In this document: one piece after another, positions 1 through 64,000 of the stretch
How the letters are laid out: the number at the start of each line of letters is the position of its first letter
Numbering within the stretch: position 1 is the stretch's first letter
Source: Alphaproteobacteria bacterium
GTDB lineage: Bacteria > Pseudomonadota > Alphaproteobacteria > Bin95
Reading direction: 5' to 3'
DNA: 64,000 nt
NCBI GenBank assembly: GCA_041687435.1
Contig: JAWLBX010000015.1
Location: 5,860-69,859 of the forward strand
Program-made: the position numbers and the translations under genes
The notes under the pieces: generated by a model
The model's input: only the letters and a program-made list of their open reading frames with translations
What the model was told of the DNA's origin: nothing
Database searches by the model: none

Positions 1-15
1 GAGGGAGCGACCATC

Positions 16-912
16 ATGCATCCAGAATTGGAATTCGCGATTGCCCTGGTGGCCGAAGGTGTTTTGACCGGCCTGATGTATTCGCTGATCGCGGTCGGTT
101 TCGTGCTGATCTACAAATCCACCGATGCAATCAACTTCGCCCAGGGCGAGTTCGTGATGATCGCCGCCATTGTAGTCGCCGGCAGTCTCGATTGGTTCGG
201 GCTGCCCTTGTGGCTTTCGGTGCTGATCGGGTTTGCGTTCATGATCGCCTTCGGCATGGGGCTGGAGCGGTTCGTACTGCGGCCGATGATCGGCATGCCC
301 ATCGTGGCCATCATCATGGCAACGATCGGCCTGGCGTTCTTCCTGCGCGGGTTCGGCCCGCTGGTATTCGGTTCCGCGCCGACAACGATCAATCTGCCCA
401 TACCGGACAGCCCGATTTTCTGGGGGCCGCTGTACCTCAAGCCCATCGCGTTGGTAGGAGCCGGTATCAGCATAGCCTTCCTGGCCGCATTCGGCTGGTT
501 CTTCCTCAAATCGCGCACCGGCGTGGCGATGCGGGCGGTTGCTGACAGCCATCAGGTTTCCATGGCGATGGGCATCAATGTCGAGCGCTTCTTTGCCATC
601 GCCTGGATCACGGCCGGCATCGTCGCGCTGCTGGGCGGCCTGGTCTGGGGCAACATGATCGGCGTCGACATCCAGTTGGCATTGATCGGCCTGAAGGTGT
701 TTCCGGTGGTGATCCTTGGCGGTCTCGACTCGATCATCGGCGTTGTTGTCGGCGGCATTATCGTCGGCGTAGTGGAGGCCCTGACCTCCGGATTCATCGA
801 CCCCATTGTTGGCGGCGGCATGAAGGATTTCGCCCCCTACGTACTCATGGTGATCATGCTGATGATCCGCCCCTACGGCATTTTCGGCCGCCGCCTGATC
901 GAGAGGATCTGA
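16..912 (+). CDS. livH: branched-chain amino acid ABC transporter permease (LivH family)
   Basis: 298-aa polytopic membrane protein. Its N-terminus and the 'AINFAQGEFVMIAA' region are typical of LivH/HAAT permeases. It is the first gene of a liv-type operon and has a GAGGGA RBS 6 nt upstream. Confidence 0.85.
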   Translation: MHPELEFAIALVAEGVLTGLMYSLIAVGFVLIYKSTDAINFAQGEFVMIAAIVVAGSLDWFGLPLWLSVLIGFAFMIAFGMGLERFVLRPMIGMPIVAIIMATIGLAFFLRGFGPLVFGSAPTTINLPIPDSPIFWGPLYLKPIALVGAGISIAFLAAFGWFFLKSRTGVAMRAVADSHQVSMAMGINVERFFAIAWITAGIVALLGGLVWGNMIGVDIQLALIGLKVFPVVILGGLDSIIGVVVGGIIVGVVEALTSGFIDPIVGGGMKDFAPYVLMVIMLMIRPYGIFGRRLIERI

Positions 913-917
913 GAGCG

Positions 918-1985
918 ATGTTCCACCGTGAATGCGGCTACTACAAAACCAGCTACGAGGCGGATCAGGCGGTTCTGCCGTTGCCCATCGCGAAACTGGC
1001 CATCCTGGGCTTTGCCTTGCTGTTTCTGGTTTTCGTTCCCCTGTTCGCCAGCGACTACTACCTGTCGAACCTGAGCCTGGTCGGCATCACCGTCGTCGGC
1101 GCCCTCGGGTTAAACATCCTTCTCGGCTATACTGGTCAGATTTCCATCGGCCACGCTGCGTTCATGTCCGTCGGTGCCTATACCGCGGCCAATCTGGCGG
1201 TGAAGCTTGGGCTGCCATTTTACATCACCCTGCCGCTCGGCGGCACAATGGCCGCCCTGATCGGTATTCTGGTCGGCATTCCGTCGCTGCGGGTCAAGGG
1301 GCTCTATCTGGCGATTGCCACGCTGGCGGCACAGTTTATCATCGAGTGGATCATCAACCATACCCCGGCCATTTCCGGCGGCGTCGCGGCAGCAATCGAG
1401 GTGGAGCGGCCAATTCTGTTCGGCTGGCACCTGGATAGCGCGACCGAGCTCTACTACTTCGTGATCTTTTTCGCGGTTCTGGCGATCATCGCGACGATCA
1501 ATCTGGTCCGCAGCCGCGTCGGCCGGGCGCTGATCGCCATCCGCGACCAGGATATTGCTGCCGAAATCATCGGCATCAACGTGTTCCGCTATAAACTCTA
1601 TGCCTTCGCGATTTCGTCCTTTTTCGCTGGTGTGACGGGCGTGCTCTACACCTACTACCTGGGCATCGCGACCTATGAACAGTTCCAGATCGTGGTGTCT
1701 ATCGACTTCCTGGCCATGTGCATCATCGGCGGGCTGGGCTCCGTCATCGGGTCGATCCTGGGCGCTTTCTTCATCACCTTGCTGCCGATGGTCATCCGCA
1801 TCGTGATGGAGAATTTCGGCCCACTGTTCATGGACCCGAACGATTTGCCAACAATCATCGGCCAGTTGCGTCTGATGTTTTTCGGCGGGCTGATCATGAT
1901 GTTCCTGATCCTGGAACCGGAAGGGTTGAACCGGCTTTGGCTCAACATCCGCAACTATTTCCGGGTTTGGCCATTCTCCTACTAG
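918..1985 (+). CDS. livM: branched-chain amino acid ABC transporter permease (LivM family)
   Basis: 355-aa membrane protein with the 'GYTGQISIGHAAFMSVGAY' motif characteristic of LivM. It starts 6 nt after the livH stop. Confidence 0.85.
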   Translation: MFHRECGYYKTSYEADQAVLPLPIAKLAILGFALLFLVFVPLFASDYYLSNLSLVGITVVGALGLNILLGYTGQISIGHAAFMSVGAYTAANLAVKLGLPFYITLPLGGTMAALIGILVGIPSLRVKGLYLAIATLAAQFIIEWIINHTPAISGGVAAAIEVERPILFGWHLDSATELYYFVIFFAVLAIIATINLVRSRVGRALIAIRDQDIAAEIIGINVFRYKLYAFAISSFFAGVTGVLYTYYLGIATYEQFQIVVSIDFLAMCIIGGLGSVIGSILGAFFITLLPMVIRIVMENFGPLFMDPNDLPTIIGQLRLMFFGGLIMMFLILEPEGLNRLWLNIRNYFRVWPFSY

Positions 1986-2034
1986 GGACCGTTTCAACTC
2001 CCGGCAGGAGACTAAACAGAGAGGAGAAACGTCT

Positions 2035-3273
2035 ATGACTTTCCTGCGCACACTGGGCCTGGCGGCAGCAGTGACAGCCACCTTCGCGGCGGGCGCCACG
2101 GCTCAGGCCAAAGACATTGTCATCGGGATGATGTGCGACCGCACCGGCCCGACCGCAGTAACCGGCACGGTGCTCTGCCCCGGCTATCACGATTATATCG
2201 CCCTGGTGAACTCCAAGGGCGGCATCATGGGCAACACGGTCATCGCAGACGAGGTCGACATCGAATACAAGGTGCCGCCAGCGGTCGAAGCCTATCAGCG
2301 GTACAAGGCGAAAGGCGCCGTACTCGTCTCCCCGTTCGGCACACCGATGGTTGCCGCCCTCGTCAAAACGATGCAGGAGGACAAGATTCCGGCCACATCC
2401 GCCGGCTTCGGCACGGCGGCAGCGGCGAACGGTGAAAAATACCCGTACATGTTCCCCATCGCCGCCAGTTACTGGTCGCAGACCGCGGCAGCCGTGCAGT
2501 TCGCCAAGGATACGTTCGACGGCGATCTGAAAGGCAAGCGCATTGCATATGTGTTCTATGACAACCCGGCCGGCCGCGAGGGTATCCCGGTCATGGAAGA
2601 GCTGGCCAAGCAGGAGGGTTACGAACTCCGCACCTTCGGCATTCCGGCCCCGGGCATCGAAGCCGGCGCGCAGGTGCTGGATATCACCCGCCGTTTCCGG
2701 GCCGACTTCGTCATCGCCCACGTCTTCGGCCGCGCCCCGGCGGTGCTGTTGAAAGAGCTGAAACGGGCTGGCTATCCGATTGACAAGGTCATTGGCTTGG
2801 TCTGGGCGGTGAGCGAGGGCGATATTGCGGCCGCCGGCGGTTGGGATGTGGCCGAAGGCTACAACACCATCCAGTTTGCCGGCGTGGGCAGCGACTACCC
2901 CGTGCTGCAGGAAATCCGCGATATGTACAAGGCCCAAGGCAAGGAGCCGCCGTCGGAGATGGCCTACACCGTCTATTACAACCGTGGCGTTTTCCAGGCG
3001 GCCATGCATGTAAAAGCCATCGAGGACGCGATCAAGGCCAAGGGCTCGGCGGATATCACCGGCACGGATGTACGCGACGCCATGCGCAACATCAACGATT
3101 TCACCTTGGACGGCTTGGTGCCGCCGCTGCAAATGTCAGCCAAGGACCATGAGGGCGGAGGCTATATCCGTGTCTTCCAGGTCCAAGGTGGCAAGTTCGT
3201 GCCGGTCACAGACTGGTATCGGGCCTACCGCGATACGGTGCTGCGTCTGCTCGAGGAAGAGCACAAGGGCTGA
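2035..3273 (+). CDS. ABC transporter periplasmic substrate-binding protein, Leu/Ile/Val-binding (LivK/LivJ) family
   Basis: 412 aa with an N-terminal signal peptide (MTFLRTLGLAAAVTATFAAGATAQA) and a type-I periplasmic binding fold. It lies inside the liv operon, with AGGAGA RBS upstream. Confidence 0.8.
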   Translation: MTFLRTLGLAAAVTATFAAGATAQAKDIVIGMMCDRTGPTAVTGTVLCPGYHDYIALVNSKGGIMGNTVIADEVDIEYKVPPAVEAYQRYKAKGAVLVSPFGTPMVAALVKTMQEDKIPATSAGFGTAAAANGEKYPYMFPIAASYWSQTAAAVQFAKDTFDGDLKGKRIAYVFYDNPAGREGIPVMEELAKQEGYELRTFGIPAPGIEAGAQVLDITRRFRADFVIAHVFGRAPAVLLKELKRAGYPIDKVIGLVWAVSEGDIAAAGGWDVAEGYNTIQFAGVGSDYPVLQEIRDMYKAQGKEPPSEMAYTVYYNRGVFQAAMHVKAIEDAIKAKGSADITGTDVRDAMRNINDFTLDGLVPPLQMSAKDHEGGGYIRVFQVQGGKFVPVTDWYRAYRDTVLRLLEEEHKG

Positions 3274-3364
3274 ATTACCCGGCAACCAATGGGGAGCCTG
3301 CCTGCCCAGCATGCGGGTTCCCCCCTTGCTTCGATCCTTTCCGATAACGAATGCAGGCCGCGCC

Positions 3365-4159
3365 ATGCTCCAGCTGAACAATATCGAGGTGATGTACAAC
3401 AATGTGATCCTGGTGCTGAAAGGCGTCTCGATTCACATTGCCAAGGGCAAGATCACCACCATTCTGGGGGCCAACGGCGCCGGCAAGACGACGACACTGA
3501 AAGCGATTTCGGGCGTGCTTCGCTCCGAACGGGGCGAAATCACCCACGGCACTATCGAACTGGACGGCGAACGGATCGACCGCATGGCCGGCCACGATAT
3601 CGTGCGCAAGGGTGTGGTGCAGGTATTCGAGGGGCGCCGCGTGTTCGTCAATCTGACGGCAGAGGAAAACCTGATTGCCGGTGCGCATATCGAACCATCC
3701 ACCGCAGAAATGCGGCGGCGGATGGAGATGGTTTACGAATATTTCCCCCGCATCCGCGAACGCCGCCACGGCCGCAGCGGCTACCTCTCCGGCGGCGAGC
3801 AGCAGATGCTGGCGATTGGACGGGCGCTCATGAGCAACCCGAAGGTCATCCTGCTGGATGAGCCGTCGCTCGGCCTCGCCCCGCTGATTATCGAGGAAAT
3901 TTTCGGCATCATCGGCCGGCTTAACAAGGAACAGGGCGTCACCATCGGCCTGGTCGAGCAGAACGCCAATCTGGCGTTAAACATCGCCGATTACGGTTAT
4001 GTCATGGAAAACGGCTCCATCGTCATGGAAGGCCCTGCCAAGCAGTTGCGCGACAATGCCGATATCAAGGAGTTCTATCTGGGCATGTCGGAGCACGGTG
4101 AGCGCAAGAACTACCGCGACGTGAAGCACTACCGCCGGCGCAAGCGCTGGCTTTCCTGA
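3365..4159 (+). CDS. livF: branched-chain amino acid ABC transporter ATP-binding protein (LivF family)
   Basis: Walker A (GANGAGKTT), signature (LSGGEQQML) and Walker B (ILLDEPSLGL) are present. The ORF-finder frame begins at 3068, but the in-frame ATG at 3365 (MLQLNNIEVMYNN...) gives a canonical 264-aa LivF. Confidence 0.85.
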   Translation: MLQLNNIEVMYNNVILVLKGVSIHIAKGKITTILGANGAGKTTTLKAISGVLRSERGEITHGTIELDGERIDRMAGHDIVRKGVVQVFEGRRVFVNLTAEENLIAGAHIEPSTAEMRRRMEMVYEYFPRIRERRHGRSGYLSGGEQQMLAIGRALMSNPKVILLDEPSLGLAPLIIEEIFGIIGRLNKEQGVTIGLVEQNANLALNIADYGYVMENGSIVMEGPAKQLRDNADIKEFYLGMSEHGERKNYRDVKHYRRRKRWLS

Positions 4160-4177
4160 CAGCCCAGGGCTGGCCGC

Positions 4178-4555
4178 TCACACCTCCACCCGCTCCACAC
4201 GGGCAATCAACCCGTCGGTTATGGTCTTGAGCGGCCGCAGGTCGTCCTCGCAGGTCGCGAACACGTTGGACGGGCTGGCGAGCCGGATCTCGTCGCCGCG
4301 GCTGACGGGTGTCGGGCCGAAACCGATAGCCAATGCCTTCCCCGGCGGCCAGTAGGCGATATCGCCCGGCTGCATCACGTCGCGCGCATCGTCTTCCAGC
4401 GCCACCGCAACGGGCGCTGCGAAATACACCTCATCGCCCCAGGTGTTCACCGGCGCCTCGAACGGCGCAGCCTGCCAGACCGCGTCTGCAGTGGGCGTAT
4501 CTTTCAGGCTGAGTGTCAGCCGTATCCGGCCGATCGTGACGTGCAGGCGCCTCAT
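4178..4555 (-). CDS. cyclophilin-like fold protein (DUF3830 family), hypothetical
   Basis: About 125 aa starting at the internal ATG (MRRLHVTIGRIRLTL...). Weak recollection of the DUF3830 cyclophilin-like family. Confidence 0.45.
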   Translation of the reverse strand: MRRLHVTIGRIRLTLSLKDTPTADAVWQAAPFEAPVNTWGDEVYFAAPVAVALEDDARDVMQPGDIAYWPPGKALAIGFGPTPVSRGDEIRLASPSNVFATCEDDLRPLKTITDGLIARVERVEV

Positions 4556-4641
4556 GATCCCTCGCTTGCCGCTTGCCTTCGGGGCCAATGCCGCGGAAGG
4601 TAAACGCCCGCTGGTTTCCGTCAAGTCCGAGCGTCTTTTCC

Positions 4642-5877
4642 ATGCCGCGCACCCAAGAAGACAGTATCGAGCAGCCGTTCGGCTGGGTCATCGTCGCCGC
4701 CTCGCTGGCCATCATCACCATGGCGGTCGCCACAAACTATTTGATCGTGGTGGGCATCAAGCCGATGGCGGAAAACATGGACTGGCCGCGCTGGGTGACA
4801 TCGTCCGCCTATTCCGCCCTCACCATCGGTTCCGGCGTTGGTGGCATCATGATTGGGCTGTGGACGGACAAACGCGGAATCGGCGGGCCGCTGGCGCTGG
4901 CGGCACTGTCCATCGGCTTCGGCGCCATGCTGATCAGCCAGCTGGACGACCCGGTATTGATGCTGGCTGCGTGCTTTGTATTCCTGGGCGTTTTTGGCAA
5001 TGGTGCCGTGTTCTCGCCTCTGATCGCCAACGCAACCCGCTGGTTCGACCGGCGGCGGGGCATTGCCGTGGCCATTGTCATGGGCGGCCAGAACCTGGCC
5101 GGCGCGGTCTGGGCGCCGGTGTTCCGGCACGGGATCGAAACGGTGGGCTGGCGCGAGACTTGGTTCTGGTATGGCGTTCTGGCGATGGCGGCGATTTTCC
5201 CGCTGTCCTTCCTGTTGCGCCGCCGCCCGCCTGCCGTGCCATTCGGAACGCCCGCACCGGCAGAGCGGCACGCGATCGAAACCACGCTCAACCCGTTGCT
5301 GCGGCAGGGCTTGTTGTGTGCGGCCATCATCGGCTGTTGCGTCGCCATGGCCATGCCGCTGGTGCATGTCGTCGCCTATTGCAGCGATCTGGGGTATGGC
5401 CTGGACCAGGGTGCGCAAGTGCTCTCGCTGTTGCTGGCATGCGGATTCGTCAGCCGGCTGGGATTTGGCTGGCTGTCCGACCGGATCGGCGGGCTCAAAA
5501 CCATTTTCCTTGGCGCAGCCTTGCAGGCGGTGGCTCTGTCGCTATTCACGTTCATCGATTCGCTGACGGGCATTTATCTGGCAGCCGCGCTGTTCGGGCT
5601 GGTGTTCGGCGGCATCGTGCCGAGCTATGCGCTGGCGACCCGGCAACTGTTCCCCGCCAGCCAGGCCGCGGCCCGCATCGGCATTATTTTCATGGCCGGC
5701 TATATCGGCATGGGCGGCGGCGGTGCCCTCGGCGGTGTAATTTTCGACCTGACGCTGGATTACAAGATCGCCTTCACGGTCGGCGTGATCTTCAATGTGA
5801 TCAACCTGCTGTGCCTTTCGCTGATCCTGGCAAAACGCAAGCCCGAGCAGCCGCTGGCGACGCAACCGGCGGAATAG
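4642..5877 (+). CDS. MFS transporter
   Basis: Polytopic hydrophobic protein (~12 TM) with an MFS-like repeat organisation. Start chosen at the internal ATG (MPRTQEDSIEQPFGWVIVAAS...). Confidence 0.75.
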   Translation: MPRTQEDSIEQPFGWVIVAASLAIITMAVATNYLIVVGIKPMAENMDWPRWVTSSAYSALTIGSGVGGIMIGLWTDKRGIGGPLALAALSIGFGAMLISQLDDPVLMLAACFVFLGVFGNGAVFSPLIANATRWFDRRRGIAVAIVMGGQNLAGAVWAPVFRHGIETVGWRETWFWYGVLAMAAIFPLSFLLRRRPPAVPFGTPAPAERHAIETTLNPLLRQGLLCAAIIGCCVAMAMPLVHVVAYCSDLGYGLDQGAQVLSLLLACGFVSRLGFGWLSDRIGGLKTIFLGAALQAVALSLFTFIDSLTGIYLAAALFGLVFGGIVPSYALATRQLFPASQAAARIGIIFMAGYIGMGGGGALGGVIFDLTLDYKIAFTVGVIFNVINLLCLSLILAKRKPEQPLATQPAE

Positions 5878-5964
5878 GAATAAAGCCGCGGCAACTTGCA
5901 CTTCCGCCGCAGGCGCGGGATGATGGCTGCCTGTACCTGCCCTTCTGCCGGAATATGCCTTGTC

Positions 5965-6801
5965 ATGACCAAAACCCTCGCCGACCTCGTCTCCTATCGC
6001 TATGGCATCGAGACTGACCTGGGCGCTGACCGACCGGCGGAGGGCCTGCTGGCGCAGATCCTCGACCGGCGTTCGCACCGGCGCTGGAAGGAAGACCCGG
6101 TGCCGGACGATCTGCTCAACCTGCTGTTCGCCTGCGCTTTTTCTGCCAGCGCCAAATCCGACCTGCAGCAATCTGGCGTCGTGCGGGTACGCGACAAAGC
6201 CAAGCAGCAGGCGATCACCGACATGATTCCGGCGATGCCCTGGATCGCGTCGGCTCCGGTTTTCATGATCTGGATCGGCGACAACCGCCGCATCCGCCGC
6301 ATCTGCGAGATGCGGGGCAAGCCGTTCGGCAACGACCACCTGGACAGCTTCCTGAACGCCGCGACCGACTGCGCGCTGGCGATGCAGACCTTCATCCTGG
6401 CGGCGGAGAGCGAGGGGCTGGGCTGCTGCCCGATTTCGAACGTGCGCAACCATGCGGCCAGGATCGCGGACCTGCTGGAACTGCCCAAGTATACCTTCCC
6501 CTATGCCGGCCTTTGCGTCGGCTATCCGGCACGCGAGGGCTTTTCCTCCATGCGGCTGCCGATTTCTTGCTTCGTGCACGAGGACAAATACGACGACAGC
6601 GATTTGGAAGCCGACATCGACGGCTATGATCGCCGCCGTGCCGCACGGCATGCGCCGCCGAAGGAAAGCTGGCGGGACGTCGAGAAATGGGGCGAGCCAG
6701 ACTTCTACGGCTGGTCGGAGGACAAGGCCCGCCAGGTCGCCGTGACCGAGCGGGATAACCTGGGGCCGTTCGTCCGCGCGCAAGGGATCAAGACCGACTA
6801 G
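5965..6801 (+). CDS. nitroreductase family protein
   Basis: Nitroreductase-fold motifs ('RRSHRRWKEDPVPDDLL', 'GLGCCPIS') are present. Start at the internal ATG (MTKTLADLVSYRYGI). Confidence 0.7.
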   Translation: MTKTLADLVSYRYGIETDLGADRPAEGLLAQILDRRSHRRWKEDPVPDDLLNLLFACAFSASAKSDLQQSGVVRVRDKAKQQAITDMIPAMPWIASAPVFMIWIGDNRRIRRICEMRGKPFGNDHLDSFLNAATDCALAMQTFILAAESEGLGCCPISNVRNHAARIADLLELPKYTFPYAGLCVGYPAREGFSSMRLPISCFVHEDKYDDSDLEADIDGYDRRRAARHAPPKESWRDVEKWGEPDFYGWSEDKARQVAVTERDNLGPFVRAQGIKTD

Positions 6802-6820
6802 CCGCGGCGGGCAGCGGCGC

Positions 6821-8098
6821 ATGGCCAGCCTTTCCTCTTATGGTGCGATCCGGGTTTTCCGCAACCACGCCTACCGCATCTATACCGAAGGCAACTTCGT
6901 CTCCCTGATTGGCACGTGGGTACAGCGGGTCGCGACCGGCTGGCTCGCCTGGGATCTGACCCATTCGGGCGCGTGGCTCGGCGCCATCGCCGCGGCGGAG
7001 CTGCTGCCCTCGATCATACTGGGGCCGTTCGGCGGCGCGGCGGCGGACCGGATGGACCGCTTCCGGCTGATCGTCTGGGCACAATCGCTCATGGCGGTGC
7101 AGGCCTTCTTGCTTGGCTGGGTGACGCTTTCCGGTTGGGTCGATATCTGGATACTGTTCGGGCTGACGCTGGCGCACGGTTGCCTGCAATCCTTCAACCA
7201 AGCGTCCCGCCTGTCGCTGGTGCGGAGCTTGGTGCAGCGGGAGGATCTGCCCGCGGCGATTGCGGTCAATTCCGTGCTCTGGAACGGCGCGCGCTTCGTC
7301 GGGCCGGTCTGTGCCGGCGTGCTGATCGTCGCCGTCGATATCGGCTGGTCGTTCGTTGCCAACGGCCTCAGCTTTCTGGCGTTCGTCTGGGTGATGTATC
7401 TGCTGCGGCACGAGATACCACGCGGCGGCGTTACCCAGGGCGGCCCGATCCTGGAACAGATTGCGGAGGGCATCGCCTATGTGGTGCGCCATCAGGGCCT
7501 CGGCCCGCTGATGGCGTTGCTGTTTATCGGTGCCGTTTTCTCCCGCCCGTTCGCAGAACTGTTGCCGGGGTTCGCCGACGCCGTGTTCGCCCGGGGGCCG
7601 GAAGGGCTGGCGCTGCTGACATCTGCCACCGGCATTGGCGCGGTCATCGGCGGCATCTGGCTGAGCCAGGCGGCAAAATTCGGACGCCTGACCGGACTGG
7701 CGCTGCATTCGAATACGTTGATGGCACTGGCGCTGCTGGCGCTGGCCGCGACGGACTCGTTCTGGGTTGGCCTCGCGGCCACGGCCGCGGCCGGGCTGTT
7801 CATGACCGTCAACGGCGTCGCCAACCAGAGCATCATCCAATACGCCTGCGCTCCGGAAATGCTGGGCCGGGTGCTCAGCATTTACGGCCTAAGCTTCCGC
7901 GCCGGGCCAGCATTGGGCGCGCTGATGATGGGAACCGCGAGCGAGTGGTTCGGCCTGCAAATTCCCGTCGCGGTCGGCGCGGTCGTCTGCATTATCGCCT
8001 GGCTCTGGCTTTTGCGGCGGCAGGGGAGGATTGCAGCCGCTATGGGGGAAGGGCATGATCCCTTAAAGCCCGATGCAAAGGAAACCGCCCCGCCATGA
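6821..8098 (+). CDS. MFS transporter
   Basis: 425-aa 12-TM protein with the MFS '[16 protein letters not shown]' loop motif between TM2 and TM3. Its stop overlaps the next start (ATGA). Confidence 0.8.
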
Positions 8099-8904
8099 CC
8101 GACCCTTATGCCGCATTCGAAACGCTTGCCTTCGACCGTCCGCACCCGCGGGTGTTGCGCGTGACCATGAACCGGCCGGACCGGCTGAACGCAGCCAACG
8201 CCACCATGCACCGGGAATTGGCAGAGATCTGGCGGGTGATTGACGGCGATCATACGGTCAACTGCGCCATCCTGACAGGCGCCGGCAAGGCGTTCAGCGC
8301 GGGCGGCGATTTCGAAATGATCGAAAAGATCATGGACGACTACGAAACCCGCGTGACGGTTTGGAAGGAAGCGCGCGACATCGTCTATAATGTCATCAAC
8401 TGCTCCAAGCCCATAGTCTCCGCCATGCGCGGGCCGGCTGTCGGTGCGGGTTTGGTAGCGGGCATTCTGTCGGACGTATCCATTGCTGCCGAAAACGCGC
8501 GCATTATCGACGGCCACACCCGCCTGGGCGTCGCCGCGGGCGATCATGCCTGCATCGTCTGGCCGCTGCTCTGTGGCATGGCGAAGGCCAAATACTACCT
8601 GCTGCTCTGCGATGCAGTGAGCGGCGCGGAGGCCGAGCGGATCGGCCTGGTATCGCTGGCCGTGCCGGATGAGGAGTTGGACGCCAAAGCGGTGGAGGTT
8701 GCCACCCGGCTGGCAGAGGGGGCGCCTAGCGCCATCCGCTTTACCAAATATGCACTGAACAACTGGTACCGCATGGCCGGCCCCAGCTTCGACGCATCGC
8801 TGGCCCTGGAGTTTCTCGGCTTTACCAGCCCCGAGGCGAAGGAAGGCCTGGACTCGCACAAGGAAAAACGACGGCCGCAGTTCAACCCTGACGTGCCGCT
8901 TTAG
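8095..8904 (+). CDS. enoyl-CoA hydratase/isomerase (crotonase) family protein
   Basis: Crotonase-fold signature '[15 protein letters not shown]' and the downstream oxyanion-hole region are present. 269 aa. Confidence 0.85.
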
Positions 8905-8942
8905 GGCACCTTGCAAACGCAAGCGCCGGGGGGCATCCAGAC

Positions 8943-9437
8943 GTGGCAAAGCATGATCCAGCCGAAGAATCCGATTTCATAGCGGAACACTGGTCGTTCC
9001 TGATCGTCGATGACAACCCGTCCGCGCTGGCGACGCTCCGCACCTTGATGATGGTTTTGGGCCTGGAGCCGCCGCTGGAGGCAGCGGGCGGGGCGGAGGC
9101 GCAGGATTTGGTGCGACGGCACGACCTGGACTGCATCATCACCGACCTGCGCATGGAGCCGATAAACGGCGTGGAATTCGTCCGCTGGCTGCGCCGCAGC
9201 AACGAAGCCGGCAACCCGACCGCCCGCATTCTGGCAATCTCTGCCTATCGGGATGCGGGGGAGATCGCTGCGGTGGCGAGCGAGGGCGCGGACGCGTTTC
9301 TCGCCAAGCCGCTGTCGCTGGCCAACCTGCGCGCCGCCCTCGATGTGCTGGGCCGACAGCCGGGCGGGTTCACGGAAATCGTTCAAACGCCAAGCGGAAC
9401 CGTGACCCTCGTGCCGAGGCCCATCACAAAAACCTAG
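8943..9437 (+). CDS. response regulator, single receiver (CheY-like) domain
   Basis: Receiver-domain acidic pocket and phospho-acceptor context ('LIVDDN', 'CIITDLRMEPINGVEF'). 164 aa with no output domain. Confidence 0.7.
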   Translation: MAKHDPAEESDFIAEHWSFLIVDDNPSALATLRTLMMVLGLEPPLEAAGGAEAQDLVRRHDLDCIITDLRMEPINGVEFVRWLRRSNEAGNPTARILAISAYRDAGEIAAVASEGADAFLAKPLSLANLRAALDVLGRQPGGFTEIVQTPSGTVTLVPRPITKT

Positions 9438-9518
9438 CGAAGCCTCGGGCGGCGGTATAAGCCAGCGCATCGTATCCGCAAGGCTTCCCGCCAGCCCGGC
9501 GACCCATGAAGAGGCTCC

Positions 9519-10277
9519 ATGTTCGAGGGAATCGATCTGCTGGTCGTCGCTGTTGTTGCGGTGGCCTTTTTTCTGGGCGGCGTGCTGAAGGGCGTCATCG
9601 GCCTGGGCCTGCCGCTGGTTGCGATTCCGATCATTGCGATCGTCATGCCTGTTGCCAAAGCCATCCCGCTGATGCTGGCCCCCGGGTACATCATGAACGT
9701 CATCCAGATGCGGCAGACTTGGCATGCCCGCATGCCGTTGCTGCGCTGGTGGCCGTTGTTTGTGGGCATGGGCGCCGGCGTCGCTCTCGGCGTGCAATTC
9801 GCCACCAATGCGCCGGAGCACCTGATGCGCGGCGTTCTGGGCGCAACCATCATTCTGTTTGTAGGTTTGAGTTTCGCCCGCATCCAAATTCCGAAGCGCG
9901 CGGTGGAAAATCCGGCGGCGGGGCTGACCATGGGCGGCATCACCGGCCTGTTCGGCGGCCTCACTGGCGTGTTCGGCCCAACGCTGGCCATGTACTTCCT
10001 GGCGCGGCGCCTGGAAAAGGATCGGTTCGTCTGGATCATGGCAGTGGTCATGCTGACCGGCGTCGTGTTTCTCGGCAGCGCGTTGACGGCGGCCGGTGGC
10101 CTCACCCAGGATCAGTTGCTGGGCACGGTCGCGGTTCTGGTGCCAAGCTGGTTGGGGCTTTCGGCCGGCGCCCTGGTGCGCAAGCGCGTCAGCCAAGACG
10201 TGTTCCGGAATGTGGCCCTGGCCGTTCTGGCCGTGATGGGCATCAGCCTGCTGGGCGCCTCCCTGGGCCTGTCCTGA
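9519..10277 (+). CDS. sulfite exporter TauE/SafE family (DUF81) membrane protein
   Basis: 252-aa membrane protein with two internal repeats of 4 TM each and Gly-rich motifs typical of TauE/SafE (DUF81). Confidence 0.65.
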   Translation: MFEGIDLLVVAVVAVAFFLGGVLKGVIGLGLPLVAIPIIAIVMPVAKAIPLMLAPGYIMNVIQMRQTWHARMPLLRWWPLFVGMGAGVALGVQFATNAPEHLMRGVLGATIILFVGLSFARIQIPKRAVENPAAGLTMGGITGLFGGLTGVFGPTLAMYFLARRLEKDRFVWIMAVVMLTGVVFLGSALTAAGGLTQDQLLGTVAVLVPSWLGLSAGALVRKRVSQDVFRNVALAVLAVMGISLLGASLGLS

Positions 10278-10406
10278 ATGGGTCAGGAACCCGCCGCCAT
10301 TGCTTCGCCGCGTATAAATGTGTAGGAACCCCGCATATGGGGAACGTCAAGGTCTGGTATCAGACGTTAGCCCTTTCTCATTCCGTTTTTGGAGGTTTTA
10401 CCTTTC

Positions 10407-11561
10407 ATGCGAATTCTCGCTTCCACGGTTGCCGCTGCCATCCTGGCTTCGGGCGCGGCCATTGCCGAAGAACCGAAACTGCCCCGCACGATGGTTTGGA
10501 GCGCTTACGACCTGGGTTCCTCCGGCTATGCCGAAGCGACCGGTATCGCCAACGCGCTGAAAGACAAGTACGGCACCCGCATTCGCATTGTGCCGGCTGG
10601 CACCTCGATCGGCCGGATGCTGCCGATGGTGACGGGCAAGGTCACCTACGGCTTCCTGGCGAACGAGGCGTTTTTTGCCGCTGAAGGCACCTATGATTTT
10701 GCGACCGAGCAGTGGGGCCCGCAGAACATCCGCATCGTCATGGGCCGCTTGGCCTCTAACGGCATTGCCACGGCCGGCGATATCGGTGTCAACAGCATTG
10801 CCGACCTCAAAGGCAAGCGGCTTGGCTTCGTCAAGGGCAACCCGTCCGTTAATGTCAAAAACGACGCCTATCTGGCCTTCGGCGGCCTGACCCGCGACGA
10901 CGTCGAGATGGTCTGGTTCGGCTCCTACAATGCCATGAAGACCGCCGTGCTCGCCAACCAGCTCGACGCCTTCGGCAGTGTCACCACATCGGCCAACATG
11001 CGTGAGATTGAGGCGAGCCCGCGCGGCATCACCTGGCCACCCTTCCCGCCGGAGGACAAGGAAGGCTGGGAACGGATGAGCAAGGTCGTCAGCTTCCTCT
11101 CCCCCTACCACGAGACTCGTGGTGGCGGCATTTCCGAGGAAAACCCGGTGGACCTGGTCGGCTACCGCTATCCGATGATCACGGTGTACGAGAACGCAGC
11201 ATCCGCGGACGAAGTCTATAACCTGGTCAAGGCGATCGACCTGTCCTACGAAGACTTCAAGAACACCACGTCGAGCTCGTTCAACTGGAAGCTGGAAGTC
11301 GCAGCGCGCCCGCCTTACGACGCGCCCGCACATGAAGGCACCGTCCGCTACCTGAAGGAAAAAGACCTGTGGCGTGACGAAGATCAGGCTTGGCAGGAAG
11401 CCCGCCTCGACCGCCTGAACAAGGTGCTGGAAGCCTGGGACGAGGCGCAGGCCGAGTTCACCGACTGGCGGATTGCTGAACAGGAAAAAGGCAACAAGGT
11501 GGACCCCAAGGAAGCCTGGCCGGAATACTGGGAGAAAGCCCGCATGGAAAAGCTGAACTAG
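10407..11561 (+). CDS. TAXI-family TRAP transporter solute-binding protein (paralog 1 of 4)
   Basis: Signal peptide (MRILASTVAAAILASGAAIA) and TAXI-family hallmarks ('MVWSAYDLGSSGYAEATGIA', 'RIVPAGTSIGR', 'GNPSVNVKNDAYLAFGGL'). GGAGG RBS upstream. Confidence 0.85.
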   Translation: MRILASTVAAAILASGAAIAEEPKLPRTMVWSAYDLGSSGYAEATGIANALKDKYGTRIRIVPAGTSIGRMLPMVTGKVTYGFLANEAFFAAEGTYDFATEQWGPQNIRIVMGRLASNGIATAGDIGVNSIADLKGKRLGFVKGNPSVNVKNDAYLAFGGLTRDDVEMVWFGSYNAMKTAVLANQLDAFGSVTTSANMREIEASPRGITWPPFPPEDKEGWERMSKVVSFLSPYHETRGGGISEENPVDLVGYRYPMITVYENAASADEVYNLVKAIDLSYEDFKNTTSSSFNWKLEVAARPPYDAPAHEGTVRYLKEKDLWRDEDQAWQEARLDRLNKVLEAWDEAQAEFTDWRIAEQEKGNKVDPKEAWPEYWEKARMEKLN

Positions 11562-11590
11562 GCTGATTCCATCGCGAATTGCGATCCCAA

Positions 11591-11620
11591 GCCGCCGGCA
11601 GTACTGCCGGCGGCTTTTTT
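11591..11620 (+). terminator. rho-independent terminator after TAXI paralog 1
   Basis: GC hairpin gccgccggcagtactgccggcggc followed by TTTTTT. Confidence 0.6.
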
Positions 11621-11739
11621 CATAACAGTGTCAGTAACCTCATTTAATTTGACAAAACCGGCGGATGATCGTCCCATCTCCCCCAGCCAAAGCAGGGATC
11701 AACCTGCCTGGAGCGGAGACAGAGGAAGGAAAACGCCTG

Positions 11740-12894
11740 ATGTTACGAACAACCGCTACTGCAATCATCGCGGCATGCCTCAGCACGGCAGCATTCGCCG
11801 ACGATCCCAAATTACCCAAGTCGATGGTGTGGAGCGCCTACGACCTGGGCTCCTCCGGCTATGCCGAGGCGACCGGCATCGCCAACGCGCTGCGGAAAAA
11901 CCACGGCACTCGCATCCGCATTGTACCCGCCGGCACCTCCATCGGGCGTTTGCTGCCGATGGTGACAGGCAAGGTGACTTATGGGTTCCTTGCCAACGAA
12001 GTGTTCTTTGCGACCGAAGGCACCTTTGATTTCGCGACACAGCAATGGGGCCCGCAAAATCTCCGGATCGTTTCAGGCCGTGTGGCATCCGTTGGGTTTT
12101 CGGTTGCAGGCGACGTCGGCGTCAAAGAAGTCAAGGATCTGAAAGGCAAGCGCATTGGCTATGTCCGGGGCAACCCCTCGGTCAATGTGAAGAACGATGC
12201 CTATCTGGCCTTCGGCGGGCTGACCCGAGGCGACATCGAACCTGTCTGGTTCGGTTCCTACAGCGCCATGAAAACCGCGCTGCTCGCCAACCAGATCGAT
12301 GCCTTCGGCAGCGTGCCCACCGCAGCCAACGTTCGCGAGATCGAAGCCAGTCCGCGCGGGCTGGTCTGGCCGCAATTCCCACCGGACGACAAGGAGGCAT
12401 GGGAAAACGTCACCAAAGTCGTCAGCTTTGCAGCACCCTACCGCGAAACCATGGGTGCCGGCATCTCTGAGGAAAACCCGCATTGGCTGGTCGGTTACCG
12501 CTACCCCATGATCTCGGTCTATCAGGACGCCGCGTCTGCGGACGAGGTCTATAACCTGATCAAAGCGATCGACCTGTCCTATGAGGACTTCAAGAACACC
12601 ACGTCGAGTTCGTCCAACTGGGCGCTGGAGAAGGCGGGGCCGCCGCCCTATGACGCGCCGACCCATGAAGGCACCATCCGCTATCTGAAGGAAAAAGGCC
12701 TGTGGACCGACGAGCATCAGGCCTGGCAGGAAAACCGCCTGGACCGCCTCAACAAGGTGCTCGCCGCCTGGGACGAGGCTCAGGCCGAGTTCACCGACTG
12801 GCGGATTGCCGAGCAGGAAAAAGGCAACAAGATCGATGCTGACGAAGCCTGGCCGGAATACTGGGAAAAAGCCCGCATGGAAAAGCTGAACTAA
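11740..12894 (+). CDS. TAXI-family TRAP transporter solute-binding protein (paralog 2 of 4)
   Basis: Very close paralog of the preceding gene; long stretches are identical, including the C-terminal 'AQAEFTDWRIAEQEKGNK' and 'EAWPEYWEKARMEKLN'. Signal peptide present. AGGAAGGA RBS upstream. Confidence 0.85.
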   Translation: MLRTTATAIIAACLSTAAFADDPKLPKSMVWSAYDLGSSGYAEATGIANALRKNHGTRIRIVPAGTSIGRLLPMVTGKVTYGFLANEVFFATEGTFDFATQQWGPQNLRIVSGRVASVGFSVAGDVGVKEVKDLKGKRIGYVRGNPSVNVKNDAYLAFGGLTRGDIEPVWFGSYSAMKTALLANQIDAFGSVPTAANVREIEASPRGLVWPQFPPDDKEAWENVTKVVSFAAPYRETMGAGISEENPHWLVGYRYPMISVYQDAASADEVYNLIKAIDLSYEDFKNTTSSSSNWALEKAGPPPYDAPTHEGTIRYLKEKGLWTDEHQAWQENRLDRLNKVLAAWDEAQAEFTDWRIAEQEKGNKIDADEAWPEYWEKARMEKLN

Positions 12895-12920
12895 GCCAGA
12901 CCGGCAAAACGCCCCCCAAA

Positions 12921-12950
12921 GCCGCCGGCGAGATCGCCGGCGGCTTTTTG
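12921..12950 (+). terminator. rho-independent terminator after TAXI paralog 2
   Basis: Hairpin gccgccggcgagatcgccggcggc followed by TTTTT. Confidence 0.6.
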
Positions 12951-13068
12951 TGTTATCACGAGTATCTATCGTACATTTGTGTTTGACAAAATTTTTCCAG
13001 GGGCGTTGCTTTTTCGTCCCCCAAAGCCGGATCAACCGGTGGGATGAAACAAACGGGAAGGAAAACGC

Positions 13069-14223
13069 TTGATGATACGCACAATCGCAACAGCAGTTAT
13101 GGTCGCCGGGCTTGGCTCCGCAGCCCTGGCCGCGGAGCCTGCCATACCGAAAACGATGGTCTGGACCGCCTATGACCTGGGCTCGACCGGCTATGCCGAA
13201 GCCACCGGCATCAGCAATGCCTTCAAAAAGAATTACGGCACGCGCGTCCGAATCATCCCGGCAGGCACATCTATCGGCCGGATTTTGCCGCTGGTGACTG
13301 GCAAGGCCACTTACGGCTATCTGGCCAATGAGGCCTATTTCGCCGCCGAAGGCACCTATGACTTCGCCACCCAGCAGTGGGGGCCGCAGGATATCCGCAT
13401 CATCGCCGGGCGTGTCGCCTCGGTCGGGATGGCGGTTGCGGGCGATATCGGCGTCAAAACCATTGCCGACCTCAAGGGCAAGCGTATCGGCTTCGTCAAG
13501 GGCAACCCGTCCGTCAACGTCAAGAACGAGGCTTATTTGGCCTTTGGCGGCCTGACCCTCGACGATATCCAGCCTGTCTGGTTCGGCTCCTACAGCGCCC
13601 TAAAGACAGCCGTACTCGCCACTCAGCTCGATGCCTATGGCAGCGCCACCGGCTCCGCCAATAGGCGGGAAATTGAGGCGAGCCCGCGCGGGCTGGTCTG
13701 GCCGGAATTCCGGCCGGAGAATACGGAGGGCTGGAAGGCGATGCAGGATATCCTCAGCTTCACCGCCCCTTATAAGGAAACCGTTGGCGCCGCATTGTCG
13801 GAAGAAAACCCGTCATGGCTTGTGGGCTTCCGCTACCCGATGGTGACGGTCTATCCACGATCCGTTGGTGCTGACGAGGCCTACGCCTTCGCCAAGGCCA
13901 TGCACGAAAGCTATGATGACTACAAAAATACCAACGCCCTCTCCCCGAATTGGGAAATGAGCAAGGCTGGCCCGCCGCCCTACGACGCACCGGCCCATGA
14001 AGGCAGCATCCGCTACCTGAAGGAGCAAGGGTTCTGGACCGCGGAACACCAGGATTGGCAGGACAAGCGCCTCGACCGCCTGAATGCGGTGCTGGAAGCG
14101 TGGGACAACGCGCAGGCGGAATTCCATGATTGGCGCGAGGCCGAGAAGGCCAAGGGCAACACGATCGACGCCGAGGCGGCCTGGGCTGAACATTGGGCCA
14201 AATACCGCGCCAGGCACCTGTGA
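13069..14223 (+). CDS. TAXI-family TRAP transporter solute-binding protein (paralog 3 of 4)
   Basis: Same family motifs (MVWTAYDLGSTGYAEATGIS, RIIPAGTSIGR, GNPSVNVKNEAYLAFGGL) and a signal peptide. More diverged from copies 1 and 2. Confidence 0.85.
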   Translation: MMIRTIATAVMVAGLGSAALAAEPAIPKTMVWTAYDLGSTGYAEATGISNAFKKNYGTRVRIIPAGTSIGRILPLVTGKATYGYLANEAYFAAEGTYDFATQQWGPQDIRIIAGRVASVGMAVAGDIGVKTIADLKGKRIGFVKGNPSVNVKNEAYLAFGGLTLDDIQPVWFGSYSALKTAVLATQLDAYGSATGSANRREIEASPRGLVWPEFRPENTEGWKAMQDILSFTAPYKETVGAALSEENPSWLVGFRYPMVTVYPRSVGADEAYAFAKAMHESYDDYKNTNALSPNWEMSKAGPPPYDAPAHEGSIRYLKEQGFWTAEHQDWQDKRLDRLNAVLEAWDNAQAEFHDWREAEKAKGNTIDAEAAWAEHWAKYRARHL

Positions 14224-14393
14224 TCCCCGGCACGGACCCAACCCGATGTGAGAAACCACCGGTCCTTTAAGGGGCCGGTGGTGCATCTAATGGTATGCAA
14301 ATTTGAAATTGACAGACTGCCCGCAAACGGTTCGGATAGAGCCGCTTGCCGGTCGGTTTGATGGCAACAACAGACAGAATGGAGAAAACGTCT

Positions 14394-15542
14394 ATGATTC
14401 GAACCCTTTTGACGCTGGCCATGGCCGGCGCAACCTCGGCGGCGCTCGCGGCAGAGCCGCAGCTGCCGAAAACTATGGTCTGGACCGCTTACGACTTAGG
14501 TTCGTCCGGTTATGCCGAAGCCACCGGCATGGCCAATGCTTTCAAAAAACGGTTCGGAACACGCGTCCGCATCATTCCTGCCGGCACCTCTATCGGCCGC
14601 ATGCTGCCATTGGTGACGGGCAAGGCAAGCTATGGCTTCCTGGCCAACGAAGCGTATTTCGCAGCCGAAGGCACCTATGATTTCGCTGACGAGCAATGGG
14701 GGCCGCAGGATATCCGCATCGTTCTCGGCAAGCCGACCTCCAACGCCATTGCGGTCGCAGCCGACACCGGTGTCAAAACAGTCTATGATTTGAAGGGCTT
14801 GCGGCTTGGCTATGTGAAAGGCAACCCTTCCGTCAATGTCAAGCACGATGCCTATCTGGCATTCGCCGGGCTGACGCGCGACGATATCGAAGTGATCTGG
14901 TTTGGTTCTTACAGCGCACTGAAAACCGCAGTGCTGGCCAACCAGATCGACGGCTATTCAAGCGTGACCACGTCGGCCAACATGCGTGAGATTGAGGCGA
15001 GCCCGCGCGGCCTGTGGTATGCGCAGGTACCGCCGGAGGACAAGGAAGGCTGGAAGAAGCTGACGGACGTCGTCGACTTTGTGAAGCCGATGGTTGAAAC
15101 GCAGGGTGCTGCGCTCAGCAAGGAAAAGCCGGCAAACCTGACGCAGATGCGCTATCCGATGGTCACCGTCTATCCGAAGGATGTGGGTGCCGACGAAGCG
15201 TACAATTTTGTGATGGCTGCCGATATCGCGTTCGATGACTACAAGGATGCAACGGCGACTGGCGAGTTCTGGGCTGTCGATCAAGCAGGCCCGCCACCTT
15301 ACGACGCGCCGGCTCACGAAGGCACCATCCGCTACCTGAAGGAAAAAGGCATCTGGACGGACGAGCATCAAGCCTGGCAGGACAACCGCCTGGCACGGTT
15401 GAACAAATACCTCGACCAATGGGGCGAGGCGCAGGCCGAATTTCACGAATGGCGTGAGGCCGAAGGGGCGAAAGGCAACAAGATCGACCCGAAAGAGGCT
15501 TGGCCGGGATATTGGGAGAAATACCGGATGGGCCAGAAGTAA
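14394..15542 (+). CDS. TAXI-family TRAP transporter solute-binding protein (paralog 4 of 4)
   Basis: Same family motifs and a signal peptide. Start at the internal ATG with a GGAGAAAA RBS. Confidence 0.85.
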   Translation: MIRTLLTLAMAGATSAALAAEPQLPKTMVWTAYDLGSSGYAEATGMANAFKKRFGTRVRIIPAGTSIGRMLPLVTGKASYGFLANEAYFAAEGTYDFADEQWGPQDIRIVLGKPTSNAIAVAADTGVKTVYDLKGLRLGYVKGNPSVNVKHDAYLAFAGLTRDDIEVIWFGSYSALKTAVLANQIDGYSSVTTSANMREIEASPRGLWYAQVPPEDKEGWKKLTDVVDFVKPMVETQGAALSKEKPANLTQMRYPMVTVYPKDVGADEAYNFVMAADIAFDDYKDATATGEFWAVDQAGPPPYDAPAHEGTIRYLKEKGIWTDEHQAWQDNRLARLNKYLDQWGEAQAEFHEWREAEGAKGNKIDPKEAWPGYWEKYRMGQK

Positions 15543-15559
15543 ACCATCCGGTGCCACTG

Positions 15560-15600
15560 GCGGGCCGCAAGCATCACTGCTTGCGGCCCGTTTTCGTTTC
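15560..15600. terminator. bidirectional rho-independent terminator
   Basis: Hairpin gcgggccgcaagc-atcact-gcttgcggcccg followed by TTTTCGTTTC. It sits between the convergent TAXI paralog 4 and a small minus-strand ORF. Confidence 0.6.
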
Positions 15601-15611
15601 TGCCGGCGACC

Positions 15612-15872
15612 TCAGTCGATCAGCAGATGCCTGACGATGGCTGCGTCCCGGCGTTGACAGGCGAGGATCGCCTGCTCCATCCGGTCGTTTGCATTCGTTT
15701 CCGGATGCAGCATCCAGTTAGCCAGCCAGTTGATGGCGCGGCGCACCATGGCTGCGTCCTTCTGCTGGGAGGTGAGGATCGCACGCTCCAGCTTGTCGTC
15801 GATCGGAGCTGGGCCGCTATGCTGCGACGCACCATTACCGAAGAAATTGGACGGGTAAGAGATAACACCCAC
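15612..15872 (-). CDS. hypothetical small protein with an internal tandem repeat
   Basis: 86-aa ORF containing a duplicated ~25-aa unit (LERAILTSQQKDAAMVRRAI / MEQAILACQRRDAAIVRHLL), mirrored by a ~55-bp DNA repeat at period ~103 bp. Whether it is coding is uncertain. Confidence 0.3.
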   Translation of the reverse strand: MGVISYPSNFFGNGASQHSGPAPIDDKLERAILTSQQKDAAMVRRAINWLANWMLHPETNANDRMEQAILACQRRDAAIVRHLLID

Positions 15873-16181
15873 GGTTCATACTCCGCGTAAACCTAAGCGA
15901 CCTCGCCGTTCGAGATCGCCTGTCTGATATCGTCTGCGACGGGGTATTCCACCAGACGTTGTTTTGCAACGCAGCAATGCAAGGCACGCATGGCCTGTTC
16001 CCCCGCCTCGCATCCGGCGCATTCATTCTGCCATTCTGCGCGGCGTATCGCGGCCAGTTGCCAGACACCCAACAAATCTGATGCGATCCACAGCGAGGCT
16101 ATGGCATTGCTGTTGCCAGGGCGACCGCAGATCGCCAAATCTGTTTGCATAGGCCGCCCTTCGCGGCCAGAGGATGCTGTT

Positions 16182-18209
16182 ATGCCCGCTTTCTTGCTGT
16201 CCGCTCCGGCCAAGGCTCGGCTCGCCGACGCCCTGGCCGCATGTGCCAACGCTGTTGCCTTGCCCGATGCATTGACTTTGCTCGATGGCTTGAATGGCGC
16301 GCCCGCCAGCGGTCTGGCTGCCGATGCAGACCTGTGGACACGCCTCTTCGCGCCCGTCCCTTCGCCGGAATTGATCGACGCACTGGCCGCCGCGAAAGCC
16401 GCCATGGCCGAACCGCGCCCCCCTGCCCTGCCCCTTGTCAGGCGTTTGCCGGCATTGCGGGAGGAGTTGGCACGGCTTGGGCTCGATGGCTTCATCATCC
16501 CCCATGGCGACGAGCATCAGAGCGAATTCATCCCGGCAGCCAGCGCAAGGCTCGCATGGCTGACAGGGTTCACGGGTTCAGCCGGCACTGCTGTGGTCCT
16601 GCGGGATAAAGCGGCGATTTTCGTGGATGGTCGATACACCCTGCAGGTGCGCGACCAAGTCAATACGGATCTGCTCGAGACTCTGCACGTGACCGACAAC
16701 CCGCCGGCCGGCTGGATCGCAGCAAACCTGCCAGCCGATGGAACGCTAGGGCTCGATCCTTGGCTGCATGGGGCCGATGCGGTGGAGCGTTACGAGGAAG
16801 CCGCGACGAAAGCCGGCGGACGGCTCGAATTGGTCGATAGCAACCCTGTCGATACGATCTGGACGGACCGGCCGGCAAAACCACTGGCGCCGGTAATCCC
16901 ACACCCGGACCGTCATGCCGGCGAGACCAGCGATTCGAAACGGCAGCGTCTCGCCGAAAGGCTGGCGGAAGATGGCATAGCCGCAGCAGTATTGAGCCAA
17001 CCGGATTCGATTGCCTGGCTGTTGAATGTGCGCGGCGGCGATGTCGCCCACACGCCCCTGGCACTCAGCTTTGCCCTGCTGCATAGCGATGGTCGGGTTG
17101 ACTGGTTCTGCGACTGGCGCAAGATTCTGCCGGAAACGCGCTCCCATGTTGGCAACTGCGTGCACATCGAACCGCCGGAGGTGCTGGGCCGAGCCCTGGA
17201 CCAGCTTGGAAAAACGAACGCCAATGTGCAGGTGGACCGACAGGCAACGCCGGCCTGGGTGCAGCGACGGCTGACAGCGGCCGGGGCTGTTCTAAAAAAT
17301 GGCACCGACCCCTGCGTCGCGCCGCGCGCCGCCAAGAACGCGGTGGAATTGGATGGCGCGCGCCAGGCCCATCGGCGCGACGCGGTCGCAATGGCCCGCT
17401 TTCTTGCCTGGGTCGATGCCAACGGCCCCAATGGAACGGTTGGCGAGGTTCAGGCAGCGGATCAATTGCTGGCCTTCCGCCAGCAGGTCGAGGGTTTCCG
17501 CGACCAAAGCTTCCCCACCATTTCCGGTTATGGCCCGAACGGCGCAATCGTCCATTACCGGGCAACGGCCGCAACCGAACGCCGCCTGGAGCCGGACTCG
17601 CTCTACCTGGTCGACTCCGGTGGCCAGTATAACGATGGCACAACCGACATCACCCGCACGGTTTGCATCGGCGAGCCAACACCCGTGATGCGCCGCGCCT
17701 TCACACGCGTGCTGCAAGGCCATATCGGCCTCGCAACGGCCCGTTTCCCCGCAGGTACTATCGGCACACAACTGGATGTGCTGGCACGGGCGCCATTATG
17801 GGCAGAAGGGTGTGATTTTGACCACGGCACCGGCCATGGCGTCGGCTCGTACCTGGGCGTGCATGAAGGGCCGCAGCGGATTGCCAAAACCGGAACGACG
17901 GCGCTGGTGTCCGGCATGATCGTTTCAAACGAGCCCGGCTATTACCGGGCCGGCGCCTTCGGGATTCGCACTGAAAACCTTCTGGTGGTGCGGGAGGCCG
18001 AGGGGGCGGGCCGGGACGGCCGCAAGTTTCTGGAATTCGAGACCATTACGCTGGTGCCGATCGACCGCCGCCTAATCGACAAGACCCTGCTCACCCCGGT
18101 AGAGCGGGCCTGGCTGAACGCTTATCACGCCCGGGTTCTGACCGAAATCGGGCCGGCGCTCGACGCAGAAACCCGGGCCTGGCTGGCAGAGGCAACGGCG
18201 CCGCTATAA
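16182..18209 (+). CDS. Xaa-Pro aminopeptidase (aminopeptidase P, M24B family)
   Basis: C-terminal M24 pita-bread metal-ligand motifs (VDSGGQYNDGTTDITRT, HGTGHGVGSYLGVHE, SNEPGYY, GIRTEN) and an N-terminal creatinase-like domain. The start is uncertain; ATG 16404 would give a more typical ~600-aa protein. Confidence 0.8.
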   Translation: MPAFLLSAPAKARLADALAACANAVALPDALTLLDGLNGAPASGLAADADLWTRLFAPVPSPELIDALAAAKAAMAEPRPPALPLVRRLPALREELARLGLDGFIIPHGDEHQSEFIPAASARLAWLTGFTGSAGTAVVLRDKAAIFVDGRYTLQVRDQVNTDLLETLHVTDNPPAGWIAANLPADGTLGLDPWLHGADAVERYEEAATKAGGRLELVDSNPVDTIWTDRPAKPLAPVIPHPDRHAGETSDSKRQRLAERLAEDGIAAAVLSQPDSIAWLLNVRGGDVAHTPLALSFALLHSDGRVDWFCDWRKILPETRSHVGNCVHIEPPEVLGRALDQLGKTNANVQVDRQATPAWVQRRLTAAGAVLKNGTDPCVAPRAAKNAVELDGARQAHRRDAVAMARFLAWVDANGPNGTVGEVQAADQLLAFRQQVEGFRDQSFPTISGYGPNGAIVHYRATAATERRLEPDSLYLVDSGGQYNDGTTDITRTVCIGEPTPVMRRAFTRVLQGHIGLATARFPAGTIGTQLDVLARAPLWAEGCDFDHGTGHGVGSYLGVHEGPQRIAKTGTTALVSGMIVSNEPGYYRAGAFGIRTENLLVVREAEGAGRDGRKFLEFETITLVPIDRRLIDKTLLTPVERAWLNAYHARVLTEIGPALDAETRAWLAEATAPL

Positions 18210-18253
18210 AACCCGCCGCGGCCCCACTGCCATGTGCCGGCGGAAGCGCTGGC

Positions 18254-19333
18254 TCAGACAAGGCCGGCGATGCGGTCGAGTTCTGCGCCCGGCAGGTTGA
18301 AGCGTTCGGCGCCGATTCTGATTTGGCTCCAGGTCTCCGGATCCACGTCGATGCCCTCGCGGCCGCGCTGATCGCGATAGGCCCGCTCCGGGTCGCCGGG
18401 AACCAGCACCGGCTCCGCCGGGTTCGCGGGTGGTGAGGCTTTCACGTGGGCAATGGTCGCGTCAGTCTCGCTGTTGAAAAAGGCGCGGTCGACCAAGCGG
18501 CCCGGGTCGATCACCACGGACAGCATGCAGTTGATTGTCGCCGACGGCTCCCGGTTGGTTTCCGGCCGGTTAGTCCCGCCGCCGGACAGCACGCCCGCGA
18601 ACAGCTCGTTGATCAGCGCCATGCCATAACCCTTGTGCCCGCCGAAGGAGGTAAGTGCCCCTTTCGGCTCTTCATACAGCACGTTCGGGTCGCGGGTCGG
18701 CTGCCCCTTATGGTCGATCAGCGCGCCTTCCGGTGCCTCCACGCCCTTGTTGCGGGCGACACGGATCTTGCCGGCAGCAACGAAGCTGGTGGCAAAGTCC
18801 AGCAGGGTCACCGGGTTACTCTCCGTCGCCGGCATCGCTGCGGTGTAAGGATTGGTGACGTAGCGCGCATCGGAGCCACGATAGGGCGCCACCAGTGCGC
18901 CATGGCCGATGACGTTGGTGTGATGGGTGGAGACCATGCCCGCCGCCGCGCACTGCTCCGCCCAGGCGCCGATGCGGCACAGGTGGAAACTGTTGCGGAC
19001 CGCCATGACACAGACGCCGTTCTGCCTGGCGCGGTCGATGGCGATATCGAAGGCCTCCTTGCCGATGACCTGGCCGAAGCCGGCATGACCGTCCACGGTG
19101 ATCACGGCTCCCTCGTCCCGCACCACCTCGGCATGTTGGTTCACGCGGAGCGAGCCGGCCTGGGCGCATTCGAAATACCAAGGCAGCATGCCAACGCCAT
19201 GCGAATCATGGCCGGACAGGTTGGCCATGACCAGATTGTCGGCAACCAGTTCGGCCTCGTAATCGGTGGAACCCGCCGCCTTGCACATGGCACGAACGAC
19301 GGCGCGGAGGGGATCGGCGGCGATGATGGGCAT
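18254..19333 (-). CDS. Ldh family oxidoreductase (malate/L-lactate dehydrogenase family 2)
   Basis: 359 aa with Ldh_2-type motifs (SGHDSHGVGMLPWY, GGHKGYGMALINELFAGVLSGG). Confidence 0.8.
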   Translation of the reverse strand: MPIIAADPLRAVVRAMCKAAGSTDYEAELVADNLVMANLSGHDSHGVGMLPWYFECAQAGSLRVNQHAEVVRDEGAVITVDGHAGFGQVIGKEAFDIAIDRARQNGVCVMAVRNSFHLCRIGAWAEQCAAAGMVSTHHTNVIGHGALVAPYRGSDARYVTNPYTAAMPATESNPVTLLDFATSFVAAGKIRVARNKGVEAPEGALIDHKGQPTRDPNVLYEEPKGALTSFGGHKGYGMALINELFAGVLSGGGTNRPETNREPSATINCMLSVVIDPGRLVDRAFFNSETDATIAHVKASPPANPAEPVLVPGDPERAYRDQRGREGIDVDPETWSQIRIGAERFNLPGAELDRIAGLV

Positions 19334-19444
19334 TCTCTATGGCTCTGTACTGCGGAAGAGGAGGTGACAGCGCCCGCATTCGGGCGTTGAATGGACAAAA
19401 GAGCATAGCAAGCTCTGCCCGCCTTAGGAAAGCGCCGTTCAACC

Positions 19445-20680
19445 GTGTCCACATCCACCCGCATCGACCCGTGGTCGCTGCTGCACGAGCCCCAATTTTG
19501 CCGAATCTGGGCGGCCGGTGCCATGGTCGGCATCATGCGCTGGCTCGATGTGCTGGCAATCGGTGTCTATACCCATCAGGTCACCGGCGACCCGCTGATC
19601 GTCGCGACCATGCTGTTCCTGCGCATGCTGCCGATGCTGTTGTTCGGCGCGCTGATTGGCGCCTGGGCGGAGCGGGTGAATCGCAAATACCTGCTGATGG
19701 CCGGTGTTTTGATCATCGCTGCGCTTTATGCCCTCCTCGGCGGGCTGGCCTATACTGGCCATATCACCCTGGTTCATGTCGGCATCGGCGCTGCGATTTC
19801 TGGCGTGTTCTGGGCGATGGAGATGCCGGTGCGCCGCACGATGGCGGGCGAAGTCGCCGGAACCGAGCGGATCGGCGCCGCCATGGGGCTCGAGTCCTCC
19901 ACCAATAATTTCACCCGCATGCTGGGGCCGAGCGTCGGCGGCATGTTGCTGGAGTTCATCGGGCTGCACGGCGCCTTTTTTCTGGGCGCAATCCTTTATG
20001 GCATCGGTGCAATCCTGCTGGCCGGCATTTCCGCCGGAACGGAGATCACCGGCCGCGGCACATCCATTATCAGCGTCATTCGCGACGGAATGGCGACCAT
20101 CCGCACGACAAGGCTGGTGCAGGCTGCGCTGCTCGTGACGGTCATCGTCAATTTCTGGGGCTTTTCCTATGTTTCCATGGTGCCAGTGATCGGCAAGGTC
20201 GAATTGGGACTGTCCCCCTTCCCCATCGGCATTCTCATGTCGGCGGAAGGAGCCGGCGCTTTCATCGGCGCGCTGCTGATCGCCTTCAACGCATCACCGG
20301 CCATGTTCGGGCGGATTTTCTGGGTCGGCTCGCTGATCTATCTGGCCATGATCCTGGCCTTCTCGATCTCCAGCACCTTCTGGATTGCGCTGCCCGCACT
20401 GTTTATCGGCGGATTCGGCATTGCCGGGTTTGCAACCATGCAAAGCGCTCTGATTCTGGCCAACACCCCGCCGCAGCGCCGCAACCGGGTGATGGGGGTT
20501 TTGGCGATGTGCATCGGCTTCGGCCCGCTCGGCATCCTGCATGTCGGCTTTCTGGCGCATCAGTTCAGTGCCGCCGTGGCTGTCACCGTGATCGCAGCCG
20601 AAGGCATCCTGGCGCTGTGTGCCGCCGGATATTTCTGGCCGGAACTTCGACGGCTTGCCAGACCGCAGATAGAAGCGTAA
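19445..20680 (+). CDS. MFS transporter
   Basis: 411-aa 12-TM protein with an MFS fold; 'GALIGAWAERVNRKYLL' loop between TM2 and TM3. Confidence 0.8.
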   Translation: MSTSTRIDPWSLLHEPQFCRIWAAGAMVGIMRWLDVLAIGVYTHQVTGDPLIVATMLFLRMLPMLLFGALIGAWAERVNRKYLLMAGVLIIAALYALLGGLAYTGHITLVHVGIGAAISGVFWAMEMPVRRTMAGEVAGTERIGAAMGLESSTNNFTRMLGPSVGGMLLEFIGLHGAFFLGAILYGIGAILLAGISAGTEITGRGTSIISVIRDGMATIRTTRLVQAALLVTVIVNFWGFSYVSMVPVIGKVELGLSPFPIGILMSAEGAGAFIGALLIAFNASPAMFGRIFWVGSLIYLAMILAFSISSTFWIALPALFIGGFGIAGFATMQSALILANTPPQRRNRVMGVLAMCIGFGPLGILHVGFLAHQFSAAVAVTVIAAEGILALCAAGYFWPELRRLARPQIEA

Positions 20681-20699
20681 ATGGGTCGTCGATCAATGA

Positions 20700-20776
20700 C
20701 GGGGTGTAGCGCAGTCTGGTAGCGCGCTAGTTTTGGGAACTAGAGGCCCCCGGTTCGAATCCGGGCTCCCCGACCA
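20700..20776 (+). tRNA. tRNA-Pro (anticodon TGG)
   Basis: 77-nt cloverleaf folded by hand. Acceptor stem cggggtg/ctccccg (one mismatch), D arm gcgc-agtctggta-gcgc, anticodon stem ctagt/actag with loop tttggga (anticodon TGG), T arm cccgg-ttcgaat-ccggg, 3' CCA encoded. Confidence 0.9.
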
Positions 20777-20841
20777 TTACATGGTCCATCGCTACGGCCA
20801 GCCCTGCAAAGTCGGCTTCGCCTGCACGCTGCGCCTAATGC

Positions 20842-21285
20842 TCAACCAAAACCGCCGAACGCCCTTGGCCCATAGAACCAAGCGCACCGTCCGGTACAGA
20901 CATCACCGACATGCAGTACAGTGCCGAGCGTGTGGACTGCCGTAACCAAGATCACGGCCAGGATCGACCATTTCGAAACCTGCCATGCCCGCTGATAGCT
21001 TTTTGTCCGATGCTGGCGCAGGTCATTAAGTTGGTCTGCCGTTTCCTCACCACTCGACCATTTCAGCGGAATGACTCGCAATATCAAGTAGCATGACAGC
21101 AACAATGCAATGAAAACCATGTCCAGAATCAAATGCATCACATTGAGAACCAAACTCTCAATCCAGATTGCGAGCGTCGCAAGGAAGATTGCGTTAAAGG
21201 TCAACAGGGCCGCAGCCTTGCCATCCAAAATACTCAGCAAAGCGTATTGATTCTTAACATCACTTGAGTTGAGTTCGGATACCAT
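20842..21285 (-). CDS. hypothetical small membrane protein (3 predicted TM), atypical AT-rich codon usage
   Basis: Start at the internal ATG (MVSELNSSDVKNQYALLSILDGK...), with a GGATAGG RBS 5 nt upstream that lies inside the 3' end of the deaminase gene. About 48% GC against a ~65% background. The C-terminal ~25 aa read into GC-rich host-like sequence. Confidence 0.45.
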   Translation of the reverse strand: MVSELNSSDVKNQYALLSILDGKAAALLTFNAIFLATLAIWIESLVLNVMHLILDMVFIALLLSCYLILRVIPLKWSSGEETADQLNDLRQHRTKSYQRAWQVSKWSILAVILVTAVHTLGTVLHVGDVCTGRCAWFYGPRAFGGFG

Positions 21286-21289
21286 CTGC

Positions 21290-21745
21290 CTATCCCGATT
21301 TGCTGATATCCTCATTCCAGATATCGGCGTGTTCCTGGATAAAACGGCGCATCATGGCAACGCAGCGCTGATCTTCGCGAACGATCACCTCAACGCCATG
21401 CCGCCGAAGGAAATCCTCGTTGCCGCCGAAATTCTGCGTATCGGCGATCACAACGGTTCCGACCCCGAACTGCACGATGGTTCCAGAGCACATCATGCAA
21501 GGGGACAGGGTCGTGAACAGCACCAAGTCGCCGTAATCGTTTCGCCGCCCCGCGTTCTCGAAGCACGCCATCTCGCCGTGCAGGATTTGGCTGTCGCGCT
21601 GGACGCGCAAGTTGCGGCCTCGCGCGACGATTTCCGGACCGCGCATCAGCACCGCGCCGATGGGAATGCCACCTTCGGCCAGGCCTGCTGTGGCCTCCGC
21701 AAAGGCGGCATCGATCCCGGTGTTCAAGATCGCATCTGGCAGCAA
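21290..21745 (-). CDS. cytosine deaminase, yeast FCY1-type (CDA-fold nucleoside/cytosine deaminase)
   Basis: 151 aa with zinc-ligand motifs HGEMACFEN (H-x-E) and SPCMMCSG (PC-x-x-C). Remembered alignment to FCY1 along the whole length (…GGIPIGAVLM…, …TTLSPC.MC.G.I…, C-terminal …RC..MM..FI.E….W.EDI). Confidence 0.8.
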   Translation of the reverse strand: MLPDAILNTGIDAAFAEATAGLAEGGIPIGAVLMRGPEIVARGRNLRVQRDSQILHGEMACFENAGRRNDYGDLVLFTTLSPCMMCSGTIVQFGVGTVVIADTQNFGGNEDFLRRHGVEVIVREDQRCVAMMRRFIQEHADIWNEDISKSG

Positions 21746-21789
21746 GCGTCTCCTCCGTCACTGGCCGGTCTAAAGGCGGCTCACTCCCC

Positions 21790-22674
21790 CTAGGCCGTCA
21801 CCTGTTCCGCGGTCAAGCCGTCGCCGGCCAGCGTGGTGCGCCGCATGTCGCGCGGTTCTTCCGACGGGAACGGACGAGCCCGGTGCATGGTGCGCCGGTT
21901 GTCCCAGATGACCAAGTCGTTCAGCCGCCATTGGTGAGCATAGACGAACTCGCGCTGGGTCGCATGCTCCGTCAGGTCGCGCAGCAGCAGCAGCGCCTCC
22001 GGCGTCGGCCAGCCCAGAATCTCACCGGCATGCGAGGACAGGAACAGCGACTTGCGACCTGTCGCCGGATGGCTGCGCACCAGTGACTGCCGCACCGGCT
22101 TCAATCTCGCCATTTCCTCTGGCGTGAAATCGGTAAAGCCAATCTGGCGGCGGGAATACATCTGCGAATGCTCACAAATCAGATCATCAATCTGCGCCTT
22201 GGTCTCATCGGCGAGCGCGTCATAGGCGGCGCGCATGTCAGCAAACTGCGTCTCCCCACCCCTGGACGGAATCGAGCGGGCGTGCAGCAGCGAGTATTTC
22301 GCCGGCACCGGCTTGAAGGAACTGTCCGAATGCCAAAGCCGGTTGCCAATGCCGAACAGCCGCCGCCGGTCTTCGCGGGCGAACGGCCTGTTGTCCTTGT
22401 CCAGGTTGGAAACATCGGCAAAGGTTTTGGCGATCCGCAACTCGTTATCGCTGCGCAGATTGGTGGTCACCGGCGCTTCGATCGGACCGAGGCTGAGGGT
22501 GAAGGCCATCTGCGTCTCGTCGTCAAGCGGTACCTCGCGGAAGACGAGGACTGCATGTTCATTCATGGCGGCGTGAATCTCGTCCGCCTGCTCCGGCGTG
22601 ATCGGCTGCGTGATGTCGATGCCGCTGGCTTCAGCAGCGAAACACGGGCCGATCTGGCGAGTGGTCAAGGGCAT
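21790..22674 (-). CDS. TauD/TfdA-family Fe(II)/2-oxoglutarate-dependent dioxygenase
   Basis: 294 aa from the internal ATG (MPLTTRQIGPCFAAEASGIDI...). The 2-His-1-carboxylate context 'WHSDSSF' and the C-terminal 'DNRRTMHRA' motif are present. The ORF-finder's upstream 241 aa are a GC-frame artefact. Confidence 0.8.
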   Translation of the reverse strand: MPLTTRQIGPCFAAEASGIDITQPITPEQADEIHAAMNEHAVLVFREVPLDDETQMAFTLSLGPIEAPVTTNLRSDNELRIAKTFADVSNLDKDNRPFAREDRRRLFGIGNRLWHSDSSFKPVPAKYSLLHARSIPSRGGETQFADMRAAYDALADETKAQIDDLICEHSQMYSRRQIGFTDFTPEEMARLKPVRQSLVRSHPATGRKSLFLSSHAGEILGWPTPEALLLLRDLTEHATQREFVYAHQWRLNDLVIWDNRRTMHRARPFPSEEPRDMRRTTLAGDGLTAEQVTA

Positions 22675-22842
22675 GGGCGCATCCTTTCCGGCCATTTCAG
22701 GGCTCTTGCCGTCCATGCTAGGCGGTCTCGCCGCGCGCGGGTAGCCCATTCGCACGCGCTTTACCGAAACAGCAGCCTTCCGGCATGCACGCTGCGGGGA
22801 TAGAGTTCCGCTCATCTCACCAAAGCAACAGAGGACACGCAA

Positions 22843-23619
22843 ATGGGTCAGGTTTCGGGAAAAGTGGCGCTGGTCACGGGCGGCGCTTCGGGTATCGGCA
22901 AGGCCACGGCGCTGACGCTGGGGCGCGAGGGCGCTGCGGTGATGGTCACGGACCTGAACCAGGCCGGTGCGGAGGCGGTTGCCGCGGAAATCGTAGGCGC
23001 AGGTGGCAAGGCCCAGGCGATGCCGCAGGATACGACGGACGAGGACCGGTGGCAGGCTGTGATCGCCGCAACCGAGGCCGCATTCGGTAAGCTGGACGTG
23101 CTGGTGAACAACGCGGGCATCGCCATCGCCGGCCCGATCGAGACCTACAGCCTGGCCGACTGGCGGAAGCAGCAAGCGGTCAACGTCGATGGCGTGTTTC
23201 TGGGTGTGAAGCATGCCTTCCCGGCCATGCGGCGCGCCGGCGGCGGCTCCATCATCAACCTGTCCTCGATTGCCGGCCTGCGCGGCAATCGCTCCGGCCT
23301 CGGCGCCTACAGCGCCACCAAGGGCGCCGTGCGGCTGTTCACGAAGACGGCGGCGCTGGAGGGCGCCAAGGACAAAATCCGGGTGAACTCCGTCCATCCC
23401 GGCATCATCGAAACGCCGATCTGGGATGCGATCCTGCCGGGCGGCGAGGCCGGGCGCAATGCGGGCGACCTCAACGTACGGGCACGGGCGTCAGTGCCGA
23501 CCGGCGTGCTGGGACAGCCGCAGGACATCGCGAACGGTATCCTGTTCCTGGCCAGCGACCAGTCAAGCTATATGAGCGGCTCCGAACTGGTGATCGACGC
23601 CGGCGTGACCGCCGGCTAG
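22843..23619 (+). CDS. SDR family oxidoreductase (short-chain dehydrogenase/reductase)
   Basis: Cofactor-binding motif TGGASGIGKA, NNAG, and the catalytic S…Y-x3-K (YSATKGAV). Confidence 0.85.
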   Translation: MGQVSGKVALVTGGASGIGKATALTLGREGAAVMVTDLNQAGAEAVAAEIVGAGGKAQAMPQDTTDEDRWQAVIAATEAAFGKLDVLVNNAGIAIAGPIETYSLADWRKQQAVNVDGVFLGVKHAFPAMRRAGGGSIINLSSIAGLRGNRSGLGAYSATKGAVRLFTKTAALEGAKDKIRVNSVHPGIIETPIWDAILPGGEAGRNAGDLNVRARASVPTGVLGQPQDIANGILFLASDQSSYMSGSELVIDAGVTAG

Positions 23620-23641
23620 GGCTTGGCCTGACCCGCGTGGG

Positions 23642-24940
23642 TCAGAACCGAGTCAATTGCCAGGCAAGCAGGTCGGTCGCGACCATGAAATCCTCGATCT
23701 GCATCGCCTCGTCCGGATTGTGGGAGCCATGGTCGTTCCGGATGAAGATCATGGCGGTGGGCACGCCCGCCGCCGCGAACGCCGCCGAATCGTGGGCCGC
23801 GCCGCTGGCGATCTCGATGGCATTCATGCCCTTCTCCCGCACGCCCTGCCACAGGCTGTTGCGCAGGATCGTATCCATCCGCCCCGGCGCGGCGCGGGTT
23901 ATCTGCCCCAGTTCGAACCGCACGCCACGGCGCGCGGCAATGCTGCGCGCGATCTCCTCCAGCCGGCCTTCCATGACCTGCAGGAAGGCCGGGTCGAGGC
24001 TGCGGAGATCCAGACTGAACCGCACCTCGCCATTGACGATGGTCATGGCGTGACGGGCCGGATCGGTAAAAAACTTGCCGACCGTATAGGCGAAATCGCC
24101 GCCGCCCGCCTCCGTCTCCGTCCAGATGGCATCAAGCGCCAGCACGAATTCGGAAACGGCAATCACCGCATCTTGCCGGTTCCAGCGCGGCTCCCCGCCG
24201 CAATGGGCATATTGGCCGAGGCAGCGCGCATGCGGCAGGCGGCGGTTGCCGCGAATGCCCGTGACAATGCCGATGGGCGTCTCGCGCTCCTCCAGCACCG
24301 GCCCCTGTTCGATATGCGGCTCCAGAAACGCACGGATCAGGCTGGTATCAAGAATCGCCGGGCCGCCTTGCAAGGATTCCGGATTGCCGCCGCATTCCGC
24401 GATATGATCCGCCAGACTGCGGCCATTGTCCGAGCGTTTCGCGTCGAGCGCGCCTTTCGGCAATAGGCCAAGCGCGGCACGGCTGCCCAGGTACGAAACG
24501 CCGAACCACGCGCTTTCCTCTGCCCGAATGCCCATGACGGTTACATCGCTGGCAGGCGTGATCCCTGCATCCTTCAGTGCGGCCAGCGCCGTCAGGCCGC
24601 TGACGACACCAGCCGCACCGTCGAAGTTGCCGCCCTGCGGGACGGAATCCAAATGGCTGCCGATCAGCACAGCCGGCGCGCGCCGGTTCTGACCGGGCAG
24701 GGTGAAATAGCTGTTGCAGGCGGGATCCTGGGCCACCCCCAGGCCGAGCGACTTGGCCGCCTCGGCCATGAGCGCATGCGCCTTCTGCTCACCCTCGCCA
24801 TAGGAGGCGCGGGTAATGCCCACACCGTCGTGACTCGTTTTCTCCAACTGATCGAACAGGTCGGCGGCAAACTGCGTCCGGTTGATAACGGCACGGGCAA
24901 GGTGTTCCACGAGGCGGGCTCCGGCGAGAAAAGTGGGCAA
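23642..24940 (-). CDS. Zn-dependent M20-family amidohydrolase (N-carbamoyl-L-amino acid / allantoate amidohydrolase family)
   Basis: 432 aa with the hallmark 'GSHLDSVPQGGNFDGAAGV' and an M20 dimerisation-domain architecture. Confidence 0.75.
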   Translation of the reverse strand: MPTFLAGARLVEHLARAVINRTQFAADLFDQLEKTSHDGVGITRASYGEGEQKAHALMAEAAKSLGLGVAQDPACNSYFTLPGQNRRAPAVLIGSHLDSVPQGGNFDGAAGVVSGLTALAALKDAGITPASDVTVMGIRAEESAWFGVSYLGSRAALGLLPKGALDAKRSDNGRSLADHIAECGGNPESLQGGPAILDTSLIRAFLEPHIEQGPVLEERETPIGIVTGIRGNRRLPHARCLGQYAHCGGEPRWNRQDAVIAVSEFVLALDAIWTETEAGGGDFAYTVGKFFTDPARHAMTIVNGEVRFSLDLRSLDPAFLQVMEGRLEEIARSIAARRGVRFELGQITRAAPGRMDTILRNSLWQGVREKGMNAIEIASGAAHDSAAFAAAGVPTAMIFIRNDHGSHNPDEAMQIEDFMVATDLLAWQLTRF

Positions 24941-24958
24941 TCGTTCAAATGGTGCAGT

Positions 24959-25714
24959 CTAGGCCGCTGTCCAACCGCCGTCGACCAGCAGCGTATGGCC
25001 GGTCGTCCAACTGGCCTCGTCGCTCATCAGGTAGAGCATGCCGCTGGCGATTTCGTGCGGACGGCCAAAGCGTTTCATCGCATGGCGGTTGCGGGAGTTC
25101 TCGCGCGCTGCCGGGTTGGGATTGCGTGCCATGCCAGCCTCGAACAGCGGCGTTTCCGTCGCGCCGGGCGCAATCGCATTCACGCGGATATTGTCCGGGG
25201 CCAACTCCAGCGCGGCGGTCTTGGTCAGGCTGACAATGGCGCCCTTGCTGGCGATATACGCGGCATTCATCGCGCCGCCGCCAAACGCCAATTGCGAGGC
25301 GACGGTGACCACGGCCCCGCCACCATTCCGGCGGAAGGCCGGGATCGCGGTTTTGAGATAGAGCCAGGTGGCCTTGACGTTGATGCCGTAAATGGCATCC
25401 CAGTCCTCGCCCGTGATGGCGTCGATGGCGATACCGCTGCGGGAAATTCCGGCAGCCGTCGCCAATCCGTCCAATTTGCCGGTGCGCTCCTCGGCCAGGG
25501 CCACGGCTTTGGCCGCCAGGTCCGCGTCCCGCACGTCGCCGGCAAGGCAATGGAGCCGGGCCTGTTGCATCGTCTCGTCGATGATGGAAAGCCTCGCGGC
25601 ACTCTGATCGACGGCCACGACGGACGCGCCTTCTTCCAGGCAGCGGCGGGCAAAAGCCAGCCCTATGCCGGAAGCCGCGCCGGTAACCAGGATGGTTTTG
25701 CCCTCAAGCCGCAT
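24959..25714 (-). CDS. SDR family oxidoreductase
   Basis: TGAASGIG cofactor motif and catalytic YIASKGAI. It overlaps the upstream CoA-transferase gene by 11 nt (operonic). Confidence 0.85.
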   Translation of the reverse strand: MRLEGKTILVTGAASGIGLAFARRCLEEGASVVAVDQSAARLSIIDETMQQARLHCLAGDVRDADLAAKAVALAEERTGKLDGLATAAGISRSGIAIDAITGEDWDAIYGINVKATWLYLKTAIPAFRRNGGGAVVTVASQLAFGGGAMNAAYIASKGAIVSLTKTAALELAPDNIRVNAIAPGATETPLFEAGMARNPNPAARENSRNRHAMKRFGRPHEIASGMLYLMSDEASWTTGHTLLVDGGWTAA

Positions 25715-26915
25715 CTGCCAGCACTCCCTCGGCGATCAAGCGATTGATCGTATCGGCATCATAGCCGGCCCGCTCTGCCATGACCGTGCGGGTGTCGGCG
25801 CCGATGGCCCGGCCCGGCCAGTGGATCTCTCCAGGCGAGGCGGAAAGACGCGGCGCCGGGGCGGACATCGCCAGCAGGCCCAGGGCCGGATGGGGCACAC
25901 GGGCCAGCGTTTCGCGCGCTGCGTAGTGCGGGTCCGCGAACACGTCTGCCATGGTGAAAATGCGGGTGGCCGGCACGTCGTTTTCGATCAGCGCCGCTTC
26001 CAACGGCGCCAAATCTTGCGTCCCGACCCAATCCTGAATCATGCGTTCCAGCAATTCCTGGTTCTGGCCCCGGGCGCGGGCGGTGGCGAACCGCTCGTCA
26101 GTCGTCCAGTCTTCGCGCCCCATCACCTGGCAGAGACGGCGGAACACCGGGTTGGCGGAGGCCGCGATCTGAATATCCCGCCCGTCGCGCGTGCGGAACA
26201 GGCCATTGGGGGAAACCCCCGGCAGGCGCGAGCCGGCACGGTTGGCGACATGGCCCAGCTGGTCATAGGCCGGGATGTGCGGCTCCATGAAGCTGAAGGC
26301 ACTCTCCATCAGGTTGGCATCCACCACCTGCCCTTCCCCCGTGCGGTCACGGTGGATCAGGGCCATAGCGATGCCGAACGCGGCATAGAGGCCGGTGATA
26401 TAATCCGTCAGAGACACGGCCACGCGCGCCGGCGGACGGTCCGGGTCGCCGGTGATGTGGCGCAGGCCGCTCACCGCCTCGCCAATGATGCCGAAGCCCG
26501 GGCGGGGGGAGTACGGGCCGGACTGGCCGAAGCCGGAAATGCGCGCCATGATCAGGTCGGGCTTCACCGCTTTCAGGTCCTCATAGCCGAGGCCCCATTT
26601 CTCCAGGCCGCCGGGACGGAAATTCTCGATCACCACGTCACTGTTGCGCGCCAAATCCCGGATCGCCTGCTGGCCTGCCGGCATGCGCATGTCGATGGCG
26701 ACGAGTTGCTTGTTCCGCAGGATGCTGGCGGCATAGAGCGATACATCCTCGCCATTCTCCGCCTGCTTGTGCTTGCCCATGGAGCGGACCGGATCGCCCG
26801 CCGGTGGCTCAACCTTGACCACTTCGGCGCCGAAGTCGGCCAGCAGCCGGCCGCAGAATGGCCCGGCAATGGTCGATCCAAGTTCGAGCACCCGGGCGTG
26901 GACGAGCGGTCCCAT
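25704..26915 (-). CDS. CoA transferase, family III (CaiB/BaiF)
   Basis: 403 aa from the internal ATG (MGPLVHARVLELGSTIAGPFCG...). Family III signatures around 'RVLELGS.IAGP' and 'GFGQSGPY'. Confidence 0.85.
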   Translation of the reverse strand: MGPLVHARVLELGSTIAGPFCGRLLADFGAEVVKVEPPAGDPVRSMGKHKQAENGEDVSLYAASILRNKQLVAIDMRMPAGQQAIRDLARNSDVVIENFRPGGLEKWGLGYEDLKAVKPDLIMARISGFGQSGPYSPRPGFGIIGEAVSGLRHITGDPDRPPARVAVSLTDYITGLYAAFGIAMALIHRDRTGEGQVVDANLMESAFSFMEPHIPAYDQLGHVANRAGSRLPGVSPNGLFRTRDGRDIQIAASANPVFRRLCQVMGREDWTTDERFATARARGQNQELLERMIQDWVGTQDLAPLEAALIENDVPATRIFTMADVFADPHYAARETLARVPHPALGLLAMSAPAPRLSASPGEIHWPGRAIGADTRTVMAERAGYDADTINRLIAEGVLADAA

Positions 26916-27906
26916 GGCATGGCGATCCTTGCGGAAAGGAAAACGGATGCCCGCACTATAGCAAGCTTCCAACCGGGGGAAACCGGTTCAACCCGCCCAG
27001 CGCTCCGCATCGTTTTTCTCACCCGCAACCGGATTGAGCGGCACGCCTCGCAGTCATCCATCTCAATAAAACACTATGAAATTTTCAGTAATTATAATCA
27101 TTTTCAATATATTCGCAGAGGCTACACTGCCTATCGGCCGAACACCTCAGAATGTATGCATAAGGGAATTTTCTCACCATACATTAATCCCTCACGATCC
27201 GGCCCTTCCGTCACGTCAACTTCCCAGCATAACTGGCATCGGGATAGGCTGGCGACCCAGCGGAGCATAATTTGGATATGTGCAGGAGAGAAAATACGCA
27301 ATATCGAACGCGGAAAAATATGACATCTATTATTTTCCCACCTTCCATTAAATTATCGAAACCAGTGCCTAAATATTGATTGCACGCATAAATTGCTGCA
27401 CCGGTATTGAATTATTCAATCACGCTTAATAAGACTGAAAACCTGAAAAATCTGGATAATATCATGGAATGTTTTATCACAAACATATCGACATAATGAA
27501 TTACTACGACATAGTATCAGGATTTTTTCAGCGCCATTTCCGCATTATCACCTCCATATACTTAACAAGTAAATCCGCCTTTCCCAAAACAATATGCAAT
27601 ATTCAGCGATACATTTATACATATGTATGAATTTGCACCGTAAATTCTCCATGATCTTTTGGATTATAACCCGGATTGATATCAGTCGCGACTTTACATT
27701 CTTTGTGATTTGTCCACATTTATTTCTGCATACGATGGACAATAGGACACCCTGAGGGTTACCCGAAGATGGTTCTTGGTTTGTATGGTAACAAGCTGCT
27801 TCTATTACAGACCGTTTGGAACGACGCCCGCCAGGGTTGTAATGCAGTCCATCTATGGATGTACGATAAATATTCCAAGTTCTCAACCGAGTGAAAGGAC
27901 AAATCT

Positions 27907-28689
27907 ATGCTTGAGCGCACCCCACAGGCTTTTATCAACGCCTGCTTCTCTTTGATGTGGAACTCCGGTTATTCAGCTACTATCGATACTGATTTGCGTG
28001 GCTGGGTGGATTTTCTAACCAACGCGTATCCGGATTCGCCCGTCAATGCAGCCTTCAACCCCGAATTCCATCGCCTGGAACCCGACAATTCGTTCTGGCT
28101 ATCCATTCGCCGGCGCAGCGATGGCAAGGTGATCGCTTGTATTTGCGACCGGTTGATCGAGTCAGACGATTTCCTGGAAGACCAGCGGCTCATGAAAATC
28201 TGGTATGGCGATCCGGCGACAAGCGGGGCGGCCCCCATGCAGATCGCGCAGCCGCGCTCCGCCTATCCTGATGTGCGCGGTAAGATCGGCCATCACGGCG
28301 GTCTCTGGGTCGACCGTAGCGAGCGACATAATGGGTTGGCATGGCTGCTGTGCCGCATCATCCGCGCCATGTCTCTGCAGCGCTGGCCGGATGTCGACTG
28401 GCACTGCGGCACCTCACTCGAGGGCGTGGCGGTACGGGATCTGCCAACAAATACCTACGGCTATACCCGTGTCGACCTCTTGCTCGACGGTTGGTTCCAA
28501 CCCAGTCAGCAGCACCATAAAGTGTTCATGACCTCGATCAGCGCCAATGAAATGAGCCTGCAAATTGCAGAGGATCTGTCACTGATCGAAATGAACACCG
28601 ACAAGCAAATGCGTGACGTTGTTTTTGCCGCTAGAGAGCGGAAGAGCAACACGCCGGTACTCCCGGCTGTGCAAGCCCTTGCCGGTTAA
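27907..28689 (+). CDS. hypothetical protein
   Basis: 260-aa ORF immediately downstream of an ~880-bp AT-rich non-coding stretch. Lower GC than its surroundings and no recognisable domain. Confidence 0.4.
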   Translation: MLERTPQAFINACFSLMWNSGYSATIDTDLRGWVDFLTNAYPDSPVNAAFNPEFHRLEPDNSFWLSIRRRSDGKVIACICDRLIESDDFLEDQRLMKIWYGDPATSGAAPMQIAQPRSAYPDVRGKIGHHGGLWVDRSERHNGLAWLLCRIIRAMSLQRWPDVDWHCGTSLEGVAVRDLPTNTYGYTRVDLLLDGWFQPSQQHHKVFMTSISANEMSLQIAEDLSLIEMNTDKQMRDVVFAARERKSNTPVLPAVQALAG

Positions 28690-29082
28690 TTGGGCACTCA
28701 CTCCTTGGAATAAAGGAAACTTATTCGCCTTCGCTATGACGAGATCACGCTCCAAGGCCCGCTGAAGGGCTTTGGAGCTGATGTCGGAAACGCGTATGCC
28801 GGAATAGCCACCCATGCCCCGCAGCGCGAACACGTCATAGCTAAAATTGCCGGGGTTTTCATCGTGCACATCGATGACATGGAACCAGCCCAGAACGCCC
28901 AGACGGGTCAATTCCATCAGCCCAACATCATCGATATCCGGCAAGATCCCGTGACGCCGGGGCAAGGAAAACCAGAAACGGACAAGCCGCGCCAACGGCG
29001 CGTCCTTGCCTTCATCCAGTTCGGTCAATGCGCACACACGCCGTTCTACGACATCGCCGCTTCCGGCTTCGCGTTCGATCAT
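28579..29082 (-). CDS. hypothetical protein (possible PAS-like sensory fold)
   Basis: 167-aa ORF whose 3' end overlaps the preceding convergent ORF by ~110 nt, so one of the two calls may be wrong. Weak resemblance to PAS-like folds only. Confidence 0.35.
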   Translation of the reverse strand: MIEREAGSGDVVERRVCALTELDEGKDAPLARLVRFWFSLPRRHGILPDIDDVGLMELTRLGVLGWFHVIDVHDENPGNFSYDVFALRGMGGYSGIRVSDISSKALQRALERDLVIAKANKFPLFQGVSAQLTGKGLHSREYRRVALPLSSGKNNVTHLLVGVHFDQ

Positions 29083-29109
29083 TTCGCACCTCGCGGCAAC
29101 AGCACGAAT

Positions 29110-29703
29110 TTATTGAAGATGGTCATTGCTGTACAACCAGTCGCCAGAGACCGATTCTCCATGCACAAGGACATATTCGAACGCCCCTGCATCGCGCAGA
29201 GGGAAAATCAGTTGGTCTATGCTATTACTCGCGTTCAGGTCCCGTCGGGAAAACCGTCTAGCAGCAGCGCGACGATAACGGACCGCATCCAGATATTCCA
29301 GGGCGAAAAGTTGCAATAACCGCGCATCATTTACGTGCCGTATGATCGCCGAGCCGAACTGCTGCCCTGCTTCCATCACAACCGCATCACCCGCCCAAAT
29401 CACCGGCCAATCGTCCGGGTCGCGCCCCACCACGCCGACGATATACGCCTGCTCGTCCAGCATGTTCAGCGATTGCATCACATCAGATACCATCCCGGTG
29501 AACTGGTAATATCCTGCAATTCCACATAAATCGACCCAGCGCAGCAGGGCTCGCTGCAACTCCTCCGTCGCCGAGAGAATAGGAATGTCGCTCGCTTCCA
29601 CGATCGCCGCAAGCTCCTTCTCAGGACCGATTCCGCCTTGAATGATCTTTCCCGAAGTCGACACGTTAACGTCCTTGTGTTTATAGACAAAGGATTTGAT
29701 CAT
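29110..29703 (-). CDS. hypothetical protein
   Basis: 197-aa ORF with no confident domain. Loosely similar in pattern to the preceding ORF. Confidence 0.4.
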   Translation of the reverse strand: MIKSFVYKHKDVNVSTSGKIIQGGIGPEKELAAIVEASDIPILSATEELQRALLRWVDLCGIAGYYQFTGMVSDVMQSLNMLDEQAYIVGVVGRDPDDWPVIWAGDAVVMEAGQQFGSAIIRHVNDARLLQLFALEYLDAVRYRRAAARRFSRRDLNASNSIDQLIFPLRDAGAFEYVLVHGESVSGDWLYSNDHLQ

Positions 29704-29754
29704 ACTTTATTCAGACAACTCTAACGTCATGACCCGCGTGACGCAATATTTGCT

Positions 29755-30561
29755 TCAACGATCACAGCTTCCCTTATGGCCATATTTCATGGCCGAAACC
29801 GATAAAATCATGCCGCTTTCCAACCAGAGCCGCAACAATGCCGCAGCGTGCGATCCGGCAGTATCCGCGCCGACACAGCCAGCCAGCGCCTCGCAAATCG
29901 CAGCGAACGGCTCGCCAGCCGCCAGTTGAGCCAGCGCCGCGTCCTCCGCTTCATCCAGCACCCGATAGCGGACGGTGTACCCGTCGCGCCAGACTAAAGT
30001 ATGATGCAGCGGCACCGGCTCCAGCGGGCCGGGCCCATCGCCTGCCGCCAACGCCTGATAGATTGCGGCGGCCGGTGTCGCAGCCGGCACCCGGCGCACG
30101 GCCAGATGAAGGGCGAAGCGCAGTTCCGGCCATTCCTGCGGGTGAAACGCCGCCATCGCTTCCACGCCGCACGCTGGCGCATCCGGCGCATCGAATGCGG
30201 CAGCAATGGCCCAATCCAGCGCGGCGACATCCGCCACCGCCGGTGTTCCGCTATGGTGGCTGGCCAGAAACCCCGCAAAGCCGTCGCCATACCATCGCGC
30301 ATTCCGCACTGCCGATGGCGCAGACGCGATATAGGCACGCGCAGCAGCATCGAAACCGTCATCGCCCAGCAAGGCCCAGGTCTTGTCGAAATTGGCCTGC
30401 AATACCTCCACCAGGCGGGCCGCATAGGCGTGGCGGTAGATGCCGAACAGGGTGGCCGCGCTTTCCCGCGGGCCGGCGTTGATGCCATCCGGTACGGTGT
30501 CGTTCCCGGTATGCAAAATTGCTGCCTGAAATTCGGCCTGAAGCGTAGCCAGATCGGTCAC
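29755..30561 (-). CDS. DUF2063 protein (MNIO partner subunit, BufC/MbnC/TglI-like) of RiPP operon 2
   Basis: 268 aa with a DUF2063-like N-terminal region ('[10 protein letters not shown]…[18 protein letters not shown]'). Its start overlaps the stop of the upstream DUF692 gene by 4 nt. Confidence 0.75.
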
Positions 30562-31412
30562 GACTTCCTGGCCTCTGCTTCCACCCGCGCAGCGATGGCA
30601 CGGGCATGGTCCAGTTCCGCGAGCAAATCGGCAAGCGGCGGAATGTTGTCGTCCCGTTCGATCATGGTCGAGACCCGGCCGAAGTGGTGGCAGGCAGCTT
30701 CATAAAGCGCCCAGACATCGTCGATCACCGGCGCATCGTGGGTGTCGATAATATGCGTGCCGTTGTTGCTGTGACCGGCGAGATGGAACTGGACCACCCG
30801 GTCACGCGGGACGCCTTCGATAAAGGTCTGGGCATCGAAATCGTGATTGAAGCCGCTGACATAGATATTGTTAACGTCGAACAGCAACCAACAATCGGCT
30901 GCCTCCGCCACCGCGCTCACGAACTCCCACTCGCTCATCATCGAATGGGCATAGGTGACGTAAGAGGACACGTTCTCAATGGCGATCCGCCGCCCCAGAT
31001 AATCCTGCACCTGGCGGATGCGCCCGGCCACATGGGCGACGGCTTCCTCCGTGTACGGCAGCGGCAGCAGGTCGTGCAGATTCAGGCCATCGACACCGGT
31101 CCAGCAGAGATGGTCGCTAATCCACTGGGGCTGGACCCGGTCGGCCAGCGCCTTCAGGTCGCGCAGATAATCCGGGTCCAGCCGGTCTGTGCCGCCGACC
31201 GACAGCGATACGCCATGCATGACAATGGGATAGTCGGCCCGCACCCGGTCGAGAATCGCCAACGGCTGACCGCCGGGGATCATGTAATTCTCGGAGATGA
31301 TCTCGAACCAATCGACCGGCGGCTTTTGCTCCAACACGTCAGCATAGTGCTGGGTACGCAGCCCCAGGCCAAACCCCAGATAGGGCGGGCGCTCCGCTAT
31401 GGAATCGGTCAT
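30558..31412 (-). CDS. DUF692 multinuclear non-heme iron oxidase (MNIO; MbnB/TglH/BufB-like) of RiPP operon 2
   Basis: 284 aa from the internal ATG ([19 protein letters not shown]...). DUF692 TIM-barrel motifs: 'WFEIISENY', 'HGVSLSVGG', 'WISDHLCW', 'LPLPYTEE', 'IENVSSY', 'FDVNNIYVS', 'FHLAGH'. Confidence 0.85.
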
Positions 31413-31514
31413 CGGCGGCGCTTCCTCATCCGGCAGGTCCAGAATCACCAACGGCCGAGCACACGTAGGCGCCCGGCCGAAGCGGCACAAGTGCCGGAGA
31501 TGACAGGGGGCGGA

Positions 31515-31775
31515 TCAGCCGACCTTGCCACCCATCTTCGTGCACTCTTCCGCGGTCTTGGTGTTGATCCAGCCCTGACCCTTGCAGGCATTCTGGCCCT
31601 TGCAGGAGCTGGTGGCGGTCTGACAGGCGCTGTGGCCCTTGCAGGAGTTGGCCCCCATGCACTTCACGCCATCGGCGGCGAACACGGCGGTCGGCGCCAC
31701 CATCGCGCCGGTGGAAAACATTGCGGCAGCAGCAGCGGCGAGCACGACGCCAGAGGTCTTTTTCATCACGGACAT
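31515..31775 (-). CDS. RiPP precursor peptide, 6-Cys bufferin-2-like, with Sec signal peptide
   Basis: 86 aa: MSVMKKTSGVVLAAAAAAMFSTGAMVAPTAVFA | ADGVKCMGANSCKGHSACQTATSSCKGQNACKGQGWINTKTAEECTKMGGKVG. AGGAG RBS 7 nt upstream of the ATG. It lies directly upstream of a DUF692/DUF2063 pair. Confidence 0.7.
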   Translation of the reverse strand: MSVMKKTSGVVLAAAAAAMFSTGAMVAPTAVFAADGVKCMGANSCKGHSACQTATSSCKGQNACKGQGWINTKTAEECTKMGGKVG

Positions 31776-31946
31776 GCAATATCTCCTAGAGGTTGGTCGC
31801 GCCGGACAATCCGGCGCGGTTTCGAACACTCCCGCACAAAGCCCTTGGCCGGGCCAATGTGCTGGTCGCATTCTGCGCTTTTGGCCCGGCAGCGCCACCA
31901 AACAGACGCACACAGACATTCACTGTTGTGTGAGACTGCATCGGTG

Positions 31947-32456
31947 TCACCGCCCTGCCAGGGCCCGGCCGAGCCAATGCTCGACCGAGATGATGCCGGG
32001 CCCCCGCGCCATGATCAACAGCAACGCGGATGCCCAGAGCAGATGCACATCCCATGCACCCGGCAACACAAATATCTGGATAACAAGCGTCATCCCGAAC
32101 AGGCCGAGCGCGGCCAGGCGGGTGAACACGCCGATGAACAGAAACAGCGGCAGCCAGCTTTCCATATAGGTCGCCATCCATCCTGCAAATCCGGGCGACA
32201 GCAGCGGCACGCCATATTCCTCGAACAGATATGGCAGGCTGGGGCTGAGTTCCAGGCTGAACGTCAGGGCGCCCAACAGATTCCAATCCACGGCTTTGGT
32301 CTGGGCCGAAACCAGGAATACCATGCCTATACCGACCCGCGCCGCAAACAGGATCAGGCTCATCGGGATCATTTCCAGGACGGCAATCCCGGCATTCACG
32401 GCTTCCATGGCGCTGTTGCTGGCGGGCCGCGGGTTGTAGCCTACCCTGTCATTCAT
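31947..32456 (-). CDS. DoxX family membrane protein (BufD-like) of RiPP operon 1
   Basis: 169-aa 4-TM DoxX-like protein. Its start overlaps the stop of the upstream DUF2063 gene (ATGA). Confidence 0.7.
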   Translation of the reverse strand: MNDRVGYNPRPASNSAMEAVNAGIAVLEMIPMSLILFAARVGIGMVFLVSAQTKAVDWNLLGALTFSLELSPSLPYLFEEYGVPLLSPGFAGWMATYMESWLPLFLFIGVFTRLAALGLFGMTLVIQIFVLPGAWDVHLLWASALLLIMARGPGIISVEHWLGRALAGR

Positions 32457-33274
32457 CGCGTGGTTTCCTTATTTTTCAATTCCTGTGGAGCCTCCAGCGC
32501 AGCAAAAGTGCCCCGCTGCAAGTTGGTCGACAAAGCATCTGCAAGGTCAAAAGCCGGATCGGCGGCGGTGGCTGCAGCGGCCGCCCCGGCCATGTCCTGG
32601 CCCGCAGCAAAGGCAGCGAGCCAATGCCATTCCCCGGCCGGCACATGCCACATGCGAACATCGTATCCCTGCCGCAGCAGCAGGATCGCAGCGCCGCCCG
32701 CAGCCACCAGGTCGATCCGCTCGAGCGCACCGCTCTCCGGCGCCCGCGTGGCGTGCCAGAGCGCATCCACCGGCCAGTCGCTCGCAACGAGGCCGGCATC
32801 GGCGCGGGGGCGCAGCACCAGATCGGCCAGCGCATCGGCCGGCACTGCCCCCAGTGCGCCAGCCGTCAGAGCCGACTCATCGGCAGCATGAAAACTTCGG
32901 TGCATGGCCCATTCCAGCCGCGCAAGGTCGGGCAGATAAGGCAGACTGGCGGCGGACGGAAACGCGGCGAGGAAGTCGGCAAAACCGTCGCCATAGGCAT
33001 AGAGCACCGGATCGCATGGCGGCCCTTCCGCGATGAAGCCGTGCGCGGCAGCGCGGAAAAATTGGATGCCCACCATGGCCTCAACGGCGCTGTAAATCCC
33101 GGCGAGCGCGTCGGTCAAGGTGATCCGGATGTGATTGTGATGCACTTGCAGACGGCTGGCCGGGGCGATGCCATCTCCGAGGATATGGCCGACCGCCCCG
33201 CCCCCATCCGCAGGCGGCACCGGTGCGAACAGTTGCGCCCGCATGGCGTCCTGAAGCTCAAGCAGCGTCGGCAT
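32453..33274 (-). CDS. DUF2063 protein (MNIO partner subunit) of RiPP operon 1
   Basis: 273 aa with a DUF2063-like N-terminus ('LQDAMRAQLF…'). It overlaps the upstream DUF692 gene by 17 nt. Confidence 0.75.
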   Translation of the reverse strand: MPTLLELQDAMRAQLFAPVPPADGGGAVGHILGDGIAPASRLQVHHNHIRITLTDALAGIYSAVEAMVGIQFFRAAAHGFIAEGPPCDPVLYAYGDGFADFLAAFPSAASLPYLPDLARLEWAMHRSFHAADESALTAGALGAVPADALADLVLRPRADAGLVASDWPVDALWHATRAPESGALERIDLVAAGGAAILLLRQGYDVRMWHVPAGEWHWLAAFAAGQDMAGAAAAATAADPAFDLADALSTNLQRGTFAALEAPQELKNKETTR

Positions 33275-34145
33275 GGCGCAAAGCCTGGTCTAGATGGCAC
33301 TGGGCCGCGGCAGCCTCTGCCAGCAGCACCTCCAGCGGTGGCATGGCGGTATCCCACTCGATCAGGGTTGGCATCGGCCCCAACAGGGCGAGCGCACGCT
33401 CATATAAGGACCAAACGGCCGGCGCCACGCGGCTGCCGTGGTCGTCGATGCGGACGATCCGCTCTCCCACCCGATTCTCGGCATGGCCGGCCAGATGGAT
33501 TTCCGCCACCGGTGCGCTACTCATGGTTTCCAGATAGACCGCTGCATCCCAGCCATGATTCTCGCAACTGACGTAAACATTGTTGACGTCCAGCAGAATG
33601 CCGCAGCCGGTCTGCTCCGCCACAGCCCGCATGAAATCGGGTTCGGCGATGGTCGAATGTTTGAATTGCAGATAGGTGGACGCGTTTTCTACCAAAATCC
33701 GCCGCCCAAAGGCCTCCTGCGCCTGGTCGATATTGCGGCAGACAACCGCCACGCTCTCCTCTGTATAGGGCAGCGGCAGCAGGTCATTGAAATAGGTGCC
33801 GCGGTGCATGCTCCAGGAGAGATGCTCCGACACCAGCCCCGGCTCGATGCGCCGGGCGAACGTCACCAGGCGGGCGAGGTGGGCAGGGTCCAGCCCGTCG
33901 GCCGAGCCGAGCGACAGGCCAACGCCATGCATGGACACCGGGTAATGTGCCCGCGCAGCCTCCAGGTAGGCGAGCGGCGCACCACCGCCCAGATAGTTTT
34001 CCGGATGGATTTCCAGCCAGCCGACGGCAGGCAAGGTTTGCGTCACCGCCTCAAAATGGGCGGCGCGAAGGCCGATCCCCGCCGCGACCGGAATGGTGGC
34101 CGCGTCGGGGAGTGGGCCAGACGGATATTGAGGCATGGCCTGCAT
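33258..34145 (-). CDS. DUF692 multinuclear non-heme iron oxidase (MNIO) of RiPP operon 1
   Basis: The same DUF692 motifs as paralog 2 are present ('WLEIHPENY', 'HGVGLSLGS', 'VSEHLSW', 'LPLPYTEE', 'VENASTY', 'LDVNNVYVS', 'IHLAGH'). Start at an internal ATG (MQAMPQYPSG… or the MPQYPSG ATG 9 nt downstream). Confidence 0.85.
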   Translation of the reverse strand: MQAMPQYPSGPLPDAATIPVAAGIGLRAAHFEAVTQTLPAVGWLEIHPENYLGGGAPLAYLEAARAHYPVSMHGVGLSLGSADGLDPAHLARLVTFARRIEPGLVSEHLSWSMHRGTYFNDLLPLPYTEESVAVVCRNIDQAQEAFGRRILVENASTYLQFKHSTIAEPDFMRAVAEQTGCGILLDVNNVYVSCENHGWDAAVYLETMSSAPVAEIHLAGHAENRVGERIVRIDDHGSRVAPAVWSLYERALALLGPMPTLIEWDTAMPPLEVLLAEAAAAQCHLDQALRHADAA

Positions 34146-34179
34146 TGGACCGAACCTTAGACTTCCGCCCCGCGAACCA

Positions 34180-34434
34180 TCAGCCGGCGGTCTTCGAACC
34201 GCCGACCAACCGGTCGCACAGGCCGGCCGGAACCAAAACCCAGGCGTCTTTCTGGCCATCCACCTTGGATGTACCGGCACAGGAACTGTTTGCCGTGTTG
34301 CAGTCGTTGGCGCCAGCCTTCACCACACCATAGCATTTTTCCATCTTTTGATCGGCAGCCGCGGCCGGGCTGGCGGATACCGTCGCGCCGACGGCAGCGG
34401 CTACGGCGGTGGCGAGCAGGGCAGTCTTGTTCAT
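34180..34434 (-). CDS. RiPP precursor peptide, DUF2282-type (bufferin-1-like), with Sec signal peptide
   Basis: 84 aa: MNKTALLATAVAAAVGATVSASPAAA | ADQKMEKCYGVVKAGANDCNTANSSCAGTSKVDGQKDAWVLVPAGLCDRLVGGSKTAG. Four Cys, in the arrangement typical of DUF2282. It is the first gene of the minus-strand operon. Confidence 0.75.
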   Translation of the reverse strand: MNKTALLATAVAAAVGATVSASPAAAADQKMEKCYGVVKAGANDCNTANSSCAGTSKVDGQKDAWVLVPAGLCDRLVGGSKTAG

Positions 34435-35100
34435 CTGTCAGATCCTTTCGGTTTCGCCTTCCGGCGACAGGCTTGTCCATCGCCTGCTGTCCATACAAGT
34501 TGCATTTCCGACCGATACGCCAGTCACTACCCCGTGATCTCACAGCCATGTTATGTAAGGTTTCCAAACAGTTCACGGCATATCACAGGGCAGCGCAACT
34601 GGACTCACAATTGTGTTATTCGGCAGAATGCCATCATCGCCATGGAATCTGAACGCACCCGATCCTGCCCGGTTGCCAGATCGGACCGCGCGCCGCGCGC
34701 GGCCCTGACCGAATGCTATTACATGACACCATCGAAATTAAGAGCCGGCACAATTGTGGCAACAACTTGGCATGGCGCAAATGGCGAGCACCTGCGTAGC
34801 GCGCGCCCTTATAAATTCGCAGCATCCGGCACTACGATATTCACATGACAGTACGGCGGTATCCAGCCGTCATCGCCGGCTGCAGCGACGTCAATGTCGG
34901 CAAACTCCCTGGCCAGTGCGCCTTTTTGGTAAGAGCGAAACACTTAACGGGCTTTTCATTTGCAGTAATTTGGAGTAGACAAGAGTTATTCAATTCGCGT
35001 GCCTACCGCCGAGGGGTGGGAATCAGGCGGAGATCGAATTGTTTGGTGGGCCAGACCCGCCTGACGCGGAACCCATAGTGCTAGGAGGATGGGCGACCCC

Positions 35101-35916
35101 ATGCTGTCAAACTTGAAAACACCAATTCTTGTCGCCGTGTTAGGCTTAAGCCTCAGCGCATGCGCAAATCTTTACAACACCGCCAAGGAAGCCACGCCAA
35201 CCGGCGACAGCTATTCGCAGGCCCTGTTCAAGAACTACATGATGCTGGCGGACAGCGAGCGTCGTGAGGAAGATTGGACCGACGCCAACTTCTTCAGCGG
35301 CAAAGCTCTGGCGGCCGCCGACGGCATGCCAGCCGGCCCGCAGGAATTGGGCGAGCGCATGCTGGCCGAAAATTTCCTGGCGGAACTCGCCCCGGCGCGT
35401 GATTCGCTGGTCGCTGCCCTGAATGGCGGCGGCGCTGCCCGCAACCCGGAAGCCGCGGCAATGGCCGTTGCCGGTTTCGATTGCTGGATGCAGGAAGCCG
35501 AAGAGGGCCACCAGCCCGACGATATCGCCGCCTGCAAGAAGATGTTCATGGACGGCATGGACGGCATGGAGCCAGGCATGGCGATGGGGCCATGGACCGT
35601 ATACTTCGACTTCGACAAGGCCATGGTGAAATCCGACCAGCAGGCTGCGCTTGACGAAGCGGCCCAGGCTGCTGCTTCCATGTCCGGCGCGCCGGTGATC
35701 GTCAGCGGCCACACTGACACCAGCGGTCCGGCCGATTACAACCTGGGCCTGTCCGCGAGCCGTGCTCAGGCCGTTGTGGATGCGCTGAGCGCGCTCGGCA
35801 TCGACAGCAGCCGCGTGAACGTGAGCGCCACCGGTGAGGAAGACCTTGCGGTCCCGACTGCCGACGGTGTCCGCGAACCGCAGAACCGCCGTGTTGAAAT
35901 CCGCGTCGTGAATTAA
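35101..35916 (+). CDS. OmpA-family lipoprotein (C-terminal OmpA/peptidoglycan-binding domain)
   Basis: Lipobox LSLSAC. C-terminal OmpA domain motifs ('VYFDFDKAMV', 'GHTDTSGPADYNLGLSASRA', 'NRRVEIRV'). Confidence 0.8.
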   Translation: MLSNLKTPILVAVLGLSLSACANLYNTAKEATPTGDSYSQALFKNYMMLADSERREEDWTDANFFSGKALAAADGMPAGPQELGERMLAENFLAELAPARDSLVAALNGGGAARNPEAAAMAVAGFDCWMQEAEEGHQPDDIAACKKMFMDGMDGMEPGMAMGPWTVYFDFDKAMVKSDQQAALDEAAQAAASMSGAPVIVSGHTDTSGPADYNLGLSASRAQAVVDALSALGIDSSRVNVSATGEEDLAVPTADGVREPQNRRVEIRVVN

Positions 35917-35950
35917 ACCGCACGCGGCAGAGCCTCACGAGGCTCGGCAC

Positions 35951-35993
35951 AAAAAAGGGCGCGCCCTCCAGCTTTGGAGGGCGCGCTTTTTTT
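35951..35993. terminator. bidirectional rho-independent terminator
   Basis: A-tract, then hairpin gggcgcgccctcca-gcttt-ggagggcgcgc, then TTTTTTT. It sits between convergent genes. Confidence 0.65.
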
Positions 35994-36017
35994 GCGGCCG
36001 TGGCAGAGAAGTTTCGT

Positions 36018-36884
36018 TCAATCGCCTTTTTCAACCGTGCGCTTTTCAACCCCGATCAGCTTGGGCAGGTCGATAGCCGTGTGCATTTCATGTTCGAGAG
36101 CGCGCCAATCGCCATGCGGGCGTGAGGTCAGTTTAAATTCGCCTGCCAGCTCCGCATAAAGATTGCGCCACGTCTCATAGGCCGCGAATAGGCCGGTGCC
36201 GGGATCGGCTAGGATTTTCCAACCCATGTCCGCCATTTCCTGCTTCGTCAGCCCGATCGCGGCCAGACCGCCCGGCGAGCAGAGGTACATCAGCGGCGCG
36301 GGCAGCCGTTCGCCCAAAAACCGCGCTTCCTCCGCGTTGCGCGGGCTGGCCAGCAGCACATCGGCCCCCGCCTTTTTGTAAAGCTCCAGCCGCTTGATCG
36401 CATCCTCTACCCCGGTGTTCCGTACCGCATTGGTGCGCGCGATGATGACGAATTCGTCGGACCGGCGGGCGGCGCATGCCTCCTCCACCTTGGCGGCCAT
36501 CAGTTCCGGCTCGATCATCCGCTCGACGCCGATGTGATGGTGGGCACGCTTCGGGATCAGTTGGTCCTCGATCTCGATAGCGGCAAATCCGGCGGTCTCT
36601 ACCATGGGGATGGTGCGGTGCATGTGCATCGGGTCGCCGAAGCCGGTGGCGCCGTCCAGAATCAGCGGCTTGGTCGTCACCGCCGCGATTTCCGTTCCCG
36701 CCATGCACATTTCGGTGACGTTCAGGTTGGCCTCCAACAGCGCCTTGGCATAGCCGGTGGCGCCGCCGCCCAAATAGAGGGCATCGAATCCGGCCTTTTC
36801 GGCCATCATCGCCATCATCGGGTTGAGCACCAGCGGCGCACAGATCGGCCGGCCGGTGGCCAACAACGGGCGAAGGCTGGACAT
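36018..36884 (-). CDS. isocitrate lyase/PEP mutase family protein (e.g. methylisocitrate lyase / carboxyvinyl-carboxyphosphonate phosphorylmutase-like)
   Basis: 288-aa ICL/PEPM TIM-barrel motifs ('LILDGATGFGD', 'IEIEDQ'). Confidence 0.7.
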   Translation of the reverse strand: MSSLRPLLATGRPICAPLVLNPMMAMMAEKAGFDALYLGGGATGYAKALLEANLNVTEMCMAGTEIAAVTTKPLILDGATGFGDPMHMHRTIPMVETAGFAAIEIEDQLIPKRAHHHIGVERMIEPELMAAKVEEACAARRSDEFVIIARTNAVRNTGVEDAIKRLELYKKAGADVLLASPRNAEEARFLGERLPAPLMYLCSPGGLAAIGLTKQEMADMGWKILADPGTGLFAAYETWRNLYAELAGEFKLTSRPHGDWRALEHEMHTAIDLPKLIGVEKRTVEKGD

Positions 36885-36990
36885 GGGGCAAAACTCCTTT
36901 TTCCGGGGAAGCGCTTTTCCAGGCGCGAAGGGTAAGCTAAGAGCCTATCCCATCCGAATTTGGTCCGCCCAGACAGAAAAGAGGCTTTCC

Positions 36991-38106
36991 ATGGCCAGCG
37001 CCCTGTTCCAACCGATCGAACTACGCAGCGTCACGCTGCCGAACCGCATCGTCATAGCGCCGATGTGCATGTATTCCGCCAAGGATGGCTCTGCCACCGA
37101 CTGGCATACCATCCATCTCGGCAATCTCGCCCTGTCAGGTGCCGGCTTGCTGATCATCGAGGCGACGGGCGTCGAAGCACGCGGCCGCATCTCACCCGGT
37201 TGCGTCGGCCTCTATTCCGACGCGAACGAGGCGGCACTGAAGCGGGTTGTCGACATCGTGCGTCAGTACTCAACCATTCCGATTGGCATCCAGCTGGGCC
37301 ATGCCGGGCGCAAGGCCTCTACCAATCCCCCGCAGCAGGGCGGCGCGCCGCTGAAGCCGGCGGAAGGTGCGTGGCAGACCATCGCCCCCTCCGCCGTGCC
37401 ATTTGGCGAGGGCTGGCATACGCCGGTTGCCATGGACCGCACGCTGATGGACGAGGTCATCGCCGCTGCGGTCAAGGCCACCGAGCGCGCGGCCCGTATC
37501 GGCCTGGACGTGGTCGAGTTGCATGGTGCGCACGGCTATCTGGTCAGCGAATTCCTCTCGCCCATAGCCAACAAACGCAACGACGCCTACGGCGGCGCCA
37601 TCGAGAACCGCATCAAATTTCCGATGGAACTGTTCCAGGCGATGCGCGCGGTCTGGCCGGACGACAAGCCGCTGGGCGTGCGCCTGAACGGCACCGACTG
37701 GGATGACGAGGGCCTGCATGTCGAGGACGCCATCGTCTTTGCCAAGGCGCTGGCGTCCGAAGGCTGCGATTTCCTGGATATTTCCGGCGGCGGTAACAGC
37801 CTGGTACGCCCGCCGCTGGCGCCCGGCTATCAGGCTGGCTATGCGGCGCAGATCAAGGCAGCTAGTGGTCTGCCGACCATGGCTGTCGGCATGATCCGCG
37901 ACCCCAAACTGGCGGAAAATCTGGTGGCCAGCGGTGACGTGGACATGATCGCCATGGCGCGAGGCATCCTCTACGAGCCGCGCTGGCCCTGGCGCGCTGC
38001 GTTCGAGCTGGGCGCGGACGCTCCCTACGCACCGCAATACGGCCGCGCGAACCCGAACACCTGGATCCAGGCGTTTCCGGAAACACAGGCCAACGCCGCG
38101 GAGTAA
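36991..38106 (+). CDS. NADH:flavin oxidoreductase, Old Yellow Enzyme family
   Basis: 371 aa from the internal ATG with an AAGAGG RBS. OYE motifs ('RIVIAPMCMYSA', 'IQLGHAGRKAS', 'VELHGAHGYLVSEFLSP'). Confidence 0.85.
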   Translation: MASALFQPIELRSVTLPNRIVIAPMCMYSAKDGSATDWHTIHLGNLALSGAGLLIIEATGVEARGRISPGCVGLYSDANEAALKRVVDIVRQYSTIPIGIQLGHAGRKASTNPPQQGGAPLKPAEGAWQTIAPSAVPFGEGWHTPVAMDRTLMDEVIAAAVKATERAARIGLDVVELHGAHGYLVSEFLSPIANKRNDAYGGAIENRIKFPMELFQAMRAVWPDDKPLGVRLNGTDWDDEGLHVEDAIVFAKALASEGCDFLDISGGGNSLVRPPLAPGYQAGYAAQIKAASGLPTMAVGMIRDPKLAENLVASGDVDMIAMARGILYEPRWPWRAAFELGADAPYAPQYGRANPNTWIQAFPETQANAAE

Positions 38107-38193
38107 CCGCGCGGCAAACGCACTTGACGGCACCCTGCCCCCGTGCGACGCGAGAGGCCTGAAGCGTCTCTCGCGTCCATGGAGGATAGCTGC

Positions 38194-38829
38194 ATGAGCC
38201 TTACCTTGTATGGCTTGGCCATGAGCCGGGCCGGCCGTTGCCTCTGGGCTCTGGAAGAACTCGGCGTTGCCTATGAGCACGTGCCGACCAACTTCATGGG
38301 CGAAAACAAGGCGCCGGAATTCCTGGCAATCAATCCGAACGGGCGTCTGCCGGCGCTGACGCACGACGACCTGTGCCTGTTCGAGTCCATGGCAATCAAT
38401 CTCTACCTCGCCCGCACCTTTGGGCAGGACACGTTGCAGCCGGATACCGAAGCGGACGCTGCCCACGCGGTCCAGTGGTCATTCTGGGTCATGACAGAGT
38501 GCGAAGAGCCGCTGCTGCACGGCCTGCTGCACACCCTTGGCCTGATGGGGTTTGAAAAAAGCCGGAAGAGGGTCGCGGAACAGCGCGATGCGTTGGACCG
38601 GCCACTGACCGTCCTGAACGGCGTCCTTGCCGGGCGGGACTATCTGGTGGGCAACCGGTTCACCGTCGCCGACCTGAACGTGGCTTCCGTCTATCTCTGG
38701 GCGGCCATGGCAAAAATAGACCTGGCGCCGCACAACCATGTGCGGGACTGGCTGACCCGATGCCTCAGCCGGCCGGCCTGCAGGGCCGTCGGGGAGATCG
38801 CGAAGGCAGAAATGGCGAAAATGGGATGA
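38194..38829 (+). CDS. glutathione S-transferase
   Basis: 211 aa from the internal ATG (GGAGGA RBS). GST N-terminal thioredoxin-like region ('LTLYGL…') and a C-terminal helical domain. Confidence 0.75.
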   Translation: MSLTLYGLAMSRAGRCLWALEELGVAYEHVPTNFMGENKAPEFLAINPNGRLPALTHDDLCLFESMAINLYLARTFGQDTLQPDTEADAAHAVQWSFWVMTECEEPLLHGLLHTLGLMGFEKSRKRVAEQRDALDRPLTVLNGVLAGRDYLVGNRFTVADLNVASVYLWAAMAKIDLAPHNHVRDWLTRCLSRPACRAVGEIAKAEMAKMG

Positions 38830-39959
38830 GCACCCCTGCGGATATTCTGATTGTCGGCGGCGGCATGGCCGGCGCATCGGCCGGCTATTTCCTGGCCGAG
38901 CGCGGCCGCCGGGTGATCCTGCTGGAGCGGGAGGAGCGTTGCGGCTATCACACGACCGGCCGCTCTGCCGCGCTCTACAGCCAAGCCTATGGCAACACCG
39001 CCATCGTCGCGCTCACCATCGGAGGCGAGGATTTCTATGTAAACCCGCCTCAGGGCTTCGCCGATCATCCCTTGCTCTCCCCCCGTGGCGCGCTGTTTTT
39101 CGGCCGCGGCGACCAAGTGGCTGCCGTCAAAGCCGCGGTGGAGGAAGGCCAGGCGTTGGTCCCAAGCGTCCGCCTGCTGGATGCGGGAGAGGCCCGGCGC
39201 CTGTGCCCGGCCCTGCGCCCGGAATACGTGGCTTGCGCCGGCTTCGAGCCGAACGCCCGCGATATCGACGTCGATGCGCTGCACCAGGGCTTCCTGCGCG
39301 GGCTGCGGGCGAAGGGCGGCCAGGTCATCGTCAATGCCGCGGTGCAAGCACTGGAGCACAGTGCTGGTCAGTGGCAGGTGCGGACCGGTGCCGGTGACTT
39401 TGCGGCACCCGTGGTGGTCAATGCCGCCGGTGCGTGGGCCGATACGATTGGGCAAATGGCCGGCTGCCGCCCAGTGGGCTGCGTTCCGAAGCGCCGCACC
39501 GCCTTTCTGTTCCAACCGCCCGAAGGCATGGATACCCATGCCTGGCCGATGGTGGTGGATGTTGAGGAGCAGTTCTACATCAAGCCGGACGCCGGCCTGC
39601 TGCTGGGCTCGCCCGCCGACGAAACACCGGTGGAGCCGCATGATGCCTTTCCCGAGGAAATGGACATCGCCATCGGCGCCGACCGCATCCAGACGGCAAC
39701 CACGCTGGAAATCCGCTCCATCAAACACAGTTGGGCGGGCTTGCGCAGCTTCGTTGCGGACAAGACGCCGGTGGCCGGCTACGACCGCCAGCAGAAAGGC
39801 TTTTTCTGGCTTTGCGGCCAGGGCGGTTATGGCATCCAGACCGCCCCCGGCCTGGGTGCCAGCGCTGCGGCCCTGATCGAGGGTGAGGATTTGCCGGAAC
39901 AGGTGCGCAACCTGGGCCTAACCGCTGCCGCGCTCGCGCCGGAGCGGTTGCGCCCCTAA
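38826..39959 (+). CDS. FAD-dependent oxidoreductase (DAO/glycine oxidase-like family)
   Basis: N-terminal dinucleotide-binding motif 'ILIVGGGMAGASAGYFLAERGRRVILLE'. Start at the internal ATG, overlapping the GST stop (ATGA). Confidence 0.8.
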   Translation: MSTPADILIVGGGMAGASAGYFLAERGRRVILLEREERCGYHTTGRSAALYSQAYGNTAIVALTIGGEDFYVNPPQGFADHPLLSPRGALFFGRGDQVAAVKAAVEEGQALVPSVRLLDAGEARRLCPALRPEYVACAGFEPNARDIDVDALHQGFLRGLRAKGGQVIVNAAVQALEHSAGQWQVRTGAGDFAAPVVVNAAGAWADTIGQMAGCRPVGCVPKRRTAFLFQPPEGMDTHAWPMVVDVEEQFYIKPDAGLLLGSPADETPVEPHDAFPEEMDIAIGADRIQTATTLEIRSIKHSWAGLRSFVADKTPVAGYDRQQKGFFWLCGQGGYGIQTAPGLGASAAALIEGEDLPEQVRNLGLTAAALAPERLRP

Positions 39960-40894
39960 AGCTTCGGCACGATATCGCTGGCAAAACGCTCCATCTGCTC
40001 CATCTGGGCGGCGGCGCTGTCGCCGCGATAACGCACGACGATCTTTTGGAAACCGGCGTCCAGAATGGATTTCAGGTCATCGATGATCTGGTCTTGCGAG
40101 CCACTGCCCATATCGCGGCTGCCGAACGGCCCCTGTTTCGGCTCGCCCGGTGCGATGAATATCTTGTAGGCCAGTTGCAGGTCGTCGAACCGCCGCCCCT
40201 GTTCGTCGCAGATGCGCTTCAGCGCGGCGAGCCGCTCCGGCATCTGCTCCCGGCCCAGGGCAACCGCCAGCCAACCGTCGTTGCGGGCGACCCGGCGCAG
40301 CGCCGGATTGGACACGCCCCCGATCAGCACCGGCGGGTGCGGCTGTTGCACCGAGCCCGGCACTGAATGCACCGGGCGGAAGCTGTAGGTCTCGCCTTCA
40401 TAGCCGACCCTGCCGCCGCCCGAGAGGGCCTTGAAAATCTCCAGATACTCGTCCGTTGCCTTGCCGCGCAGCGCGAAGTCCGCTGTATCCAGCACCTCGA
40501 ACTCCTCACGCAGCCAGCCAACACCGGCGCCCAGCACGACGCGCCCGCCGGAAAACTGGTCGATGGTGATCAGCATGCGCGCCAGCAAAACCGGGTTGCG
40601 GTAGGGAATGATCAGGACCGCCGTTCCCAGTTTCACCCGACTGGTCGCGCCCGCCAGCACGCCCATGGCCGCGATCGGCTCCAGCAACGGGTCGGTGGTC
40701 GGGGCCGGAAAGCTGCCGTCGGCGCTGAATGGATACTGCGAGTCGAACGCCGCCGGAAACACTACATGGTCCGCCAGCCAAACCGAATCGAATCCCGCGC
40801 GCTCGGCAAATTGCGCCAGCGCGACGATGGTTTCCGGCTGGGCAAGCGGCCCGTAAATGCCGACGTCGAGGCCGAATTGGTCCATGCTGGCCAT
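39956..40894 (-). CDS. LLM-class flavin-dependent oxidoreductase (luciferase-like monooxygenase family)
   Basis: 312-aa luciferase-like TIM barrel ('FDSVWLADHVVFP', 'GTAVLIIPYRNPVLLA'). Confidence 0.8.
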   Translation of the reverse strand: MASMDQFGLDVGIYGPLAQPETIVALAQFAERAGFDSVWLADHVVFPAAFDSQYPFSADGSFPAPTTDPLLEPIAAMGVLAGATSRVKLGTAVLIIPYRNPVLLARMLITIDQFSGGRVVLGAGVGWLREEFEVLDTADFALRGKATDEYLEIFKALSGGGRVGYEGETYSFRPVHSVPGSVQQPHPPVLIGGVSNPALRRVARNDGWLAVALGREQMPERLAALKRICDEQGRRFDDLQLAYKIFIAPGEPKQGPFGSRDMGSGSQDQIIDDLKSILDAGFQKIVVRYRGDSAAAQMEQMERFASDIVPKL

Positions 40895-41165
40895 TCTATG
40901 TTCTATCCTCTTTAGGATATCATTTTAGTAATTTTATCAAAATGTTAACTTAAAGTCTGCGTATTTTCATAAACTCAGGCAAAGATTTAGGGTTTACCCT
41001 TAACCGCTTTCGCTCTTGTTCCATTCTTATCCCATCATCTATTAAATAAAGCAAGCTCTCTCCATCTGCCACAGTGACGATTTCAGAAAATGCAGTTTCA
41101 GACTGTAATAATTCACCCGATATTTTATTTAATACATCACAGATATTATTAATTGATTCATCGAC

Positions 41166-41636
41166 TTATTTTCTGTTTATACCTGTCAAATTTTTTGCAT
41201 ATCCATTAATTGCAAAATTTAAATCAGTATGTGAAATTTTTTTATTGCGCCACTCTCTAGCAAACTCAGCATTCGTCAATGTATGACCGACCAATAATTT
41301 TACATCTTTTTCTAAATCATTCCCTTTCATTATGGCTGGCAATCTTCTAATGCTAAGATTATCATGCCCTGCTGTTTTTTCTGAATCTGTTAATTTTGCT
41401 ATGTGCAAAATAATATATTCCCACATTATATCTTGTGTCATTTTAAAAAAATTACCAGTTTCCATGTTTAATAAATCCACTCTTTCTTTGCTGTGGCCGA
41501 AAAGTGTTTTGTATTCTTTCCATCTATAACAAAGAATTATCGTTTCTTGCCGAATAGCTGTATAGAGAGAACCTAGTTCCTCACCCATAACTTCAATATT
41601 ACGAAGGCGAGCTTCTTCGGCGGTAATGTGTCCCAT
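41166..41636 (-). CDS. hypothetical protein, AT-rich foreign gene; possible HEPN-like (R-x5-H) domain
   Basis: 156-aa ORF at ~35% GC inside a ~750-bp AT-rich islet. A C-terminal 'EWRNKKISHTDLNF' segment fits the HEPN Rx4-6H consensus. No other recognisable domain. Confidence 0.4.
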   Translation of the reverse strand: MGHITAEEARLRNIEVMGEELGSLYTAIRQETIILCYRWKEYKTLFGHSKERVDLLNMETGNFFKMTQDIMWEYIILHIAKLTDSEKTAGHDNLSIRRLPAIMKGNDLEKDVKLLVGHTLTNAEFAREWRNKKISHTDLNFAINGYAKNLTGINRK

Positions 41637-41705
41637 GCTTGCTCCAGAAATTCGTCAAATAGGCCCAAGGCGACTTTTGTCGAAGCACCATATCAAGCGG
41701 ATGCT

Positions 41706-42317
41706 CTACACCGAATAGTCAATCATCCTGACCTCCCCTTCCGCCAAATCCAGCACCGCACACGACAACTGCCGGCCGTTGCGTTGGTCGCGGGCGTCGC
41801 CGGCGGAGCCGGGGTTGACCACCAGCACATCGCCGACGCGCTCCGCCACCTGCTGGTGGGTGTGGCCGTACAGCACGATATCGGCATCCGCCTCGCCAAA
41901 GCGCTGCAAATCCTTGGAGCCGGGCAGGATATAGGCGCCCTGCGGCTCCCACGGGGTGGAGTGCACCATCAGGATGCGCTGGCCATGGCGTTCCAACTCC
42001 AGGCGATAGGGTTGCGCCTCCAGCCAGGCGACCAGTTCCTGGTCCACCCAGCTTGCCGCGCGCGCCCTGGCGCCCTGGGGGCCGAGAAAGCCCCATTCGT
42101 GATTGCCGAGGATGGTCGGGATGCCATTGTCGCGCAGCCAGCCGACGACCTCGTTCGAGAAGCGGTAGTCGTAAATCGTGTCACCGAGGCAGAGCAATTC
42201 GTCCACCGCGCCCATCAGTTCGACCGCCTTCAGCAACCCGGCCATGTTGCCGTGAATGTCGGAAACAATGCCGATTCTCACCCGGCCGTCTCCCGGGCGG
42301 CGATATCGCGGCGGCAA
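41706..42317 (-). CDS. metallophosphoesterase (YfcE-like calcineurin-fold phosphodiesterase)
   Basis: Metallophosphatase motifs 'GIVSDIHGN', 'LGDTIYD', 'GNHE', 'GHTH'. An in-frame GTG (VRIGIVSD) at 42281 would overlap the purD stop as GTGA and may be the real start. Confidence 0.75.
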   Translation of the reverse strand: MPPRYRRPGDGRVRIGIVSDIHGNMAGLLKAVELMGAVDELLCLGDTIYDYRFSNEVVGWLRDNGIPTILGNHEWGFLGPQGARARAASWVDQELVAWLEAQPYRLELERHGQRILMVHSTPWEPQGAYILPGSKDLQRFGEADADIVLYGHTHQQVAERVGDVLVVNPGSAGDARDQRNGRQLSCAVLDLAEGEVRMIDYSV

Positions 42318-43552
42318 AACCCTTCCGGCCAGTCGATCCGGTCCACGGCCTCATAGGCGCGAACTGCGGCTTCCTTGATAGTGTCGCCAAGGCCGGTAAT
42401 GCCCAACACCCGGCCGCCATTTGCCAGCACCCCGTCACCATCGGCCACAGTGCCCGCGTGAAATGGGATCACATCCAGCAGGCCTGCCAGACTGTCCAGC
42501 CCCCTGATCTCCGTCCCCTTGGCATAGGAGCCGGGATAGCCGTTGGCGGCCATGACAACGCATACCGCTGCCTCGTCGTACCAACGCAAATCGAACTGAT
42601 CCAGCACGCCGTCGCGGGCGGCAAACATGGCTGGAATCAGGTCCGATTGCAGGCGCGGCAGCAACACCTGCGCTTCCGGGTCGCCCAGGCGGCAATTGAA
42701 TTCGATCACCTTGGGCCCGTCTGCTGTCAGCATCAGGCCGGCATACAGCACGCCTTTGTAGGGCGCGCCTTCCACGGCCATGCCCTGCACCACCGGGTCG
42801 ATGATTTCGCGCATGACGCGCTCGCTCATCGCATCGTCCACCGCGGGCGCGGGCGAATAGGCGCCCATGCCGCCGGTATTGGGGCCGGTGTCGCCATCGC
42901 CGACGCGCTTGTGATCGCGGGCAGTGCCGAAGGGCAGCGCGGTCTTGCCATCCACCAGGGCGAAAAAGCTGGCTTCCTCGCCCTCCATGAACTCCTCTAC
43001 AACGATTTCCTGTCCGGCCGTGCCGAATTCGCCCTTGATCATGGCAAGGTCAATGGCGGCCAGCGCCTCGGCCCGTGTTTCCGGCAGCAGAACGCCTTTG
43101 CCGCCCGCCAGCCCATCCGCTTTTACCACGACCCGGCCCGGTTGCTGCGCCACGTAAGCCTTGGCCATGACCGGATCGCGGAAACGGCGATACCTGGCCG
43201 TCGGCACGCCGTATTTTGCGCACAGGTCTTTCATGAAGCCCTTGGACCCTTCAATCTGCGCCGCGGCGGCGCTGGGCCCAAATGCCTTGATGCCGGCCGC
43301 CTCCAGCCGGTCCACCAGACCCGCGCAGAGCGGCGCTTCCGGTCCGACTACGACCAGATCGACAGCATGCTCTTTCGCAAACGCCAGAATGCCGTCCAGG
43401 TCATCCGCCGCCAGGTCGGGCACACACGTTGCCTCTCGCGCAATGCCGGCATTGCCCGGGGCGCACCAGATCGCGTCGCACAGCGGCGATGCGGCAATGG
43501 CCCAACACAGGGCGTGCTCGCGGCCGCCGCTGCCGATAACGAGAAATTTCAC
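42278..43552 (-). CDS. purD: phosphoribosylamine--glycine ligase
   Basis: 424 aa with PurD ATP-grasp motifs throughout ('MKFLVIGSGGREHAL', 'GPNTGGMGAYSPAP', 'VLYAGLMLT..GPKVIEFNCRLGDPE'). Confidence 0.95.
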   Translation of the reverse strand: MKFLVIGSGGREHALCWAIAASPLCDAIWCAPGNAGIAREATCVPDLAADDLDGILAFAKEHAVDLVVVGPEAPLCAGLVDRLEAAGIKAFGPSAAAAQIEGSKGFMKDLCAKYGVPTARYRRFRDPVMAKAYVAQQPGRVVVKADGLAGGKGVLLPETRAEALAAIDLAMIKGEFGTAGQEIVVEEFMEGEEASFFALVDGKTALPFGTARDHKRVGDGDTGPNTGGMGAYSPAPAVDDAMSERVMREIIDPVVQGMAVEGAPYKGVLYAGLMLTADGPKVIEFNCRLGDPEAQVLLPRLQSDLIPAMFAARDGVLDQFDLRWYDEAAVCVVMAANGYPGSYAKGTEIRGLDSLAGLLDVIPFHAGTVADGDGVLANGGRVLGITGLGDTIKEAAVRAYEAVDRIDWPEGFCRRDIAARETAG

Positions 43553-43612
43553 GCCGAAACGCTCCGCTTAACATCTGTCACAATCGACGCCGATCTTGTA
43601 GCATCCGGCGCG

Positions 43613-45157
43613 ATGAGTACCAACCATGCACCACCGCACGCCGAACCGGGCCTTGACCTTGCGCCGCCGGACCCCGCGGCCACCAACCAGCCCGAATTCT
43701 CCGTCAGCGAACTGGCCCGCGCCATTCGCGGCTTGTTGGAGGGGGAATTCGGCCGCGTGCGCGTGCGGGGCGAGATCACCGGCTTCAAGCGCGCCGGCTC
43801 CGGACATCTGTATTTCCGGCTGAAGGATCAGGACGCAGTGCTGGATGCGGTCTGCTGGCGCGGCGCCGCCGGCCGGCTCAATGTGGCGCCACAGGATGGG
43901 CTGGAGGTCATCGCCACCGGCAAGATCACCGGCTACCCCGGCCGCTCCACCTATCAGATCGTGATAGAGCAGATGGAGATGGCCGGCGAAGGGGCCCTGC
44001 TCAAGCTGCTGGAGGACCGGCGCAAGGCGCTGGCGGCCGAAGGCCTGTTCGCGGCCGAGCGCAAACGCCCCCTGCCCTTTCTTCCGGCCGTGATCGGCGT
44101 TGTTACCTCGCCCACCGGCGCGGTGATTCGGGATATCCTGCACAGGCTGCGCGACCGTTTTCCCCGCCGCGTGCTGGTGTGGCCCGTGGCAGTCCAGGGG
44201 GACGCCGCGGCACCACAGGTCGCCGCCGCAATCCGCGGCTTCAATGCGTTAAAGCCCGGTGATCCGGCCCTGCCACGCCCGGACGTGCTGATCGTGGCGC
44301 GCGGCGGCGGCAGCCTGGAGGATCTCTGGGCCTTCAACGAGGAAATCGTCGTCCGCGCCGCTGCCGAATCGGAAATCCCCCTGATTTCGGCGGTTGGCCA
44401 TGAGACCGACACCACTTTGATCGACCATGCGGCCGACCGGCGCGCCCCAACGCCGACCGCCGCCGCCGAACTGGCCGTGCCGGTGGTCAGCGAATTGCTG
44501 ATGCGCATCGCCGACCTGGATCGCCGCCTGCTTGGTGGCGCGGTGCGCGGGCTGGAAGAGCGGCACTTGCGCCTGCAAGGCGCCGCCCGCGGCCTGCCGG
44601 CACCGGCCGACTTGGTGGAGCAGGCCGCCCAGCGCGTCGATGACCAGGCCGAGCGGCTGGCCCTCACCCTGCGCGGCTATCTCGTCAACGCGGCACAGAA
44701 TGTGCGGGCCAGCGCCGCCCGCCTGCGCCACCCGCGGGAAATTCTGGCGCTGCACGGCCAGTCACTCACGGCGCAAAGCCGGGCGCTGGACCGGGCGGCG
44801 GACCAGGCCTGGCGGGGGGCAGACCATGCCCTCGCCCGCGTCGATGCCGCCCGCCGTCTGCCTCTGGCGGCCGCCCGCGCTATTGACGACGCCGAACGGC
44901 GGCTGGAGCATACCGGCGCGCTCCTGCAATCCTATTCCTACGAGCGGGTGCTGGACCGGGGTTTCGTGCTGGTGCGCGGCCCGGATGGGCCGGTCACCGA
45001 CGCCGCCGATGCCACGCCAGGGCTGGCCGTCACCTTGCAATTCCGGGACAATCAGACCCGTGATGCCATCATTCAGGGCGAGGCCGAGCCCAAAACACCC
45101 GCCCGCAAGAAACACGCGGCCAAATCCCGCGATGGCCGGCAAGGCAGCCTGCTGTAG
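43613..45157 (+). CDS. xseA: exodeoxyribonuclease VII large subunit
   Basis: 514 aa from the internal ATG (MSTNHAPP…). N-terminal OB-fold region 'SVSELARAIRGLLE…VRVRGEITGFKRAGSGHLYFRLKD', the catalytic core 'VIGVVTSPTGAVIRD…GGGSLEDLWAFNEE…SAVGHETDTTL', and a long C-terminal coiled coil. The 5' 1.5 kb of the ORF-finder frame is antisense to purD and spurious. Confidence 0.9.
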   Translation: MSTNHAPPHAEPGLDLAPPDPAATNQPEFSVSELARAIRGLLEGEFGRVRVRGEITGFKRAGSGHLYFRLKDQDAVLDAVCWRGAAGRLNVAPQDGLEVIATGKITGYPGRSTYQIVIEQMEMAGEGALLKLLEDRRKALAAEGLFAAERKRPLPFLPAVIGVVTSPTGAVIRDILHRLRDRFPRRVLVWPVAVQGDAAAPQVAAAIRGFNALKPGDPALPRPDVLIVARGGGSLEDLWAFNEEIVVRAAAESEIPLISAVGHETDTTLIDHAADRRAPTPTAAAELAVPVVSELLMRIADLDRRLLGGAVRGLEERHLRLQGAARGLPAPADLVEQAAQRVDDQAERLALTLRGYLVNAAQNVRASAARLRHPREILALHGQSLTAQSRALDRAADQAWRGADHALARVDAARRLPLAAARAIDDAERRLEHTGALLQSYSYERVLDRGFVLVRGPDGPVTDAADATPGLAVTLQFRDNQTRDAIIQGEAEPKTPARKKHAAKSRDGRQGSLL

Positions 45158-45160
45158 GCC

Positions 45161-45652
45161 TCAGGCGGGCACCCGTTGCATGAAGTAGCGCCTTGGCTTG
45201 ATCCCGTCGGGCAATGGCAGGCTTTCCCAGCCCTCGCCATTGATCGGCTGATCGGAGACAATAACGGCGCCGGGCGCGGTCAACTGGGATAGCGTATCCG
45301 CCAGGAATTGCGCCATCGCTGCGATGCTGGCGGCGTCACCCTGGCCAAAATCCGCATGCACCAGGGCAGCCTGGGCACCGATTCGCTCCGCCGCCGTGGG
45401 CAAGGTCTCGCGGAAATCTCCGAGGAACAAATCCTCGTTCGGCGGGGTGCAACTCGGGTGCGCCTGAACCAAGCGTTCGAACACATAAATCCGCCGGTCC
45501 GGCAGCCGCTCCCGCAGGTGGTCGTAGGTGCGGCCGTTGCCAAGCCCCAACTCCAGCACGGGCCCCGGCACATCGCCGATCATCTCTGCCGCACGGTCCA
45601 GGCAGGCGCGCTGGGCCTGCATGCGGCGGATAAAGCTGTCGAGCCGGCTCAT
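45161..45652 (-). CDS. putative class I SAM-dependent methyltransferase-fold protein
   Basis: 163 aa with a possible motif I 'VLELGLGNG'; the assignment is weak. Its start overlaps the stop of the upstream cNMP-binding gene by 4 nt. Confidence 0.45.
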   Translation of the reverse strand: MSRLDSFIRRMQAQRACLDRAAEMIGDVPGPVLELGLGNGRTYDHLRERLPDRRIYVFERLVQAHPSCTPPNEDLFLGDFRETLPTAAERIGAQAALVHADFGQGDAASIAAMAQFLADTLSQLTAPGAVIVSDQPINGEGWESLPLPDGIKPRRYFMQRVPA

Positions 45653-46101
45653 GCTGCATCCGCCCGCGCTTCGCGCAGGTCGGCCGTGGTTTTTTCCAGC
45701 CTTCGGGCCAGTTCCTTCATGATCTCTATTCCCATCTCCGGCACTTCGGTCACAAGCCGGAAAAAGTGATCCTTGGCAATCCTCAAGGTCGTCAGTTCGG
45801 TGGATGCCCGCACGGTTGCGGTGCGGGGGATGTCGATCAGAATGGCAATCTCGCCGACAATGTCATTGCATCCGAGTGTCGCCACTTTCAACTCCCCTGT
45901 CGGCGTTGCGACGATCACATCGGCATTGCCTTCCAGGATGATATAGGCGGCATCGCCCAAGTCGCCCTGGCGCACCACGTCTTCACCCGGCTGGAACACC
46001 ATGCGTTCGCTGGTAAACGCCAGAAGCTTGAGACGCCTGGCCTCTATCCGCTGGAACAGAGGCAGTCGGCGCAGGGCATCCACTTCCTGTGTTAGCGACA
46101 T
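45649..46101 (-). CDS. cyclic nucleotide-binding domain protein (stand-alone cNMP-binding, no HTH)
   Basis: 150 aa with the cNMP-binding β-roll region 'GDLGDAAYIILEGNADV…' and the phosphate-binding cassette 'GEIAIL…PRTATVRA'. Confidence 0.75.
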   Translation of the reverse strand: MSLTQEVDALRRLPLFQRIEARRLKLLAFTSERMVFQPGEDVVRQGDLGDAAYIILEGNADVIVATPTGELKVATLGCNDIVGEIAILIDIPRTATVRASTELTTLRIAKDHFFRLVTEVPEMGIEIMKELARRLEKTTADLREARADAA

Positions 46102-46121
46102 CGGTTTCTCCCGTTTTCCGG

Positions 46122-48746
46122 CTATTCCGCGGCCCTTGGCGGCGCCGCGTCGCCGATCATTTCAGCTTCGACACGGCCATTCTCGATGGTGAAGGTGCGA
46201 TGCATGGCCTGCGCCTGGCCCGGCTGGTCCAGGATCGCGACGATCCCTCTGGGGGCCTGCGCAGCGACAACGCTTTCGAACAGGGCCTCGCGCACCGACT
46301 CATCGAACACTGATAATGCCTGGTTGACCACCAAAAGGTCCGGCTGTTTCACCAGCGCCCGTGCGAATGCCAGCTTCTGCCGCTGCACCGCGGACAACCG
46401 CCCGCCGCCGACACCCACATGATAGTCCAACCCAACATTGAGGATGGCTTCGCGCAGGTCCAATTCGCTCAGCACCTCGCGGACAAGCGTGCGCACGCGC
46501 ACCACACCCTGCGGCTGCCCGAAAGCGACCTTGCCGAACAGGATATTGTCCTGAATGGAACTGGCGGAATTGTAGTGCTCCGGGTCAAAGAAGGCGACAC
46601 TGCCCTCCAATTCCGCCGGCAAATGCTCCGCAAACGACCGGCGCGCTTCCAGCAAACGGTCCCGCAAGGCATCGTCGATCAGGCCAAGACGATGGCGGGC
46701 GGGAATCAGGCGGAACGGAAGCGACAGCAGTCTGCGCCGGTCTTCGGCAGTCAACCCTTCCAGCCCCTGACCGCCGCGATCAATCCTGCCCAGAAGCGCC
46801 TGGAATTCCGGCAGGTCTTCGGCTGCGATGAAGCTGAACTGCTCCATCAGTTCTTGCCCCGGCTCGATATCGGCGAACAGTTCCACCATGGTTTCTGCCA
46901 CCTGACGGCCGATGCGGACAAAATCGTCGGTCAGTCCGACGCGGTCCAGCGTCTGCTGCACATAGTCATGCTCGCCCAGGTGTTCTAGGTCGAACGTGTC
47001 GCCAACCGGGGTGCCGAACAGCAAGTTCTCGGCTACGCTGGCGTTGTTGTTGTACAGGTTCAGATCGAATGGTTCGATCAGGCTGGTCGTACCAGCCTCC
47101 TCCACCCGCTCCCGCAGTGTCGCGCGCGCGACAAGCAATTGCTCCGTAAGGTCCGGGTGGGCGTCGGCATTGATTCGGCCACGCAGTCCGAATTCGTAGA
47201 TGTCGTCGGACAGCAAGGCATGGTCGATCGTCTCCAGCAGGCGATGCTGCAGGGATGCCGGGTCGGCATCCAGGCCCGCACCGTCATAATCGATCCAGTC
47301 GCCCTCCAGGTCATAGACACTGTTGCCTGCCGTTTCCGCCTCGGCAATCCAGGCGCGGCGGCTCTCATCGACATCAGCGGGCGGATGATTGCGCAGGGCC
47401 AGCATCACATTCTCGCGGATGGTGGCGGAAAACAGGTATGGCTGGGCTGCAACATAACCGATGCGCCGCCCAAGCCGTGCTTCCGGAATCGCCGCCAGAT
47501 CCTCGTCACCGTATTGCACCCGGCCCGAGGTCGGCACAGCCAGACGCACCAGCAATGGGCCGATCTCCTCCTTGCCGCCGCCACCGGGGCCGATGATGCC
47601 GATTCGCTCGTTCATGGCGAATGTGGCGGAGATATTGTGCAGATAAACAGTCCCATCGTCATCGGCCAGACTGACATTCCGGAAGGCGACCCGGGTATCG
47701 GGCGGAAACGGCGCCGGCGGCGTGTCGTCGGTCGCGTGGAGCTCCGGCGCCAGCATTCCGGGCGGGTCGAATTGTTGAATTACTGTTTCGTACTTGATCC
47801 TGGCGTCCTCCAACTGCTGATAATACGCCAACAGTTCCTTCCACGGCGCATTCATATCCTTGTGGGCGCTGATCACGGCAATCAGAGCGCCGACGCTCAG
47901 ATCGCCTTTGATCGCCAGATAACCACCCAGCGAATAGAACAAAAACGGCGTGAACTGTGCGAGAAAGTTATTGAAAAATTTTATGAAAAATTTGCGGCGA
48001 AAAATTTCGTACCGGATGTCGAAGATGATGCCCAGCCGGTGGGAGAACCGCGAAAGCTGATACTGGCTGCTGTCGTTGGTGTGAATTTCCGAAATACCGC
48101 TGATGCTCTCCCCCAGATGCTCAGACAGGATCCGCACATTCTGCACCCGGCGCTTTGCCAGCAGATTCACCTTTTTCTGCAAGCGCGGGATCACGACCGC
48201 CTGCAAGGGGAACAACGCGACCGCCGCAAGCCCCAGCAACGGATCCTGCATCAGGATGAACGCCAGCAGCGTGACCAGAATCCCGCCCTGATAAAGTGGC
48301 AGGGCGATCGCATCGCCGAAAAACCCGCCCAGCGGCTCCACTTCCTGCGTGACCATGGGGATCAATTCGCCCTGGCTGACGCGGCGGAAATGCGGCAGGG
48401 GAAAACGCAGAATGCGCTCATAGAGGATATAGCGCAGCCGGCGCAGCATCCGCTCGCCCAGCCGCCCCTTCATCACGTTCAGCATGTATTTGAACCCGCC
48501 ATTGATCAATACCAACGCCAGGAACACACCGCAGAGCGTGAACAGATACGGGACATGCTCCAATTCAAAGCCCAGAATCATAACGGGAAAATCGGCTGGA
48601 CGTCCTTGGATTGCGCCGTTGACGATCCGCTTCGGCAATTCTGCTTGCAAATAAATGAAAGGAAATGCAGCGAAAGTCAGCAAGACCAAAATAATCTGCT
48701 GGCGGGCGCTGAAAGCAAAAATGTAGCCAAACAGGGTTTGTTTCAT
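46122..48746 (-). CDS. ABC exporter-type fused permease/ATPase-like protein with degenerate, internally repeated nucleotide-binding domain
   Basis: 874 aa. The N-terminal ~330 aa are a 6-TM exporter domain. The NBD has a Walker A-like 'GPGGGGKEE' (no Ser/Thr), a Q-loop 'AAQ', then ~300 aa containing three partial repeats of the Q-loop-to-signature segment. The signature is 'LSAVQRQK' and the Walker B reads 'LLVVNQAL' (N-Q instead of D-E). Confidence 0.75.
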   Translation of the reverse strand: MKQTLFGYIFAFSARQQIILVLLTFAAFPFIYLQAELPKRIVNGAIQGRPADFPVMILGFELEHVPYLFTLCGVFLALVLINGGFKYMLNVMKGRLGERMLRRLRYILYERILRFPLPHFRRVSQGELIPMVTQEVEPLGGFFGDAIALPLYQGGILVTLLAFILMQDPLLGLAAVALFPLQAVVIPRLQKKVNLLAKRRVQNVRILSEHLGESISGISEIHTNDSSQYQLSRFSHRLGIIFDIRYEIFRRKFFIKFFNNFLAQFTPFLFYSLGGYLAIKGDLSVGALIAVISAHKDMNAPWKELLAYYQQLEDARIKYETVIQQFDPPGMLAPELHATDDTPPAPFPPDTRVAFRNVSLADDDGTVYLHNISATFAMNERIGIIGPGGGGKEEIGPLLVRLAVPTSGRVQYGDEDLAAIPEARLGRRIGYVAAQPYLFSATIRENVMLALRNHPPADVDESRRAWIAEAETAGNSVYDLEGDWIDYDGAGLDADPASLQHRLLETIDHALLSDDIYEFGLRGRINADAHPDLTEQLLVARATLRERVEEAGTTSLIEPFDLNLYNNNASVAENLLFGTPVGDTFDLEHLGEHDYVQQTLDRVGLTDDFVRIGRQVAETMVELFADIEPGQELMEQFSFIAAEDLPEFQALLGRIDRGGQGLEGLTAEDRRRLLSLPFRLIPARHRLGLIDDALRDRLLEARRSFAEHLPAELEGSVAFFDPEHYNSASSIQDNILFGKVAFGQPQGVVRVRTLVREVLSELDLREAILNVGLDYHVGVGGGRLSAVQRQKLAFARALVKQPDLLVVNQALSVFDESVREALFESVVAAQAPRGIVAILDQPGQAQAMHRTFTIENGRVEAEMIGDAAPPRAAE

Positions 48747-48941
48747 TGTTTTCCCTTGGCGCTGAGGCCAGGCCAGAGCCGGAACAACAGGCTACCGGAA
48801 AAGCCAACGGCAAACAATCAGTTGGCGGATAACTGCCTTTGAGCGTATATGAAAGGCAGGATAACAGTGCCAGCCATTGGCGGAAACGTTTGCGATCAAA
48901 CACCAATGGAACCTCCGCCCGGCGGGAGCAAGGAGCAGCGT

Positions 48942-50177
48942 ATGCAGGACGCGCTGGCAAATGATGGAGGCAGCAAAAGGCTGCTGATATACAGTCATGA
49001 CAGTTTTGGACTTGGCCATTTGCGGCGGTGCCGGGAAATCGCCAACGCACTGGTGGATGCTTACGACAATCTATCGGTTCTGATTCTGTCCGGATCGCCG
49101 ATCATCGGCAGCTTTGACTTCCGCCCGCGTGTCGATTTTGTGCGTATTCCCGGCATGATCAAGCTGTCCAATGGCGAATACACCTCGCACGCGCTGGATA
49201 TCGCGCCGGAAAAAACTTTGGAGCTGCGCGCCGCGGTGATCAGCGAGACTGCACGGATCTTCGATCCCGACCTGTTCCTGGTCGACAAGGAGCCGCTGGG
49301 CCTGCGGGGTGAGGTGCGGGCAACCCTGGAATTGCTACGCCTGCGCGGCACTCGAATCGTGCTGGGACTGCGCGATGTGATGGACGATCCGGACGCGCTG
49401 CAACCGGAATGGAAGCGCAAGCGCGCCCAGCCGGCCCTGCGCGATCTGTATGACGACATTTGGGTCTACGGCCTGCCGCAGATCTGCGACCCGCTGGAGG
49501 GGATCGACCTGCCGGATTCCGTGCGGCGCAAGATGGTCTACACCGGCTATTTGCGCCGGCGGGTTAGCACCTCTCCCGATGCTGCGGCAGGGCTGGTCGG
49601 TACCGAGCCCTATATTCTGGTCACCCCAGGCGGCGGCGGCGATGGCGATGCCCTGGTCGATTGGGTAATCCGCGCTTACGAGACCGACCCCGCCCAGCCT
49701 TACCGCGCGCTGATCGTGTTCGGCCCATTCATGCAGGGCGAGCAGCAACAGGCGTTCCGCCAGCGGATCGAGGGTCTGCCGAATGTCGAAGCGATCACCT
49801 TTTACAATCAGATGGAAACACTGATTGCCGGGGCTACCGGCGTCATTGCCATGGGCGGTTACAATACGTTCTGCGAAATCCTGTCCTTTGACAAACCGGC
49901 CATCATCGTCCCGCGCACCCGGCCACGGATGGAGCAATCGATCCGCGCCGCCAGGGCTCAGGAACTGGGGCTTGTGCGGATGCTCGACCCGGATGACGGC
50001 CGCCCGGCCCGTGTCATGGCCACGGCCATCCGGCAGTTGCCGCAGCAGGGGCGCCCGTCGGACGTCGTGGTGCCGGGGCTGCTCGACGGCCTCGACAATG
50101 TCAAACGCCTCGTAGGCCGGGCCTTGGAGCAGGGCCGGATCCAGCCCTTGCGCTTTGCCGAGGCGGGCGGTGACTGA
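48942..50177 (+). CDS. glycosyltransferase, GT-B fold (GT1/GT28-like)
   Basis: 411 aa from the internal ATG (AGGAG RBS). N-terminal 'LIYSHDSFGLGHLRR' resembles the GxGH nucleotide-sugar motif of MurG/GT1 enzymes. Paralogous to 53171..54331. Confidence 0.65.
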   Translation: MQDALANDGGSKRLLIYSHDSFGLGHLRRCREIANALVDAYDNLSVLILSGSPIIGSFDFRPRVDFVRIPGMIKLSNGEYTSHALDIAPEKTLELRAAVISETARIFDPDLFLVDKEPLGLRGEVRATLELLRLRGTRIVLGLRDVMDDPDALQPEWKRKRAQPALRDLYDDIWVYGLPQICDPLEGIDLPDSVRRKMVYTGYLRRRVSTSPDAAAGLVGTEPYILVTPGGGGDGDALVDWVIRAYETDPAQPYRALIVFGPFMQGEQQQAFRQRIEGLPNVEAITFYNQMETLIAGATGVIAMGGYNTFCEILSFDKPAIIVPRTRPRMEQSIRAARAQELGLVRMLDPDDGRPARVMATAIRQLPQQGRPSDVVVPGLLDGLDNVKRLVGRALEQGRIQPLRFAEAGGD

Positions 50178-51450
50178 ACCGGCAACGGGCAGCAAACCCG
50201 GCGGCGTCGCCGTCGTCCTCAAAGGCTATCCGCGCCTTTCCGAAACCTTCATCGCGCAGGAGATCCTGGCACTGGAGCAGCGTGGACTGCGCCAGCACAT
50301 CATCTCGCTGCGCCATCCGACGGATCAGAAACATCACCCGATGCACGCGGCGATCCGCGCGCCGGTGCTCTATCTGCCCGAATACCTCTACAAGGAACCG
50401 CTGCGGGTGATGCACGCTTGGTGGCAGGTGCGGCGCCGGCCCGCCTTTCGGGCCGTGCGCAGGCAGTGGCTACACGATCTCTGGCGCGACCGCACGCCGA
50501 ATCGCGGCCGCCGCTTCGGCCAAGCGCTGGTGCTGGCGGCGGAACTGCCTGCGGACATTGGCCATTTGCATGCCCATTTCCTGCACACACCCGCCTCGGT
50601 CACCCGCTACGCCGCGGCGCTGTGCGGCCTGCCGTGGAGCGTCTCCGCCCACGCCAAGGACATCTGGACCTCGCCCGAATGGGAAAAACGCGAGAAGCTG
50701 GCGGATTGCGCCTGGGCCGTTACCTGCACCGCTTTCGGCGCGGCGCACCTGCAAGCCCTGGCGTCGGAGCCTGAGCGGGTAGAACTGCTGTATCATGGCC
50801 TCGACCTCGGCCGGTTTCCGCCGCCGCTGGCCGAACGGGGCGCGCGCGACGGCGGCGATGCCGGCGCGCCGGTCCGCATCCTGTCGGTCGGGCGCGCGGT
50901 GCCGAAAAAGGGGTATGATGACCTGCTGAACGCGCTGGCCCAGCTGCCGCCCGGCCTGGCCTGGCATTTCACCCATATCGGCGGCGGCAAGCTGGCCGCC
51001 CGCCTGAAACAACAGGCAGAGCGGCTTGGCATTGCGGACCGCATCACCTGGCAGGGCTCGCAGGCGCAGGAGGCTGTGGTCGCCGCCTACCGCGAGGCTG
51101 ACCTGTTCGTGCTGGCCAGCAAAGTCGCCAGCGATGGCGACCGCGACGGCCTGCCAAACGTGCTGATGGAGGCGCAAAGCCAAGGCCTCGCCTGCCTCGC
51201 CACCACGGCGGCCGGCATTCCCGAACTGATTCGCGACGATGAGACCGGGCGCCTCACGCCGCCGGGCGACCCCGCTGCCTTGGCCGACGCCCTGGCAGAC
51301 CTGATCCGCGCACCGCAGGAACGGGCTCGCCTTGGCACTGCAGGAGCGCAGGCGCTGAGCCGCCGTTTCTCGTTCGGGAACGGCATTGACCGGCTGGCCC
51401 GGCGCTTCGGTCTGACGGCTGGCGCACCGGCCGTCCGTGCCGCGGAATAG
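50155..51450 (+). CDS. glycosyltransferase family 4 (GT4, RfaB-like)
   Basis: C-terminal GT4 motifs ('ILSVGRAVPKKGYDDLL', 'EADLFVLAS…DGLPNVLMEAQSQGLACLAT', the E-x7-E region). Confidence 0.8.
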   Translation: MPRRAVTEPATGSKPGGVAVVLKGYPRLSETFIAQEILALEQRGLRQHIISLRHPTDQKHHPMHAAIRAPVLYLPEYLYKEPLRVMHAWWQVRRRPAFRAVRRQWLHDLWRDRTPNRGRRFGQALVLAAELPADIGHLHAHFLHTPASVTRYAAALCGLPWSVSAHAKDIWTSPEWEKREKLADCAWAVTCTAFGAAHLQALASEPERVELLYHGLDLGRFPPPLAERGARDGGDAGAPVRILSVGRAVPKKGYDDLLNALAQLPPGLAWHFTHIGGGKLAARLKQQAERLGIADRITWQGSQAQEAVVAAYREADLFVLASKVASDGDRDGLPNVLMEAQSQGLACLATTAAGIPELIRDDETGRLTPPGDPAALADALADLIRAPQERARLGTAGAQALSRRFSFGNGIDRLARRFGLTAGAPAVRAAE

Positions 51451-51465
51451 AGGCAGCAGTCCCGC

Positions 51466-52596
51466 ATGCGGATCGCCTTTTATGCTCCGCTGAAAGCGCC
51501 GGATCATCCAACCCCTTCCGGCGACCGCCGCATCGCGCGCCTGTTGCTCGACGCATTGCAGCGCGGCGGACACGAGGTGCATCTGGCAGCGCGCTTGCGC
51601 TCCCGCGACCCGGCGGGCGACCGACTGCGGCAGGCGCGCCTCGCCGATCTGGGGCAGCGGCTCGCGGCCCGCCTGCTGCGGCGCTATGCGGAGGCCAACA
51701 GGCCGCCGGATGTATGGATTACCTATCACCTTTACTACAAGGCTCCCGATTGGATCGGCCCGCATGTCGCCGCCGCCTTGGCCATCCCCTACATCGCCAT
51801 AGAGGCCAGCCACGCACCGAAACGTGCTGGCAGCCCCTGGCATCTGGGCCACCGGGCCGTCGAACATGCGGTGCGCCAGGCTGCCCGTGTTGTTTGCCTG
51901 AATCCGAATGACTACGCCTGCCTGGAGCCGCTCGCCGCGGGGCGGATTGCCATGCTGGCCCCGTTCCTCGACCCCACGCCCTATGCGCCACCTGCCGCCG
52001 ACACCCGCACGGCTCTGGCCGCGCGCTATGGCCTGCCCATGGCAGAGCCCTGGCTGCTGGCTGTCGGCATGATGCGGACCGGCGACAAACTCGCCTCCTA
52101 CCGGCAACTGGCGGAGGCGTTGCAGGGCTTGCAAGGGCGCCCCTGGCGCCTGATCGTCGTCGGCGACGGCCCGGCGGCGGCGGAGGTTCGAGCGGCCTTC
52201 GCCCCCTTCGCCGGCCGCATCGCCTGGCTTGGCACCCTGGACGAGGCCGCCCTCGCCTGCGCCTATCAAGCCGCCGACATGCTGGTCTGGCCAGCGGTGC
52301 GCGAGGCATTCGGCATGGCGCTGTTGGAGGCCCAGGCCGCTGGCCTGCCTGTCGTTGCCGGCAACACGGATGGCGTGCCCGCCGTGGTTGCGGATGGTGA
52401 GACCGGACTGCTGCCTGCGCCGGGCGACACACGCGCCTTTGCCGCTGCCGTCAACACCCTGCTGGACGATCCCGCCCGGCGTGAGGCGATGGGGCAGGCT
52501 GCGCGGGCGCGTGTTTTGCGGCATCATTCGCTCGACGCCGCAGCAAAACAGCTCGACCGTATTCTGTTGGAGGCCACATGCCGCTCCTCAGCCTGA
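51466..52596 (+). CDS. glycosyltransferase family 4 (GT4)
   Basis: GT4 C-terminal domain ('LLAVGMMRTGDKLASY', 'AADMLVWPAVREAFGMALLEAQAAGLPVVAG'). Confidence 0.8.
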   Translation: MRIAFYAPLKAPDHPTPSGDRRIARLLLDALQRGGHEVHLAARLRSRDPAGDRLRQARLADLGQRLAARLLRRYAEANRPPDVWITYHLYYKAPDWIGPHVAAALAIPYIAIEASHAPKRAGSPWHLGHRAVEHAVRQAARVVCLNPNDYACLEPLAAGRIAMLAPFLDPTPYAPPAADTRTALAARYGLPMAEPWLLAVGMMRTGDKLASYRQLAEALQGLQGRPWRLIVVGDGPAAAEVRAAFAPFAGRIAWLGTLDEAALACAYQAADMLVWPAVREAFGMALLEAQAAGLPVVAGNTDGVPAVVADGETGLLPAPGDTRAFAAAVNTLLDDPARREAMGQAARARVLRHHSLDAAAKQLDRILLEATCRSSA

Positions 52597-53174
52597 TCCG
52601 GCACGCACCGACCACCTGGAACGAGGCCGGCCTGATCCAAGGCCAGACCGATACGCCACTCAGCGAGACCGGCCGTGCCGCCCTGCTCACCTGGGAACCG
52701 CCGCCGCCCTTGCTCGCCGCGGAGTGGTGGACCAGCCCGTTGCAACGCTGCTGCGACACCGCACGGCATCTGGCAGGCCGTAACGTGCCCGTAGATGAGC
52801 GGCTACAGGAAACCCATTGGGGCGAATGGCAGGGCAAGCGCCTGGCCGACTTGCGCGAGAACCTGGGCGAGGCCATGACCGAGATGGAGGGCCGCGGCTG
52901 GGATTTTTGCCCGCCCGGCGGCGAAAGCCCCCGCGACGTCTCCATCCGGTTTCAGGCATTCATCCGCGATGTAGCGGCGCGCGACCGGCAAACGGTCGCG
53001 GTCACGCACCGCGGCGTGATCCGGGTTGCCATGGCGCTGGCCACCGGCTGGGATTTCCTTGGCAAGACACCGGTAAAACTGCAACGTCCCGCTGCCCATA
53101 TTTTCTGGGTGACGCCAGAGGGCATGCTGGAACTGCGCACCGCCAATGCGCCGCTGGGCGAAGTGGCGATATGA
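52578..53174 (+). CDS. histidine phosphatase family protein (phosphoglycerate mutase-like)
   Basis: N-terminal 'LIRHAPTTWN' RHG-type catalytic motif. 198 aa. Confidence 0.7.
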   Translation: MPLLSLIRHAPTTWNEAGLIQGQTDTPLSETGRAALLTWEPPPPLLAAEWWTSPLQRCCDTARHLAGRNVPVDERLQETHWGEWQGKRLADLRENLGEAMTEMEGRGWDFCPPGGESPRDVSIRFQAFIRDVAARDRQTVAVTHRGVIRVAMALATGWDFLGKTPVKLQRPAAHIFWVTPEGMLELRTANAPLGEVAI

Positions 53175-54331
53175 GCGGCAGGGCCGGCCCCGCCAGAATT
53201 CTGTTCTGGGTCCAGCATCTGCTGGGCATCGGCCACCTGAAGCGGACCTCCACCCTGGCCCGCGCCCTGGCCGATGCGGGATTTAACGTGACGGTGGTTT
53301 CCGGCGGTTTTCCCGTGCCAGGGCTGCGTCTGGGCCGCGCCAGCTTCGTGCAACTGCCGCCGGTACGTGCGGTCGACCTCTACTTCAAGGATTTGCGGAC
53401 CGAGGGCGGCAGACCGATAGACGATGCCTGGCGCGAAACCCGGCGCGCTGCGCTGATGGCTGCCGCCGACGCCATCCAACCCGATATCGTGCTGACCGAG
53501 TTGTTCCCCTTCGGCCGCCGGCAAATGGCCTTTGAACTGGAGCCCTTTCTGACTGAAATGCGCGCCCGCGGCGCCTATATCGCCTGTTCTGTCCGCGACA
53601 TACTGGTGGCGCCGCCAAAGCCCGAGCGGCTGCTGGAGATGCTGGAGCGCACCGAACGCCTGTTCGACCGGGTGTTGGTACATGGCGACCCCAACCTGGT
53701 ACCATTCGAGGAAACCTTTCCGCATAGGGAACGGCTCGGCGACCGCCTCGCCTATACCGGCTATGTGGTCGAGGAGCCGATCAAGGTCGCAGGCCGGGAT
53801 GGCGCGGGCGAAGTGATTGTTTCCGCCGGCGGCGGCGCGGTCAGCGAGCCGCTGCTGCGGGCTGCGCTCGCCGCGAAACCGCTCAGCCAGGCCCGCAGCC
53901 TGCCCTGGCGGCTGCTCTGCGGCGCCGGCATCGGCGAGGCCGCGATGCTGGACCTTCAGCATCTGGCCGACCCGGCCACGGTGGTTGAACCGGCCCGGCC
54001 GGATTTCCCCGGCCTGTTGGCCCGCGGCCGCCTGTCGGTCAGCCAAGCCGGCTACAACACCATTATGGATGTACTGGCCGCCGGCATTCCTGGCGTCGTC
54101 GTGCCCTATGCAGGAGGCCTTGAGAGCGAGCAGACCCTGCGTGCCCGCCGCCTGGCGGAGCGCGGTGTGCTGCATGTGGTCGACGAGGCCAGCCTGTCGC
54201 CCGAAACCCTGGCTGCGGCTATCGACCGGGCGCTGACGGTGCCGAGGCGCGCGCTCGGCAACCTCGCCACAGAAGGCGCGTCCGAAACCATACGCCTGTT
54301 GCGGACTGCGCTGGACAACTGCCGCACATGA
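53171..54331 (+). CDS. glycosyltransferase, GT-B fold (GT1/GT28-like), paralog of 48942..50177
   Basis: 386 aa from the internal ATG overlapping the previous stop (ATGA). 'ILFWVQHLLGIGHLKR' and the C-terminal 'GGYNT…' block parallel the first paralog. Confidence 0.65.
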   Translation: MSGRAGPARILFWVQHLLGIGHLKRTSTLARALADAGFNVTVVSGGFPVPGLRLGRASFVQLPPVRAVDLYFKDLRTEGGRPIDDAWRETRRAALMAAADAIQPDIVLTELFPFGRRQMAFELEPFLTEMRARGAYIACSVRDILVAPPKPERLLEMLERTERLFDRVLVHGDPNLVPFEETFPHRERLGDRLAYTGYVVEEPIKVAGRDGAGEVIVSAGGGAVSEPLLRAALAAKPLSQARSLPWRLLCGAGIGEAAMLDLQHLADPATVVEPARPDFPGLLARGRLSVSQAGYNTIMDVLAAGIPGVVVPYAGGLESEQTLRARRLAERGVLHVVDEASLSPETLAAAIDRALTVPRRALGNLATEGASETIRLLRTALDNCRT

Positions 54332-55095
54332 CGGTGTTCGAACCCCTGCTCGCCGAATTGGATGCCTGGGCCGCCGAAGGCAGGATGCTGAAATTCTGGT
54401 GGCGCGACGATGACGCAACCGAAACCTCGAACGCGCTGACGGCCATGCTGGCTGTCGCCCGGGCCGCGAACATCCCGTTGGCGCTGGCCGTCATCCCGAT
54501 GACCGCAACGGAAGGATTGGCAGCCGCCATCGCTCGCACTGAAGGCATCGCCATCTGGCAGCACGGCATCCGCCATGCCAACCGTGCCGAGCCACCGACC
54601 AAGAAGCAGGAACTCATCGCCGCCGATAGAGCGGTGCTGGACGGCCTGCGACAAGGTCAAGCAAGGCTGGCGCAACTGTTCGGGCAGCGGGCGCAAGCGG
54701 TGCTGGTGCCACCCTGGAACCGGATCGGTGCGGGCCTGCTGCCGCACCTGCCAAGGCTGGGCTTCCAAGGGCTATCCACCTTCAAGCCACGGGGCTCGCC
54801 AAGGCCAACGCCCGGTCTGGTGCAGATCAACACTCACGCCGACCTACTCGACTGGCGGGCGGGCGCGGCCTTTCGTGGCGCCGGCGCCTGCATCGGTGAT
54901 CTCGTCTCGCACGCGCAGGCAAAACGGCGGCGGTTTGATGATCCGCTGGAGCCGACAGGAATCCTGACCCACCATCTTGTCATGCAGGCAGATGCCTGGG
55001 ACTTTCTAACCGGCCTGTTCGCGGCTACAAAAGCGCATCCGGCATGCACCTGGATCTTGCCTGCTTTTTCCGTCTCAGAACCGGAGTTTGAATGA
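54328..55095 (+). CDS. polysaccharide deacetylase-like protein (CE4/DUF2334-like), tentative
   Basis: 255 aa; 'FWWRDDDA' is reminiscent of the NodB-type TFDDG motif. Translationally coupled to its neighbours. Confidence 0.45.
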   Translation: MTVFEPLLAELDAWAAEGRMLKFWWRDDDATETSNALTAMLAVARAANIPLALAVIPMTATEGLAAAIARTEGIAIWQHGIRHANRAEPPTKKQELIAADRAVLDGLRQGQARLAQLFGQRAQAVLVPPWNRIGAGLLPHLPRLGFQGLSTFKPRGSPRPTPGLVQINTHADLLDWRAGAAFRGAGACIGDLVSHAQAKRRRFDDPLEPTGILTHHLVMQADAWDFLTGLFAATKAHPACTWILPAFSVSEPEFE

Positions 55096-55604
55096 CCAAC
55101 GCAGAGGCGCGCTTTCATTATCCGCTAAAGAACCTGGTGCCAGACTATTTGCGCGCGGGCGCTGGCTTTGGCCTGACCATGGTGCCGATGCCGCATGCCA
55201 TCGGTGGCAGCCCGGTTGTTTTGGTCATCGTTCTGGGCCTCGCCGGGTTGTTCGGATCGTTCGGGCTGACGACCCTGGTGCGCCAGAAAAGCACCATCTG
55301 CGCCTCGGATGAAGGGCTGTGGATCGAGGGCCTGCGCCCCCGTGCCATGCGATGGGAGGAGGTCCGCGAAATCGACCTGCGCTATTTTTCAACCCGAAAA
55401 GACAGGGAGCAGGGCTGGTTTCAACTGAAAGTCATCGGCCCTAACGGTACGATCAAGGTGGATTCGAACCTGAACGATTTCGATGGGCTGCTGCACCGGA
55501 TCGTGACCGCGATCACTCGACACGACCTGTCGGTTACGCCTATTGGTCGGGAAAACCTGACATCGATGGGCCAAACCTTGCCCTACCGGGAGGACGATGC
55601 GTGA
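55092..55604 (+). CDS. hypothetical membrane-associated protein
   Basis: 170 aa with two hydrophobic helices near the N-terminus. 4-nt overlaps with both neighbouring genes. Confidence 0.4.
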   Translation: MTNAEARFHYPLKNLVPDYLRAGAGFGLTMVPMPHAIGGSPVVLVIVLGLAGLFGSFGLTTLVRQKSTICASDEGLWIEGLRPRAMRWEEVREIDLRYFSTRKDREQGWFQLKVIGPNGTIKVDSNLNDFDGLLHRIVTAITRHDLSVTPIGRENLTSMGQTLPYREDDA

Positions 55605-57463
55605 CGCCGCTGCTTGAGGTCGAAAATCTCTGCATCGACTTCAACCTGGCCAGCGGCCCGATGCGGGCTGTGGATGGCCTCAGCTTCCGCGTGCCTGCCT
55701 GCCGCACCGTCGCGCTGGTTGGCGAAAGCGGCTCCGGCAAGTCGGTCACGGCGCAGGCGATCATGGGCATTTTGCCGAGAGTCGCATCCATCACCAGCGG
55801 CGCCATCCGGTTCCGCGATCCCGACGGCGATGGAACGATGATCGACCTGGCCCAACTGGCGCCGAACAGCGCCGCCTTCCGCAATCTGCGCGGCGGCCGC
55901 ATCGCCATCATATTTCAGGAGCCGATGACCTCGCTCTCGCCGGTGCACACCATAGGCAACCAGATCGGCGAAGCCCTGGAACTGCACCGCGGCATCTCCA
56001 GCCGCGAGGCACGGGCCGAAACCGCCGAAATGCTGAGCCTTGTCGGCTTTCCCGACCCGAAACGCGCGGTTGACAGCTACCCTTTTGAACTGTCCGGTGG
56101 CCTGCGCCAGCGGGCCATGATCGCCATGGCGCTGGTCTGCCAGCCGGCCCTGCTGATCGCCGACGAACCGACCACGGCGCTGGACGTTACCATCCAGGCG
56201 CAAATCCTGAAGCTGCTGAAAGACCTGCAGGGCCGCTTCGAGATGGCTGTTCTGATCATCACCCACGATCTGGGCGTGGTCGCCAACGTCGCGGACGAGG
56301 TGGTGGTGCTCTACCATGGCAAGCTGATGGAATCCGGCCCGGTGGAGGAGATTTTCCGCAATCCCGGCCATCCCTACCTGAAAGCGCTGCTGCACGCCGT
56401 CCCTCGCTTTCACATGGAGCCCGGCGAACGGCTGGTGCCCCTGCGGGAGGTGGAGGCGTCAAGCGGCACGCTGTTGGCGCCCAGGCCGCCGCTGGCAGGG
56501 GCCGAGCCGATTCTTTCGGTCCGGAACCTTTCCAAATCGTTCGGCCAGCGCAAACGGGGCCTGTTCGGCGGCAGCGCAGCGGAGCGGGTGCAGGCAGTGC
56601 GCGACGTTTCCTTCACCATCGCGCCGGGGGAGTGCCTGGGGCTGGTGGGGGAAAGCGGCTGCGGCAAGTCTACCGCCTCCAAAATCATCATGCGGGCGGT
56701 CCAGCCGGATACGGGCAGCATCACGCTGCGCACGGAAGACGGCCCGCTCGACGTTCTGTCGGCGGAAGGCCGCGACCTGATGCGCCTGCGCAGCCGCTTG
56801 CAATATATTTTTCAGGATCCTTTCAGCGCCCTCAACCCCCGCATGACGGTGTTCGACATCGTCAGTGAGCCGTTGGTCATCCATGGCATCGGTACGCCGC
56901 AGGAACGGCGCGCTTTCGTCATTGAACTGATGCAGCGGGTCGGCCTCGATCCCCGCTACCTGAACCGGTATCCCCACAGCTTTTCCGGCGGGCAGCGCCA
57001 GCGCATCGGCATTGCCCGGGCGCTCGCCCTGCGTCCGCAGGTGCTGATCTGCGACGAGCCGGTTTCCGCCCTGGACGTATCGGTACAGGCGCAGATTCTG
57101 AACCTGCTGAAAGACCTGCAACGCGAGCTCGGTCTGACCTATCTCTTCATCTCCCACAATCTGGCGGTGGTGGACTATATGGCCGACCGCATCGCGGTAA
57201 TGTGCGCCGGACGTCTGGTGGAACTGGCGCCGCGCACCGCTCTGTTCCGCGCACCTATGCATCCCTACACCCAGGCGCTGCTGACGGCGGTGCCAGAGCC
57301 AAGCCTGGACCATCCGCTAGACTTCAACCGGGTGATGGACGAACGCAGCTCCGACCCGGCGGCATGGCCGGCCCCCTATGCCGATGCCGACGGCAGCGCC
57401 GTGCTGACCGAGGTCGAACCCGGCCATTTCGTCCGCCGCTCCGCAGTTGCGGCTGCGGCATAG
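55601..57463 (+). CDS. ABC transporter ATP-binding protein with duplicated ATPase domains (DppD/DppF-like fusion)
   Basis: Two complete NBDs (Walker A GESGSGKS and GESGCGKS, two LSGGxRQR signatures, two Walker B motifs) plus oligopeptide-type C-terminal extensions. Confidence 0.9.
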
Positions 57464-57479
57464 AAGGAGGCGTCAAGTG

Positions 57480-59357
57480 ATGCGCATCGTCCTTCTGCTG
57501 CTGGCTTGGCTCAGCCTTGGCGCCGCCACCTTCATCGACCCCCCCTATTTTGCGGACGCAGTCAAAGCCGGCGACCTGCCGCCCGTGGCGGAACGGCTGC
57601 CGCAGGAACCGATGACCGAGCCATTCGCCGAACCGTTTGCCCGGCCCGGCCGGCACGGCGGTTCGCTCAACATCCTGATGGCCAGCGCCAAGGATGTCCG
57701 CCAGATGGTGGTCTACGGCTATGCCCGCCTCATCGGCTACAACCACGAACTGAAGCTGAAGCCCAATGTTCTGGAGCGCTACGAGGTGGAGGACGGCCGC
57801 ATCTTCACCCTTTACCTGCGCAAGGGCCATAGCTGGTCGGATGGCGCGCCGTTCACCTCGGAAGATTTCCGCTATTGGTGGGAGGACATGGCCAACAATC
57901 CGGAGCTTTCCCCCTCCGGCCCGCCGATCGAAATGCTGGTGGATGGCCAGCCGCCCGTGGTGGAGTACCTGGACGACACCACCATCCGCTACACATGGCC
58001 GAGCCCGAACCCCGCATTCGTTCCGGCGCTGGCCGGCGCGCGGCCGTTGGATATCTATGCGCCCAAGCATTATCTGAAAAAATACCACCCGCGGCATGCC
58101 GATCCGCAGAAATTGCAGGAACGGGTCGAGAAATCGAAACGGCGGAACTGGGCGTCCCTGCACAACCGCAAGGACAATGCCTACAAGAACGACAACCCCG
58201 ACCTGCCGACGCTTCAGCCCTGGCGCAACACAACCTACTCACCGGCAGAGCGTTTCGTGTTTCAGCGCAACCCCTATTACCATCGCGTTGATGGCGAAGG
58301 CCGGCAGCTGCCCTATCTGGACGAGGTCATCATAACCATCGCCTCCGCCGGCCTCATTCCGGCCAAGGCGGGCAGCGGCGAAAGCGACCTGCAGGCCCGC
58401 TATCTGCGCTTTGCCAACGTCTCGTTCCTGAAGCAGAACGAGGAGCGGCACGGCTTCAACACCCTGCTTTGGCGTACCGGGAAGGGCGCGGAACTGGCGC
58501 TGTATCCGAACCTCAATCATGAAGACCCAGCCTGGCGCAAACTGTTCCGCGATGCCCGTTTCCGCCGGGCTTTGTCGCTGGCCGTGAACCGGCACGAAAT
58601 TAACCAAGTCATTTATTACGGCTTCGCGCTGGAAGCCGGCAACGGCCTTCTGCCATCCAGCCCGCTCTATGACAAGGAGCGCGAGGCGCGGTGGACCCAG
58701 TTCGACCTGAAGCGGGCGAACGCCCTGCTCGACGAGATCGGCCTGAAACGCGGATCGGGCGGTATCCGCCAATTGCCGGACGGCAGGCCGCTCGAAATCA
58801 TCATCGAAACCGCCGGAGAGAGCACCGAACAGACCGATGCGCTGGAACTGATCCGCGATTCCTGGCTGGAAGCCGGCATCAAGATCTACACCAAGCCGCT
58901 GCAGCGCGAGGTGCTGCGCAACCGTGTGTTTGCCGGCAAGACCCAGATGGCAATCTGGTTCGGGCTCGAAAACGGCTTGGCCACGGCAGACATGTCGCCG
59001 GCGGAATTGGCGCCGACCAGCCAGCAGCAATTGCAATGGCCGCGCTGGGGACAGTACCGGGAGACCAAGGGCCAGTCCGGCGAACCCGTCGATATGGAAT
59101 TGCCGCAATACCTCTTGGACCTGTACCAGCGCTGGCGCGGCGCGCGGGATCACGATACCCGCGTGGCCATCTGGGGCGAGATTCTGGATATCTGGACCGA
59201 CCAGGTTTTCACCATCGGCCTGGCGGCCGGCGTGTTGCAGCCTGTGGTCGCGTCGGATCGCCTGCAGAACATCCCCGCCGAGGGCTTTTACAACTGGGAC
59301 CCCGGCGCTCAATTCGGCTGTTACCGGCCGGACCGCTTTTGGCTGACGCCGCAATAA
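57480..59357 (+). CDS. ABC transporter substrate-binding protein, family 5 (peptide/nickel/opine type)
   Basis: Signal peptide (MRIVLLLLAWLSLGAA) and an SBP_bac_5-type architecture. AAGGAGG RBS upstream. Confidence 0.85.
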   Translation: MRIVLLLLAWLSLGAATFIDPPYFADAVKAGDLPPVAERLPQEPMTEPFAEPFARPGRHGGSLNILMASAKDVRQMVVYGYARLIGYNHELKLKPNVLERYEVEDGRIFTLYLRKGHSWSDGAPFTSEDFRYWWEDMANNPELSPSGPPIEMLVDGQPPVVEYLDDTTIRYTWPSPNPAFVPALAGARPLDIYAPKHYLKKYHPRHADPQKLQERVEKSKRRNWASLHNRKDNAYKNDNPDLPTLQPWRNTTYSPAERFVFQRNPYYHRVDGEGRQLPYLDEVIITIASAGLIPAKAGSGESDLQARYLRFANVSFLKQNEERHGFNTLLWRTGKGAELALYPNLNHEDPAWRKLFRDARFRRALSLAVNRHEINQVIYYGFALEAGNGLLPSSPLYDKEREARWTQFDLKRANALLDEIGLKRGSGGIRQLPDGRPLEIIIETAGESTEQTDALELIRDSWLEAGIKIYTKPLQREVLRNRVFAGKTQMAIWFGLENGLATADMSPAELAPTSQQQLQWPRWGQYRETKGQSGEPVDMELPQYLLDLYQRWRGARDHDTRVAIWGEILDIWTDQVFTIGLAAGVLQPVVASDRLQNIPAEGFYNWDPGAQFGCYRPDRFWLTPQ

Positions 59358-59400
59358 GGACAATGGCGATGCGCGCGACGACAGGCCGGCAGGCCCGCCA

Positions 59401-60399
59401 ATGCTGACCTACATGGCCCGCCGCATCCTGGTGATGATTCCGACGCTGCTGGCGATCAGCATGCTGGTGTTCATCATCATTCAACTGCCGCCTGGCGATT
59501 ATCTCACCACCTACATGGCTGAACTGGAGGCCCAGGGCGAGGCCGTCGATCCCGGCAAGATCGAATTCCTGCGCCAGCAATACGGCCTCGACAAACCCTA
59601 TTGGGAGCAATACCTGCTGTGGCTCGGCGGCATGCTGACCGGCGATTTCGGCTATTCCTTCGCCTATGACCTGCCGGTGAGCGATGTGGTGGGCGACCGG
59701 TTGTATCTCAGCTTCCTGCTGTCGTTCTCCACCATCATCTTCACATGGGTGGTGGCCTTCCCCATCGGCATTTATTCCGCCACCAATCAGTACAGTTGGG
59801 GCGACCATGGCCTGACATTCATCGGTTTTCTGGGGCTGGCAACGCCGAACTTCCTGCTGGCATTGGTGATGCTCTATTTTGGCAAGGTCTGGTTCGGCAC
59901 CTCCATCGGCGGACTGATGGACCCGGAATATCTCAACCAGCCGATGTCCTGGGCCAAATTCCTAAGCGTGCTGGAGCACCTGTGGGTGCCGGTGGTGGTG
60001 ATCGGCACGTCCGGAACCGCAGGAATGATCCGGCGCTTACGGGCCAACCTGCTGGACGAGTTGCAGAAACAGTATGTCGTGACGGCGCGGGCCAAGGGGC
60101 TTAGTCCGTTCAAGGTATTGACCAAATACCCGCTGCGCATGGCGCTGAACCCGTTCATTGCCGACATTGGCAACCTGCTGCCGCAGGTGGTTTCCGGCGC
60201 GGCGATCGTCTCGCTGGTGCTCTCCCTGCCGACAACCGGACCGATGCTGATCGAGGCGCTGAGGGCGCAGGATATGTACCTGGCCGGGTCGTTCCTCATG
60301 TTTTTGGCGGCGCTCACCGTCGTCGGCGTACTGATTTCCGACCTGGCACTGGCTGCGCTTGACCCGCGCATCCGCCTGGGCGGAGGGACGGAGCAATGA
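59401..60399 (+). CDS. ABC transporter permease (DppB/OppB-like)
   Basis: 332-aa 6-TM protein with the ABC-permease EAA loop (…AKGLSP…). Confidence 0.85.
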   Translation: MLTYMARRILVMIPTLLAISMLVFIIIQLPPGDYLTTYMAELEAQGEAVDPGKIEFLRQQYGLDKPYWEQYLLWLGGMLTGDFGYSFAYDLPVSDVVGDRLYLSFLLSFSTIIFTWVVAFPIGIYSATNQYSWGDHGLTFIGFLGLATPNFLLALVMLYFGKVWFGTSIGGLMDPEYLNQPMSWAKFLSVLEHLWVPVVVIGTSGTAGMIRRLRANLLDELQKQYVVTARAKGLSPFKVLTKYPLRMALNPFIADIGNLLPQVVSGAAIVSLVLSLPTTGPMLIEALRAQDMYLAGSFLMFLAALTVVGVLISDLALAALDPRIRLGGGTEQ

Positions 60400-61580
60400 C
60401 CCCTCCCCCCCGCAATTCCGAAGAGGAAAAACTGCCGCACACGGTCTCCGAAGCGCCATTCGACCCCTATTCGGTCGAGGCCGTGACGCCGGAACAGGAA
60501 CGCTATTATCTGGCCACCCAGTGGCAACTGATGTGGTGGAAGTTAAAGCGGCACAAGCTCGCGGTCTGGTCCGGCGTGTTCCTGATCGTCATGTACGCCA
60601 CCATCCTGATGAGCGAACTGCTTGCCCCCTATGCGCTGCAAACCCGCAACACCGACTTCCTGTATCACCCGCCGCAAGCGGTTCACTGGTTCCATGAGGG
60701 TGAATTCATCGGCCCCTTCGTCTACAGAAGCGTCGGCGAGTTCGACCTCAAGGACTTCCAATGGAAATACACGGAGGATGCGAGCCAGCCGCAGCCAATC
60801 CGGTTTTTCTGCCTGGGCGACAGCTATCGCTATTTCGGCATGATCGAGGGTCGGTTTCATCTGTTCTGTCCAGCCGAAGGCGGCGAACTGTTCCTGTTGG
60901 GTACGGATCGGCTGGGCCGCGACGTGCTCTCGCGCATGATCTATGGTGCCCGCATCTCCCTGACGGTTGGCCTGTTCGGTATCACCATTTCGTTCCTGAT
61001 CGGCATCATCGTCGGCGGTCTTGCCGGGTATTATGGCGGCTGGGTCGACAGCCTGACGCAACGGATGATCGAGGTGGTACGATCGTTTCCGGAATTACCC
61101 TTGTGGATGGCGCTGTCCGCCGCCCTCCCGGTGACCTGGAGCCCGATTGTCATCTATTTCGGCATCACCATCATTCTGGGCCTGCTCGATTGGACCGGCC
61201 TCGCCCGCGCCGTACGCTCCAAACTGCTGGCACTGCGGGAGGAAGATTTCACCACTGCCGCAGTGCTCTTAGGCGCACGGCCCACGCGGGTCATCGGCCG
61301 CCACCTGATTCCCAACTTCATGAGCCACCTGATCGCTTCCGCCACCCTGTCCATCCCCAGCATGATTCTGGGCGAAACGGCCCTCAGCTTCCTCGGGCTG
61401 GGACTGCGTCCGCCGATCACCAGTTGGGGCGTGCTTTTGGTGGAGGCGCAGAACATTAACGTGGTAGCGCTCTACCCGTGGCTGATGCTGCCGGTGGTGC
61501 CGGTGATTCTGACGATCCTTGCGTTCAACTTTCTGGGCGATGGGCTGCGGGATGCGGCAGACCCTTACAAAAACAGTTAA
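60396..61580 (+). CDS. ABC transporter permease (DppC/OppC-like)
   Basis: 394 aa with an N-terminal extension and the DppC-type region ('GTDRLGRDVLSRMIYGARISL'). 4-nt overlap with the preceding permease. Confidence 0.85.
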   Translation: MTPPPRNSEEEKLPHTVSEAPFDPYSVEAVTPEQERYYLATQWQLMWWKLKRHKLAVWSGVFLIVMYATILMSELLAPYALQTRNTDFLYHPPQAVHWFHEGEFIGPFVYRSVGEFDLKDFQWKYTEDASQPQPIRFFCLGDSYRYFGMIEGRFHLFCPAEGGELFLLGTDRLGRDVLSRMIYGARISLTVGLFGITISFLIGIIVGGLAGYYGGWVDSLTQRMIEVVRSFPELPLWMALSAALPVTWSPIVIYFGITIILGLLDWTGLARAVRSKLLALREEDFTTAAVLLGARPTRVIGRHLIPNFMSHLIASATLSIPSMILGETALSFLGLGLRPPITSWGVLLVEAQNINVVALYPWLMLPVVPVILTILAFNFLGDGLRDAADPYKNS

Positions 61581-61714
61581 CCCAGGCGGGTAAAGCCGCA
61601 TCGGCATTGCTCGCAATTGCGTTTTGACATGTGCCGGCGTAGCTTTGTGGCTGGCGAGCAATTCGGCTGTGCCACCCAACATTCACCCTGTCGCTGCGGC
61701 GGAGGAGATCATAA

Positions 61715-62218
61715 ATGCGGTTTTTAATGGCTCTGGCCTTGGGCCTTTTCGTTGCGGCATGCAGCACCAGCCAACAAGCCGGCACCGATGCCAGCGGCAC
61801 CGGAACCACCGGCACCGGCACCACCGGTCAGGTCACCGGCCCTGCCCCCGGCACCCAGGCTGAGTTGAACCAGACCATCGGCGATCGCGTGTTCTTCGAC
61901 TTCGACCGCTACAACATCCGCTCGGATATGCAGGGCACAGTCGCAGCTTGGGCGCAGTGGATGCGGAACAACCCCGGCGTTTCGATCCTGGTCGAAGGCC
62001 ATGCTGACGAGCGCGGCACCCGTGACTATAACTATGCGCTAGGAGCCCGCCGTTCGCATGAGGTGAAGGTGGCGCTGGTGGCAATGGGGATCGATGGCAG
62101 CCGCATCGAAACCACCACCTTTGGCAAGGATCGCCCGGCCGTAATGGGCTCGAACGAAGCCGCCTGGGCCAAAAACCGCCGCGCCGTCGTCGTGGTCACC
62201 CAGGGACCAAGTGCCTAA
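61715..62218 (+). CDS. pal: peptidoglycan-associated lipoprotein
   Basis: Lipobox LFVAAC. OmpA-domain motifs 'VFFDFDRYNIR' and 'EGHADERGTRDYNYALGARR'. Immediately followed by a TPR-like ORF and tilS, as at the end of alphaproteobacterial tol-pal clusters. Confidence 0.85.
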   Translation: MRFLMALALGLFVAACSTSQQAGTDASGTGTTGTGTTGQVTGPAPGTQAELNQTIGDRVFFDFDRYNIRSDMQGTVAAWAQWMRNNPGVSILVEGHADERGTRDYNYALGARRSHEVKVALVAMGIDGSRIETTTFGKDRPAVMGSNEAAWAKNRRAVVVVTQGPSA

Positions 62219-62221
62219 CCC

Positions 62222-62659
62222 ATGCAGTTACCTAAAGCCGCGCTCGCAGGCCTTCTGGCGATACTGATACCGGCTTCAGCCGGTGCGGTATCGGCAGAGG
62301 AATTGCGGGCGCCGCTTTTGCGTGGCGAATTCGACGAGGCCACGTTTGCGCCCGCCGGCGCCGGCCAACCCGCACCGCGGGATACGGCAGCGGGCAGTTA
62401 CTATCTTGGCCTCGCCGCCTTTGCCCGGCAGGACTATCCTGCCGCCATCTCTACTCTGGCGACAGTCGCCGAGCAGCACAGCGGCAAGCCCGTCGGTCTG
62501 CGGGCGGCAGTTGCCGCCACGCTAGCCCTCTCCCGCAATGGCGATAACGCCAACGCCTGCCAGTATGCCAGCGTCGTATTGCCGTTGACCGGCAGTCTCT
62601 CGCCGATCTGGCGTGTGTGGGTGGAAGAAGCGCAGCGCAGCAGCGGGTGCGCCGAATAG
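62222..62659 (+). CDS. signal-peptide-bearing TPR-like protein (short CpoB/YbgF-like?)
   Basis: 145 aa with a signal peptide and one TPR-like helix pair ('SYYLGLAAFARQDYPAAISTLATVAE'). Much shorter than canonical CpoB. Confidence 0.4.
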   Translation: MQLPKAALAGLLAILIPASAGAVSAEELRAPLLRGEFDEATFAPAGAGQPAPRDTAAGSYYLGLAAFARQDYPAAISTLATVAEQHSGKPVGLRAAVAATLALSRNGDNANACQYASVVLPLTGSLSPIWRVWVEEAQRSSGCAE

Positions 62660-63846
62660 CGGTGAGAGTTGCTGTTGCCGTCTCGGGCGGCGCTGACAGC
62701 ACCGCCCTTTTGCTCCTCGCCGCACGGACCTTCCGTCCCGAAACGATTGTCGCGCTGGCTGTCGATCACCAGACGCGCGAGGCAAGCGGCCAAGAGCGGG
62801 GCTATGCCGCCCTGCTGGCCGGTCGGCTAGGGGTGCATTTCCACGTTCTGCGCGCCTCGCCCCAAGGATACGGGCACGCCCACTGGCGCGCCGCCCGGCT
62901 CGCCGCCCTGACCGGATACTGCCGGGAGGCAGGGGTGCCCGTTCTCTGGCTTGGTCAGCATGCCGATGATGCCATTGAAACTGCAGCCATCCGCCTGCTC
63001 GCCCGCGGGCCATTGGAAAGCCTCGCCGGTATCACCGCGATACGGCAGGCCGATGGCGTCCGCATTGAACGGCCCCTGCTGGGCCGCTCGGCCCGACAAC
63101 TGCGCCGCGATCTGATGGCGGCCGGCACCGGCTGGACCGAAGACCCCTCCAACCGCAATCCCGCTTACAAACGTGCCGCGGTCCGTGCCGCTTTGACAGC
63201 CATGCCGGAACGCCGGCCCGCGAACGCCAAGCGGATCCGGCGAATTGCGGAATGGCGGATCAGGCAGGAACACGCCGCGGCCGCGGCCTGGGGCCTTGTG
63301 GCCCGGCAATCGCCGCTGGGCGCGGTGACGTTGAACGCCGCTGGCATTGCCGTGCTGCCCAGCGGATTGCGCGCCTACCTGCTACGCCGCGCAGCTCTGG
63401 CCGTCACCGGGAATCCGGACCGGCTGCGCAACGTGGATTTTGCCGCCATGGCACGCTTGAGCGGGCCAGCATCCCTCGGCGGCGCGCGCTTGATCCGCGA
63501 GGCCGGGCAATGGTGGATCTGCCGCACGGCCGACGCCATCGCGGCGCCGGTGCCGCTGCAGATGGCGATGGTTTGGGACAAGCGCTGCCGCATCACCGTC
63601 TCCGCACCCTTGCCACCCGGCGACTGGTCCATCGTGCCGGTCAAAGGCCAGCGTGTCGGCGCAATGGCCCGGCTGGCACCGGCGCCGGTGCTGGCGGCCT
63701 TGCCTGCGATAGTAGAGGCCGGCCGTATCGTCGCCATCCCGCATCTGAACATCTGGCGCGGCCGTTTCGGCCCGTTCTGGGCAGAGCATTTACACTGCAC
63801 CTGGACAGCGGCAGCCGAGCCGGCGATATTTCAGCTTGTGCCGTAG
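62644..63846 (+). CDS. tilS: tRNA(Ile)-lysidine synthetase
   Basis: PP-loop 'VAVAVSGGADS' near the N-terminus. The start codon is uncertain: GTG at 62644 or 62659 (the ORF-finder frame opens at 62617). It lies between pal and ftsH, as is typical. Confidence 0.75.
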   Translation, partial: RVRRIAVRVAVAVSGGADSTALLLLAARTFRPETIVALAVDHQTREASGQERGYAALLAGRLGVHFHVLRASPQGYGHAHWRAARLAALTGYCREAGVPVLWLGQHADDAIETAAIRLLARGPLESLAGITAIRQADGVRIERPLLGRSARQLRRDLMAAGTGWTEDPSNRNPAYKRAAVRAALTAMPERRPANAKRIRRIAEWRIRQEHAAAAAWGLVARQSPLGAVTLNAAGIAVLPSGLRAYLLRRAALAVTGNPDRLRNVDFAAMARLSGPASLGGARLIREAGQWWICRTADAIAAPVPLQMAMVWDKRCRITVSAPLPPGDWSIVPVKGQRVGAMARLAPAPVLAALPAIVEAGRIVAIPHLNIWRGRFGPFWAEHLHCTWTAAAEPAIFQLVP

Positions 63847-63937
63847 CGATGGCATCTTATCTGTTTCCTTGCTACACATGGGCGCTCGAATTGCGCAGTC
63901 CGTCCACCTGTAGGGGTGGACCTTTCTGGGATATCCG

Positions 63938-64000
63938 ATGCGAAATATCGTCGTTTGGCTAATTATCTTTGTCCTTCTGGTCGCACTCTTCAATGCGTTC
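63938..64000 (+). CDS. ftsH: ATP-dependent zinc metalloprotease FtsH (5' partial, continues beyond window)
   Basis: ATG followed by 'MRNIVVWLIIFVLLVALFNAF', the conserved FtsH N-terminal TM1. Truncated by the window end. Confidence 0.55.
   Translation, partial: MRNIVVWLIIFVLLVALFNAF

What the first reader, a model, noticed from the sequence alone, without database searches (positions are those of the whole stretch)
10389..15600. Array of four tandem TAXI-family solute-binding paralogs, each with its own promoter and terminator, and no TRAP permease
Seen in sequence: four consecutive ~385-aa signal-peptide proteins share the TAXI hallmarks (MVW(S/T)AYDLGS(S/T)GYAEATG, R(I/V)(V/I)PAGTSIGR, GNPSVNVK). 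Copies 1 and 2 are nearly identical over long stretches, including the C-terminal 'AQAEFTDWRIAEQEKGNK…EAWPEYWEKARMEKLN'. Copies 3 and 4 are more diverged. Each gene is preceded by its own TTGACA-type -35 element (~11649, ~12984, ~14309), and three of the four are followed by a stem-loop/T-tract terminator, so they are independent transcription units rather than one operon. Established knowledge: TAXI proteins are normally encoded next to a fused DctQM-type TRAP membrane component. None is present within 10 kb; the nearest membrane protein is the TauE/SafE gene upstream. Inference: this is an orphan, recently expanded receptor family. The copies may feed a distant permease with different ligands, or serve a non-transport role such as sensing.
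Basis: partly seen in the sequence, partly recalled or inferred. Interest (0 to 1): 0.6.

Follow-up and report, generated by a model that had tools for sequence, protein, structure and literature searches.

The report
Four TAXI binding proteins beside TauE
Four old, separately transcribed copies of a periplasmic nutrient-binding protein sit with no usual TRAP membrane partner nearby, but always next to one small TauE-type membrane protein, which may be an unrecognised kind of transporter pairing.

Summary
Four tandem genes (10407-15542, +) encode 382-385 aa TAXI-family solute-binding proteins with signal peptides. Each has a conserved promoter-like element, and three are followed by strong terminators. 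No DctQM/TRAP permease is encoded in any frame of the 64-kb window.

"Recently expanded" is wrong. The copies are 65-79% identical, with dS 0.9-1.7 and dN/dS 0.15-0.24. The c1-, c3- and c4-type copies have 79-86% identical counterparts in the same arrays in other alphaproteobacterial genomes.

In 48 of 79 genome loci, proteins of this same subfamily (TAXI core plus a C-terminal helical hairpin) lie next to a fused TRAP permease (TIGR02123). So these are ordinary TRAP-type receptors by descent.

The new point is a strict two-way link to the upstream TauE/TSUP gene:
- 17 of 18 TAXI loci of this clade have it upstream.
- All 22 assessable metagenomic loci of this TauE subfamily are followed by 1-3+ TAXI genes.
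- None of 37 more distant TauE loci has a TAXI gene.
- TauE and DctQM are never both beside the TAXI gene.

Best reading (0.45): receptors with different specificities that feed a fused TRAP permease encoded elsewhere. Rival (0.35): the TSUP protein is the membrane partner, which would be a new class like TAXI-GltS.

The parts
8943..9437 (+). Stand-alone receiver-domain protein (164 aa). It lies upstream of TauE in most, but not all, related modules.
   Evidence: PF00072 73.5 bits. An RR-TauE-TAXI order is seen in L001, L007, L011, L012, L016, L018, L019, L025, L030, L034, L037, L041 and in 12 metagenome loci. It is absent in L035, L040 and L102-L105.
9519..10277 (+). TauE/SafE (TSUP family) membrane protein, 252 aa, 6 hydrophobic segments by a simple hydropathy scan. 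It belongs to a small, discrete subfamily that is always followed by TAXI gene(s).
   Evidence: PF01925 85.6 bits. TM scan. The subfamily has 41 clusters at >=209 bits, and the next hit scores 108 bits. 22 of 22 assessable metagenome loci are followed by TAXI genes.
10300..10327 (+). Conserved promoter-like element TTGCTT-N14-GTGTAGGA between TauE and the first TAXI gene.
   Evidence: Conserved in 8 orthologous intergenic regions. Sequence read. No terminator is predicted between TauE and c1.
10407..11561 (+). TAXI copy 1 (384 aa): signal peptide, TAXI core to about aa 320, C-terminal helical hairpin aa 324-383.
   Evidence: TIGR02122 174 bits. AF2 model pLDDT 90.4. Best Foldseek matches are solved TAXI SBPs.
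11589..11616 (+). Intrinsic terminator after c1 (12-bp stem, T-run).
11649..11654 (+). -35 TTGACA of the c2 promoter.
   Evidence: Sequence. Position is conserved across genomes.
11740..12894 (+). TAXI copy 2 (384 aa from ATG 11740), 79% identical to c1.
   Evidence: TIGR02122 158 bits. Identity matrix.
12918..12947 (+). Intrinsic terminator after c2 (13-bp stem, T-run).
12983..12988 (+). -35 TTGACA of the c3 promoter.
13072..14223 (+). TAXI copy 3 (383 aa). Its ortholog in L007 is 79% identical.
   Evidence: TIGR02122 160 bits. Tree and identities.
14255..14282 (+). GC-rich hairpin after c3 with no T-tract.
   Evidence: Sequence. Downstream MFE is -31.4 kcal/mol. The terminator scan did not call it.
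14309..14314 (+). -35 TTGACA of the c4 promoter.
14394..15542 (+). TAXI copy 4 (382 aa). It belongs to a separate old lineage, with orthologs 81-86% identical in L001, L007 and L011.
   Evidence: TIGR02122 159 bits. Trees.
15559..15592 (+). Intrinsic terminator after c4 (15-bp stem, T-run).

Best explanation
The four genes encode secreted periplasmic TAXI solute receptors. They diverged long ago and are kept under purifying selection. Each is transcribed from its own sigma-70-type promoter and insulated by a terminator or hairpin. That arrangement allows strong and independently set expression.

Each receptor would bind a related but different small solute by Venus-flytrap closure. It would then pass the solute to a secondary transporter. 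I take the translocator to be a TAXI-type fused DctQM (TIGR02123) permease encoded elsewhere in the genome and shared by several receptors. This is the same arrangement as the orphan Bug/TctC and orphan TRAP binding proteins. The conserved upstream TSUP (TauE) protein and receiver protein would then act in the same physiological process in a role that is still undefined.

Shown: family membership, fold, age of the copies, lack of a cis permease, conserved promoter and terminator elements, and the linkage to TauE.
Inferred: ligand diversity, docking to a permease encoded in trans, and expression level.
For: Family and fold. TIGR02122 scores are about twice the cut-off. The AF2 model (pLDDT 90) best matches the solved TAXI SBPs 9ibp, 9ibo/8s4j and 1us4.

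Same subfamily works with DctQM elsewhere. Proteins 55-71% identical to c1 lie directly beside a fused permease scoring 549-603 bits on TIGR02123 (cut-off 321) in 48 of 79 genome loci.

Little sequence change. 145 alignment columns are >=85% conserved in both the TauE-linked and the TRAP-linked proteins, and 144 carry the same residue. The stem branch of the TauE-linked clade is not long. Neither result suggests a change of docking partner.

Trans pairing occurs in this subfamily. Constrictibacter sp. MBR-5 has a TAXI pair without a permease (L010). On another contig it has a fused permease without a binding protein (P0132/L091). Sixteen genome loci have neither a permease nor TauE nearby.

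A matching permease exists in related genomes. Two MAGs that carry the array also carry a TAXI + fused permease locus of the same subfamily (L017 with L081, L018 with L082).

The copies are functional and old. dN/dS is 0.10-0.24.

Copies differ near the binding site. They differ in segments that align with VcGluP binding-site residues, at aa 113-125 and 187-197.

Orphan TRAP and TTT binding proteins are documented (PMC12344293, PMC5812351).
Against: This model does not explain the linkage to TauE. A discrete TauE subfamily is always followed by these TAXI genes, and the reverse also holds. The linkage persists as TauE identity falls to 35-40% and across unrelated flanks. TauE and DctQM are never both next to the TAXI gene (0 of 79).

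In the single-copy relatives, the RR-TauE-TAXI-MFS module is flanked by housekeeping genes with no catabolic enzymes. That looks like a self-contained transporter.

I could not show that the window's own genome, or the complete 5.16-Mb chromosome OZ244951.1, encodes any fused TRAP permease.
Confidence: 0.45

Rival explanations
1. The TSUP (TauE-family) protein encoded directly upstream is itself the membrane translocator for these receptors. This would be a TSUP-TAXI binding-protein-dependent secondary transporter with one membrane component and 1-4 interchangeable receptors. It would parallel the recently proposed TAXI-GltS class.
For: From the TAXI side, 17 of 18 loci of the clade with upstream DNA have TauE directly upstream on the same strand.

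From the TauE side, all 22 metagenome loci with a full-length TauE match of >=36% identity and downstream DNA are followed by 1-3+ TAXI genes. None of 37 more distant TSUP loci has a TAXI gene, and 24 of those have >=1 kb of downstream DNA.

The pair persists while TauE diverges to 37-38% and the flanks change completely.

It is mutually exclusive with a cis DctQM permease: 48 TRAP-linked, 15 TauE-linked, 0 with both.

No terminator is predicted between TauE and c1.

The number of receptor genes varies while TauE stays single.

Clade-specific conserved residues R355, A357, E358 and G362 lie at the tip of the C-terminal hairpin.

There is precedent for a TAXI protein using a non-TRAP partner (PMC12344293).

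No paper in the held library links TAXI and TauE/TSUP.
Against: No TSUP protein is known to depend on a binding protein (my own knowledge; the literature searches found none).

No TauE-TAXI fusion protein occurs among the 43 listed hits (41 in the subfamily).

The genes are 80-260 nt apart with a conserved promoter-like element between them. They are not translationally coupled as gltS and BP0403 are.

The TAXI proteins are almost unchanged from their DctQM-linked sisters, with 144 of 145 conserved columns identical.

DctQM loci of the matching type exist in at least two array-bearing MAGs.
Confidence: 0.35
2. The receptors are sensors rather than transport components. Ligand-bound TAXI would signal through a membrane protein to the adjacent receiver-domain protein, in chemosensing or regulation.
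For: A stand-alone receiver protein lies upstream of TauE in the window and in most related modules.
Against: No histidine kinase, MCP or output domain is in the conserved module. The receiver gene is missing from several TauE-TAXI loci (L035, L040, L102-L105). Four highly similar receptors with strong individual promoters fit nutrient capture better.
Confidence: 0.07
3. The array is a recent lineage-specific amplification or an assembly duplication, with redundant copies.
For: Tandem head-to-tail layout. c1 and c2 share similar 5' UTRs and terminators.
Against: DNA identity is only 70-79%. dS is 0.88-1.69. There is no conversion tract. The same three- or four-copy arrays, with c1-, c3- and c4-type counterparts, occur in at least 8 other genomes.
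Confidence: 0.01

Closest known systems
Canonical TAXI-TRAP transporters (TAXI SBP + fused DctQM; e.g. VcGluP-VcGluQM of Vibrio cholerae, TtGluBP of Thermus thermophilus)
   Same: Same binding-protein family (TIGR02122/PF16868) and same two-lobe fold. Close relatives (55-71% identity) are encoded next to TIGR02123 permeases.
   Different: No DctQM gene in the 64-kb window. There are four receptors, each with its own promoter. A 60-aa C-terminal helical hairpin is absent from all solved TAXI structures, which are about 300 aa. Four of the five VcGluP binding-site residues that could be mapped are replaced: Q93 to Ala85, E125 to Ser117, Y200 to Ser191, M201 to Val192. Ser75 is kept.
TAXI-GltS system of Bordetella pertussis (BP0403/BP0402; PMC12344293)
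   Same: A TAXI protein with no TRAP permease in cis, but with a conserved non-TRAP membrane transporter gene directly upstream on the same strand.
   Different: The neighbour is a 252-aa TSUP/TauE protein, not GltS. There is no translational coupling and no fusion proteins were found. The receptor has normal architecture plus a C-terminal hairpin. It is not the 503-aa dimeric lipoprotein with an N-terminal domain.
Orphan binding proteins of secondary transporters (Bug/TctC proteins of Bordetella, AdpC of Rhodopseudomonas palustris; PMC5812351)
   Same: Several paralogous receptors without a membrane component nearby. They are presumed to share a permease encoded elsewhere.
   Different: A different family (TAXI, not TctC). 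The array is small and syntenic and is conserved across genomes, not a large dispersed expansion. It is strictly linked to one TSUP gene.
TSUP (TauE/SafE/TsaS, TC 2.A.102) permeases
   Same: The upstream gene meets PF01925.
   Different: To my knowledge, known TSUP members act without a binding protein. This subfamily is small and discrete and is found only next to TAXI genes.

Membership tests
TAXI family TRAP solute-binding subunit (TIGR02122 / PF16868) | Sequence scores above the curated family cut-off | tested here: met
   158-174 bits against a cut-off of 84.35 for all four. PF16868 36.8-50.8 bits against a cut-off of 27.
TAXI family TRAP solute-binding subunit (TIGR02122 / PF16868) | Secreted: N-terminal signal peptide | tested here: met
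   A hydrophobic N-terminus ending AIA/AFA/ALA before the conserved (E/D/A)-(E/D)-P-x-(L/I)-P segment, read directly from the translations. No dedicated predictor was run.
TAXI family TRAP solute-binding subunit (TIGR02122 / PF16868) | Two-lobe alpha/beta binding-protein fold matching solved TAXI structures | tested here: met
   AF2 pLDDT 90.4, pTM 0.86. The top 7 Foldseek PDB hits are TAXI SBPs, E 1e-17 to 3e-16, TM (target) 0.67-0.77.
TAXI family TRAP solute-binding subunit (TIGR02122 / PF16868) | Binds a small solute with high affinity | not testable with these tools
   Needs purified protein (DSF, ITC, native MS).
Complete TAXI-TRAP transporter locus | Fused DctQM permease (TIGR02123 / PF06808) encoded next to the binding-protein gene | tested here: not met
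   No hit in any frame of the 64-kb window to an HMM of confirmed fused permeases. All multi-TM ORFs were identified as other families.
Complete TAXI-TRAP transporter locus | A DctQM permease present somewhere in the same genome | not testable with these tools
Related MAGs have one at another locus (L081, L082).
TAXI-GltS class (PMC12344293) | gltS (ESS family) gene adjacent or translationally coupled, or fused | tested here: not met
   No GltS among the neighbours. The upstream membrane gene is PF01925 TauE.
Glutamate-specific TAXI proteins (VcGluP/TtGluBP type) | Binding-site residues Y45, S75, Q93, E125, Y200, M201 (VcGluP numbering) | tested here: not met
   Profile alignment to 8s4j/9ibo: S75 = Ser67 is kept; Q93 to Ala85, E125 to Ser117, Y200 to Ser191, M201 to Val192; Y45 lies outside the aligned part. 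Caveat: the alignment is at about 20% identity.
TSUP / TauE-SafE family (PF01925), for the upstream gene | Sequence above the Pfam gathering score, multi-TM protein of about 250 aa | tested here: met
   85.6 bits against a cut-off of 32.6, covering 14-244 of 252 aa. 6 hydrophobic segments by a simple scan.
Binding-protein-dependent TSUP transporter (hypothetical new class) | Conserved two-way gene linkage of the membrane and receptor genes | tested here: met
   17 of 18 from the TAXI side. 22 of 22 from the TauE side, against 0 of 37 for out-group TSUPs.
Binding-protein-dependent TSUP transporter (hypothetical new class) | Physical or functional coupling (fusion proteins, translational coupling, docking, transport) | tested here: not met
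   No fusions among the 43 listed hits (41 in the subfamily). The gap is 130 nt and contains a conserved promoter-like element. Docking and transport are not testable here.

The most novel reading that the evidence does not exclude
The conserved TauE-subfamily protein is the translocator served by these TAXI receptors. [quoted passage not shown] It would be the second non-TRAP partner for TAXI proteins after GltS, and the first binding-protein-dependent member of the TSUP/LysE superfamily.
Probability: 0.35. Interest if true: 0.85.

Novelty: new variant of a known kind. Interest (0 to 1): 0.55.

Why it matters
TAXI proteins are the least understood branch of TRAP transport. Until 2025 they were thought to work only with fused DctQM permeases.

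This locus shows a whole clade of TAXI receptors that has given up the permease in cis. The clade has been kept as a multi-receptor array for a long time, and it is tied to a dedicated TSUP membrane protein.

If the TSUP protein is the partner, binding-protein dependence extends to a transporter superfamily not known to use it. It would also give the poorly characterised TSUP family an uptake mechanism that can be tested.

If the partner is a distant DctQM permease, this is a clean natural system for studying how several receptors share one TRAP permease. The role of the unusual C-terminal helical hairpin could also be studied.

Close relatives of the locus occur in marine (Tara) metagenomes, so the ligands may matter for carbon or sulfur turnover.

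Tried and rejected
1. The 739-aa ORF just downstream (15990-18209) was checked as a candidate fused permease. It is an M24 aminopeptidase P.

2. Other large ORFs in the window (30606, 46122, 50470, 42053, 55601 and 57447) were checked for DctM. None matched.

3. I tried to reach the remaining ~20 kb of the 84,244-nt source contig, and its name, by exact protein look-up. Four attempts failed: 'not on record'.

4. I tried to decide whether the complete chromosome OZ244951.1 has a fused permease. The method was to look for its contig length among the top 120 hits to the L081 permease. None appeared. However, the same trick also fails to recover known TAXI copies of that genome, so it is unreliable and I do not use it.

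5. Riboswitch or leader RNA in the 5' UTRs: nothing near gathering scores.

6. Gene conversion between c1 and c2: no tract above 89%.

7. Is the downstream MFS of the single-copy modules orthologous to any MFS in the window? No.

8. Sulfonate-catabolism reading of 'TauE': the TauD-like and Ldh_2 genes downstream are not conserved with the module. The name alone is not evidence.

9. A pseudo-complex AF2 model of TauE+TAXI was considered. It is not feasible under the tool's input rules, and a paired alignment could not be supplied.

Full report
OBSERVATION

The window carries four head-to-tail + strand genes: c1 10407-11561, c2 11740-12894, c3 13072-14223 and c4 14394-15542. Each encodes a 382-385 aa protein with a Sec-type signal peptide. 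Each scores 158-174 bits on TIGR02122 (TAXI family TRAP solute-binding subunit, cut-off 84) and passes PF16868. Protein identity is 79% for c1/c2 and 65-68% for the other pairs. DNA identity is 70-79%. No 90-nt window exceeds 89%, so this is neither an assembly artefact nor recent gene conversion.

Strong hairpin-plus-T-run terminators follow c1, c2 and c4. c3 is followed by a hairpin without a T-tract. Exact TTGACA hexamers lie 85-91 nt before the starts of c2, c3 and c4. The consensus scanner missed them because the -10 hexamers are weak. However, the same TTGACA at -82 to -105 is conserved in an alignment of 15 internal-copy intergenic regions from 8 genomes. The first copy instead has a different conserved element, TTGCTT-N14-GTGTAGGA (10300-10327), in the TauE-c1 spacer. 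The claim of four separate transcription units is therefore reasonably supported. Read-through from TauE into c1 is not excluded, because no terminator is predicted between them.

NO TRAP PERMEASE IN CIS

The large ORF downstream is an M24 aminopeptidase P. All ORFs with 4 or more hydrophobic segments in the 64 kb are LivH/LivM, three MFS proteins, TauE, an ABC exporter and two Opp-type permeases. An HMM built from five fused permeases confirmed by Pfam or NCBIfam finds nothing in any reading frame at E<=10.

AGE OF THE ARRAY

The block nitroreductase-MFS_3-enoyl-CoA hydratase-receiver protein-TauE-TAXI x3-4-(86-aa ORF, minus strand)-M24 recurs in a complete 5.16-Mb alphaproteobacterial chromosome (L001/L013, 83% identity). 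It also recurs in MAG GCA_020638555.1 (L007), in a Tara-derived MAG (L011/L017) and in several others.

In trees, c4 groups with L007_4, L011_3 and L001_3 (81-86% identity). c3 groups with L007_3 and L011_2 (74-79%). c1 groups with L007_1 and L001_2 (83-84%). c2 belongs to the c1-type lineage, which has had lineage-specific duplications. The c4-type lineage sits apart from the c1-c3 lineage in the larger NJ tree. That placement is tentative, because it comes from neighbour-joining with midpoint rooting.

Between copies, dS is 0.88-1.69 and dN/dS is 0.15-0.24. Between orthologs, dN/dS is 0.10-0.17. The copies are old, all are functional, and they have been retained. 'Recently expanded' is refuted.

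WHAT KIND OF TAXI PROTEIN

An AF2 model of c1 (pLDDT 90.4) has the two-lobe binding-protein fold followed by a confident helical hairpin (helices 324-360 and 367-383). Its best structural matches are the solved TAXI proteins 9ibp, 9ibo/8s4j (VcGluP), 1us4/8u79 (TtGluBP) and 4ddd. All of these are about 300 aa and none covers the hairpin.

The 66-aa hairpin alone gives 19 hits among 1.84 billion representative proteins. Wherever the hit is a full-length (~390-aa) protein, it lies at the C-terminus; most other hits are short fragments. It marks a subfamily.

Four of the five VcGluP binding-site residues that can be mapped through the profile alignment are replaced here: Q93 to Ala85, E125 to Ser117, Y200 to Ser191 and M201 to Val192. 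Ser75 is kept. The ligand is therefore probably not glutamate. The four copies differ in the segments that align with that site (aa 113-125 and 187-197). This is consistent with different specificities, but that is inference.

COMPARATIVE CONTEXT

A scan of one genome per species returned 79 loci with this subfamily, at 48-85% identity. All are Alphaproteobacteria, including Rhodospirillales, Hyphomicrobiaceae, Reyranella and Acetobacteraceae.
- In 48 loci the TAXI gene lies directly beside a 650-765 aa, 12-18 TM protein. Representatives score 549-603 bits on TIGR02123 (cut-off 321). By descent, then, this is an ordinary TAXI-TRAP receptor family.
- 15 loci have a TauE gene directly upstream and no permease.
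- 16 loci have neither. Some of these are on truncated contigs.
- No locus has both.

The TauE-linked proteins (c1-c3 types plus single-copy loci such as L034, L035 and L030) form one clade nested among TRAP-linked clades.

THE TauE LINK

From the TAXI side, 17 of 18 loci of the clade with upstream DNA have TauE upstream on the same strand.

From the TauE side, I scanned metagenome contigs with a TauE alignment. All 22 loci with a full-length match of >=36% identity and with downstream DNA are followed by 1-3+ TAXI genes. None of 37 more distant TSUP loci has a TAXI gene anywhere in the locus, and 24 of those have >=1 kb of downstream DNA.

The TauE subfamily is small and sharply bounded. It has 41 clusters at >=209 bits, and the next hit scores 108 bits.

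The pair persists as TauE identity falls to 37-38% and receiver-protein identity to 40%. Meanwhile the flanks change completely. In the L034-type loci the RR-TauE-TAXI-MFS module sits among housekeeping genes: GCS2, RsmE-like, UbiA, methyltransferases, SDRs and ORFs I take to be glutamate synthase on size alone.

I found no paper linking TAXI with TauE/TSUP. The TAXI-GltS report (PMC12344293) shows that TAXI proteins can be associated with a non-TRAP membrane protein.

WEIGHING THE MECHANISMS

For a permease encoded in trans:
- TauE-linked and TRAP-linked proteins share 144 of 145 strongly conserved columns. The only difference is Tyr304 against Ala.
- The stem branch of the TauE-linked clade is short.
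- True orphans of this subfamily exist.
- Constrictibacter sp. MBR-5 has a TAXI pair without a permease (L010) and a fused permease without a binding protein on another contig (L091).
- Two MAGs with the array also have a TAXI + fused permease locus of the same subfamily (L017/L081, L018/L082).

For TSUP as the partner:
- The strict two-way linkage.
- Its mutual exclusivity with a cis DctQM.
- The self-contained look of the module.
- The variable number of receptors per TSUP gene.
- A small clade-specific conserved patch at the hairpin tip (R355, A357, E358, G362).

Against TSUP as the partner:
- No fusion proteins.
- No translational coupling.
- No known binding-protein-dependent TSUP protein.

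I put the trans-DctQM model at 0.45, the TSUP-partner model at 0.35, a sensing role at 0.07 and recent amplification or artefact at 0.01. Whatever the translocator is, a functional link between the TSUP gene and these receptors is very likely.

VERDICT

It is wrong about a recent expansion. The added value is the conserved TSUP-TAXI module. On present evidence this is a new variant of a known kind, with a realistic chance of being a new transporter class.

Noticed in passing
window 15612-15872 (-): An 86-aa ORF on the opposite strand between c4 and the M24 gene. It has no Pfam hit, but it is conserved at the same position in at least 6 related genomes (L001, L007, L011, L012, L014, L019).
   Followed up: partly
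window 15990-18209 (+): The M24 aminopeptidase P ORF is 739 aa from its first ATG, but orthologs are called at 675-676 aa. The true start is probably about 190 nt downstream. The gene is conserved directly after the TAXI array in all array-bearing genomes.
   Followed up: partly
window 21790-23397 (-): A TauD-family dioxygenase ORF of 535 aa whose TauD domain covers only aa 246-522. The ortholog in L007 is 293 aa. The ORF is either over-extended or carries an N-terminal extension.
   Followed up: no
L091 5370-7950 (Constrictibacter sp. MBR-5): A fused TRAP permease with no binding-protein gene nearby, preceded by Alph_Pro_TM (PF09608) and Usp genes. It is the mirror image of the orphan TAXI pair on another contig of the same organism (L010).
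   Followed up: partly
L059 4150-7719: An orphan TAXI gene of the same subfamily followed about 700 nt downstream by a BCCT (betaine/carnitine/choline) transporter gene. This is a single case and could be chance.
   Followed up: no
L111 3286-4338: The TAXI gene after TauE appears fragmented into three short HMM hits. It may be a pseudogene or a sequencing frameshift.
   Followed up: no
window 26001-30000 and 40001-42000: G+C drops to 0.53-0.57 against about 0.62-0.66 elsewhere, with strongly negative GC skew at 28-30 kb. These may be horizontally acquired segments.
   Followed up: no
window 42053-45157 (+): A 1034-aa ORF in which only aa 550-1003 match XseA (exodeoxyribonuclease VII large subunit). 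The first half is probably an over-extended reading frame in high-GC DNA.
   Followed up: no
window 20700-20776 (+): tRNA-Pro (TGG), the only tRNA gene in the window. It lies just after the second MFS_3 gene.
   Followed up: no

What the first reader, a model, noticed from the sequence alone, without database searches (positions are those of the whole stretch)
20700..21745. tRNA-Pro-adjacent operon: FCY1-type cytosine deaminase translationally coupled to an AT-rich small membrane protein
Seen in sequence: 65 nt downstream of tRNA-Pro(TGG), on the opposite strand, is a 147-aa membrane ORF (3 predicted TM) using AT-rich codons (~48% GC). Its RBS (GGATAGG) and start lie within or just after the last codons of a GC-typical 151-aa CDA-fold deaminase gene (stop 21290-21292, start of the membrane gene 21285). 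The C-terminal ~25 residues of the membrane ORF run into GC-rich host-like sequence. This suggests the gene was inserted and its reading frame now terminates in flanking DNA. Established knowledge: tRNA genes are hotspots for integration of foreign DNA, and CDA-fold deaminases recur in toxin and anti-phage contexts, although the FCY1 type is classically a pyrimidine-salvage enzyme. Inference: either a salvage deaminase that has acquired a foreign membrane partner (a permease substitute?), or a remnant of a two-gene mobile or defence module. The strong compositional contrast inside one translationally coupled pair is unusual.
Basis: partly seen in the sequence, partly recalled or inferred. Interest (0 to 1): 0.55.

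Follow-up and report, generated by a model that had tools for sequence, protein, structure and literature searches.

The report
Cytosine deaminase paired with PycTM-like membrane protein
A small three-helix membrane protein from an unnamed, rare family is tightly co-expressed with a cytosine deaminase, and distant relatives of the same membrane protein pair with an unrelated cytidine deaminase, which points to an undescribed two-gene module for handling pyrimidines.

Summary
tRNA-Pro(TGG), a 147-aa three-TM ORF and a 151-aa FCY1-type cytosine deaminase sit at the stated coordinates. A 4-nt gap separates the two genes and the RBS lies in the deaminase's last codons. The membrane gene has the lowest GC of 56 putative genes in the window.

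It is a real gene under strong purifying selection (dN/dS 0.08). Its cysteine-containing C-terminal tail is conserved in homologues, so the frame does not run into flanking DNA.

The protein defines a family with no Pfam or NCBIfam model (about 250 clusters at 50% identity). Its only consistent similarity is weak, to the N-terminal half of PycTM and 2TM effector profiles.

The FCY1 pairing recurs in 6 of 13 lineages of the close clade, including Mycobacterium, and once with the gene order reversed. A distant clade of the family (hhalign 98%) sits directly upstream of Cdd-type cytidine deaminases in 5 of 5 loci examined. Other members are solitary or lie beside known defence genes.

My best reading, held with low confidence, is a pyrimidine conduit plus metabolic trap, a functional analogue of codBA. 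The main rival is a deaminase-controlled, PycTM-like gated effector.

The parts
20700..20776 (+). tRNA-Pro (anticodon TGG). Its 3' end faces the 3' end of the membrane gene.
   Evidence: ARAGORN; Rfam RF00005, 67 bits. The same tRNA sits beside the gene in L001-L003 and L005-L007.
20777..20841 (.). 65-nt spacer between the tRNA and the stop codon of the membrane gene. It carries no att-like repeat.
   Evidence: Sequence and repeat search. It is poorly conserved against L001.
20842..21285 (-). Gene for a 147-aa three-TM membrane protein from a family with no Pfam or NCBIfam model. It has weak PycTM-like similarity in its N-terminal half.
   Evidence: ORF; homologues; dN/dS 0.078; no consistent Pfam or NCBIfam hit; PADLOC PycTM E 8.5e-4; AlphaFold pLDDT 90.2.
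21217..21285 (-). N-terminal segment, predicted cytoplasmic, that leads into TM1 (residues 1-23). It carries the family motif Y14-x2-L-x-I-L-D21-x-K23.
   Evidence: Y14, L17, D21 and K23 are nearly invariant across 150 family members. This is where the PycTM profile alignments begin.
21154..21216 (-). TM1 (about residues 24-44), with conserved F30, N31 and W41.
   Evidence: Hydropathy, AlphaFold helices, alignments.
21073..21141 (-). TM2 (about residues 49-71), with N48, H51, D55 and S64-C65 conserved in the FCY1-linked clade.
20986..21072 (-). Loop and helix between TM2 and TM3 (residues 72-100), predicted cytoplasmic (5 K+R). It carries W76 and the motif R90-x2-R93-T94-x2-Y97-x2-A-W101.
   Evidence: W76 and R93 are nearly invariant in 150 members. 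The motif is retained in the distant clades. Charge count.
20914..20985 (-). TM3 (about residues 101-124), with H118 and G121-T122.
20845..20913 (-). C-terminal tail (residues 125-147), predicted extracytoplasmic, with conserved C130-x3-C134, F137 and F143-G144.
   Evidence: These residues are invariant in the five closest homologues and common across the 29-sequence clade. GC by segment.
21286..21299 (-). Coupling junction: the Shine-Dalgarno-like GGATAGG overlaps the deaminase stop TAG (21292-21290), and a 4-nt gap precedes the membrane ATG.
   Evidence: Sequence. Equivalent tight junctions are a 4-nt gap in L001, a 2-nt gap in L008, an ATGA overlap in L011, a GTGA overlap in L012 and TAAATG in L021.
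21290..21745 (-). Gene for a 151-aa FCY1-type (CDA-fold) cytosine deaminase with a TTG start. It has the HGE and SPCMMC zinc motifs and the C-terminal W-N-E-D lid.
   Evidence: Pfam PF00383, 1.5e-16. PDB yeast cytosine deaminase, 2.5e-34, covering residues 9-148. More than 7,300 homologues, the nearest named ones from Rhodobacterales.
21750..21756 (-). Shine-Dalgarno sequence GGAGGAG of the deaminase gene.
   Evidence: Sequence.
21790..22680 (-). Upstream TauD/TfdA-family dioxygenase gene on the same strand, 44 nt from the deaminase start. It may be co-transcribed and the synteny is conserved. This is context, not shown to be part of the module.
   Evidence: Pfam PF02668, 1.1e-66. The order TauD, deaminase, membrane gene, tRNA-Pro is the same in L001 and L002.

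Best explanation
SHOWN
- 21745-20842 (minus strand) is a conserved two-gene unit. An FCY1-type cytosine deaminase is translationally coupled to a 147-aa inner-membrane protein.
- The predicted topology is N-terminus in the cytoplasm, three TM helices and a cysteine-containing tail outside.
- The membrane protein belongs to a rare family with no Pfam or NCBIfam model.
- That family has become linked to two non-orthologous enzymes that deaminate a cytosine ring. One is FCY1-type, whose characterised substrate is free cytosine. The other is Cdd-type, whose characterised substrate is cytidine.

INFERRED MECHANISM
- The membrane protein assembles into an oligomer that recognises and conducts the deaminase's substrate (cytosine here, cytidine in the distant clade) across the inner membrane.
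- The family-wide cluster predicted to face the cytoplasm (Y14, D21, K23, W76, R90, R93, T94, Y97, W101) and the polar residues inside the membrane (N31, N48, H51, D55, S64, H118) would form the binding site and pathway.
- The co-translated deaminase converts the incoming compound to uracil (or uridine) plus ammonia. This traps it metabolically and feeds pyrimidine or nitrogen salvage.
- In this reading the pair is a functional analogue of the E. coli codBA permease-deaminase operon, built on an unrelated 3-TM scaffold that shares distant ancestry with pyrimidine-nucleotide-gated PycTM effectors.

HISTORY (INFERRED)
In this lineage the membrane gene arrived by horizontal transfer next to, or replacing the partner of, a resident deaminase beside tRNA-Pro. 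This happened before the split from the TARA Oceans metagenome relatives (L001-L007).
For: Real, constrained genes: dN/dS is 0.078 for the membrane gene and 0.071 for the deaminase, with similar dS (0.76 and 0.69).

Recurrent pairing:
- An FCY1-type deaminase is adjacent in the window, in L001-L004, L008, L009 (order reversed), L011 (Mycobacterium) and L012 (Mycolicibacter).
- A Cdd-type deaminase lies immediately downstream of distant homologues in 5 of 5 loci examined. These deaminases match NF004064 at 101 bits against a cut-off of 74, and PDB cytidine deaminases at about 1e-19.
- The two membrane clades are homologous (hhalign 98.4%, E 1e-14).
- Junctions are tight or overlapping throughout.

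Salvage-type enzymes: both deaminase types keep their catalytic and small-molecule-binding residues. What their characterised substrates share is the cytosine ring.

Transporter-like features: polar and charged residues in the TM helices are invariant across Actinobacteria and Proteobacteria.

Context: neighbours of the close clade are metabolic or housekeeping genes with conserved synteny, with no integrase or defence genes. Solitary copies with host-like GC3 (L014, L015, L017, L018) fit a physiological role that does not need an adjacent partner.

Established knowledge (my own): codBA encodes a cytosine permease and a cytosine deaminase in one operon. PnuC with NadR is a precedent for a facilitator paired with a metabolic trap.
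Against: - There is no sequence or fold similarity to any known transporter. Pfam and NCBIfam give nothing consistent, and the best Foldseek PDB hits have E of about 0.8.
- The only consistent profile hits are to pore-forming defence effectors, PycTM and CBASS 2TM.
- Two distant family members sit beside known defence genes.
- The family is extremely rare: 5 loci in 185,579 species genomes, against more than 7,300 deaminase homologues. That is odd for a generally useful uptake system.
- Seven of 13 close-clade lineages show no deaminase in the DNA available. Some of those contigs are short.
- No transport, binding or complex formation has been tested.
- No pyrimidine-responsive riboswitch or regulator was found.
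Confidence: 0.35

Rival explanations
1. Conflict or defence module. The membrane protein is a PycTM-like, ligand-gated pore or membrane-disrupting effector. The deaminase makes or destroys its pyrimidine ligand. It might, for example, convert a phage-derived or infection-induced cytosine compound into a uracil-type signal, or keep an activating cytosine or cytidine ligand low until infection perturbs it. The outcome would be abortive infection.
For: - PycTM profiles are the top hit for 10 of 10 diverse members. They hit 84 of 150 members (best E 1.3e-6), always co-linearly from the LY..L..LD.K motif through TM1 and into TM2. CBASS 2TM effector profiles come next.
- PycTM and PucTM are 3-TM proteins. 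PucTM forms a hexameric channel lined by TM2 (bioRxiv 10.64898/2026.08.12.744502).
- The distant member P0039 lies beside EVE, Mrr_cat, Macro and a PD-T7-3 fragment. P0138 lies beside a PD-T7-4 (DUF4145) gene and a LOG-like LDcluster4 gene.
- The distribution is patchy across phyla. The islets are AT-shifted and abut tRNA genes in three lineages.
- Kongming is a precedent for a deaminase-made base-modified nucleotide acting as an immune signal (bioRxiv 10.1101/2024.12.20.629578).
Against: - The PycTM similarity is weak (E 8.5e-4 for the window protein), covers only the N-terminal half, and Pfam finds nothing consistent.
- No cyclase or other sensor is adjacent.
- Close-clade loci are not in defence islands. 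No homologue was found in phage, plasmid or viral-contig collections.
- Both deaminases are canonical base or nucleoside salvage types, not nucleotide or nucleic-acid deaminases.
- Solitary, fully ameliorated copies lie among housekeeping genes.
- dN/dS of 0.08 and stable synteny are atypical for defence genes, though not exclusive of them.
Confidence: 0.25
2. The two proteins are coupled, but not through transport or immunity. The membrane protein might tether or regulate the deaminase at the membrane, for instance next to another uptake system or near membrane-bound cytidine nucleotides. It might supply or buffer the enzyme's zinc through its His, Asp and Cys residues. It might instead be a small membrane enzyme acting on a pyrimidine-linked substrate.
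For: - Tight translational coupling implies fixed stoichiometry.
- The FCY1-linked clade has conserved H51, D55, H118 and C130-x3-C134.
- The architecture (an N-terminal helix plus 3 TM) weakly resembles DgkA-type small membrane enzymes (Foldseek target-normalised TM-score, TMt, about 0.45-0.56, not significant).
- From my own knowledge, Firmicutes conserve a dgkA-cdd adjacency that has never been explained.
Against: - The His, Asp and Cys set is absent from the Cdd-linked clade, so it cannot explain the shared association.
- No enzyme or metal-transporter family matches.
- Nothing here tests a physical interaction.
Confidence: 0.2
3. The adjacency has no functional meaning. The membrane gene is an independent horizontally transferred gene that happens to land next to deaminase genes, or is carried along with them.
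For: About half of the close-clade lineages lack an adjacent deaminase. The window deaminase is phylogenetically a local type.
Against: - Adjacency recurs in at least 6 independent close-clade lineages across two phyla, with both gene orders.
- It recurs again in a distant clade with a non-orthologous deaminase.
- Junctions are coupled or overlapping.
- In mycobacteria both genes share the same atypical GC3, so they moved as a unit.
Confidence: 0.07
4. One reading: a recently inserted foreign ORF, or the decaying remnant of a mobile element at tRNA-Pro, whose reading frame now runs out into host DNA.
For: The gene has the lowest GC and GC3 in the window and lies next to a tRNA.
Against: - The C-terminal tail is conserved in homologues from unrelated contexts.
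- dN/dS is 0.078, and the same arrangement and composition are seen in a relative at dS of about 0.76.
- There is no integrase and no att-like repeat.
Confidence: 0.03

Closest known systems
PycTM and PucTM, the 3-TM ('pJV1-SpdB3 family') effectors of the Pycsar and Pucsar anti-phage systems
   Same: Small proteins (about 150-180 aa) with three TM helices and short helical cytoplasmic parts. PADLOC PycTM profiles are the only consistent hit for the family, aligning the N-terminal motif, TM1 and part of TM2. Their ligands are pyrimidine nucleotides (cCMP, cUMP), and the partner enzymes here act on pyrimidines.
   Different: The E-values are marginal and cover only the N-terminal half. Pfam gives no consistent family match, and no homologue was found in the plasmid collection. 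The partner is a deaminase, not a nucleotide cyclase. The close clade has an extra conserved extracytoplasmic Cys tail and His and Asp residues within the membrane. No defence-island context is seen in the window.
CBASS 2TM effector profiles in PADLOC (I did not test whether these correspond to the SLATT family)
   Same: A few family members hit PADLOC 2TM effector profiles over the same N-terminal region. One distant member is next to a LOG/SLOG-like gene.
   Different: No SLATT family appears among the Pfam matches. There are three TM helices, not two. No SMODS or CD-NTase partner is present.
E. coli codBA operon (cytosine permease CodB plus cytosine deaminase CodA)
   Same: A two-gene operon that couples a membrane protein to a cytosine deaminase. 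This is the logic I propose here.
   Different: CodB is a 12-TM NCS1 permease and CodA is an amidohydrolase-fold enzyme. Here the membrane protein has 3 TM helices and belongs to no known transporter family, and the deaminase is CDA-fold. Comparison from my own knowledge; transport not tested.
Yeast Fcy1 and bacterial FCY1-type 'nucleoside deaminase' (CDA fold)
   Same: The window deaminase aligns over its full length at E 2.5e-34 with catalytic and cytosine-binding residues intact. It belongs to a family of more than 7,300 proteins common in marine Alphaproteobacteria.
   Different: Most members of that family have no partner from this membrane family: more than 7,300 deaminase homologues against about 250 membrane-family clusters, and only 5 genome loci in 185,579 species.
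Kongming (KomA deaminase, dITP signal, KomBC effector) and RADAR
   Same: These are precedents for a housekeeping-type deaminase that produces a base-modified messenger to switch on a defence effector. They are the template for the defence rival.
   Different: They use adenosine deaminases of another fold, nucleotide substrates and NADase or other soluble effectors. There is no sequence relationship to either gene here.
Anti-phage dCTP deaminase and AvcD
   Same: CDA-fold zinc motif. There is a weak local hit to the PADLOC dCTPase profile and to NCBIfam antiphage_deaminase.
   Different: Only the roughly 50-residue zinc-binding core matches (30 bits against a cut-off of 400). The window enzyme lacks the kinase-like N-terminal domain and is FCY1-type.

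Membership tests
FCY1-type cytosine deaminase (CDA fold) | Zinc-binding H-x-E and P-C-x-x-C motifs of the cytidine/deoxycytidylate deaminase fold | tested here: met
   HGE (residues 56-58) and SPCMMC (81-86). PF00383 at E 1.5e-16, above its cut-off.
FCY1-type cytosine deaminase (CDA fold) | Full-length similarity to yeast cytosine deaminase, including the Asn of RGxN and the C-terminal W-x-E-D lid that closes over the free base | tested here: met
   phmmer against the PDB gives 2.5e-34, aligning residues 9-148 to 16-160 of the yeast enzyme. RGRN and IWNEDI align with RGHN and DWFEDI.
FCY1-type cytosine deaminase (CDA fold) | Deamination of free cytosine | not testable with these tools
   Needs an enzyme assay.
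PycTM / pJV1-SpdB3-like 3-TM Pycsar effector | Significant sequence match to PycTM profiles | tested here: inconclusive
   The window protein hits PDLC02365 at E 8.5e-4, aligning residues 15-89 to profile positions 14-87 of 165. Of 150 family members, 84 hit PDLC02364 (best E 1.3e-6), and 10 of 10 sampled have a PycTM profile as top hit. Only the N-terminal half is covered and Pfam gives no consistent match.
PycTM / pJV1-SpdB3-like 3-TM Pycsar effector | Three TM helices with helical cytoplasmic parts | tested here: met
   Hydropathy and AlphaFold model with pLDDT 90.2. Description of PucTM in bioRxiv 10.64898/2026.08.12.744502.
PycTM / pJV1-SpdB3-like 3-TM Pycsar effector | Encoded next to a PycC or PucC nucleotide cyclase | tested here: not met
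   The neighbours are the deaminase, tRNA-Pro, TauD and MFS genes. No cyclase was found in the window locus or in any related locus examined.
PycTM / pJV1-SpdB3-like 3-TM Pycsar effector | cNMP-triggered loss of membrane integrity and protection against phage | not testable with these tools
   Needs experiments.
SLATT (2TM) effectors | Match to Pfam SLATT models or CBASS 2TM effector profiles, and two TM helices | tested here: not met
   No SLATT family appears among the Pfam matches for the window protein or the 150 members. Only 1-5 members reach PADLOC 2TM effector profiles at E of 3e-4 or weaker. Three TM helices are predicted.
tRNA-integrated genomic island | Location at the 3' end of a tRNA gene with atypical composition | tested here: met
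   The gene ends 65 nt from the tRNA-Pro 3' end and the membrane gene is 3.3 sd below the window GC3 mean. tRNA-Ser is adjacent in L012 and tRNA-Phe in L013.
tRNA-integrated genomic island | Integrase or other mobility gene, and a direct repeat of the tRNA 3' end at the far border | tested here: not met
   No integrase or transposase family appears among the neighbours (only 25 of 40 families were listed). No repeat longer than a 12-nt chance match was found.
Permease-deaminase salvage operon (codBA type) | Membrane protein and cytosine deaminase co-expressed from one operon | tested here: met
   A 4-nt gap with the RBS inside the upstream gene. Overlapping ATGA and GTGA junctions in mycobacterial homologues.
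Permease-deaminase salvage operon (codBA type) | Membrane component belongs to a known nucleobase or nucleoside transporter family (NCS1, NCS2, CNT, NupG and others) | tested here: not met
   No consistent Pfam or NCBIfam transporter match and no structural match.
Permease-deaminase salvage operon (codBA type) | Demonstrated uptake of cytosine | not testable with these tools
   Needs uptake or 5-fluorocytosine sensitivity assays.

The most novel reading that the evidence does not exclude
This is a previously unrecognised two-gene immune or signalling system. A salvage-type cytosine or cytidine deaminase writes or erases a pyrimidine base signal, for example by deaminating a phage-specific modified cytosine compound. 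That signal gates a PycTM-related three-TM pore. The system would be a cyclase-free, base-modification-driven cousin of Pycsar, analogous in logic to Kongming.
Probability: 0.2. Interest if true: 0.85.

Novelty: new variant of a known kind. Interest (0 to 1): 0.56.

Why it matters
If the transport reading holds, this is a new, minimal (3-TM) class of nucleobase or nucleoside conduit. It would also be a second, independent solution to the codBA problem, relevant to pyrimidine and nitrogen scavenging in marine and soil bacteria.

If the defence reading holds, the Pycsar-type effector family extends to systems with no cyclase, and base deamination becomes a second-messenger chemistry on the pyrimidine side.

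Either way, a family of about 250 sequence clusters with no Pfam or NCBIfam model gets its first functional handle. The recurrent, translationally coupled pairing with two non-orthologous cytosine-ring deaminases gives cheap, direct experiments: 5-fluorocytosine sensitivity, uptake, ligand binding and phage challenge.

Tried and rejected
**Searches on the membrane protein that found nothing useful**
- Pfam, NCBIfam and PDB-sequence searches gave no consistent family.
- Foldseek against the PDB with both models and against BFVD gave nothing at E of 0.001 or better. The NINJ1, DgkA and LTC4-synthase hits are generic helical-bundle resemblances.
- tblastn against plasmids and phages, and three viral-contig scans, found no homologue. 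A phage or plasmid origin therefore could not be shown.

**Searches around the locus that found nothing**
- An att-like repeat of the tRNA 3' end was absent in the window, L012 and L013.
- No riboswitch or regulatory RNA lies upstream of the pairs.
- The promoter and terminator scan was uninformative.
- The literature library has no paper that mentions both PycTM and a deaminase. 'SLATT' searches returned only author-name noise.

**Ideas I rejected**
- The low GC is not merely a product of amino-acid composition. GC3 is also low here, and other family members have host-like GC3.
- Low GC3 is not a selected family-wide trait either, for the same reason.
- A polymorphic-toxin deaminase with an immunity protein does not fit. 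The deaminase has no trafficking domain and is canonical FCY1-type.
- A toxin-antitoxin pair does not fit. About half of the close-clade membrane genes are solitary, so the protein cannot be constitutively toxic.

**Technical dead ends**
- The search with the 150-sequence alignment was swamped by the candidate limit.
- The 29-sequence alignment was too diverse for the locus scan.
Full report
**1. The observation**

- tRNA-Pro(TGG) lies at 20700-20776 on the plus strand.
- A 147-aa ORF lies on the minus strand (ATG 21285, stop 20844-20842) and ends 65 nt from the tRNA 3' end.
- Upstream of it, a 151-aa ORF (TTG 21745, preceded by GGAGGAG) ends with TAG at 21292-21290. That is 4 nt before the downstream ATG, and GGATAGG spans the stop.
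- The downstream protein has three hydrophobic segments. AlphaFold predicts three long helices with high confidence: pLDDT 80.8 from 5 sequences and 90.2, pTM 0.81, from 29 sequences.
- By the positive-inside rule the N-terminus and the 72-100 loop (5 K+R) are cytoplasmic, and the C-terminal tail lies outside (inference).
- The compositional contrast is real. The membrane gene has GC 0.50 and GC3 0.59, the lowest of 56 putative genes in the window (GC3 mean 0.76, sd 0.05). The deaminase has 0.60 and 0.75.

**2. The membrane ORF is a functional gene with a complete frame**

- A word-indexed search of 5.8 billion proteins found only four homologues (90, 61, 51 and 50% identity), all from metagenomes.
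- An exhaustive profile search of 1.84 billion cluster representatives found 247 at E of 1e-3 or better, and 18 at 1e-30 or better.
- The five closest proteins share 50 invariant positions. These include the C-terminal C130-x3-C134, F137 and F143-G144. The same tail recurs through the 29-sequence clade.
- The GC-rich last 25 codons are therefore part of the protein, not host flank.
- Against the 90%-identical relative (L001), dN/dS is 0.078 for the membrane gene and 0.071 for the deaminase, with dS of 0.76 and 0.69. Both genes have been under strong purifying selection since those lineages split.

**3. The deaminase**

It matches PF00383 (1.5e-16) and aligns end to end with yeast cytosine deaminase structures (2.5e-34). 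HGE, PCxxC, the RGxN asparagine and the C-terminal W-x-ED lid are all conserved.

It belongs to a very large family, with more than 7,300 proteins at E of 1e-20 or better. The nearest named members (57-63% identity) come from Leisingera, Ruegeria, Roseovarius and Halovulum. The host is therefore probably a marine alphaproteobacterium (inference).

**4. The pairing recurs**

Table 1. Context of the close membrane clade (38-90% identity to the window protein)

| Lineage | FCY1-type deaminase adjacent? | Junction or neighbours |
|---|---|---|
| Window and TARA relatives L001-L007 | Yes, upstream (seen in L001-L004; a cut ORF precedes the gene in L005-L007) | TauD, deaminase, membrane gene, tRNA-Pro synteny; 4-nt gap |
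| L008 | Yes, upstream | 2-nt gap |
| L009 | Yes, downstream (order reversed) | 32-nt gap |
| L011, Mycobacterium sp. SMC-14 | Yes, upstream | ATGA overlap |
| L012, Mycolicibacter senuensis | Yes, upstream | GTGA overlap |
| L010 | Not seen | Usp-like gene upstream; short contig |
| L013, Afifella marina | Not seen | Housekeeping neighbours |
| L014, Microbacterium | Not seen | Housekeeping neighbours |
| L015, Paracoccaceae MAG | Not seen | Housekeeping neighbours |
| L016-L018 | Not seen | Short metagenome contigs |

A distant clade of the family is 25-27% identical to the window protein. Profile-to-profile comparison with the close clade gives 98.4% probability and E of 1e-14. In all five loci examined, the gene of this clade is followed after 0-36 nt by a deaminase of a different CDA family.

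Those deaminases are tetrameric Cdd-type cytidine deaminases. They carry the CAE and PCGRCRQ motifs and the ribose-contacting N-x-E-N (assigned from my own knowledge of B. subtilis cytidine deaminase). They match NF004064 at 101 bits against a cut-off of 74, and PDB cytidine deaminases at about 1e-19. These five membrane proteins are related to one another (56-92% identity), so they count as one clade, not five independent events.

Three other distant or intermediate members have no deaminase nearby:

| Member | Locus | Neighbours |
|---|---|---|
| P0039 | L026 | EVE, Mrr_cat, Macro, a PD-T7-3 fragment |
| P0138 | L019 | LOG-like LDcluster4 and a DUF4145 gene matching PD-T7-4 |
| P0010 | L028 | Small unknown ORFs and nuo genes |

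**5. What the membrane family is**

- No Pfam or NCBIfam model matches it consistently.
- No solved or viral predicted structure matches significantly.
- The only consistent signal is PADLOC's PycTM profiles. The window protein scores E 8.5e-4. Of 150 members, 84 hit PDLC02364 (best E 1.3e-6). Ten of ten sampled members have a PycTM profile as top hit.
- These alignments always run from the N-terminal LY..L..LD.K motif through TM1 into TM2, onto profile positions of about 15-77. A few members also hit CBASS 2TM effector profiles.
- A 2026 preprint describes PycTM and PucTM as 3-TM 'pJV1-SpdB3 family' effectors. PucTM forms a hexameric channel lined by TM2.

I read this as distant relatedness of the N-terminal half, not membership. 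The defining cyclase partner is absent and the scores are marginal.

Family-wide invariants (Y14, L17, D21, K23, W76, R93), together with R90, T94, Y97 and W101, all map to the membrane face predicted to be cytoplasmic. That is where a ligand site would be expected (inference). The FCY1-linked clade adds polar residues inside the membrane (N31, N48, H51, D55, S64, H118) and the external Cys pair.

**6. History of the locus**

- GC3 of the membrane gene ranges from host-like (L015 0.92, L017 0.83, L018 0.84, L014 0.78) to strongly AT-shifted (L016 0.475 in a locus of GC 0.63; L019 0.51). Low GC3 is therefore not a property of the family. It marks different residence times after horizontal transfer.
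- In the two mycobacterial loci both genes are AT-shifted (GC3 0.58-0.64 against 0.72-0.91 for neighbours). The pair arrived there as a unit.
- In the window, L001 and L008 only the membrane gene is shifted. The deaminase groups with Rhodobacterales deaminases and not with the other deaminases linked to this family, to which it is 40-44% identical. The NJ tree is biased towards top hits, so this is suggestive only.
- The membrane gene was therefore probably acquired next to, or its incoming partner replaced by, a resident deaminase. This happened before the window, L001 and L008 lineages diverged.
- tRNA genes abut the membrane gene in three unrelated lineages: tRNA-Pro here, tRNA-Ser in L012 and tRNA-Phe in L013. 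A rough binomial probability is about 1e-4.
- No integrase or att repeat survives.
- The family is rare: 5 loci among 185,579 species genomes with the patterns used, and none in the plasmid, phage or viral-contig collections.

**7. Mechanism**

What the two partner enzymes share is the cytosine ring of their characterised substrates, and the uracil ring and ammonia as products. The most economical reading is that the membrane protein handles the same small molecule.

I favour a conduit plus metabolic trap, functionally like codBA, at a confidence of about 0.35. The reasons are:
- the enzymes are canonical first-step salvage types with intact small-molecule sites;
- the close-clade loci are metabolic or housekeeping, not defence islands;
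- solitary, ameliorated copies exist;
- the TM helices carry invariant polar residues.

The main rival, at about 0.25, is a PycTM-like gated effector whose pyrimidine ligand is made or removed by the deaminase. Supporting it are the PycTM and 2TM profile hits, the defence-gene neighbours of two distant members, the patchy and transfer-prone distribution, and the Kongming precedent for deaminase-made signals.

A third possibility is tethering, regulation or cofactor supply. It cannot be excluded, but it does not explain the shared association across clades that lack the His, Asp and Cys set.

None of these has been tested functionally.

**8. Verdict**

A foreign membrane partner joined to a resident FCY1-type deaminase beside a tRNA is supported. 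A frame ending in flank, a recent insertion and a remnant are not.
- Neither gene is a member of a described two-gene system. The pairing of this membrane family with cytosine-ring deaminases did not appear in the literature library I could search.
- I rate it a new variant of a known kind, of moderate to good interest, with cheap decisive experiments available.

Noticed in passing
window 20700-20776; L012 1717-1807; L013 5666-5741: tRNA genes of three different identities (Pro, Ser, Phe) lie within about 65-210 nt of the membrane gene in three unrelated lineages. A rough binomial probability is about 1e-4. No att-like repeats or integrases accompany them.
   Followed up: partly
window 27907-30561: A second compositionally atypical patch: four putative genes with GC3 of 0.61-0.69, against a window mean of 0.76.
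   Followed up: no
window 11665-15539: Three tandem paralogues (67% and 63% identical to the first) that match the NMT1_3 family of NMT1/THI5-like proteins.
   Followed up: no
L019 4323-5704; L026 3086-5877: Distant family members sit beside defence-type genes. In L019 these are a LOG-like LDcluster4 gene and a DUF4145 gene matching PD-T7-4. In L026 they are EVE, Mrr_cat/NA-iREase1, a PD-T7-3 N-terminal fragment and a short Macro ORF.
   Followed up: partly
proteins P0126 and P0133 (no locus held): Two family members carry an extra N-terminal module of about 80 aa that looks like three further TM helices. Two members of the 150-sequence set hit the NCBIfam 'CBU_0592 family membrane protein' model (1.9e-8), and I think these are the same two proteins. 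This would be a fusion of two small membrane modules.
   Followed up: no
BFVD entry S5VYM5 (149 aa, unnamed viral protein; the neighbouring accession S5VZR2 is from Pseudomonas phage PaBG): Best viral fold match to the membrane-protein model: TM-score 0.64, rmsd 2.3 A over 115 columns, Foldseek probability 1.00 but E of 0.26 and 14% identity.
   Followed up: no
L021 1409-3058: A group II intron (RF00029 plus an RVT_N/RVT_1/GIIM reverse transcriptase) lies immediately downstream of a membrane-Cdd pair.
   Followed up: no
deaminase homologues P0187-P0191 (no loci held): Deaminases 80-82% identical to the window enzyme exist in metagenomes, one on a 20.6-kb contig. No membrane homologue of matching identity was returned by the protein search. 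This may be presence/absence polymorphism of the membrane gene among close relatives.
   Followed up: no
L012 1837-2301: A TadA-like deaminase with host-typical GC3 (0.89) lies just beyond tRNA-Ser. It shows that the AT-shifted deaminase-membrane islet is distinct from the resident deaminase.
   Followed up: partly

Follow-up and report, generated by a model that had tools for sequence, protein, structure and literature searches.

Within a 64,000-nucleotide stretch of an alphaproteobacterial contig (hereafter the window), two buf operons stand beside three small hypothetical genes and a long AT-rich spacer, and the question raised by this locus is whether these elements belong together. The first-pass annotation had read the region from 27.0 to 35.1 kb as one acquired, xenogeneically silenced block, in which the three open reading frames would be accessory components of the bufferin system serving in export, immunity or regulation.

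Composition and genomic context of the locus

Regarding base composition, the GC content of positions 26,973-27,906 is 41.5%, compared with a window mean of 62.6% (SD 6.0), and falls in 300-bp windows to a minimum of 33.7%, about 4.8 SD below that mean. The stretch of about 930 bp had thus been correctly described as AT-rich and devoid of a credible ORF, while the genomic background, put at about 65% GC, was overestimated. Only one other stretch in the 64 kb, at 40.9-41.7 kb, drops below 40% GC. The three ORFs are real genes and, as had been reported, are of lower GC content (54-57%). In contrast, the two buf operons (29,755-34,434) have a background GC content of 63.7%, next to flanks of 64.7-65.2%, and the low-GC parts of the 27.0-35.1 kb region are limited to the spacer, the trio of ORFs and the intergenic sequence at 34,435-35,088 (55% GC); there is therefore no compositionally distinct block of about 8 kb as such. 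As a separate observation, another AT-rich island of the window bears an AbiU2 defence gene.

Comparison of related genomes revealed the same gene order, flanks and AT-rich spacer in three lineages (L024/25/26, L008/9 and L004/10), the flanks consisting of CoA-transferase, SDR and M20 genes on one side and of OmpA and PEP-mutase genes on the other. The trio was also detected directly beside OmpA, without buf genes, in L014, L012/18, L007/17 and L043/44, and neither bufB, bufC nor DoxX was found near members of the wider family (0 of 73 metagenome loci). The synteny comparison proposed beforehand thus goes against recent acquisition of 27.0-35.1 kb as a unit, and co-occurrence of the ORFs with DUF692 clusters was limited to one sub-clade. 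The buf operons lie between ORF3 and OmpA in this sub-clade only, having been either gained there or lost elsewhere, and are therefore neighbours of the trio and not its partners.

The buf (gig) clusters consist of bufA (DUF2282 or BUF_6/12Cys), bufB (MNIO/DUF692), bufC (DUF2063) and bufD (DoxX). The bufferin literature describes clusters consisting of bufABC(D) only (PMC11626156), which argues against accessory roles of ORF1-3, and a paper on the MNIO landscape makes no mention of an acetyltransferase, GNAT or PAS domain. Several observations do agree with a silenced, acquired block that includes the ORFs: the GC content of spacer and trio falls below that of the flanks, here and in every relative examined; ORF3 and ORF2 follow bufC on its strand after 51-90 nt, and no terminator is predicted in this gap, so that read-through from buf is possible; the AbiU2-bearing island indicates that acquired, AT-rich DNA does occur in this genome; and silencing of AT-rich DNA by MucR has been proposed for Alphaproteobacteria (PMC7710501). 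However, the buf operons are at background GC, three related lineages have the block between the same flanks, which speaks against recent acquisition as a unit, buf genes are missing beside the trio in at least four loci and near all 73 wider-family loci, and no integrase, flanking direct repeat or tRNA was detected at the block edges. The acquired-block reading is thus considered highly improbable, and those parts of it that concern a single unit and an accessory role are already largely refuted.

The spacer upstream of ORF1

Regarding the spacer itself, no credible ORF was detected in 26,973-27,906; its small ORFs show stops or frameshifts in the nearest relative (L024) and no codon-position bias in comparison with it, and the spacers of the relatives likewise contain no ORFs. 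A hidden gene or pseudogene was ruled out by these broken frames, by the missing codon periodicity and by the lack of a PADLOC match, and a structured RNA or sRNA by an Rfam scan without matches at the gathering score or at E <= 1 and by a fold z of -1.8. The spacer contains no tRNA (the only one in the window, at 20,700-20,776, is 6 kb away) and does not resemble any other part of the window; searches for repeats, transposon ends and att sites in 26,900-27,950 gave only short chance-level matches, and scans for promoters and terminators gave the same counts as in shuffled sequences.

The distal part of the spacer (26,973-27,594), located between the CoA-transferase operon on the minus strand and ORF1 on the plus strand, is non-coding and fast-evolving. 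It has about 40% GC over 27,004-27,603 and shares 36-54% identity with L024, which makes it unalignable, whereas the flanking genes share 84-94% DNA identity; the L024 spacer has the same length (about 1 kb) and the same AT-richness. These distal 600 bp or so keep their length and AT-richness and not their sequence. Sequence conservation in the spacer is limited to the 310 bp nearest ORF1, for which a 308-bp BLAST match to L024 (76% identity) was obtained. This putative promoter/operator region (27,595-27,906, plus strand) includes as conserved blocks the palindrome ATACATATGTAT near 27,618-27,629, TTTACATTCTTTGTGATTTGTCCACATTTATTT near 27,694-27,726 and CCATCTATGGATGTACGATAAAT near 27,851-27,873, the latter with a -10-like TACGAT, as well as a conserved Shine-Dalgarno sequence, AAAGGA, about 8 nt 5' of the ORF1 ATG. 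The blocks are partly common to L008 and L004, and a TACGAT/TACCAT-like element and the Shine-Dalgarno sequence are present in all loci. The AT-rich 'desert' is the divergent intergenic region of the module formed by the three genes, its proximal 310 bp holding the likely promoter/operator sites.

An AT-rich tract of 0.4-1 kb precedes ORF1 in all clade members examined, even where the upstream neighbour differs. In the wider family, the upstream region has a mean deficit of only about 6 GC points relative to the locus mean, as in ordinary intergenic DNA, which rules out a family-wide AT-rich tract; the extreme tract is thus clade-specific and may be dispensable for the module. This absence from the wider family, together with a distal sequence that cannot be aligned to that of the nearest relative and contains no conserved ORF, repeat or RNA motif, would also fit distal 600 bp without function, a neutrally decaying dead gene or old insertion that drifts towards AT, and AT-biased mutation is typical of GC-rich bacteria. 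This explanation is regarded as somewhat unlikely, given the persistence of the tract across all clade members examined and a bacterial deletion bias that would be expected to purge inert DNA over such a time span. Binding of the tract by a nucleoid protein such as MucR is plausible.

Three conserved genes and a shared 3' end

ORF1 (27,907-28,689, plus strand; 56.8% GC) encodes a protein of 260 amino acids with 24 close homologues, all full length, and its mismatches to L024 are dominated by third codon positions (12, 3 and 90 at positions one to three). Direct Pfam and NCBIfam searches gave no match above the cutoff; against PF00583 the protein scored 15 bits (E 0.032), below the cutoff of 20.7, and similarly weak matches were obtained for 10 of 22 close homologues. 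A profile search with ORF1 retrieved 713 cluster representatives (50% identity), and among 72 distant members sampled, PF00583 was detected in 33 (best E 3.3e-6) and PF13508 in 19 (best E 9.7e-5), with no NCBIfam match in any of the 72. The protein contains the motif R140-x-x-G143-x-A145, in which R140 and G143 are invariant and A145 is nearly so across 22 sequences, R140 being conserved to at least 90% among the 72 distant members; GNAT motif A, Q/R-x-x-G-x-G/A, follows strand beta-4 and binds the pyrophosphate of acyl-CoA. The best PDB sequence match of ORF1 was to AAC(6') at motif A (E 0.077), and the wide profile gave nothing usable against the PDB. On the basis of the intermediates matching PF00583 or PF13508 and of motif A, ORF1 is predicted to be an acyl-CoA-dependent GNAT acyltransferase of an uncharacterised family of about 250 amino acids.

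ORF2 (28,579-29,082, minus strand; 56.2% GC) encodes 167 amino acids, has 21 homologues and differs from L024 by 18, 6 and 50 mismatches at the three codon positions. Neither ORF2 nor 19 close homologues matched PF07310 (PAS_5), even at E <= 10; hhalign, however, linked the ORF2 family to the corresponding partner protein in L019 (99% probability, E 2.5e-18, 163 columns), which itself matches PF07310 (25.6 bits, cutoff 22), and a PAS_5 match was found in 7 of 20 representatives of the wider partner family (best E 1.9e-6). PAS_5 proteins are uncharacterised stand-alone PAS proteins of Alphaproteobacteria, and the literature searched contained no mention of PF07310 or DUF1457 and so no functional lead. 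ORF3, originally called at 29,110-29,703 (minus strand; 53.9% GC), most likely starts at the GTG at 29,664 and comprises 184 amino acids (29,110-29,664), since this is where its homologues begin and an indel of 1 nt lies farther upstream in the nearest relative. Its homologues number 29, including one at NCBI with 100% identity. ORF3 is restricted to the clade of the window and directly precedes ORF2 on that strand; in L004, L008 and L010 its stop and the start of ORF2 overlap by 4 nt.

The AF2 models of both proteins (pLDDT 86.4 and pTM 0.83 for ORF2, pLDDT 84.6 for ORF3) were compared with the PDB by Foldseek, where the top 50 matches were predominantly PAS, LOV or PAS-like sensor domains, the top matches being nearly all of these kinds for ORF2 and nearly all PAS or LOV for ORF3, with probabilities up to 0.99, E values of just 0.005-0.1 and TM scores of 0.3-0.5. 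ORF2 is thus best taken as a divergent stand-alone PAS_5 protein, and ORF3, judging from its predicted structure, likewise consists of a lone PAS fold, in which helices flank an antiparallel sheet of five strands. Neither was matched directly in Pfam or NCBIfam, their profiles gave nothing usable against PDB sequences, and no DNA-binding or other output domain was detected in either. No sequence link of ORF3 to PAS_5 or to ORF2 was found; paralogy of ORF2 and ORF3 was rejected after negative BLASTP and hhalign comparisons, as was a second small protein of L019 as a homologue of ORF3 (E 0.0034, probability 9.5%). The view of the three ORFs as domain-less therefore holds for direct Pfam and NCBIfam matches and not for profiles and structures, which point to GNAT, PAS_5 and a PAS fold.

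The 3' ends of the convergent ORF1 and ORF2 overlap over 111 nt (28,579-28,689), in agreement with the first estimate of about 110 nt, and the codons are exactly antisense, with position 2 opposite position 2. The overlap is kept in all related loci. In a single genome pair, third-position divergence decreases from 34% outside to 13.5% inside the overlap for ORF2 (p=0.015) and from 37.5% to 16% for ORF1 (p=0.014); compared with the body of the respective protein, conservation of the tail is higher in ORF2 and equal in ORF1. Each frame is under constraint inside the overlap and both gene calls are real, so that the suspicion that at least one of them was doubtful can be dismissed.

The GNAT/PAS_5 pair was detected in 63 of the 68 metagenome loci with enough downstream sequence, which form 26 clusters at 70% identity and 11 at 50%. 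A 3' overlap is present in 59 of these 63 pairs (45-228 nt, median 96), always as a multiple of 3 and hence codon-aligned, and it is kept across subfamilies that share about 25-35% identity; L019, L021 and L022 have the same arrangement. As far as could be found, such an obligate PAS_5-GNAT pairing is undescribed. The ORF1/ORF2 pair represents an ancient, widespread core to which ORF3 is a clade-specific addition, and the trio a self-contained module inherited vertically in one uncultured marine/soil clade of Alphaproteobacteria (Rhodospirillales-like MAGs). An older mobile origin is still plausible in view of its persistently low GC and of family copies located between IS21, IS66 and IS4 transposases and, in an IMG/VR prophage, beside a repressor module; no member of the clade of the window was found in viral contigs and no ORF2 on plasmids.

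Proposed function and relation to known systems

Regarding function, the PAS proteins most plausibly bind ORF1, as they have no output domain of their own; they may perceive a ligand or cue and so gate the transfer of acyl groups by ORF1 to a small-molecule or protein substrate, the module being a split version of a sensor-domain/GNAT fusion. From gene geometry alone, we infer that convergent transcription over the shared 3' end could couple ORF1 and ORF2 expression in an antagonistic way, whether by colliding polymerases or by RNA duplexes of the 3' ends. Tight control of the ORF1 promoter would come from the AT-rich tract upstream of it, possibly through a nucleoid-associated protein. Confidence is high in the anatomy, that is, in real genes encoding GNAT, PAS_5 and PAS-fold proteins, in their independence from the buf operons and in the conserved overlap; the mechanism is a tentative proposal, rated below even chances, and anatomy and mechanism taken together, as a blended estimate, stand slightly above them.

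Alternatively, the genes could form a toxin-antitoxin or abortive-infection module, in which ORF1 would be a GNAT toxin, acetylating for example charged tRNA, and the PAS_5 protein or proteins would neutralise it until triggered. TacT, AtaT and KacT represent an established class of GNAT toxin whose protein partner is closely linked, and a conflict function would suit the patchy, mobile family with its IS and prophage contexts, the persistently low GC of the trio, and trio proteins that share 56-69% identity in genome pairs whose flank proteins share 84-93%. However, PADLOC did not match ORF1-3, and in type II GNAT systems toxins of about 160-180 amino acids are combined with an RHH/DUF1778 antitoxin, whereas ORF1, at 260 amino acids, is about 90 longer than known GNAT toxins and its partner is PAS-like and convergent, not co-transcribed. 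The module is moreover syntenic and vertically inherited in its clade, and rhizobial plasmids have an ORF1-family GNAT without a PAS_5 partner, an arrangement in which an unneutralised toxin should not be tolerated. A conflict role is therefore judged unlikely.

Rhizobial plasmids also bear on another possibility, that ORF1 makes an N-acylated small molecule with the PAS_5/PAS proteins as its receptors, as a functional analogue of LuxI/LuxR. On two rhizobial conjugative plasmids, the gene of a LuxR-type receptor (Autoind_bind 9.5e-33, and GerE) is preceded on the same strand, at a distance of 1.1-2.2 kb, by an ORF1-family member (hhalign 99.7%, E 2.9e-25), which takes roughly the place expected of a luxI gene. 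PAS-like folds bind small ligands, the LuxI fold is GNAT-like, and luxI/luxR pairs that converge and overlap at their 3' ends are known, for example esaI/esaR. Nevertheless, neither ORF1 nor 72 family members match Autoind_synth (PF00765), the missing output domains of ORF2 and ORF3 fit poorly with receptors, and the link to LuxR comes from one orthologous plasmid locus at a distance of more than 1 kb and was seen neither in L029 and L030 nor in the 73 metagenome loci, so that a synthase/receptor pair is rated less probable still than a toxin. An equally long shot is that the GNAT/PAS_5 pair is an undescribed, widespread alphaproteobacterial signalling or switch module, with PAS_5 binding an acylated signal that the GNAT makes or answers and the shared 3' end acting as an antisense switch; if true, this would provide the first function for PF07310 and a new type of synthase/receptor beside LuxI/LuxR.

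With these results, three hypothetical genes become a definable module, and three supposed accessory genes can be struck from the bufferin clusters, which is useful for delimiting RiPP clusters. Members of an uncharacterised GNAT family nearly always have a partner from PAS_5, a family so far without a function, and the adjacent acyltransferase gives a first starting point for experiments on PAS_5 proteins. In bacteria, convergent overlaps of about 100 nt that are conserved and constrained in both frames are uncommon, and this one provides a clean natural system for studying the expression and evolution of convergent overlapping genes.

Compared with known systems, ORF1 shares with the GNAT superfamily (PF00583/PF13508) the acyl-CoA-binding motif A and, via distant members, significant matches, but it falls outside every curated family, has an N-terminal extension of about 60 amino acids and a C-terminal tail whose coding sequence is antisense to that of ORF2. 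ORF2 resembles PAS_5 (PF07310, formerly DUF1457) in its single-domain architecture of about 165-180 amino acids and in the motifs YW...LR, H(I/V)xDV and Y.RL.LP(L/F), although ORF2 itself remains under the Pfam threshold. With bufferin clusters the trio shares physical proximity, in the window and three related lineages, but it differs in its lower GC, the buf operons being of normal GC, and is not a described component. Fusions of sensor domains to GNAT are known among protein acetyltransferases, and control of the GNAT by a sensor part is alike in idea; here, however, the presumed sensor is a separate, convergent protein and not a fused domain. Like luxI/luxR (esaI/esaR), the pair consists of a GNAT-fold acyltransferase and a putative ligand-binding partner arranged tail to tail with overlapping ends, but ORF1-3 have no Autoind_synth/Autoind_bind signature, ORF2 and ORF3 have no HTH, and the overlap in this family is longer (median 96 nt) and under dual-coding constraint.

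Protein families of ORF1-3 and the antisense overlap

The three ORFs at 27907-28689 (+, ORF1), 28579-29082 (-, ORF2) and 29110-29703 (-, ORF3) were found where the first-pass annotation had called them, with a GC content of 56.8, 56.2 and 53.9%, respectively, and no direct Pfam or NCBIfam matches. All three belong to small families that are full-length and well conserved (24, 21 and 29 of the 90%-identity clusters in a set of 5.8 billion proteins). Mismatches at first, second and third codon positions, counted against the nearest relative locus (L024, reached via a marine-metagenome lineage), were 12, 3 and 90 in ORF1 and 18, 6 and 50 in ORF2, a pattern similar to that of the adjoining housekeeping CoA-transferase (14, 5 and 116).

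Among 22 close homologues of ORF1, 10 match PF00583 weakly, and in the PDB the best match by sequence was an aminoglycoside 6'-acetyltransferase, at motif A. An exhaustive profile search yielded 713 cluster representatives, nearly all of 230-270 aa; PF00583 was detected in 33 of 72 sampled family members (best E 3.3e-6) and PF13508 in 19, and the acyl-CoA motif R140-x-x-G143-x-A145 is conserved in the family, for which no NCBIfam model or solved structure was found. The AF2 models of ORF2 (pLDDT 86) and ORF3 (pLDDT 84.6) have top Foldseek matches that are nearly all PAS or LOV domains, including PAS-like sensor domains among the PDB matches of ORF2. A full-length alignment (99%, E 2.5e-18) was obtained between the ORF2 profile and the partner gene of a distant ORF1 relative (L019), a gene that is itself above the PF07310 (PAS_5) threshold; within the wider partner family, PAS_5 was matched by 7 of 20 representatives. 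Neither a sequence link of ORF3 to ORF2 or PAS_5 nor ORF3 homologues beyond the clade of the window were found.

The true start of ORF3 is probably GTG 29664, since its first 13 codons are unconserved, with a 1-nt indel there in L024, and homologues begin at the position corresponding to V14. In the window, 27 nt (29083-29109) separate ORF3 from ORF2, which share a reading frame. In L004, L008 and L010 there is a 4-nt overlap between the ORF3 stop and the ORF2 start, which suggests translational coupling, loosened in the window genome and L024.

The 111-nt overlap of ORF1 with ORF2, which had cast doubt on one of the two calls, is present in every related locus; the codons of the two genes lie exactly antisense, position 2 facing position 2. 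If the wobble sites of each gene are held by the first codon positions of the other, a drop in third-position divergence is expected inside the overlap. Such a drop was detected in both genes, from 45/131 outside to 5/37 inside for ORF2 (p=0.015) and from 84/224 to 6/37 for ORF1 (p=0.014), in one genome pair. Across the families, conservation is higher in the tail of ORF2 (73%) than in its body (66%); tail and body of ORF1 are equal at 62%. Neither of the two calls is doubtful, and the overlap is truly dual-coding, with the substitution test covering one genome pair.

Synteny and spread of the GNAT/PAS_5 pair

Related loci were gathered by exact-protein look-ups and one GTDB genome scan, in which ORF1 was detected in only 5 of 185,579 species genomes; all carriers are Alphaproteobacteria or Rhodospirillales MAGs. 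Three arrangements were distinguished by tblastn of the window proteins. In the first (window, L024/25/26, L008/9, L004/10), the CoA-transferase and AT-rich spacer are followed by ORF1 (+), ORF2 (-), ORF3 (-), a buf2-type and a buf1-type bufferin (buf) operon, the latter with DoxX (both -), a further spacer, OmpA (+) and PEP-mutase (-). In the second (L014, on a 5.16-Mb chromosome-level MAG contig; L012/18, L007/17, L043/44), the same three ORFs, spacer, OmpA and PEP-mutase are present without buf genes, and in the third (L001-3), ORF1 and a truncated ORF2 lie amid IS21, IS66 and IS4 transposases. The three ORFs are therefore a unit of their own, and the buf operons between ORF3 and OmpA were gained there, or else lost. 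Identity in the same genome pairs is 84-93% for flank proteins and only 56-69% for ORF1-3; the trio therefore evolves faster.

In the window, the buf operons (29755-31919 and 31947-34434, both -) are a tandem pair of differing types. The one adjoining ORF3 has a BufA2-type precursor, bufB and bufC; the precursor matches NCBIfam NF050166 (85.6 bits) only at residues 58-133 of a 134-aa ORF, and therefore its real start is internal. The distal one has a precursor (BufA1 by the relatives' Pfam), bufB, bufC and DoxX.

Distant ORF1 relatives (25-35% identity) were found in L019/20, L021 and L022, and next to each lies a convergent ORF2-like partner, with an overlap of 122, 132 and 84 nt, respectively. 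Scanning metagenomes for the motif [IV]GH[HEA]GGLW[VI] revealed 73 loci (26 clusters at 70% identity, 11 at 50%). A convergent ORF2-like gene was present in 63 of the 68 loci with downstream room. In 59 of these 63 it runs into the ORF1 3' end, with overlaps of 45-228 nt (median 96) whose length is divisible by three throughout; the partner is co-directional in another two loci, L033 and L035. An extra PAS_5-like paralogue lies just upstream of the GNAT gene, besides the convergent partner, in L047, L052, L055, L059 and L081. No bufB, bufC, DoxX or LuxR genes were found near the 73 loci. In view of these loci and the buf-less arrangement, the suggested role of the trio as a RiPP accessory is not supported; it does not belong to the bufferin accessories (PMC11626156; PMC12452194).

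Regarding mobile contexts, the L021/L031 lineage is on a predicted prophage contig in IMG/VR (IMGVR_UViG_3300027607_000117), with the pair between a DUF7873 gene and a cI/Cro-like repressor module, the usual place of lysogen-expressed accessory or defence genes. Rhizobial conjugative plasmids carry an ORF1-family member (hhalign 99.7%) without a PAS_5 partner. On two of them, Sinorhizobium sp. CCBAU 05631 pSS05631a (L027, 3965-6687) and Rhizobium jaguaris pRCCGE525b (L028), this GNAT gene, annotated as hypothetical, lies upstream of a quorum-sensing receptor of genuine LuxR type (Autoind_bind and GerE). L028 and L029 also have an ATP-grasp gene upstream.

Base composition and the AT-rich spacer

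The AT-rich stretch at 26973-27906, between the CoA-transferase operon (-) and ORF1, was confirmed, with a GC content of 41.5% compared with a window-wide 62.6%. In the sliding profile, GC falls steeply at 27.0-27.9 kb, to as little as 36% in 400-bp windows; in 300-bp windows (mean GC 0.626, SD 0.060) the minimum of the stretch is 0.337. GC3 of ORF1-3 is 0.61-0.67 versus 0.75-0.85 in neighbouring genes. The buf operons (29755-34434) have 63.7% GC, like the flanks, so there is no single distinct block at 27.0-35.1 kb. Relatives share the stretch, its flanks and a similar composition, the very outcome that the first-pass annotation had named as counting against horizontal acquisition, and its recent horizontal transfer is not supported. 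The block-level account of the first-pass annotation was largely mistaken.

Elsewhere in the 64 kb, GC below 40% was found only at 40.9-41.7 kb. This island (40895-41705; 34% GC, minimum 30%) is more AT-rich than the spacer and contains a low-GC 156-aa ORF (41166-41636, -) matching HEPN_AbiU2 (PF18734, E 2.6e-21), a defence protein of the abortive-infection type. This ORF was probably laterally acquired, and no PADLOC match was found for it. The sole tRNA, tRNA-Pro (anticodon TGG, 20700-20776, +), is followed by a lower-GC stretch (~46-52%) with a 157-aa ORF (20842-21315, -; weak PycTM-like PADLOC match, E 8.6e-4), which is not a strain-specific island since L024-26 have a 147-aa gene at the equivalent position. 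The 535-aa ORF at 21790-23397 (-) is over-extended (TauD-like match at residues 244-526 only; 294 aa in relatives), and the ORF overlapping it at 22843-23619 (+; GC3 0.85) corresponds to the relatives' 258-aa SDR gene.

The spacer is non-coding, and no Rfam match, notable fold or repeats were found in it. A 0.4-1 kb tract of 20-45% GC precedes ORF1 in every clade member examined, regardless of the gene further upstream; across the wider family, the deficit in the 300 bp upstream is only ~6 GC points relative to the locus mean, and therefore the extreme tract is clade-specific. Compared with L024, the 308 bp adjoining ORF1 are 76% identical, with conserved blocks that include a 12-bp palindrome, a 33-mer with TTTACA, a -10-like TACGAT ~40 nt upstream of the ATG and an AAAGGA Shine-Dalgarno sequence; this part is read as a putative promoter/operator. 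The distal ~600 bp are unalignable (36-54% identity) and may be either a compositionally constrained platform, e.g., one bound by MucR (PMC7710501) or another nucleoid-associated protein, or DNA decaying neutrally under AT-biased mutation.

Possible function of the pair

In itself the AT-rich tract is modest; the finding is a coherent, widespread and uncharacterised gene pair. Its PAS proteins lack an output domain and are nearly always found in linkage with the GNAT gene. In the simplest model, PAS subunits would form a complex with ORF1, respond to a ligand or cue and thereby gate its acyl-CoA-dependent transfer; convergent transcription through the shared dual-coding 3' end may couple expression of both genes. 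A rival reading, a toxin/antidote conflict module, would accord with the mobile contexts of the family and the fast evolution of the trio, but the vertical synteny of the trio and the plasmid copies without a partner speak against it. A second rival, a signal synthase/receptor pair, is hinted at by the LuxR neighbour on plasmids.

No curated family was found to cover the module, and no mention of it was found in the searched literature. It is defined by a nearly obligate GNAT/PAS_5 pairing together with the conserved antisense coding overlap. Its parts come from the known GNAT and PAS/PAS_5 superfamilies.
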